Shown here one piece after another: positions 1-24,809 of a stretch of DNA of 24,809 nucleotides. This DNA comes from Nitrospira japonica. GTDB taxonomy: Bacteria > Nitrospirota > Thermodesulfovibrionia > Thermodesulfovibrionales > SM23-35. The notes beneath the pieces are model-generated. The model saw nothing but the letters and a program-made list of their open reading frames with translations, made no database searches and was not told the DNA's origin. Within the stretch, counting starts at the first letter, position 1; each line of letters begins with the position of its first letter. The translations under genes were made by a program, and so were the position numbers. Where the stretch lies: positions 1-24,809 of the forward strand of contig DYFC01000011.1 in NCBI GenBank assembly GCA_020725385.1, read 5' to 3'.

Positions 1-141
1 TGTAGGATCATCCAATGCGCTATTTACTTTTTTACCTGTGCTTAATCTTTCCTGTGTGCGGTTTAAAAGATCAACCGTGTGTTGAAGGCTTACAAGGTTT
101 GACCTCATACCAAGTGTTAAAGAAATGTCATTAATTGCCAT
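1..141 (-). CDS. fliC: Flagellin, N-terminal 47 aa (runs off the window edge; not in the ORF track)
   Basis: Manual translation of the reverse complement from ATG at 141-139 gives MAINDISLTLGMRSNLVSLQHTVDLLNRTQERLSTGKKVNSALDDPT, with the flagellin N-terminal motif ERLSTGKKVNSALDD. SD AAGGAG at 155-150 and a perfect sigma-28 promoter upstream. Confidence 0.88.
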   Translation of the reverse strand, partial: MAINDISLTLGMRSNLVSLQHTVDLLNRTQERLSTGKKVNSALDDPT

Positions 142-268
142 AATTTTTTCTCCTTTTCTGGATTTTAATTCCCAGCATTTCTTGCCGGTTGTTTTTACTA
201 ATTTTATGCTTATTTTTTATCCTCTATCTTCTTTCTATCATCCTCCTTTCTTTTCAGCCTTGAATTTT

Positions 269-295
269 TTATCGGCATATTTTTTAAAAACTTTA
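269..295 (-). promoter_or_regulatory. Sigma-28 (FliA) promoter of flagellin
   Basis: Minus strand reads TAAA-GTTTTTAAAAAATAT(15 nt)-GCCGATAA, an exact match to the TAAA-N15-GCCGATAA consensus including the extended TAAAGTTT -35. Confidence 0.9.
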
Positions 296-329
296 GAAAA
301 ATTTTATCGAAAATGATTTCACAAACGAT

Positions 330-357
330 TAAAGTTTTATATACATAATACCGATAA
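330..357 (+). promoter_or_regulatory. Probable sigma-28 promoter for 413..610 and downstream genes
   Basis: TAAA(330-333, within TAAAGTTT)-N16-ACCGATAA(350-357); one mismatch in -10; 16-nt spacer as in SigD-type promoters. Confidence 0.65.
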
Positions 358-412
358 TATTATCAGGGTAAAAAAAGAAGAATTTAATTAATAAGATGCA
401 GGAGGCAGGGAA

Positions 413-610
413 ATGAGTATTTTTCCATATCAAATTGGTGGAATTGTCAATCTTTACAATCGAATATCAAAAATCAATCCGGCAACTATAGTAGAAAAAG
501 AGAATGAAGAGCCTCAGGATGTTGTAAATATTTCTTCCGAGGCAAGAAAAAAGCAGATACTTGAAAAAGCCCGAAATGAAGTTATGGAGAGAATTAAGCA
601 TTCAGGTTAA
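413..610 (+). CDS. Small flagellar-regulon protein, DVU0524-family-like (FlgM-associated)
   Basis: SD AGGAGG upstream. 65 aa with an N-terminal I-x-x-YQI-x-x-I-V-x-x-Y pattern and a D-V-V-N-I-S-S-E-A-R-K motif of the FlgM-like 'D.v.iS.eA' type. Family recalled from memory, not searched. Confidence 0.6.
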   Translation: MSIFPYQIGGIVNLYNRISKINPATIVEKENEEPQDVVNISSEARKKQILEKARNEVMERIKHSG

Positions 611-658
611 TTTAAATAATTAAAGTTTTTATACGGAGAGAGAATTTTATATTTTTTG

Positions 659-1240
659 ATGAAAACTAAATTTAATTTTAAAATACTAATAGCAGATGAT
701 GATGAAATAGTAAGGGATGCAATAGGTTCTCTGCTAAAAGATGAAGGTTATTCTGTTATATCCGCACACGATGGTATCGATGCAATTAAGATATTAAGAG
801 TAGAAGATATAGATCTTGTGATAACAGACCTCAGAATGCCCGGAGCAGATGGATATGAAGTATTAAAATATTCTGTTAAAAATAATCCCGATACTGTAGT
901 TGTGATATTAACAGCATATGGAACACTTGATACAGCATTGAATGCCATAAAAGACGGAGCCTACGATTACCTGACAAAGCCTTTCAAAATACAGGAAATA
1001 ATGTTGCTTGTAGAAAAAATATATAGGAGAGCACAACTTATATATGAAAATCGTGAATTGAAGAAAAATTTAAGAGATGCATACAGGGATATTCAATTGA
1101 TAAGAACTGTTGTTAGAAGTAATAATCCTGATTTGATATCCGAATGGATTAATAAAATAGAAAATCTTCGGGCGTCAAACATAATTACACATCAGGATGC
1201 GGAAATACTAAAGGAAAGGTTAATTAGAGGTAATGAATAA
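659..1240 (+). CDS. Response regulator: canonical receiver plus coiled coil and SHOCT-like tail, no recognisable DNA-binding domain
   Basis: ILIADDD, DLVITD(phospho-site)LRMPGADG, ILTAYG, DYLTKPF. ATG at 659 preferred over TTG at 656; stop overlaps the next gene. Confidence 0.88.
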   Translation: MKTKFNFKILIADDDEIVRDAIGSLLKDEGYSVISAHDGIDAIKILRVEDIDLVITDLRMPGADGYEVLKYSVKNNPDTVVVILTAYGTLDTALNAIKDGAYDYLTKPFKIQEIMLLVEKIYRRAQLIYENRELKKNLRDAYRDIQLIRTVVRSNNPDLISEWINKIENLRASNIITHQDAEILKERLIRGNE

Positions 1241-2723
1241 TCCAAAAGTTCTTATAGTGGATGATGATCCAATGATCCGTGATGCACTTGCAGAGATTCT
1301 TTCAAGCATTGGGGGGTATAATACAGAAATAGCAGTAAATGGATCTGAAGGTATTAAGAAAATAAAAGATAATAAATATGATATTGTTTTTACAGATCTG
1401 ACCATGCCAAATATTACCGGTATGGATTTGCTCAAGGAGGCAAAGAAGGTCAATTCAGATATACCGGTGGTTGTCATTACAGGGTATTCAACTATAGAAA
1501 ATGCTGTAGCCGCTATGAGGGAAGGTGCTTATGATTTTGTTACAAAGCCTTTTAAGATTGAAAAAGTGATTTCTCTCGCTGATAAGATTATTGGTGAAAA
1601 ACAGCTTTTAGATGCAATTACGATTAAAAATGACCAGAAAGCGTCATTAGAAAAATTAAACGCGGAACTCTTTAGCAAACTTCAGGAGATCAGTGTTTTT
1701 CAGACTCTGTCCACCGAACTTGACGGGCTACATAGTAACCGTGAGATATATGAAAAAATCGTAGGTATGGTAACAAGACTCTTTGTCGTAAAAGAAGCCT
1801 CATTCGGTCTTATTGAAAATGGTACATTAAAAATAAAAAGCTCTATAGGTGTAAAAAAAGGTAATATACCTATTAAGAGTACATTGTTCGAGAAGGTAGT
1901 GTCTTCAAAAAATTATTATATAGCAAAATGCGGGGAAATAAATCCCCATACGGGCACTATCATAAAAACATATTTTCTCTCAATTCCCTTGAGTCTGAAT
2001 AATGAGGTTTTCGGGATACTTAATCTTGCTGAAAAATCTGATGGTTTAGGATTTTCAGAGGATGAAATATATCTTGCACTTAATTTTGCTAAAAAAGCTG
2101 CTTTAAGGATTGAAAATAATGCCCTTTATGATGTTTTATATAACAATCTGGTTAGTGCATTAAAATCACTTGTAATAACTATAGAGGCAAGGGATCCTTA
2201 TACAAGACATCATTCAGAAAGGGTGACAGCATATTCGCTTGAAATTGCAGAAATTATGGGTTTATCCGAGAATGATAAAGAGGCTATAAGATTCGGTGGT
2301 TATCTTCATGATATAGGGAAGATAGGTGTGAGGGATACGGTATTACTTAAACCAGACAGGTTGACCGATGAAGAAATTGAGGAGATCAGACAGCATACTG
2401 TTATTGGTGATAATATTATGAAGCCGTTAAAATTTTTTGAAAAAGAAAAGCCCATTATAAGAAATCATCATGAGAAATTTGATGGTACCGGGTATCCTGA
2501 TGGTCTAAAAGGCGAAGAAATACCTCTAATCGTTAGAATAATTGCCCTTGCAGACTCATACGATGCAATGACATCTTCAAGACCTTACAGAAAAGCAAGG
2601 TCTCATGAATATGCTCTTGAGGAAATGGTAAGATGTTCTAATACCCAGTTTGATCCTGAAGTAGTTAAGGCATTTTTGAATACACCCTGTATAAAAAGCA
2701 AAGGAATCTGGATTTTGAATTAA
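1233..2723 (+). CDS. REC-GAF-HD-GYP cyclic di-GMP phosphodiesterase response regulator
   Basis: Intact REC (VDDD, FTDLTMP, VITGY, TKPF); GAF-like segment (LSIPL..VFGILNL..F...E...ALNFAKKAALRIEN); HD-GYP motifs RDPYTRHHSERV, LHDIGK, HHEKFDGTGYPDGL, ADSYDAMTSSRPYR. Confidence 0.92.
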   Translation: MNNPKVLIVDDDPMIRDALAEILSSIGGYNTEIAVNGSEGIKKIKDNKYDIVFTDLTMPNITGMDLLKEAKKVNSDIPVVVITGYSTIENAVAAMREGAYDFVTKPFKIEKVISLADKIIGEKQLLDAITIKNDQKASLEKLNAELFSKLQEISVFQTLSTELDGLHSNREIYEKIVGMVTRLFVVKEASFGLIENGTLKIKSSIGVKKGNIPIKSTLFEKVVSSKNYYIAKCGEINPHTGTIIKTYFLSIPLSLNNEVFGILNLAEKSDGLGFSEDEIYLALNFAKKAALRIENNALYDVLYNNLVSALKSLVITIEARDPYTRHHSERVTAYSLEIAEIMGLSENDKEAIRFGGYLHDIGKIGVRDTVLLKPDRLTDEEIEEIRQHTVIGDNIMKPLKFFEKEKPIIRNHHEKFDGTGYPDGLKGEEIPLIVRIIALADSYDAMTSSRPYRKARSHEYALEEMVRCSNTQFDPEVVKAFLNTPCIKSKGIWILN

Positions 2724-2726
2724 ACT

Positions 2727-4196
2727 ATGGAACAGACAATACTTTTTGTTATAGATAAGCCCATCAGAAAAAATCTTCTTACAAAGATTTTCAAAAATCA
2801 TGGTGATCCCTCGCAACTTATATTTACGAATAATGCTGAATCGGGAATTAAGATAGTAAAGAAAAACAATGTAAAAGCTATTTTTGTAGGTGAACAATTG
2901 CCGGATATGGATGGATATGAATTCATCAATAAAATTAAAAAGATAAATCCTGTGCCTGTTATTCTTGTTTTTGAAGAACATAATGAAACAAAAGTAAGTG
3001 AAGCGATAAAAAAAGGGGCACTCGATTGTGTAATCAGAAATACAAGGTCTTTTTATGCATACCCTTTTGTTCTCGATCGTGCAATCGCAAGGTATGAACT
3101 TGAAATAGAAAGAAGTGAAAGAGAGAATATAATTAGTGAAAGCCAGAAATTATGGGTTGCGGTGATTGATGGAATAAAAGATTATATCTTTATTATTGAT
3201 GATGAATCGAAAATATTCAGAGCAAATAAAGCATTATCCGATATATTTAATAAACATCCAAAAGATTTAATTGGAATAAGTCTTTCAGGTCTTTTTGGTG
3301 ATGATAATGCAAAAATTCTTATTAAAATCGGGTTTGATGGTGTACCGAAGACCGAAGAAAAGACAATTTTAGGCCAGCAATATTTAGTAAGTGCCTTCCC
3401 TTTCAAATATAAAGATAGAGATTTTACTATTTATGTAATGAAAAATATTTCGGAGATGCAGAGACTTAAAGAACAACTATATAATTCCTATAAACTTGCT
3501 TCCTTAGGATTATTAATATCAGGCATTGCACATGAAATAAACAATCCAATTGCAGGAATTATAACTTATGCAGAGTTATTAAAAATGAAGACACAGGATG
3601 ATAAAATTACCGGAGGACTCCAGAAGATATTAAACGGAGCCGAGCGCTGTAAGCATATTATAGAGAACCTGCTTACGTTTTCAAGACAAAAAACTCCTTC
3701 CCGTACTCTCGAATCTGTGAATGATATTATAGATCGTACTATTGAGCTTAGAAGTTACTGGCTTAAGAAATATAATATCGAGATTGTTAAAAAGTATCAT
3801 GAAATTCCTTATACTTTGGTTGATCCCCAGCAATTTCAGTTAGTCATACTTAATATTCTTTTAAATGCAGAGCAAGCAATAATTGATTCAGGGGTTGAGA
3901 AGGGAAGTGTATTGTTTGAAACTATTTTTGATGATAATAATAATAAAATAATAATTAATATATCCGATAACGGGCATGGAATACCACAGAATATTATTTC
4001 AAAAATATTCGATCCTTTTTTTACGACAAAACCTGTTGGTACAGGAACCGGACTCGGGCTATCAATTGCACATGGAATAATAACAGAGCATGGCGGTTTA
4101 ATAAAAGTTGAAAGTAAAAAAGATGAAGGAACCACTTTTATAATTGAATTGCCTTATGAAAAACACAGTAGAGAAAATGTTCGGATAATAACTTGA
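2727..4196 (+). CDS. Cytoplasmic histidine kinase: degenerate N-terminal receiver, PAS, HisKA, HATPase_c
   Basis: H-box ISGIAHEINNP, N-box VILNILLNAEQA, G1 DNGHG, F-box IFDPFFTTK, G2 GTGLGL; PAS start VIDGIKDYIFIIDDESKIFRANKA; no TM helix seen. Confidence 0.92.
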   Translation: MEQTILFVIDKPIRKNLLTKIFKNHGDPSQLIFTNNAESGIKIVKKNNVKAIFVGEQLPDMDGYEFINKIKKINPVPVILVFEEHNETKVSEAIKKGALDCVIRNTRSFYAYPFVLDRAIARYELEIERSERENIISESQKLWVAVIDGIKDYIFIIDDESKIFRANKALSDIFNKHPKDLIGISLSGLFGDDNAKILIKIGFDGVPKTEEKTILGQQYLVSAFPFKYKDRDFTIYVMKNISEMQRLKEQLYNSYKLASLGLLISGIAHEINNPIAGIITYAELLKMKTQDDKITGGLQKILNGAERCKHIIENLLTFSRQKTPSRTLESVNDIIDRTIELRSYWLKKYNIEIVKKYHEIPYTLVDPQQFQLVILNILLNAEQAIIDSGVEKGSVLFETIFDDNNNKIIINISDNGHGIPQNIISKIFDPFFTTKPVGTGTGLGLSIAHGIITEHGGLIKVESKKDEGTTFIIELPYEKHSRENVRIIT

Positions 4197-4305
4197 ATCC
4201 TTGAAGAATAAAAAAACTTTCAAATATCCAGAATATATTTACAAATATCTTCATCCAAATTATAAAAATGCTTAAATTATATACAAAAAAATATTCATTA
4301 GAAAC

Positions 4306-4332
4306 TAAAAAAATATCCTAAAAAGACGATAA
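4306..4332 (+). promoter_or_regulatory. Probable sigma-28 promoter of motAB
   Basis: TAAA(4306-4309)-N15-GACGATAA(4325-4332); one mismatch to GCCGATAA; 23 nt upstream of the motA ATG. Confidence 0.7.
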
Positions 4333-4355
4333 AAGATTAAACAGGAAAATAACGA

Positions 4356-5210
4356 ATGTTATCATTTATAGGAATAGCTGTAGTTATTGTATGTGTGATT
4401 GGGGGGTTCCTTATGGAAAAAGGAAACCTTCACGTTTTGTTTCAGCCTGCCGAATTTGTAATTATTTTTGGAGCTGTTATAGGAGCCTTATTAATTTCTT
4501 CACCTATGAAAGTTGTTAAAGCTGTTCTAAAAAGCATTATTAATGTTTTCACTTCAAAGGATCATAGCAAAGAAAGACATATAGAATTACTGACATTGTT
4601 ATATAAGCTTTTTTCGAAAATAAGAAAGGAAGGATTAATATCGATTGAGTCGGATATAGAAGACCCGTCAAAAAGTACTATTTTTAAACAATATAAAAGT
4701 GTTCTCGAAAGCAAGAATCATCTTAATTTCATATGTGATAACCTAAAGGTGATTATAACTACAAATGTACCGCCGCATGAACTTGACAATCTTATGGATC
4801 TTGAAATAGAAACAAGATTCCATGAAGCAATGATTCCTTCAAAAACTGTTGCCAAAATAGCTGATTCTTTACCGGGTCTTGGTATTGTTGCTGCTGTTCT
4901 TGGAGTTGTCTTGACAATGGGCAAGATTGATCAACCACCATCTGTTCTCGGACATAGTGTTGGTGCAGCACTGGTTGGAACTTTTCTTGGAGTACTTATG
5001 TCTTATGGCTTTGTAGGTCCAATGGCTGCAAAAATAGAACATCAAGTCGCAGAAGAAGACACTTTATACAAAGTAATTAAGATTGCTATTGTTGCGTTTG
5101 TTGGAGGGTCTCCACCACAAATGGCTGTCGAGTTTGGTAGAAGAGCAATTTCAGGGCATGAAAGACCTACATTTGATGAACTTGAAAAAGCTGTAAGAGG
5201 TAAAAAATAA
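4356..5210 (+). CDS. motA: Flagellar motor stator protein MotA
   Basis: Four hydrophobic segments; KIRKEGLISIESDIE carries the Arg90/Glu98 equivalents; PGLGIVAAVLGVV and GTFLGVLMSYGFVGP carry the conserved prolines. Confidence 0.96.
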   Translation: MLSFIGIAVVIVCVIGGFLMEKGNLHVLFQPAEFVIIFGAVIGALLISSPMKVVKAVLKSIINVFTSKDHSKERHIELLTLLYKLFSKIRKEGLISIESDIEDPSKSTIFKQYKSVLESKNHLNFICDNLKVIITTNVPPHELDNLMDLEIETRFHEAMIPSKTVAKIADSLPGLGIVAAVLGVVLTMGKIDQPPSVLGHSVGAALVGTFLGVLMSYGFVGPMAAKIEHQVAEEDTLYKVIKIAIVAFVGGSPPQMAVEFGRRAISGHERPTFDELEKAVRGKK

Positions 5211-5250
5211 TGGTTCTTCTCCAATAAAGTTGCTGAATAAGTAAACAAAC

Positions 5251-5333
5251 TGTCATTCCCCGACTTGATCGGGGAATCCAGAAAATATAAAAAATTATAA
5301 AGAAACTGGATTCCCGCTTTTGCGGGAATGACA
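5251..5333. repeat. REP-like composite palindromic element (two ATTCCC..GGGAAT hairpins in inverted arrangement)
   Basis: Terminal IR TGTCATTCCC(5251-5260)/GGGAATGACA(5324-5333); inner IR GGGAATCCAG(5272-5281)/CTGGATTCCC(5306-5315); AT-rich linker between the units. Confidence 0.88.
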
Positions 5334-5419
5334 CAGGAAGTTTTTACAAGAGTGTCAAAAGAGAGTTTTAGAGCAACTAAATTGGAGAAGAACCAAAATA
5401 ATTGTTTTGAAGAGGTGTC

Positions 5420-6181
5420 ATGAAAGATAAGGCAATAGTAATAAAAAAAGTGATTAAAAAAGCTCATGTAGAAGAACATGGAGGTTCATGGAAAGTAGCT
5501 TATGCTGATTTTATTACTGCATTGATGGCTTTTTTCCTTCTGATGTGGCTTATTACTATGGTTTCACCCGAAAAAAGAGCAAGAGTTGCAGCATATTTCA
5601 AACATTTTACGATATTTAGTGAAAGCGGTCAGTCTTTTATGGATAAGTCAAGTGAGGTATTTAATGAATCGGGTGAATCTTCAAAAAAAGTTCCACACGA
5701 AATGCAAGGGACTTTTAATGTTAAGCCCGAGGAATTTAGAGCTGTGCTCGGACAGGCAATAAATGAAAAATTAAGTGATATAAAAGATCAGATTATGGTC
5801 GAAGTTTTTGATGGTGGAATAAGAATTCAACTTATAGATCAGGAAGGAAAACCAATGTTTGACAGTGGTTCTTCAAAGCCAACTCCTCTTGCACAAAGGA
5901 TTCTTGCTGTTATTGGGGACAGCATAAAATATTTGCCCAATCAAATAGCTATTGAAGGACATACAGATTCTGTAGGGTTTAAAAAGTTCAATTATAGTAA
6001 CTGGGACCTTTCTACAGAAAGAGCTCTTGCTGCTAAAAAAGAGCTTGAGAAAAATGGTTTAGATTCATCACATTTAACAAAAGTAGCTGGTTATGCAGAT
6101 ACAGAACCTTTAATTAAAGAAGACCCGAGCGATCCCCGTAATAGAAGAATAAGTGTAATTCTCTTGTTTCCTAAAACATAA
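5420..6181 (+). CDS. motB: Flagellar motor stator protein MotB
   Basis: HGGSWKVAYADFITALMAFFLLMWL with the ion-binding Asp; OmpA-like peptidoglycan-binding domain (IEGHTD, NWDLSTERA, RNRRI); SD GAGGTG. Confidence 0.96.
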   Translation: MKDKAIVIKKVIKKAHVEEHGGSWKVAYADFITALMAFFLLMWLITMVSPEKRARVAAYFKHFTIFSESGQSFMDKSSEVFNESGESSKKVPHEMQGTFNVKPEEFRAVLGQAINEKLSDIKDQIMVEVFDGGIRIQLIDQEGKPMFDSGSSKPTPLAQRILAVIGDSIKYLPNQIAIEGHTDSVGFKKFNYSNWDLSTERALAAKKELEKNGLDSSHLTKVAGYADTEPLIKEDPSDPRNRRISVILLFPKT

Positions 6182-6218
6182 ATTACAATTTTCACGTTGT
6201 TTTTATCATGGTTTAATT

Positions 6219-7019
6219 CTATTTAAAACTATGTTCTTCAGAAGGGAATATTCCCTGTTCTACCTCAACCTTATATAAACTTATTGCTTTTAAAGCTTCT
6301 TCTTTTAGATTTACATAGCGTTTTGCAAATTTCGGGAGAAATCTTTCATATAGTCCAAGAAGATCATGAAGAACCAATACCTGTCCATCACAATGAGGAC
6401 CTGCTCCAATACCAATAGTTGGAATTGACAATTCATTGGTAATTGTTTCTGCAACATGCATCGGTACAGCTTCGAGAACTATAGAAAAAGCTCCTGCATC
6501 TTCAGCAATACGGGCCTCTTCAATTAGTCTTTTGGCAGCATCTTGTGTTTTGCCTTGAACTTTGAATCCCCCCATTTTATGAATAGCTTGTGGCGTAAGT
6601 CCAATATGTGCCATGACAGGAATATCCGATTTAATCAACGATTTAATAAGATCGGAAAAATCTGCTGCTCCTTCAATTTTTACAGCAGATGCTCCAGCTT
6701 CTTTAAGAAATCTTCCAGCATTCTTAACACCTTCCTCTATACTTGTCTGGTATGACATAAAAGGAAGATCTCCGACAACCATAGCATTCTTTACTCCTCT
6801 TGATACAATTTTAGTATGGTAAATCATTTCATCCATTGTAACAGGCAATGTGTTATCAAGTCCCTGAACTACCATACCAACCGAGTCCCCAACAAGAATT
6901 ATATCTATTCCGGATTCGTCCACGATTTTTGCAAATGGGAAATCATAAGCTGTTAACATTGTTATTTTTTGTCCCATGCTTTTCTTTTTCATAAGGTCAA
7001 CAATTGTGATTTTTGACAT
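6219..7019 (-). CDS. panB: 3-methyl-2-oxobutanoate hydroxymethyltransferase
   Basis: [37 protein letters not shown] motifs; SD AAGGAGGT. Confidence 0.97.
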
Positions 7020-7040
7020 AAAAAGACCTCCTTCAAATAT

Positions 7041-8288
7041 TTATTTGATTCTCAAACGTATTTTAAAGGTTGTCCCACTTTTTGATGGGTCAACTATAAT
7101 ACTACCACCATGAGAAATTATAATCTTGTGTACAATTGCAAGCCCGAGTCCTGTTCCTTTCTCTTTTGTTGTAAAAAAAGGGAGAAATATCTTGTTTCTT
7201 ATATCTTCTGATATACCATGACCTGTATCTGAAATTAAAATGTCAAGGAATTCTCCATCATGTGTATGTACAGGGCCACCCGTTATCCTGAGGCTTCCAC
7301 CGGAAGGCATTGATTCAATAGCATTCTGTATAAGATTGATAAACGCCTGGCGGAGTAAAACCTCATCACCCCTTAATAAAGGTAGATTGTCAAGTTCGAG
7401 GGTTTTTGAAATATCATTGCGTTCACCTGCCGATGCGTTCAAACAATCTTCGATAAGAAGTTTAATGTTAATATCCGTAATAGCAAGATTTGCGGGTTTT
7501 GAAAATGATAGAAAGTCAGAAATTATTCTGTCCATTACAGTTATTTCTTTGGAAATTGCATCAATTATAGGTCTTAAGGATTCATCGGACTTTTTTGAAA
7601 GAATTTTTGTATAACCTGCAATTACACCCATTGGATTTCGTAGCTCGTGGGCTATGCCGGCTGATATCTCACCGAGACTTGATAGTTTGTCCCTCAATTG
7701 AATCTGTGATTCTATTGCCTTGAGGTGTGTAAGATCAGTGAAAACAAGTATCTGGCCGATCGGCAATCCGTTGCTATCCTTTAAAGGTGAAAGAGTTAAC
7801 CCAAGCCATATTTTTCGTCCTTGTGGTGTTATATAACTAATTTCCTGCCTTTCGATAATTTTTCTGCTCTGGATTAATTCTTTAACAGGATCTTTAAATA
7901 CCTCGTGGCAGAATTTCCCGGTGGTATCCAAGCTGTTAATACCGAGTATTTTTTCTGCTGATTGATTGATTTTAGTTATTTTTAATTCATTATCAAAACT
8001 TATAACACCGCTCGGTACACTCTGGAGTATGTTTTCATTATATCCCTCTATTGCGATTACTTTATCTTCAGCTTTCTTCCTTAATAATTCCAATTCTTTT
8101 TCTTTTTCTTTTAATTTTCCCACAAGTTCATGAAATGTATCTACAACAAAGCTTACTTTGGACATGTCTTTTTCTTCTGTCTTCTTTTTGGCGGAGAAAT
8201 ATTTGATAAACATTCTGATAATATAAAAAATCAGGATAGCTACAATTAGAATAAAAATAGAATAAAGAATCATTAATTCGGGTGTCAT
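7041..8288 (-). CDS. Membrane-anchored PAS sensor histidine kinase (NtrB/PilS-like)
   Basis: One N-terminal TM helix, coiled coil, PAS (NILQSVPSGVISFD..INQSAEKILG), H-box AGIAHELRNP, NLIQNA, DTGHG, FFTTK, GTGLGL. Start overlaps the pilD stop (ATGA). Confidence 0.92.
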   Translation of the reverse strand: MTPELMILYSIFILIVAILIFYIIRMFIKYFSAKKKTEEKDMSKVSFVVDTFHELVGKLKEKEKELELLRKKAEDKVIAIEGYNENILQSVPSGVISFDNELKITKINQSAEKILGINSLDTTGKFCHEVFKDPVKELIQSRKIIERQEISYITPQGRKIWLGLTLSPLKDSNGLPIGQILVFTDLTHLKAIESQIQLRDKLSSLGEISAGIAHELRNPMGVIAGYTKILSKKSDESLRPIIDAISKEITVMDRIISDFLSFSKPANLAITDINIKLLIEDCLNASAGERNDISKTLELDNLPLLRGDEVLLRQAFINLIQNAIESMPSGGSLRITGGPVHTHDGEFLDILISDTGHGISEDIRNKIFLPFFTTKEKGTGLGLAIVHKIIISHGGSIIVDPSKSGTTFKIRLRIK

Positions 8289-9076
8289 CTTAATAATTTA
8301 CCAAGATACCAGAGGAGGATTTCCTGTCCATAAAATAGCGAGATAATTGAGCCGAATGCAAGGAAGGGACCAAAAGGGATTAAGGAACCTTTTTCTCTAC
8401 CACGAATAATCATTGAAATAATGCCGGCAATGGAACCTGTGAGGCTCCCTAAGAAAGTTGTAAGAATAATCCCTTTCCAGCCAATAACCGCTCCTACCAT
8501 TGCCATCATTTTTATATCACCGCCTCCCATTGCCTCTTTTTTGAATATTTTGCTACCGGCAAAAGCGATTAATGTATATAAAACAAAACCTGTAACAGAA
8601 CCTATAATGGAAGATTTCCATCCGAGAGCCGAAGATTTCATGAACGGGTCCGGAAGCAAAAAAGAACCGGTAATAAAGCCTATTAAAATTCCGGGGAGAG
8701 TTATCCTGTCGGGAATTATCTGGAAATCAAGATCAATGAAGGTGATAACAATAAGAGCAGAACAGAAAATAAAGTAAAAAATACTATGCCATTCAAAACC
8801 GAATCTATTAATAATAATAACATATAAAAATCCATTAAGAAATTCTACAAAAGGATATCTTAATGAAATATTTTTATTACAATATCTACATTTACCGCCA
8901 AGAAAAATATAGCTTAGAATTGGGATATTGTCATAAAACTTTATTGGAACATTACATGAAGGACATCTTGAAGCCGGCCATATAATTGAAAAATTTCTTG
9001 GAATTCTGTATATACATACATTTAAGAAAGAGCCTGTTATTAATCCGAAAATGAAAACAATTATATAGATAGACAT
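8285..9076 (-). CDS. pilD: Prepilin peptidase/N-methyltransferase
   Basis: GSFLNVCIYRIP, two CxxC pairs, catalytic Asp motifs FIDLDFQIIPD and MGGGDIKM, IPFGPFL. Confidence 0.95.
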   Translation of the reverse strand: MSIYIIVFIFGLITGSFLNVCIYRIPRNFSIIWPASRCPSCNVPIKFYDNIPILSYIFLGGKCRYCNKNISLRYPFVEFLNGFLYVIIINRFGFEWHSIFYFIFCSALIVITFIDLDFQIIPDRITLPGILIGFITGSFLLPDPFMKSSALGWKSSIIGSVTGFVLYTLIAFAGSKIFKKEAMGGGDIKMMAMVGAVIGWKGIILTTFLGSLTGSIAGIISMIIRGREKGSLIPFGPFLAFGSIISLFYGQEILLWYLGKLLR

Positions 9077-9097
9077 AATTAAAATAATGTCCTGATT

Positions 9098-9406
9098 TTA
9101 TAAGCTACTAATATCGGATACTTTTTTTCTGAGTTCATCAATTTCCTGATTCAAATGCTCAATTTCGTTTAGAGCTTCATTTATTGTTCTGTCTTTTATT
9201 ATATATTTTTCGGGTTGTCCTTTTAATTCAATTATTCTTTTGCCTATGGTTTTCATTAATTCATCTTTTTGTTTTTCCATTTTATTTGATTGGTAAAGAA
9301 GTTTTATAACCATGAGTTCTATTTTAATTCTTTCTGCAAATATTGCAGAGAACCATTTTATTTTTTCAATACCTCTTTCAAAGTTAATTTTAACTTTTCT
9401 CCACAT
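9098..9406 (-). CDS. Hypothetical coiled-coil protein (102 aa)
   Basis: SD GAGGT; co-oriented 21 nt upstream of pilD; heptad-like C-terminus INEALNEIEHLNQEIDELRKKV. Confidence 0.7.
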   Translation of the reverse strand: MWRKVKINFERGIEKIKWFSAIFAERIKIELMVIKLLYQSNKMEKQKDELMKTIGKRIIELKGQPEKYIIKDRTINEALNEIEHLNQEIDELRKKVSDISSL

Positions 9407-9677
9407 AATAACCTCTAAGAGACATTTTACATTTTTATACTAAATGATGCAATTTCATAACAATTATAATCAGTATAAATCAGACTAAAGACCGAAGAAC
9501 ACAGATTCACAATGGAAAAAATGCAAGATGCCTGAGTCTTTTATAATCATTCGGATGAAAATGTGTTAAGTATTACGTTCCGGCTGAAACAAGAAATCTT
9601 AATGCTTTACCAAATCATGGTAAACTGTTTATATGTGATTGTTTTTTTATAGTATGATGGTTATTGTATAAATTAGA

Positions 9678-10835
9678 ATGGAAAAAAGCAGGATAATCAT
9701 AACGTGTGCAAAAGGAATTACTCCTTTTTTGAAAGAGGAAATCCTGAAACTGGGATTTCCTGTAATCATGGAAACTGTTGCAGGTGTAATGACAGCGGGC
9801 ACTATTGAGGATACCATGAAGCTTAACCTATGGCTAAGAACAGGGCATAGGGTACTATTTTTAATAAAAGAATTCACTTCAAAAGATCCCGGAGAACTAT
9901 ATAAAAATCTGATAGAAATTCCATGGGAAGATTACATACCCGAGGATGGATATTTTTGTGTAACATCAAATGTTGATAATCCATACATAAAAGACTCAAG
10001 GTATGCAAATGTTAAGTGTAAAGATGCAATTGTTGATAGGATACGTTTGAAGAAAGGAAGAAGACCTGACTCGGGTCCTGAAAGGAATTCGATTGTAGTT
10101 AACCTGTACTGGAAGGGTAAAGATTGTTCAATTTATTTTGATACATCAGGAGAAGCATTATCTAAAAGAAATTATAGAAAAATACCTTTTAAAGCTCCTA
10201 TGCAGGAAACTCTTGCATCTGCCGTTATTTTGGCAACTAAATGGGATGGCAAAAGTCATTTTGTAAATCCAATGTGTGGAAGCGGCACCCTTGCAATTGA
10301 GGCTGCACTTATTGGTCTTAATAAACCTCCTGGAATTCATAGGAATAATTATAGCTTTATGCACATGAAAGGATTTAATTCAAACTACTGGAATCAACTA
10401 AAAACAGATGCTAAAAAGAATGCTTTGAGAGAACTAAATTATAAGATCATAGCATCCGATATAAGTGAAGAAGCAATTTCTGCTGCAAAGAAAAATGCAG
10501 CTACTGCAGGTGTTGAACATCTTATTGAATTTTTAGTGTGTGATTATTCTGAGACAAAAATTCCTGAAGGTGAAGGTGTTGTAATAATCAATCCCGAATA
10601 CGGTGAAAGAATGGGAAAAATGAAAGAGCTTGAGGATGTTTATAAAGGTATAGGCGATTTTTTTAAGCAGAAATGTACAGGATATAAAGGCTATATTTTT
10701 ACAGGCAATCTCGGGCTTGCCAAAAAAATTGGTTTAAAGACTTTCTGCAGAATACCTTTTTATAATGGTGATATTGAATGCCGTCTTTTGGGATATGAAT
10801 TATATAAAGGAAGTAAAAAGGATCAAGTGGAATAA
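9678..10835 (+). CDS. THUMP-domain class I SAM-dependent RNA methyltransferase (RlmL/YpsC-like)
   Basis: NLWLRTGHRVL, KCKDAIVD, DTSGEALSKRNYR, APMQETLASA, NPMCGSGT, NPEYGER. Confidence 0.9.
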   Translation: MEKSRIIITCAKGITPFLKEEILKLGFPVIMETVAGVMTAGTIEDTMKLNLWLRTGHRVLFLIKEFTSKDPGELYKNLIEIPWEDYIPEDGYFCVTSNVDNPYIKDSRYANVKCKDAIVDRIRLKKGRRPDSGPERNSIVVNLYWKGKDCSIYFDTSGEALSKRNYRKIPFKAPMQETLASAVILATKWDGKSHFVNPMCGSGTLAIEAALIGLNKPPGIHRNNYSFMHMKGFNSNYWNQLKTDAKKNALRELNYKIIASDISEEAISAAKKNAATAGVEHLIEFLVCDYSETKIPEGEGVVIINPEYGERMGKMKELEDVYKGIGDFFKQKCTGYKGYIFTGNLGLAKKIGLKTFCRIPFYNGDIECRLLGYELYKGSKKDQVE

Positions 10836-10901
10836 TCAACCCGGATAGTGCAGACAATTTAGGTAAACTTTTTATAGTATCTGACTTATCGTAAATAATT
10901 C

Positions 10902-12995
10902 TTATGCAGTTTTGAATAATTCAATTTTGCCTTTCCAGAAGGTCTCAAGAGATTTTCTCAATGAAGGGTAATTTTGTATTTCAGGGTCGGTTTCAATAAG
11001 TTTGAAAGCCTCATGTCTTGCTGATTTTAAGAGTTGATAATCTCTAATTATGTTTGCAGATTTAAGATCAGGTAACCCTGACTGTCTTGTTCCAAAGAAT
11101 TCACCGGGTCCTCTTATATCCAGATCTTCTTCTGCAATCTTAAAACCATCAGAGCTTTTTTCCATTATTTTTAATCTTCTCAATGCTTCTTCACCAACCG
11201 GTTCATAAGCTAATAATACACAATATGACTGATGTAAACCTCTGCCAATTCTTCCTCTTAATTGATGCAATTGCGATAGTCCAAATCTTTCAGCATGTAT
11301 AATAATCATCACAGTTGCATTTGGAACATCAACTCCAACTTCTATAACAGTTGTACTTACCAGAATATTAATATCACCATTTTTAAAAGCTGACATTATT
11401 TCTTCTCTTTCCTGAGGTTTCATTCTTCCATGAATAAGGCCTATTTTCAAAGATGGAAATATTTTCTCAAGCGCTTCTTTCCCTATAGTCGCTGATCTAA
11501 GGTCTATTTTTTCTGATTCTTCGATTACCGGATATACAACATAGACCTGTCTTCCTTTTTTTGTTTCATTATAAATTAGATTGTAAACAGTTCTTTTTTC
11601 GGATTCCCTGAAAACAATTGTTTTTACAGGCATTCTGTTTGGAGGTAGCTCATCAATTATTGAATAATCAAGGTCTCCGTATAATGTAAGAGCCAGAGTT
11701 CTTGGTATAGGTGTTGCTGTCATTACAAGAACATCGGGATTATATGCTTTCTTCCTAAGAAGTGCTCTTTGCATAACACCGAAACGATGCTGTTCATCTA
11801 TCACCGCCAAACCAAGTTTTTTGAATTTAATTCCTTCCTGAATTAATGCATGGGTTCCAACAACAATATCAGCCTCTCCATTTGCAATTATATCCAAAGG
11901 CTTATCTTTAACCCCGGAAGTTAGAAGACAAACTTTAATTCCTAATACGTTGACCAATCTGCAAATGTTAAGATAATGCTGCTCTGCGAGTATTTCTGTC
12001 GGCGCCATTAATGCTGACTGATAACCGCACTCTTTAGCAGTAATCATTGCCATTAAAGCGATGATTGTCTTTCCACACCCAACATCACCCTGAATCAAAC
12101 GATTCATTGGATGAGGTTTTTTCATATCATTCAGTATTTCATTAAATACTCGTTTCTGGGCATTAGTAAGTTGAAATGGAAGTCTGTGTAAAAGATTTTT
12201 TAATAATCTGCCATCAGGATTGAATGAAATGCCTTTTTCAATAACTTTTCTTTTTTTCAGTATAGCAAGTCCGAGTTGAAGCATGAAAAGTTCATCAAAA
12301 GAGATTCGCCTGTGATATTCGCTTAGACCTTTATTTAGTGAATCAATATCAGTACCTGTTTCAGGGAAGTGGACATTAAAAATACATTCATTTAGTCTGC
12401 GAAGTCCGTTTCTCTTTAATATGTCTTCAGGTATAACATCCTCTATATCATTGAGATGATTTTCCAATATATTAAACATAATGGTTCTCATCTGACGGAC
12501 TCCAAGTCCTTTTGTAACACTGTATATCGGCACAATACGATTTAAATGAATATGGGTTTCTGTGTTATCGGAAAGTATTTCATATTCAGGATTATCCATT
12601 TCAAAACCTGTTCCATAATAAGAATTTCTCTTAACAATTCCACATAAGAGAACATGGTCTCCTTTTCTGAAAACTTTTTTCATGTATGGTTGATTAAACC
12701 ATTTTGCTTTGAGAATTGCTGTGCCATCATTTATCAATAACTCAAAAATATGGAATTTCTTCTTAGGGGTTTTTATTAATTCAGATGAGATGATTGTGCC
12801 GGAAACTGTTTCAAGGTTACCGTATTTAAGATCGCATATTTTTTTTATATTACTGCGGTCTTCATATCTGTAAGGTAAAAAGTAAAGGGCATCTTGAATA
12901 CTTTTTATGCCAATTCGGGCAAGCAGTTTAGCCCTTTCAGGACCTACTCCTTTTATATATTGAAGGGAAAAATCACGCAGGTTTTTCGCCATCAT
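10902..12995 (-). CDS. recG: ATP-dependent DNA helicase RecG
   Basis: KGVGP and PYRYED in the N-terminus, QGDVGCGKT, MAPTEILAEQH, DEQHRFG, MTATPIPRT, QLHQLRGRIGRG, TRG motif DLDIRGPGEFFGTRQSG. Start is 12995 or 12992. Confidence 0.97.
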   Translation of the reverse strand: MMAKNLRDFSLQYIKGVGPERAKLLARIGIKSIQDALYFLPYRYEDRSNIKKICDLKYGNLETVSGTIISSELIKTPKKKFHIFELLINDGTAILKAKWFNQPYMKKVFRKGDHVLLCGIVKRNSYYGTGFEMDNPEYEILSDNTETHIHLNRIVPIYSVTKGLGVRQMRTIMFNILENHLNDIEDVIPEDILKRNGLRRLNECIFNVHFPETGTDIDSLNKGLSEYHRRISFDELFMLQLGLAILKKRKVIEKGISFNPDGRLLKNLLHRLPFQLTNAQKRVFNEILNDMKKPHPMNRLIQGDVGCGKTIIALMAMITAKECGYQSALMAPTEILAEQHYLNICRLVNVLGIKVCLLTSGVKDKPLDIIANGEADIVVGTHALIQEGIKFKKLGLAVIDEQHRFGVMQRALLRKKAYNPDVLVMTATPIPRTLALTLYGDLDYSIIDELPPNRMPVKTIVFRESEKRTVYNLIYNETKKGRQVYVVYPVIEESEKIDLRSATIGKEALEKIFPSLKIGLIHGRMKPQEREEIMSAFKNGDINILVSTTVIEVGVDVPNATVMIIIHAERFGLSQLHQLRGRIGRGLHQSYCVLLAYEPVGEEALRRLKIMEKSSDGFKIAEEDLDIRGPGEFFGTRQSGLPDLKSANIIRDYQLLKSARHEAFKLIETDPEIQNYPSLRKSLETFWKGKIELFKTA

Positions 12996-14073
12996 TAGAA
13001 GGCGTTGTGAATGTTTTATCAGCTTCTTCTATTTTCATTTTTGAGTATTCGGTTTCGCTTAGAATATCAATGTCCCATCCTGTGAGTTTCATCGCGAGCC
13101 TGACATTCTGTCCTCTTTTACCAATAGCTATAGAGAGCTGCTGATCATTAACTATGACCATAGCAGTCTTTGACTCTTCATTGATACCAATTCTGTCAAC
13201 AGTTGCCGGACTCAATGCTCTTGCTATAAGCTGTCTTGGATCCTCTGTCCAGTGGATAATGTCGATTCTTTCCCCGCGGAGTTCACGAACAATTAGTTGG
13301 ACTCTTGTGCCTTTCATGCCGACACAAGCTCCAACAGGATCAATCGCAGGATTTTTTGAGAATACGGATATTTTTGTTCTCTCCCCGGGTTCCCTTACGA
13401 TATTCTTAATTATTACGGTACCATCATTTATTTCCGGAACTTCCATTTTGAATAAAGATGCAACAAACTGTGGGTTAGTTCTTGAAAGCATTATTACAGG
13501 ACCTTTTGAAGTAATTCGTACGTCCTCAATATATGCTTTAACTGTATCGCCTCTCTTCAGATTTTCATTTGGCAAAGTTTCTTTTATGGGTAGAATTGCA
13601 TCTGTTTTGCCAAGATTGAGAAAATATAATCCTTTTTCTTTTCTCATTACCATTCCTGATACGACCTGACCTATTTTATCTCTGAACTCATTATAAATAG
13701 CATCTCTTTCAGCTTCTTTTACTCTCTGAAATATTACCTGTTTAGCTGTTTGTGCTGCAATTCTGCTGAAATCATGTAAATCTAAAGGCACATTTGCAAT
13801 ATTTCCTTCTATAGCATCTGGTTTAATTTTTGATGCTTCGGCAACTGAAATTTCTTCATCTTTATTAGTAACCTGTGTAACAATTTTTTTGATTTCATAT
13901 GCAGAGATGACACAGGTTTTAGGGTCAATTTTTAAATCTATATTTGTCCTTCCACCAAATTTTTTCCGTACAGCAGAAAGCAAAGCAGATCGTAAGGTTT
14001 CAATTAAGACCTCACGTGGAATTCCTTTTTCTCTGCTTATCTGGTCTATTACATAACAAAGTTCTTTGGACAT
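12973..14073 (-). CDS. nusA: Transcription termination/antitermination factor NusA (short form, no AR repeats)
   Basis: FSRIAAQTAKQVI, S1 domain, KH motifs DPVGACVGMKGTRV and AIGKRGQNVRLA. Confidence 0.97.
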   Translation of the reverse strand: MSKELCYVIDQISREKGIPREVLIETLRSALLSAVRKKFGGRTNIDLKIDPKTCVISAYEIKKIVTQVTNKDEEISVAEASKIKPDAIEGNIANVPLDLHDFSRIAAQTAKQVIFQRVKEAERDAIYNEFRDKIGQVVSGMVMRKEKGLYFLNLGKTDAILPIKETLPNENLKRGDTVKAYIEDVRITSKGPVIMLSRTNPQFVASLFKMEVPEINDGTVIIKNIVREPGERTKISVFSKNPAIDPVGACVGMKGTRVQLIVRELRGERIDIIHWTEDPRQLIARALSPATVDRIGINEESKTAMVIVNDQQLSIAIGKRGQNVRLAMKLTGWDIDILSETEYSKMKIEEADKTFTTPSNDGEKPA

Positions 14074-14525
14074 CAGATTTCTATCTCCAGATTCGCTTTT
14101 TTTATTTTATCAAATGGAATTTTAATCTCTTTTTCTTTTGTTACTATAACTATTTTATCATCCTGAACTCTTAAGATTTTTCCTATAAAAAAAGTCTGAT
14201 TATTTATTTTTTCTGTTGTTATAATTCTTGCGAGTTTAGCTATGTTATTTTCGAAATCCTTTAACTTTTTTAAAGGTCTGTTAAGACCCGGTGATGATAC
14301 TTCAAGAGTGTACGGGCCTTCAAAAGGGTCTTCTATATCAAGTAAGGCACTCAGACTTCTGCTGAAGTGCTCGCAGTCATCGAGTGTAACACCTTCGGGT
14401 TTATCAATCATAACACGTAAAAGCAATTTTCCTTTTCCGAGAATCTCAATATCAAATATATCAACAGAGTGCTGCTCAGCAATCTGTCTGGCAAGTAAGA
14501 AAACTTTTTGTTTAATCTCTTCCAT
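14073..14525 (-). CDS. rimP: Ribosome maturation factor RimP
   Basis: [30 protein letters not shown]; stop overlaps the nusA start. Confidence 0.96.
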
Positions 14526-14601
14526 AGATTCTCAAATAAATATATTTATGATTTTATAATGCTTTCTTTTATTAATAATAATTTTATGTCAAACAGTATA
14601 T

Positions 14602-14631
14602 AAAACAAAAGAGTGGGACTGCCCACTCTTT
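14602..14631 (-). promoter_or_regulatory. rimP leader terminator-like hairpin (putative attenuator)
   Basis: Minus strand AAAGAGTGGG-CAGT-CCCACTCTTT-TGTTTT: 10-bp perfect stem plus U-tract about 80 nt upstream of rimP. Resembles the GAGTGGG..CCCACTC leader I recall upstream of rimP-nusA operons. Confidence 0.8.
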
Positions 14632-14655
14632 AAAATGTAAAAAGGACTTTAATTA

Positions 14656-14684
14656 ACTATACCAGTTTCGAATAAAAAAGTGAA
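14656..14684 (-). promoter_or_regulatory. Putative sigma-70 promoter of rimP-nusA-recG
   Basis: TTCACT(14684-14679)-N17-TATAGT(14661-14656) with extended -10 TG (TGGTATAGT); would place the start about 20 nt before the leader hairpin. Confidence 0.55.
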
Positions 14685-14717
14685 GGGGGCACCTCATTAA
14701 AAGAAAATGCCCCCCTT
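14674..14717 (-). terminator. Intrinsic terminator of the lipoprotein gene
   Basis: Minus strand AAGGGGGGCAT..14-nt loop..GTGCCCCCTT then CACTTTTTT, starting 14 nt after the stop codon at 14732. Confidence 0.75.
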
Positions 14718-14731
14718 TAATTTCATTAAAA

Positions 14732-14950
14732 TTATTTATGTGCAGGTGCTGCAGGTGCTTTAGGAGCCTCAGCCGGTTTTTCCGGTGCTGCAGGAGCTGC
14801 AGGTGCTGCAGGAGCCTCAGCCGGTTTTTCCGGTGCTGCAGGAGCTGCAGGTGCCGGTGCCTCCTGTTTAGGCTGCTCTGCTGGTTTGCAACCAATTGAG
14901 AATGCAACCAGTAACATTAATGATAATACTAATGCTATTATTTTCTTCAT
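14732..14950 (-). CDS. Small Pro/Ala-rich lipoprotein (72 aa)
   Basis: ATG at 14950 preceded by SD AAGGAGGTG. Signal peptide MKKIIALVLSLMLLVAFSIG-C (lipobox-like), followed by low-complexity APAAPAAPEKPAE repeats. Confidence 0.85.
   Translation of the reverse strand: MKKIIALVLSLMLLVAFSIGCKPAEQPKQEAPAPAAPAAPEKPAEAPAAPAAPAAPEKPAEAPKAPAAPAHK
14762..14854. repeat. In-frame tandem duplication, 45 bp identical, 48-bp period
   Basis: 14762-14806 is identical to 14810-14854; additional 9-bp GCAGG(T/A)GCT subunits. Confidence 0.95.
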
Positions 14951-14999
14951 TAAAATTTCACCTCCTTCCAATAATACTTGCTGAATATCTTAAAAAGAT

Positions 15000-15028
15000 A
15001 TTATATCAATAAAAAATTTGTCAATCAA
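15000..15028 (-). promoter_or_regulatory. Putative sigma-70 promoter of the lipoprotein gene
   Basis: TTGATT(15028-15023)-N17-TATAAT(15005-15000) with extended -10 (TGATATAAT). Confidence 0.6.
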
Positions 15029-15206
15029 AAAGACATGAAATTGTATAACTATTATAAAATAAAAATCAAGGAAAATTTGTCAATATATTTTTAAGTAAAT
15101 GGAAAAAAATATCTGTTGCTAAAAAAAATACTTTACTTTTCTTTGAATTTATGTTATTTATCTGAACCTGTTCATTTTGGAAAAGTGTTAAGAACAGAAT
15201 TTATAT

Positions 15207-15243
15207 AGGGGCGATTCCCGAAATTTATTCGGGAATCGCCCCT
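15207..15243. repeat. Perfect 16-bp inverted repeat (REP-like hairpin) upstream of acsE
   Basis: AGGGGCGATTCCCGAA-ATTTA-TTCGGGAATCGCCCCT; no U-tract on either side. Confidence 0.92.
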
Positions 15244-15272
15244 CATAGTCAGAAAGGAGCGGGTGTATCATT

Positions 15273-16055
15273 ATGTTAATAATAGGCGAAAAACTTAGCA
15301 TAATAGCTAAAAGAGTTAGAGAAGCAATGATGAAAAAAGACAAAGGCCCTATTCAAGACATTGCTATTTTTCAATGGAAATCCGGTGCCGGCATGATAGA
15401 TGCCAATATAGGACCCGCTGAAGACAATGGCGAAGAATTAATGGAATGGATGATAACAACGATTCAGGAAGTTGTAAAATTACCGGTTTGTCTTGATACC
15501 ACAAATTATAAAGCAATAGAAGCAGGTTTGAAAGTTCATAACAATGAATGGGGCAGGCCTTTAATTAATTCAACTTCAAATGACCCCGAAAGATTTCCGA
15601 TGCTCGAGCTTGCCGCAAAATATAACTCACAGATTATAGGTTTAACAGTTGGAAAAGGTGGACTTCCTGCAGATGCTGAAGAAAGAGCTGCAATAGCAGC
15701 AGAGATAATGGCAAGAGCTTCTGAATATGGTGTTCCACTTGAGGATTTATATCTTGACCCGCTTGTTCTCCAGATTTCTACATCACAGGATCATGCATTA
15801 AAGGTTATACAGGCTGTTAAGATGTTTCAGGAACTAAATGACCCACCCATGAAAACAGTTGTTGGTCTAAGTAATATCTCGAATGGATGTCCTAAAGAAT
15901 TAAGGCCTATTTTAAATAATCATTTTCTTTCACTTCTTGCTTATGAAGGGTTAACCGCAGCTATTGCAGATCCACATGAAATAGCACCCACCGTTAAGAC
16001 GATTGATGTAATTATGGGTAGAACACTATATGCCCATTCATATTTAGAGATGTAA
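15273..16055 (+). CDS. acsE: Methyltetrahydrofolate:corrinoid/iron-sulfur protein methyltransferase
   Basis: Pterin-binding TIM-barrel motifs MLIIGE, IDANIG, LDTTN, LINST, LDPL, VGLSNISNG; adjacent to the CFeSP genes. Confidence 0.93.
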   Translation: MLIIGEKLSIIAKRVREAMMKKDKGPIQDIAIFQWKSGAGMIDANIGPAEDNGEELMEWMITTIQEVVKLPVCLDTTNYKAIEAGLKVHNNEWGRPLINSTSNDPERFPMLELAAKYNSQIIGLTVGKGGLPADAEERAAIAAEIMARASEYGVPLEDLYLDPLVLQISTSQDHALKVIQAVKMFQELNDPPMKTVVGLSNISNGCPKELRPILNNHFLSLLAYEGLTAAIADPHEIAPTVKTIDVIMGRTLYAHSYLEM

Positions 16056-16104
16056 ATAAAAAAGTTTGCATTTCACAGACTTTCTAAACAGGAGGAAGAT
16101 TAAG

Positions 16105-17046
16105 ATGGCTTTTATCCCGCCTAAGGAAACCTATCCCGGAAGGGTGTATTCCGTCTCAATAGGAACCGGTCAAAAGGAGATTACAGTTGGTGGTGAAAAT
16201 GTTCTTTCTTTTCATTCTTTTGAGGGAACAGTTCCAAACCGTCCTTTAATTGCTCATGAAATACAGGATGTGCCTCCAACAGACTGGCCGGAAAGTGTAC
16301 AAAAACCTTATATTGATGTCTATGCGAATCCTGTATCATGGGCAAAGTATTGCCAGGATGTTTTAAATGCAAAAGCTATAGCTCTAAGACTCATAGGAAC
16401 ACATCCTGATAGAGAAAACCGCAGCGCTGAAGAAGCTGCAAGAACTGTAAAAGAGGTTGTTGATTCAATAGATATCCCTCTTATAATCTTAGGGAGTAAC
16501 CATACTGAAAAAGACTCATCTGTTTTAATCGCAGCAGCAGAAGCCTCTAAAGACAGAAATTGTATTATTGGCAAAGCACAGGAGGCAAATTATAAGACAA
16601 TTGCAGCGGCTGCTGTTGCAAATAACCATAAACTTATTGCAATGTCAGAACTAGATATAAATCTCTCAAAGCAATTAAATATCCTTATTACACAAATGGG
16701 ATTTGATAAGGAAAAAATAATAATTGACCCCATGTGTTCTGCATTGGGCTATGGTCTTGAATATACATATTCTGTTATGGAAAGAATCAGACTCGCAGGA
16801 CTTGCTCAAAATGACCCTACAATGCAACAGCCAATAATGGGTGATGTTGGTATGTATGTCTGGAAGGTAAAAGAAACTATTGCGGATGAAAAAGATGTTC
16901 CTTTATGGGGTAATACTGAGGAAAGAGGTATAACATGGGAAGCTGTTACTGCAATTAGTATGCTTATTGCCGGAGCTGAAATTTTAATAATGAGACATCC
17001 AAAAGCAATCGAAGCAATTGAAAAAATGATTGATGAGCTTATGTAA
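16105..17046 (+). CDS. acsD: Corrinoid iron-sulfur protein small subunit
   Basis: ATG at 16105 after SD AGGAGG (the track's TTG start at 16066 is less likely). VGGEN..FHSFEG, DINLSKQLN, DP..SALGYGLEYTYSVMERIRLA, LIMRHP. Confidence 0.95.
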   Translation: MAFIPPKETYPGRVYSVSIGTGQKEITVGGENVLSFHSFEGTVPNRPLIAHEIQDVPPTDWPESVQKPYIDVYANPVSWAKYCQDVLNAKAIALRLIGTHPDRENRSAEEAARTVKEVVDSIDIPLIILGSNHTEKDSSVLIAAAEASKDRNCIIGKAQEANYKTIAAAAVANNHKLIAMSELDINLSKQLNILITQMGFDKEKIIIDPMCSALGYGLEYTYSVMERIRLAGLAQNDPTMQQPIMGDVGMYVWKVKETIADEKDVPLWGNTEERGITWEAVTAISMLIAGAEILIMRHPKAIEAIEKMIDELM

Positions 17047-17112
17047 AGATTTTATTCATTAACTAAGTACGCTGTGTGAACTGATTAAACTAAGTTTTTA
17101 TGGAGGATTACA

Positions 17113-18465
17113 ATGGCATTAACCGGTGTTGAGATATTTAAACTTTTACCAAAAACCAATTGCAAAAAATGCGGCTTTCCAACCTGTCTTGCTTTTGCAA
17201 TGAAGCTTGCTCAAAGACAGGCTTCACTTGATTTATGTCCCGATGTATCTGAAGAAGCAAGGCAGAAACTCGGTGAAGCTTCAGCTCCTCCTGTAAGACC
17301 GATTACACTCGGTACAGGAGAAAGCGCAGTTAAGATGGGTGAAGAAACAGTGCTCTTCAGACATGATAAAAAATTTGTAAATCCATGCGTTTTTGCACTT
17401 GGAATAAAGGATACTTTATCTTCAGAGGAGATTGAAAAGAAAATAGATGAAGTGCGTAATTCAGTTATAGATAGAGTTGGACAAAAATTGAAAATAGATG
17501 CAATAGCATTGTTAAATGATTCAGGCAGTCCTGAAAAATTTGGAAATTTAGCTAAGATTCTTTCTGAGAAAGCTCCTGAGATTCCGGTGATATTATGTAC
17601 GACTAATTTAAGTGCAGCGGAAACATCAGCAAAACTTTATGCTGATAGGAAACCTGTTATATATGGAGCAAATTCAGAGAATTTCGAAGAAATGTCAAAA
17701 ATTGCAAAAAATTATAGGGCAACCCTCGGAATTGCAGCATCTTCTTCAGGCGGGCTTAATGAACTTTCAGAGCTTACAGAAAAAGTCAAAAAACTTGGAA
17801 TTGAAGATATGGTGATTGACTCGGGAGCAAGAAAAGCAAAAGAAATTCTTGAACATAATACTTTAATAAGAAGAGCTGCCATAAAGAAGAATTTTAAACC
17901 TCTGGGTTATCCGATCATTACTTTTGCACAGAGAGAAGATAATTTACTTGAAACACTTGTTGCCGCTTTAGGAATTACAAAATACTCTTCCATAATTGTA
18001 TTAAGTAGCATAGAAAGATGGAAAAACCTTGCATTATTTACTTTAAGACAGAATATTTATACTGACCCGCAGGTTCCTATGCAGGTTGAGCAGAAAATTT
18101 ACAAAATTGGTGAACCAACAGAGGAATCACCCCTTCTTATAACAACAAATTTCTCGCTTACATATTTTATAGTTTCCGGAGAAGTCGAAAATAGTAAAGT
18201 TGCAAGCTATCTTGCTGTTATGGATTGCGAAGGTTTATCAGTTTTAACAGCATGGGCAGCAGGAAAGTTTACAGCCTCAAAAATAGCCCAGTTTATTAAA
18301 GAAAGCGGTATAGAAGGTTCTATAAAGCACAGAGAATTGATTATACCCGGTTATGTTGCAATATTAAGCGGTTCCATAGAAGATAAACTCGAGGGATGGA
18401 AGGTAACAGTAGGTCCAAGAGAAGCAAATGGTATCCCTGCTTTTATGAAATCAAGAATGAAATAA
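17113..18465 (+). CDS. acsC: Corrinoid iron-sulfur protein large subunit
   Basis: LPKTNCKKCGFPTCLAFAMKLA...CP [4Fe-4S] motif, ETVLFRHDK, LRQNIYTDPQ, TTNFSLTYF, GLSVLTAWAAGKF. Confidence 0.97.
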   Translation: MALTGVEIFKLLPKTNCKKCGFPTCLAFAMKLAQRQASLDLCPDVSEEARQKLGEASAPPVRPITLGTGESAVKMGEETVLFRHDKKFVNPCVFALGIKDTLSSEEIEKKIDEVRNSVIDRVGQKLKIDAIALLNDSGSPEKFGNLAKILSEKAPEIPVILCTTNLSAAETSAKLYADRKPVIYGANSENFEEMSKIAKNYRATLGIAASSSGGLNELSELTEKVKKLGIEDMVIDSGARKAKEILEHNTLIRRAAIKKNFKPLGYPIITFAQREDNLLETLVAALGITKYSSIIVLSSIERWKNLALFTLRQNIYTDPQVPMQVEQKIYKIGEPTEESPLLITTNFSLTYFIVSGEVENSKVASYLAVMDCEGLSVLTAWAAGKFTASKIAQFIKESGIEGSIKHRELIIPGYVAILSGSIEDKLEGWKVTVGPREANGIPAFMKSRMK

Positions 18466-18490
18466 ATTTATTTAAAGGAGGATTTCATCA

Positions 18491-20689
18491 ATGTCTAAGA
18501 TAATAGCCTCGGCAGCAATAAGAGGCGCTAGCCGGCTTGTTAAACAGGCTGAGGAAATGCTTGAGAAGGCTATTACCGAAAAAGGCGCTGACTTTACATT
18601 TGAGTTCCCTGATACAGCTTATTATATGCCTTTAATATATGCTTTAACAGGCTTTGCTGTAAAAAATCTTGCTGATATGAAGGTAGCTTTAAGTATGGCA
18701 AAAGAGCAATTGCATTCAGAGCCAGAAGAAAAAATATGGAAGCCTTATCTTGGAGAAGCTCTCGATTCTGGTATGGCAAGTCTTTTTGCAGAAGAAATTA
18801 TTATGGCTCTGAGATACATTTATGGACTCGAACCAGCAACCGACCCTGAAACAGGATATGTTTATAATGGTTTTATAACCGATACTATCCAGAGGAATCT
18901 TGGTATTCAGCTTGTTGACGGAACAATGCCTGGATTTGCTGCTGTTATTGGAGCAGCTCCTGATGATGATACAGCAGTCTCAATAATCAGAGAGCTTCAG
19001 GAAAAAAATATCCTTATATTCCTCGCAGGACAGGTTAATGGAAACAGCGTTACAAAACAACTATTGAGAAAAGGTGTTGAACTTGGCTGGGATACAAGAA
19101 TTGTACCTGTAGGACCGGATACCGAACATACTATTTATCCACTTGATTGGTCAATAAGAGCATCATTAATTTTTGGAGGTAAAAAACCCGGGGATTTCAA
19201 AGGCCATTTAAAATATACAAAAGACAGGGTTTTTGCTTTTGCATTAGTTCTTGGTGAACTTGATGACATTAAATGGACAACAGGAGCAGGTGCTATAAAC
19301 ATGGGTTATCCTGCAATATGTGATACGGATGTGCCGGTAATTCATCCAACAGGTGTTTGCATATATGAAGAAGTTGATAAGGAGTTTGATCATTCAAAGA
19401 TTGTCCAGAAAGCTATTGAAGTAAGAGGATTAAAGATTACTATTGAGAAACCTCCTATACCGGTTGCATATGGTCCTGCATTTGAGGGTGAACGTATTCG
19501 TAAAGAGGATATGTTCATAGAGTTTGGAGGCTCACGTACTCCATCCTTTGAATGGGTACGCATGAAAGAAATGGATGAAATCGAGGACAATAAAGTTATA
19601 GTTGTTGGTGATAGCTGGAAAGAAAAATATGAAAAAGGCGGTAAGATGCCTCTTGGAATAGTTATTGATGTTGCTGGAAGAAAAATGCAGAAAGATTTTG
19701 AATCAGTTATAGAGAGGAAAATACACCATAATATAAATGAAGCGCAGGGTGTATGGCATATGGGTCAGCGAGATATAAACTGGATAAGAATAAGCAATAA
19801 TGCAAAGAAAGAAGGTTTTACTCTTGAACATCTTGGCATTATTAATTCAACAATGACCCATACAAGATTTAAATCAATTGTTGATAAAGTTCAGGTGACA
19901 ATATATACAGAAGAAGAAGATGTTCTAAAAATACAGGAAGAAGCAAGGCAATCTTATAAAGAAAGAGACCAGAGACTCGGAGGACTTATTGATGAAAATG
20001 TTGATACTTTCTATTCATGTCTTCTCTGTCAATCATTTGCTCCAAGTCATGTATGTGTCATAAGTCCGGAAAGACTTGGATTATGTGGAGCTTATAACTG
20101 GCTTGATTGTAAAGCAGCTTTTGAGATAGACCCCACTGGAGGAAACCAGCCTATTAAGAAAGGTGAATTAATTGATGCAAGATATGGAAGATATACAGGA
20201 ATTGATGAATACTTAAGAAAAGCTTCTGGTGGAGCAGTTGAAACATTAAATCTTTATACAATCATGGAGAATCCCATGACTTCATGCGGATGTTTTGAGT
20301 GCATTGTTGCTATTGTTCCTGAAGCAAATGGTGTTATGATTGTTCAGCGTGGTCATACAGGCATGACACCTGTTGGAATGAAATTTACAACACTTGCAGG
20401 CACTGTTGGAGGTGGAACACAAAATCCGGGTTTTATGGGAATCGGAAGAAATTTCATTATAAGTAGAAAATTTCTCGCAGGAGATGGCGGTATCAAACGT
20501 ATTGTATGGATGACAAAGAATCTGAAAGAGAGCTTAAGAGAAGCTTTTACAAAAAGAGCTCAGGAAGAAGGGGTACCGGATCTTCTTGATAAAATAGCTG
20601 ATGAGGATATTTGTGAAGATTCTGAAAAATTACTTGAGTTTCTATCAAGTGTTGGACATCCAGCACTTGAAATGGAATCGATACTATAA
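18491..20689 (+). CDS. acsB: Acetyl-CoA synthase (CODH/ACS alpha subunit, bacterial type with N-terminal domain)
   Basis: FPDTAYYMP; A-cluster ligands SCLLCQSFAPSHVC..PERLGLCGA and MTSCGCFEC all present. Confidence 0.97.
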   Translation: MSKIIASAAIRGASRLVKQAEEMLEKAITEKGADFTFEFPDTAYYMPLIYALTGFAVKNLADMKVALSMAKEQLHSEPEEKIWKPYLGEALDSGMASLFAEEIIMALRYIYGLEPATDPETGYVYNGFITDTIQRNLGIQLVDGTMPGFAAVIGAAPDDDTAVSIIRELQEKNILIFLAGQVNGNSVTKQLLRKGVELGWDTRIVPVGPDTEHTIYPLDWSIRASLIFGGKKPGDFKGHLKYTKDRVFAFALVLGELDDIKWTTGAGAINMGYPAICDTDVPVIHPTGVCIYEEVDKEFDHSKIVQKAIEVRGLKITIEKPPIPVAYGPAFEGERIRKEDMFIEFGGSRTPSFEWVRMKEMDEIEDNKVIVVGDSWKEKYEKGGKMPLGIVIDVAGRKMQKDFESVIERKIHHNINEAQGVWHMGQRDINWIRISNNAKKEGFTLEHLGIINSTMTHTRFKSIVDKVQVTIYTEEEDVLKIQEEARQSYKERDQRLGGLIDENVDTFYSCLLCQSFAPSHVCVISPERLGLCGAYNWLDCKAAFEIDPTGGNQPIKKGELIDARYGRYTGIDEYLRKASGGAVETLNLYTIMENPMTSCGCFECIVAIVPEANGVMIVQRGHTGMTPVGMKFTTLAGTVGGGTQNPGFMGIGRNFIISRKFLAGDGGIKRIVWMTKNLKESLREAFTKRAQEEGVPDLLDKIADEDICEDSEKLLEFLSSVGHPALEMESIL

Positions 20690-20782
20690 AGCGAACTGAG
20701 ATATGGATAACATACCATCCAGAAAATTTATTGATTATTCTTTTTTGCCATATCTTTGTATAAAAAGTTATTCGGAGGTTAT

Positions 20783-22768
20783 ATGGATAAGGTAATTAAG
20801 AGTGCTAATGAAGCTGCTGAGAAAATAATTGAGTGGAGCGAAGAGCATAAAATTGAAACATGTTTTGACAGAGCTCAAAGGATGAAACCATGTCCTATAG
20901 GAGCTTCTGGCGCATGTTGCAAGATATGCCATATGGGACCATGCAGGCTTGTTAGAGCTTCTTCTGAAGAGGAAACAACAGGAGTTTGTGGAGCTACAGT
21001 TTCAACTATTTCTGCAAGAAATCTTTTAAGAATGGCTGTTGCAGGCTCTGCTGCTCATTCAGATCATGCACGTGATATGGCTTTTACTCTTCTTGCTGCA
21101 GCTGAGGGAGAAGCAAAGGATTTTGCTGTAAAAGATGTAAGAAAGCTATACAGAGTTGCAGGAATTCTCAATATTGAATTCGAAGGAAGACCTGTAAATG
21201 ACGTAGCCAGAGATGTTGCATTAAAGTTAATTGAAGATTTTGGAAGACAAAAAGGTGAAATAAATTTCATAAAAAGAGCACCTAAAAAAACAATCGAAAG
21301 ATGGAAAAAATGGGGAATAATTCCAAGAGGAGTTGATAGAGAAATTGCAGAAGCTATGCATAGAACTCATATGGGTGTTGACCATGATCCTGACAATTTG
21401 CTTTTGAGCGCCCTGAAAGTATCATTGGCAGATGGCTGGGGTGGTTCTATGATATCAACTGATATTACTGATATTCTTTTCGGAACACCTGCACCTGTAA
21501 GATCTGAAGCAAGTTTTGGGATATTCAAGGAAGATGAAGTTAATCTTGTAGTTCACGGACATGAGCCTTCTCTGGCAGAGATGATTGTTGATGTTGTTAA
21601 TGAACCAGAAATGATTGAATACGCTAAATCAAAAGGAGCAAAAGGTATTAATCTCGGCGGAATGTGCTGTACGGCTAATGAAGTCTTAATGAGACATGGG
21701 ATACCAACAGCAGGTGGTTTTACCAATCAGGAACTTGCGATATTAACTGGTCTTGTAGATGCAATTACTGTTGATGTTCAGTGTATCATGCCTTCACTTG
21801 CAGAACTTTCTAAGAAGTTCCATACAAAATTAATTACAACTTCGTATAAAGCAAAAACGCCAGGTGCAATGCATATTCAATATGATGAACACAGGGCAAG
21901 AGAGATAGCCCGTGAAATAGTCAGGACGGCCATTGATAATTTTCAGAATAGAAAAACAGAAGGAAGCCATATTTCTGATAAATTCCCTGTAATTGCAGGG
22001 TTCTCTCATGAGTATATTGAGTACATGCAGGGAGGAAGATGGAGAGCATCATTCAGACCACTAAATGATGCGATAATTGCTGGTAGAATTAGAGGTGTGG
22101 TTGGTCTCGCTGGTTGTGATAATCCAAGATTTCCATCTCAAGGATTACACCGTTTTCTTGCAACCGAGCTTATAAAGAGTGATGTCCTCATAGTATCAAC
22201 AGGATGTGGTTCTGCTGCATGTGGAACCGCAGGATATTTAACACCTGAAATGGCATTGGAACACGCAGGCCCTGGATTAAGAGAAGTGTGTGAGGCGATT
22301 GGAATTCCACCAATATTGCATCTCGGAGCCTGTGTTGATAATTCAAGGATATTAACAATAGTTTCTGCAATGGCAGAAGAAGGAGGGCTTTCCGATGAAA
22401 TAGGTGGCATGCCTGCTGTTGGTATAGCTCCTGAGTGGATGTCCGAGAAAGCGATTGCAATTGGCTGTTATCTTGCAGCATCAGGTGTTCCTGTTATTTT
22501 TGGTGGAGATTCACCTGTAGAAGCAAGTCAGGAAGTAACACATATCATGACAGAAGTTTGGTTCGAAAGATTCAGAGGAGCAATGCATTTCGAGCCTGAC
22601 CCTGAGAAAATATTGAGCATGACACTCGATTATATTGACAGGGCACGAGAAGCTCTAAAACTTAGAAAATATGAGCCAGGAAAATTTGGGGCAGAAAGAG
22701 TATTAATGGATATGTCAACAAGAAGGGAGCTTGAAAAGGCTGCTAAACCACATTTGGGAATATATTAA
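20783..22768 (+). CDS. acsA: Anaerobic Ni-CO dehydrogenase catalytic subunit (AcsA/CooS)
   Basis: ATG at 20783 after SD GGAGGT. D/B-cluster PCPIGASGACCKICHMGPC..GVCG; C-cluster ligands HGHEP, GMCCT, DVQC, AGCDN, TGCG, GACVDNSR; catalytic AHSDH and EWMSEKA. Confidence 0.97.
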   Translation: MDKVIKSANEAAEKIIEWSEEHKIETCFDRAQRMKPCPIGASGACCKICHMGPCRLVRASSEEETTGVCGATVSTISARNLLRMAVAGSAAHSDHARDMAFTLLAAAEGEAKDFAVKDVRKLYRVAGILNIEFEGRPVNDVARDVALKLIEDFGRQKGEINFIKRAPKKTIERWKKWGIIPRGVDREIAEAMHRTHMGVDHDPDNLLLSALKVSLADGWGGSMISTDITDILFGTPAPVRSEASFGIFKEDEVNLVVHGHEPSLAEMIVDVVNEPEMIEYAKSKGAKGINLGGMCCTANEVLMRHGIPTAGGFTNQELAILTGLVDAITVDVQCIMPSLAELSKKFHTKLITTSYKAKTPGAMHIQYDEHRAREIAREIVRTAIDNFQNRKTEGSHISDKFPVIAGFSHEYIEYMQGGRWRASFRPLNDAIIAGRIRGVVGLAGCDNPRFPSQGLHRFLATELIKSDVLIVSTGCGSAACGTAGYLTPEMALEHAGPGLREVCEAIGIPPILHLGACVDNSRILTIVSAMAEEGGLSDEIGGMPAVGIAPEWMSEKAIAIGCYLAASGVPVIFGGDSPVEASQEVTHIMTEVWFERFRGAMHFEPDPEKILSMTLDYIDRAREALKLRKYEPGKFGAERVLMDMSTRRELEKAAKPHLGIY

Positions 22769-22810
22769 GTTTACACGGTTTACACAGTTTACTTGGTTAA
22801 CTTGGTTAAA
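22769..22810. repeat. Degenerate 9-bp tandem repeat, about 4.7 copies
   Basis: GTTTACACG GTTTACACA GTTTACTTG GTTAACTTG GTTAAA, beginning at the base after the acsA stop codon. Confidence 0.85.
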
Positions 22811-22846
22811 TAAATGATGCAAGAATAATCTTAATTTTATGGAGGC

Positions 22847-23335
22847 ATGATGAAAGTAGAAGAAATCGATGTAGATAATCAGGTTGGTGAAGTTAGTGAG
22901 ATTTTATCTCAAAATGAAAAGACAAAAGGGATACTTATACATGTGCTCCAGCAGATTCAGGAAGACATGGGGTATCTTCCCGATGAAGTGCTAAGGAGAT
23001 TAGCAAAAAAGCTTGATATACCTTTGAGCGAGATATATAGTGTTGCGAGTTTTTATAAAATGTTTCACTTTAAGCCAAGAGGTAAAAAGGTTGTGAGGGT
23101 ATGTCTCGGGACAGCCTGTTATGTAAGAGGCGCAAAAAAGGTTCTCAATATGCTTGAAAATGAATTTGGAGTAAAAAGCGGGGAGACAACTGAAGACCTT
23201 ACAATGACACTTGAAACAGTTGGTTGTGTAGGATGCTGTGGACTTGCGCCTGTTGCAACAATAAATGAGAATGTGGTTGGAGAAATAATAGGCACTAAAA
23301 AGCTCAATAAGTTAATTGATAATATACGGGAATAA
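22847..23335 (+). CDS. NuoE/HydC(BfuC)-like [2Fe-2S] subunit
   Basis: LIHVLQQIQEDMGYLP, YSVASFYKMF, RVCLGTACYVRG and VGCVGCCGLAP (Cx4C..Cx3C). The second ATG (22850) fits the GGAGG spacing better. Confidence 0.93.
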   Translation: MMKVEEIDVDNQVGEVSEILSQNEKTKGILIHVLQQIQEDMGYLPDEVLRRLAKKLDIPLSEIYSVASFYKMFHFKPRGKKVVRVCLGTACYVRGAKKVLNMLENEFGVKSGETTEDLTMTLETVGCVGCCGLAPVATINENVVGEIIGTKKLNKLIDNIRE

Positions 23336-23377
23336 TATATATTAATTTTTATTTGTATTCTTTAAGGAGATTTTTCT

Positions 23378-24809
23378 ATGGAAAGGTTAGGAAACATAGA
23401 GGCATTGAAAAATCTCAGAAATTTCCTTGCCACTAATGAATATAGAACTGACAGAAAAACTATAAAAGTATGCTGCGGTCTTCCGTGCAGCACTCTTGGT
23501 TCTCACGAAGTTGCGGATGCTCTTGAGAAAGAAGCCTTAAAATTATCTTCTGATATTCGTATTGTGAGGACAGGATGTCAGGGATTGTGTCAAAAAGGGC
23601 CTTTAATTAAGATTGAACCCGAAGGTTATTTTTATAAAAAAGTATCTTCTGATAAGACAAAAGATGTTATTTCCTCTGTCACATTTTCAAATATTCCTGT
23701 AAGAGAACTTTTATACAGGGATTCTTTTCTCGATGAACCTGTATTGTTACAGAAAGAAGTTCCTTTTTATAAGAAACAATTAAAGATAGCTTTGCGTAAT
23801 ACAGGAAACATTGACCCTTTCAGTCTTAATGATTACGTTGCTTCAGGCGGATACCGCGCGACCGAAAAAATGTTTTCCTCTATGTCACCCGATGCAGTTC
23901 TTGAAGAAGTTAAAAAAGCTAATTTAAGGGGTAGGGGAGGAGCTGGATTTCCTGCAGGTGTTAAATGGGCTCATTGTAAGAAAGCTCCCGGGAAAATTAA
24001 ATTGGTTATTGCTAATGGTGATGAAGGAGACCCCGGTGCTTTTATGGACCGTTCTGTTATGGAAGGAGATCCATTCAGCCTTCTTGAAGGAATGCTTATT
24101 TGTGCTTATGCGATAGGTGCAAAATATGGTTTCATCTATGTTCGCCATGAGTATCCATTGGCAATTAAAACTCTTAAAGAAGCGATTAGACAGGCTGAAG
24201 AGGCAGGATTACTCGGTAAAAATATTCTTGGAACAGGCTTTGATTTTTATATAAAAATCAAAGAAGGAGCAGGAGCTTTTGTCTGTGGTGAATCAACGTC
24301 ACTTGTTGCATCACTTGAAGGGAAAAGAGGGTTCCCGAGCCCAAGACCTCCGAGACTTTCTGAAAAAGGAGGCGGAGCATGGGGTTATCCTTCAAATCTA
24401 AATAATATTGAAACTTATGCCTGTGTTCCCCCAATTATAGAAAATGGAGCAGAATGGTTTCTTAGTATTGGAACAGAAAGTTCACCCGGCACAAAAGTTT
24501 TTTCTCTTGCAGGAAAAGTGAGGAATACAGGTCTTGTAGAAGTGCCAATGGGAATAACTTTAAGAGAAATTATATTCGATATAGGTGGAGGAATAATCGG
24601 GGATAAGAAATTCAAGGCAGTACAGACAGGGGGGCCATCAGGAGGATGTATTCCGGAGCAATATCTTGATCTTCCTGTTGATTTTGATTCACTCTCAAAG
24701 GTTGGTTCAATAATGGGCTCTGGCGGAATGGTTGTAATGGATGAAGACAATTGCATGGTTGATGTAGCAAAATTCTTTCTTTCATTCACGCAGGCAGAAT
24801 CATGCGGAA
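23378..24809 (+). CDS. NuoF/HydB(BfuB)-like FMN and NAD(P)H-binding subunit, 3'-truncated by the window (477 codons visible; not in the ORF track)
   Basis: Manual translation from ATG 23378 (SD AAGGAG), open to the edge. N-terminal thioredoxin-like [2Fe-2S] domain VCCGLPC..TGCQGLC, LRGRGGAGFP, NGDEGDPGAFMDR, GAGAFVCGESTSL, NNIET, TKVFSLAGKV, QTGGPSGGC, NCMVD, ESCG. Confidence 0.94.
   Translation, partial: MERLGNIEALKNLRNFLATNEYRTDRKTIKVCCGLPCSTLGSHEVADALEKEALKLSSDIRIVRTGCQGLCQKGPLIKIEPEGYFYKKVSSDKTKDVISSVTFSNIPVRELLYRDSFLDEPVLLQKEVPFYKKQLKIALRNTGNIDPFSLNDYVASGGYRATEKMFSSMSPDAVLEEVKKANLRGRGGAGFPAGVKWAHCKKAPGKIKLVIANGDEGDPGAFMDRSVMEGDPFSLLEGMLICAYAIGAKYGFIYVRHEYPLAIKTLKEAIRQAEEAGLLGKNILGTGFDFYIKIKEGAGAFVCGESTSLVASLEGKRGFPSPRPPRLSEKGGGAWGYPSNLNNIETYACVPPIIENGAEWFLSIGTESSPGTKVFSLAGKVRNTGLVEVPMGITLREIIFDIGGGIIGDKKFKAVQTGGPSGGCIPEQYLDLPVDFDSLSKVGSIMGSGGMVVMDEDNCMVDVAKFFLSFTQAESCG

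What the first reader, a model, noticed from the sequence alone, without database searches (positions are those of the whole stretch)
20783..24809. CODH/ACS apparently co-transcribed with an electron-bifurcating-type HydCB (Bfu) module
Seen: acsA is followed on the same strand, with no visible terminator, by a HydC-like and a HydB-like gene. The latter has an extra N-terminal four-Cys [2Fe-2S] domain, DEGDPGAFM (24020-24046), Phe in TKVF, GGPSG and the Cys of NCMVD. Known (from recall): these features distinguish bifurcating HydB/BfuB from complex I NuoF and from non-bifurcating NADH-only enzymes, and CO2-to-CO reduction needs low-potential ferredoxin. Inference: a dedicated flavin module couples CODH/ACS to pyridine nucleotide and ferredoxin pools, possibly as a physical complex. 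The third subunit lies outside the window and could instead be a hydrogenase or formate dehydrogenase.
Basis: partly seen in the sequence, partly recalled or inferred. Interest (0 to 1): 0.75.

Follow-up and report, generated by a model that had tools for sequence, protein, structure and literature searches.

The report
NADPH/ferredoxin electron module for CO dehydrogenase
In these sulfate-reducing Nitrospirota bacteria, the gene for the enzyme that interconverts CO2 and CO travels with a four-part flavin and iron-sulfur module that has no catalytic site of its own and likely wires the enzyme to NADPH and ferredoxin by electron bifurcation, a kind of link predicted before but not yet purified.

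Summary
Observation confirmed. acsA (Ni-CODH) is followed by bfuC and bfuB with all quoted motifs. The window is a whole contig. Contig C11 overlaps its end by 113 nt and carries a BfuB 3' half (B1-B4 ligands, CBS pair), a flavin-less 'miniB' subunit and a BfuA with five Fe-S sites but no Mo or H-cluster site. It is neither a hydrogenase nor a formate dehydrogenase. The C11 half probably belongs to a second tandem bfuB copy. The module follows CODH, not ACS: 57 of 57 miniB-positive Nitrospirota genomes have CooS; in one family it forms a separate operon with acsA; a genus lacking CODH lacks it; and acsA plus module moved together into a Brocadiia acs cluster. The pocket matches NADP-using T. 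kivui HydB (98 of 113 orthologs). Best reading: an NADP(H)/ferredoxin-linked, Type-3-like Codh-Bfu on the bifunctional CODH/ACS. Bifurcation, complex formation and direction are inferred, not shown. Codh-Bfu was predicted in 2022 (Firmicutes, CooF, Type 2), so this is a new variant. The scan noted this module before on other DNA and on C11.

The parts
15273..16055 (+). acsE, methyl-THF:corrinoid protein methyltransferase; first gene of the cluster
   Evidence: NF040758/NF005719 hits below their cut-offs, PF00809; first gene of the cluster in relatives
16066..17046 (+). acsD, corrinoid Fe-S protein small subunit
   Evidence: NF003376 431.7 bits, cut-off 280
17113..18465 (+). acsC, corrinoid Fe-S protein large subunit
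   Evidence: NF003195 601 bits, cut-off 306
18491..20689 (+). acsB, acetyl-CoA synthase
   Evidence: NF040764 1021 bits, cut-off 800
20783..22768 (+). acsA/cooS, Ni-CO dehydrogenase; the only CooS found in the genome; the gene the module travels with
   Evidence: TIGR01702 595 bits; single copy by tblastn; cluster-ligand motifs align with solved CODH 6t7j
22847..23335 (+). bfuC (HydC/NuoE-like) with the C1 [2Fe-2S] ligands Cys86, 91, 127, 131
   Evidence: PF01257 160 bits; Cys positions
23378..24809 (+). bfuB (HydB-like FMN subunit), first 477 codons; cut by the contig end
   Evidence: best solved matches are bifurcating BfuB chains (7t2r_B E 1e-172, 8a6t_B E 6e-166), far above NuoF (E about 1e-90)
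23468..23590 (+). N-terminal thioredoxin-like [2Fe-2S] (B5) ligands Cys32/33, 37, 67, 71
   Evidence: conserved in 110-111 of 113 orthologs, the rest having N-terminal gaps
24020..24046 (+). DEGDPGAFM: Ala221 and Met223 (bifurcating-type positions of Losey 2020); Phe222 (equals T. kivui Phe205)
24284..24358 (+). NADP-type pocket signature: CGEST (Ser306) and RPPR (Arg326, equals T. kivui HydB Arg340)
   Evidence: alignment to 8a6t_B versus four NAD-type chains; Arg340 contacts the nucleotides in the NADP+-bound structure; 98 of 113 orthologs
24491..24502 (+). TKVF, Phe375 (bifurcating-type Phe, Tyr in non-bifurcating enzymes)
   Evidence: 113 of 113
24629..24643 (+). GGPSG in the SLBB domain
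   Evidence: 113 of 113
24749..24763 (+). NCMVD, Cys459, first ligand of the B2/Zn site (A. mobile Cys438)
24697..24809 (+). 113 nt identical to the start of contig C11; probably a repeat shared by two tandem bfuB copies. C11 (L032) then carries a bfuB 3' half with CBS pair (2-1015), miniB (1054-1662), bfuA (1695-3722) and scpA

Best explanation
The genes bfuC, bfuB (one or two copies), miniB and bfuA encode a Bfu-family flavin/iron-sulfur module with no catalytic site of its own, which likely serves as the dedicated electron partner of the Ni-CO dehydrogenase AcsA, predicted to couple CO2/CO to NADP(H) and ferredoxin by electron bifurcation. Shown by sequence and genomes: operon layout, all BfuBC cofactor ligands, a BfuA with five Fe-S sites and a dead Mo-pterin fold, and inheritance of the module with acsA through rearrangement, loss and transfer. 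Inferred: (1) CODH feeds BfuA directly, with miniB (a flavin-less copy of the BfuB B1/B2/B3/B4 arm) probably acting as the Fe-S relay where predicted Firmicute Codh-Bfu has CooF; (2) for carbon fixation the module would merge NADPH and reduced ferredoxin into four mid-potential electrons for 2 CO2 -> 2 CO, pulled forward as ACS consumes the CO, halving the ferredoxin bill; run backwards in acetate or CO oxidation it would split CO electrons between NADP+ and ferredoxin; (3) the CBS pair would tune it to adenylate charge. Step odds: dedicated CODH partner about 0.85; bifurcating about 0.75; NADP-preferring about 0.7; stable physical complex about 0.55.
For: Synteny in 40 relatives: bfuC directly after acsA in 30, module inside the acs cluster in 1, NfnAB inserted between in 1, module just upstream of acsE in 1. 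Phylum sample of 151 genomes: miniB in 57, all 57 with CooS; 0 of 75 CooS-negative genomes and 0 of 14 acsB-positive/CooS-negative genomes have miniB. In family f19 miniB lies within about 5 kb of acsA in 27 of 29 genomes (2 split by contig ends) and next to acsB in 0 of 29; acsEDCB there is followed by Fdh-Bfu and fhs. Genus g30 keeps acsEDCB but has CooS in 0 of 21 and a NuoF-type domain in 1 of 21 genomes. In a Ca. Brocadiia genome (L111) acsA-bfuC-bfuB-miniB-bfuA sits in front of a foreign acsB: its AcsA nests among Thermodesulfovibrionia (100/99) and its BfuA too (Nitrospirota-only BfuA clade rejected, p-AU 5.5e-5), while its AcsB is rejected from that group (p-AU 3.0e-5). BfuB ligands and bifurcating-type positions are kept in 110-113 of 113 orthologs (criteria from PMC9304861 and PMC7311640). 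miniB keeps all 15 Cys/His ligands in 22 of 22 and folds like the BfuB C-terminal half (pLDDT 88; 9bp5_B and 8oh5_B rmsd 1.5 A). BfuA lacks the pterin-binding domain IV and the loop that holds Sec-His in the genome's true Fdh. Pocket matches NADP-using T. kivui HydB.
Against: Two genomes (G149, G209) keep the module behind acsB with acsA absent from the operon and a different CooS elsewhere. 19 of 76 CooS-positive genomes lack miniB at the threshold used, some through fragmentation but families f16 and f17 and G035 and G192 apparently truly, so CODH does not need it. Two relatives (G029, G037) have the module unlinked from acsA. A recent paralog sits before porCDAB, so the module is a general adaptor for low-potential enzymes. 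Genomes are kin, so counts overstate independence; the g30 loss is one event. A. mobile WOR BfuB has Ser at the same position as Ser306 yet was solved with NADH, so that position alone does not fix specificity. Recalled thermodynamics: NADPH plus ferredoxin averages about -435 mV against -520 mV for CO2/CO at standard state, so CO2 reduction works only if CO is held very low.
Confidence: 0.58

Rival explanations
1. Different wiring: CODH plugs in at the low-potential port (B3/B4 of BfuB or of miniB) as a captive ferredoxin, and the unit works as a CO:NADP+ oxidoreductase for acetate or CO oxidation, without strict bifurcation or with mid-potential electrons entering BfuA from another enzyme.
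For: miniB duplicates the ferredoxin-docking arm; no cooF or ferredoxin gene lies in the cluster; CO can reduce NADP+ downhill (recalled potentials); NfnAB, which handles NADPH, often lies next to the module or to acsA, including in 4 module-less genomes.
Against: BfuB keeps every bifurcating-type residue and its own B3/B4 in 113 of 113 orthologs, which a simple diaphorase does not need; BfuA keeps all five clusters, including the His-ligated one used as entry in Type 3 enzymes.
Confidence: 0.17
2. Co-regulated but not attached: the module is a free redox hub (for example an NADPH/NADH/ferredoxin transhydrogenase built from NADP- and NAD-type BfuB copies) that supplies reduced soluble ferredoxin to CODH.
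For: 6 of 18 tandem loci pair an NADP-type with an NAD-type bfuB; the module stays in G149 and G209 without its acsA; a paralog serves POR.
Against: Most loci have one bfuB or copies of one pocket type, so no second nucleotide site exists and a third substrate is still needed; a free hub would not be expected to move with acsA alone away from acsB, nor into Brocadiia with acsA.
Confidence: 0.14
3. The module is the missing NADH-input arm of the genome's 11-subunit complex I (a Nuo-Bfu), and its place beside acs is only co-regulation.
For: G000's nuo operon (C31:43362-53825) has no nuoEFG; BfuA folds like NuoG; Schut 2022 predicts Nuo-Bfu in Nitrospirae; PMC5736913 raises docking of a separately encoded module.
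Against: At least 15 module-bearing relatives have a nuo operon with its own NuoF within about 6 kb of nuoH; g30 genome G034 keeps nuoH but has no module; no fetched module locus lay beside nuo genes; published Nuo-Bfu genes sit inside the nuo cluster.
Confidence: 0.08
4. The genes belong to a self-contained formate dehydrogenase or [FeFe]-hydrogenase that happens to lie next to acs.
For: BfuA scores on Fdh-alpha and HydA N-terminal profiles; an Fdh-Bfu follows the module in L102, L115 and L063.
Against: No H-cluster domain in the genome; BfuA lacks domain IV and the Sec/Cys-His loop in all 18 module and POR-paralog sequences aligned; the genome has a separate Sec-Fdh-Bfu beside fhs.
Confidence: 0.02

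Closest known systems
Codh-Bfu / CodhABCSF (predicted only; Schut et al. 2022, PMC9304861; Feng et al. 2025, PMC12318220)
   Same: BfuABC genes clustered with a Ni-CODH gene; CO proposed as third substrate; never purified.
   Different: Published form: 4 sequences, Firmicutes only, Type 2 BfuA without A3/A5, CooF subunit, proposed CO oxidation or detoxification. Here: BfuA with A1-A5 and a dead Mo fold, no CooF, an extra miniB subunit, ACS-type CODH, mostly NADP-type pocket, frequent CBS pair and tandem bfuB, and a lineage-wide trait of Nitrospirota.
Acetomicrobium mobile NiFe-HydABCSL (7T2R/7T30), Type 3 Bfu
   Same: Closest solved BfuB (E 1e-172) and a full-length BfuA of the same layout with a cofactor-less Mo fold (E 2e-67; TM about 0.64).
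   Different: Third-substrate subunits are a NiFe hydrogenase; NAD-type pocket; no miniB or CBS.
Thermoanaerobacter kivui HydABC (8A6T), NADP-dependent
   Same: The only one of five aligned solved BfuB chains with the GEST + RPPR pocket; Arg340 and Phe205 stabilise the nucleotides.
   Different: Type 1 [FeFe]-hydrogenase with the H-cluster in HydA.
Por-Bfu (predicted; Schut 2022)
   Same: The genome's paralog of this module, with miniB fused to BfuB, precedes porCDAB.
   Different: Published Por-Bfu is clade 45 Type 2 in Chloroflexi and Proteobacteria; the paralog's BfuA here nests among family f1 CODH-linked sequences.
Complex I NuoEFG / Nuo-Bfu
   Same: NuoG-like fold of BfuA; homologous FMN subunit.
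   Different: NuoF lacks B2-B5; Nuo-Bfu genes lie inside the nuo cluster; here they travel with acsA.

Membership tests
Bfu family (BfuBC core) | BfuC with C1 [2Fe-2S] ligands | tested here: met
   Cys86, 91, 127, 131; PF01257
Bfu family (BfuBC core) | BfuB N-terminal B5 [2Fe-2S] domain | tested here: met
   Cys32/33, 37, 67, 71 in the window; 110-111 of 113 orthologs
Bfu family (BfuBC core) | B1, B2/Zn (Cys, His, Cys, Cys; Thr or Cys), B3 and B4 ligands in the BfuB C-terminal half | tested here: met
   All present on C11 and in 112-113 of 113 orthologs. Only Cys459 and Cys476 are in the window; the C11 half probably belongs to a second tandem copy, so for the window's own gene this rests on orthologs.
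Bfu family (BfuBC core) | Bifurcating-type residues of Losey 2020 (Ala/Glu, Met, Phe, GGPSG) | tested here: met
   113, 112, 113 and 113 of 113
Bfu family (BfuBC core) | Strictly coupled reduction of NAD(P)+ and ferredoxin | not testable with these tools
   needs enzyme assay
Type 3 Bfu | BfuA with A3 and A5 clusters, no catalytic site, third substrate on extra subunits | tested here: met
   A1-A5 ligands invariant in the alignment; no pterin domain IV, no H-cluster
Codh-Bfu as published (Type 2, clade 49) | CODH gene in one cluster with bfuABC | tested here: met
Codh-Bfu as published (Type 2, clade 49) | BfuA lacking A3 and A5; CooF subunit | tested here: not met
   A3 and A5 present; no cooF in the cluster; miniB instead
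Codh-Bfu as published (Type 2, clade 49) | Placement in BfuB clade 49 | not tested
   the paper's sequence table was not among the supplementary text held
Codh-Bfu as published (Type 2, clade 49) | Physical complex with CODH | not testable with these tools
   needs co-purification or a structure
Fdh-Bfu or FeFe-Bfu (Type 1) | Mo/W-pterin site with Sec/Cys-His, or H-cluster, in BfuA | tested here: not met
Nuo-Bfu | bfuABC inside the nuo gene cluster | tested here: not met
   nuo operon on C31 has no EFG; module lies with acs

The most novel reading that the evidence does not exclude
A whole bacterial lineage runs its Wood-Ljungdahl CODH/ACS as a hard-wired supercomplex in which CO2 is reduced to CO by confurcation of NADPH and ferredoxin rather than by free ferredoxin alone. 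A new flavin-less subunit (miniB, a duplicated bifurcation arm) is the plug for low-potential enzymes (CODH, and POR in a paralog), interchangeable NADP- and NAD-type flavin subunits set the cofactor, and CBS domains gate the enzyme by energy charge.
Probability: 0.25. Interest if true: 0.82.

Novelty: new variant of a known kind. Interest (0 to 1): 0.57.

Why it matters
Textbook CODH/ACS takes its electrons from free reduced ferredoxin (recalled), the scarcest currency in anaerobic autotrophs. If this module confurcates NADPH and ferredoxin into CODH, it halves that demand and changes the energy budgets drawn for Thermodesulfovibrionia and other Nitrospirota with this pathway. It would be a testable example of the Codh-Bfu class, which is so far only predicted, and a different build from the published one. 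miniB, a free-standing copy of the arm that carries low-potential electrons, could help dissect the unsettled Bfu mechanism. A CBS pair on a Bfu flavin subunit suggests allosteric control by energy charge.

Tried and rejected
Complex prediction of AcsA residues 1-270 (two copies, no alignment) with the miniB alignment gave no answer (score 0.00, mark 0.32); it counts neither for nor against binding. No RNA holder was listed for window 18400-24809, so no reads could be laid on the operon or the contig break. Promoter and terminator scans were at chance level. My first reading of one 777-residue BfuB-CBS gene across C3 and C11 was set aside. The idea that the module is general in anammox bacteria was rejected: 1 of 61 genomes of that class has miniB, and the two other hits at the threshold lie in BfuB-length frames. 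The metagenome scan with distant miniB sequences gave one true miniB locus (L176) among the 49 of 80 loci I annotated; the others were mostly ordinary BfuB C-termini. The 9-bp repeats between acsA and bfuC occur at 7 places in the genome and are not specific. A search for a paper on the NuoF Glu183 NADH/NADPH switch listed nothing relevant, so that residue's role is recalled. The BfuA model has low confidence in its Fe-S region (pLDDT below 50 over much of residues 96-215), so its fold search only shows a NuoG/HydA-type fold. Literature searches listed no description of this Nitrospirota module; most subscription papers are not in the library.


Full report
1. Observation. The window is the whole of contig C3 of genome G000. 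Titles of the nearest related records place the lineage in Nitrospirota, Thermodesulfovibrionales; the genome has dsrA. On the + strand lie acsE, acsD, acsC, acsB, acsA (the only CooS), bfuC and the first 477 codons of bfuB, with gaps of 10-93 nt. No terminator-like site lies in the gaps, but the scan is at chance level.

2. What lies beyond the window. The last 113 nt of C3 equal the first 113 nt of C11 and occur nowhere else in the assembly. C11 continues bfuB in frame through the B1 domain, a 2x[4Fe-4S] domain and a CBS pair, then has a 202-residue ORF, a 675-residue ORF and scpA. The join is probably not one gene. The window half resembles the first tandem bfuB copy of relatives (G002: 64/87/93% against 44/78/78% over three segments), while the C11 tail resembles the second copy (84% against 59%). 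In 3 of 7 tandem pairs examined the copies share 149-528 nt of identical DNA starting at codons 379-408, and sister genome G005 breaks at the same place with an 83-nt overlap. The shortest contig in the bin is 5,155 nt, so a 2.3 kb middle piece would be missing. The locus is most likely acsE-D-C-B-A-bfuC-bfuB1-bfuB2-miniB-bfuA; a single chimeric bfuB is not excluded.

3. Anatomy. BfuB matches bifurcating chains far better than NuoF. I aligned 113 full-length, de-duplicated module BfuBs (of 121 full-length BfuBs in fetched loci; 8 Fdh-linked ones and all broken ORFs were left out). B1, B3, B4 and the B2/Zn His and two Cys are present in 113 of 113, the first B2 Cys in 112, the B5 Cys in 110-111, and the Losey positions in 112-113 (criteria from passages of PMC7311640, and sections 5 and 6 of PMC9304861). 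The 202-residue miniB is the BfuB C-terminal half alone: 15 Cys/His ligands invariant in 22 of 22 sequences, model pLDDT 88, rmsd 1.5 A to Nfn-Bfu B chains, no FMN or B5 domain. It forms its own family, with distant members down to Ammonifex. BfuA keeps the A1-A5 ligands but has no pterin-binding domain IV, and the loop that reads CARYUH in the genome's real Fdh is replaced and shortened. The genome has no [FeFe] H-cluster domain. This is the Type 3 layout of A. mobile NiFe-HydA.

4. Cofactor pocket. Two positions covary perfectly: Ser/Ala with Arg in 98 of 113, Glu with Phe in 15 of 113. Of five solved chains aligned, only NADP-using T. kivui HydB has the Ser + Arg form, and passages of PMC10021017 state that this enzyme uses NADP+ and that Arg340 and Phe205 stabilise the nucleotides. 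The window's gene has both. Caveat: A. mobile WOR BfuB has the Ser but not the Arg and was solved with NADH; the role of the Glu is recalled from NuoF work. Six of 18 tandem loci pair one copy of each type, 8 have only NADP-type and 4 only NAD-type copies. At least 51 of 113 carry a fused CBS pair, whose closest solved relatives are CBS proteins such as MJ1225; adenylate binding is inferred.

5. Which enzyme is the partner. Among 40 relatives: bfuC follows acsA directly in 30; the module lies inside the acs cluster in 1 (G028), behind an inserted NfnAB in 1 (G025), just upstream of acsE in 1 (G033), unlinked in 2 (G029, G037), cannot be judged in 2 (G019 contig break, G007 not fetched) and was not found in 3 (G034, G035, G038). 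In 151 Nitrospirota genomes miniB was found in 57, acsB in 89 and CooS in 76; all 57 have CooS, and none of the 14 acsB-positive, CooS-negative genomes has miniB. In family f19 the cluster is split: bfuC-bfuB-miniB-bfuA-acsA forms its own unit (27 of 29 on one contig, 2 cut by contig ends), while acsEDCB lies elsewhere in 29 of 29, followed by Fdh-Bfu and fhs in the three read. Genus g30 keeps acsEDCB but has CooS in 0 of 21 and a NuoF-type domain in 1 of 21 genomes; this is one loss event. In a Ca. Brocadiia record (L111) acsA and the module stand before acsB; AcsA is 77% identical to the window's, AcsB 54%, AcsE 29%. AcsA and BfuA nest among Thermodesulfovibrionia, AcsB is rejected from that group (p-AU 3.0e-5), and a Nitrospirota-only BfuA clade is rejected (p-AU 5.5e-5; quick trees on 16 of 30 and 13 of 27 rows, midpoint-rooted, groups named after seeing the first trees). 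Desulfonatronospira and Desulfovibrionales records carry the module too, one of them with acsA in view (L102), and a distant metagenome contig has acsBC..DE-bfuC-B-miniB-A-acsA-fhs (L176). The module therefore follows the CODH subunit.

6. Results against. G149 and G209 keep the module after acsB without acsA and hold a different CooS elsewhere; 19 of 76 CooS-positive genomes lack miniB, some through fragmentation. A paralog with miniB fused to BfuB precedes porCDAB in G000 and in other family members. G000's complex I lacks NuoEFG, but at least 15 module-bearing relatives have a nuo operon with its own NuoF.

7. Mechanism. Shown: a complete BfuBC-type core and a catalytically empty BfuA inherited with AcsA. 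Inferred: AcsA is the third-substrate enzyme, miniB the relay. Recalled potentials (CO2/CO about -520 mV at standard state, NADPH about -370 mV, ferredoxin about -500 mV in vivo) give about -435 mV for NADPH plus ferredoxin against about -390 mV with NADH; by hand, CO2/CO reaches about -430 mV at a 1000-fold excess of CO2, which ACS trapping of CO could supply. An NADP-type pocket thus fits CO2 reduction better than an NAD-type one. The reverse direction would serve acetate or CO oxidation; sequence cannot tell the direction. NfnAB lies beside the module or acsA in many loci, including four genomes where acsA has no module next to it, which fits an NADPH link.

8. Known and new. Schut et al. 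2022 (PMC9304861; abstract, passages, section 5 parts 1-2, section 6 part 1, supplement passages) predict Codh-Bfu from 4 Firmicute sequences, Type 2. Passages of PMC12318220 add that it has CooF and has not been purified. Passages of PMC6344411 list Nuo-like COG1034/1894/1905 among proteins linked to WLP-type CODHs without a mechanism. A term search of PMC13056359 found no mention; passages of PMC8578170, PMC9586279 and PMC5736913 do not describe it. Ten searches listed no account of the miniB-containing module; the full BfuB table of Schut 2022 was not held and may include some of these sequences. Verdict: works like a Bfu enzyme and meets the sequence tests of the family; not a member of the published Type 2 Codh-Bfu; a new variant. 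Earlier notes of this scan reached a similar reading on other genomes and on C11; the evidence that the partner is CODH rather than ACS, and the caveat on the contig join, were worked out here.

Noticed in passing
G000:C13 (L033:1360-9934, - strand): Paralogous module (bfuC, 899-residue bfuB with extra ferredoxin domain and fused miniB, bfuA) directly before porC-D-A-B; its BfuA nests among family f1 CODH-linked sequences, suggesting a recent duplication reassigned to pyruvate synthase. In L067 the acs-bfu cluster is followed by ORFs of the same sizes.
   Followed up: partly
G000:C31:40804-53825: NfnAB-sized genes divergent from an 11-subunit nuo operon (A-D, H-N) without nuoEFG; the electron input of this complex I is open. 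An Rnf-like cluster lies at C31:134473-139724.
   Followed up: partly
L035:5485-12806 (G000:C27): Selenocysteine Fdh-Bfu beside fhs; its BfuB has Ala at the pocket position and a different following motif.
   Followed up: partly
L034:7233-11925 (G000:C23): Third NuoEFG-like set: BfuB without C-terminal ferredoxin domain (non-bifurcating layout) and an 866-residue Fdh-like subunit whose catalytic loop reads RLCSGP, lacking the usual His; next to a LutB-like gene.
   Followed up: no
window 22769-22810: Degenerate 9-bp tandem repeat (GTTTACnnn) right after the acsA stop; 7 such arrays in the genome.
   Followed up: yes
L036, L038, L102, L115, L132: A free-standing 135-residue CBS ORF follows bfuB-CBS, most similar to the tail of the second tandem copy; probably a remnant of a deleted bfuB copy.
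   Followed up: partly
L258, L259: In G149 and G209 a divergent CooS lies with a Mo-pterin oxidoreductase, POR-like genes and membrane-hydrogenase-like genes, an unexplained cluster.
   Followed up: no
L191, L218: Metagenome acs clusters interleaved with a different Bfu set (short 258-residue BfuA in L191, no miniB), so Bfu modules seem to have joined acs clusters more than once.
   Followed up: no
L172, L173: Genus g30 keeps acsEDCB without any CooS (0 of 21 genomes): an ACS with no CODH partner found.
   Followed up: partly
window 656-14525: Ordinary genes by inspection of translations: response regulators, HD-GYP and histidine kinases, motAB, panB, prepilin peptidase, RNA methyltransferase, recG, nusA, rimP.
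   Followed up: no
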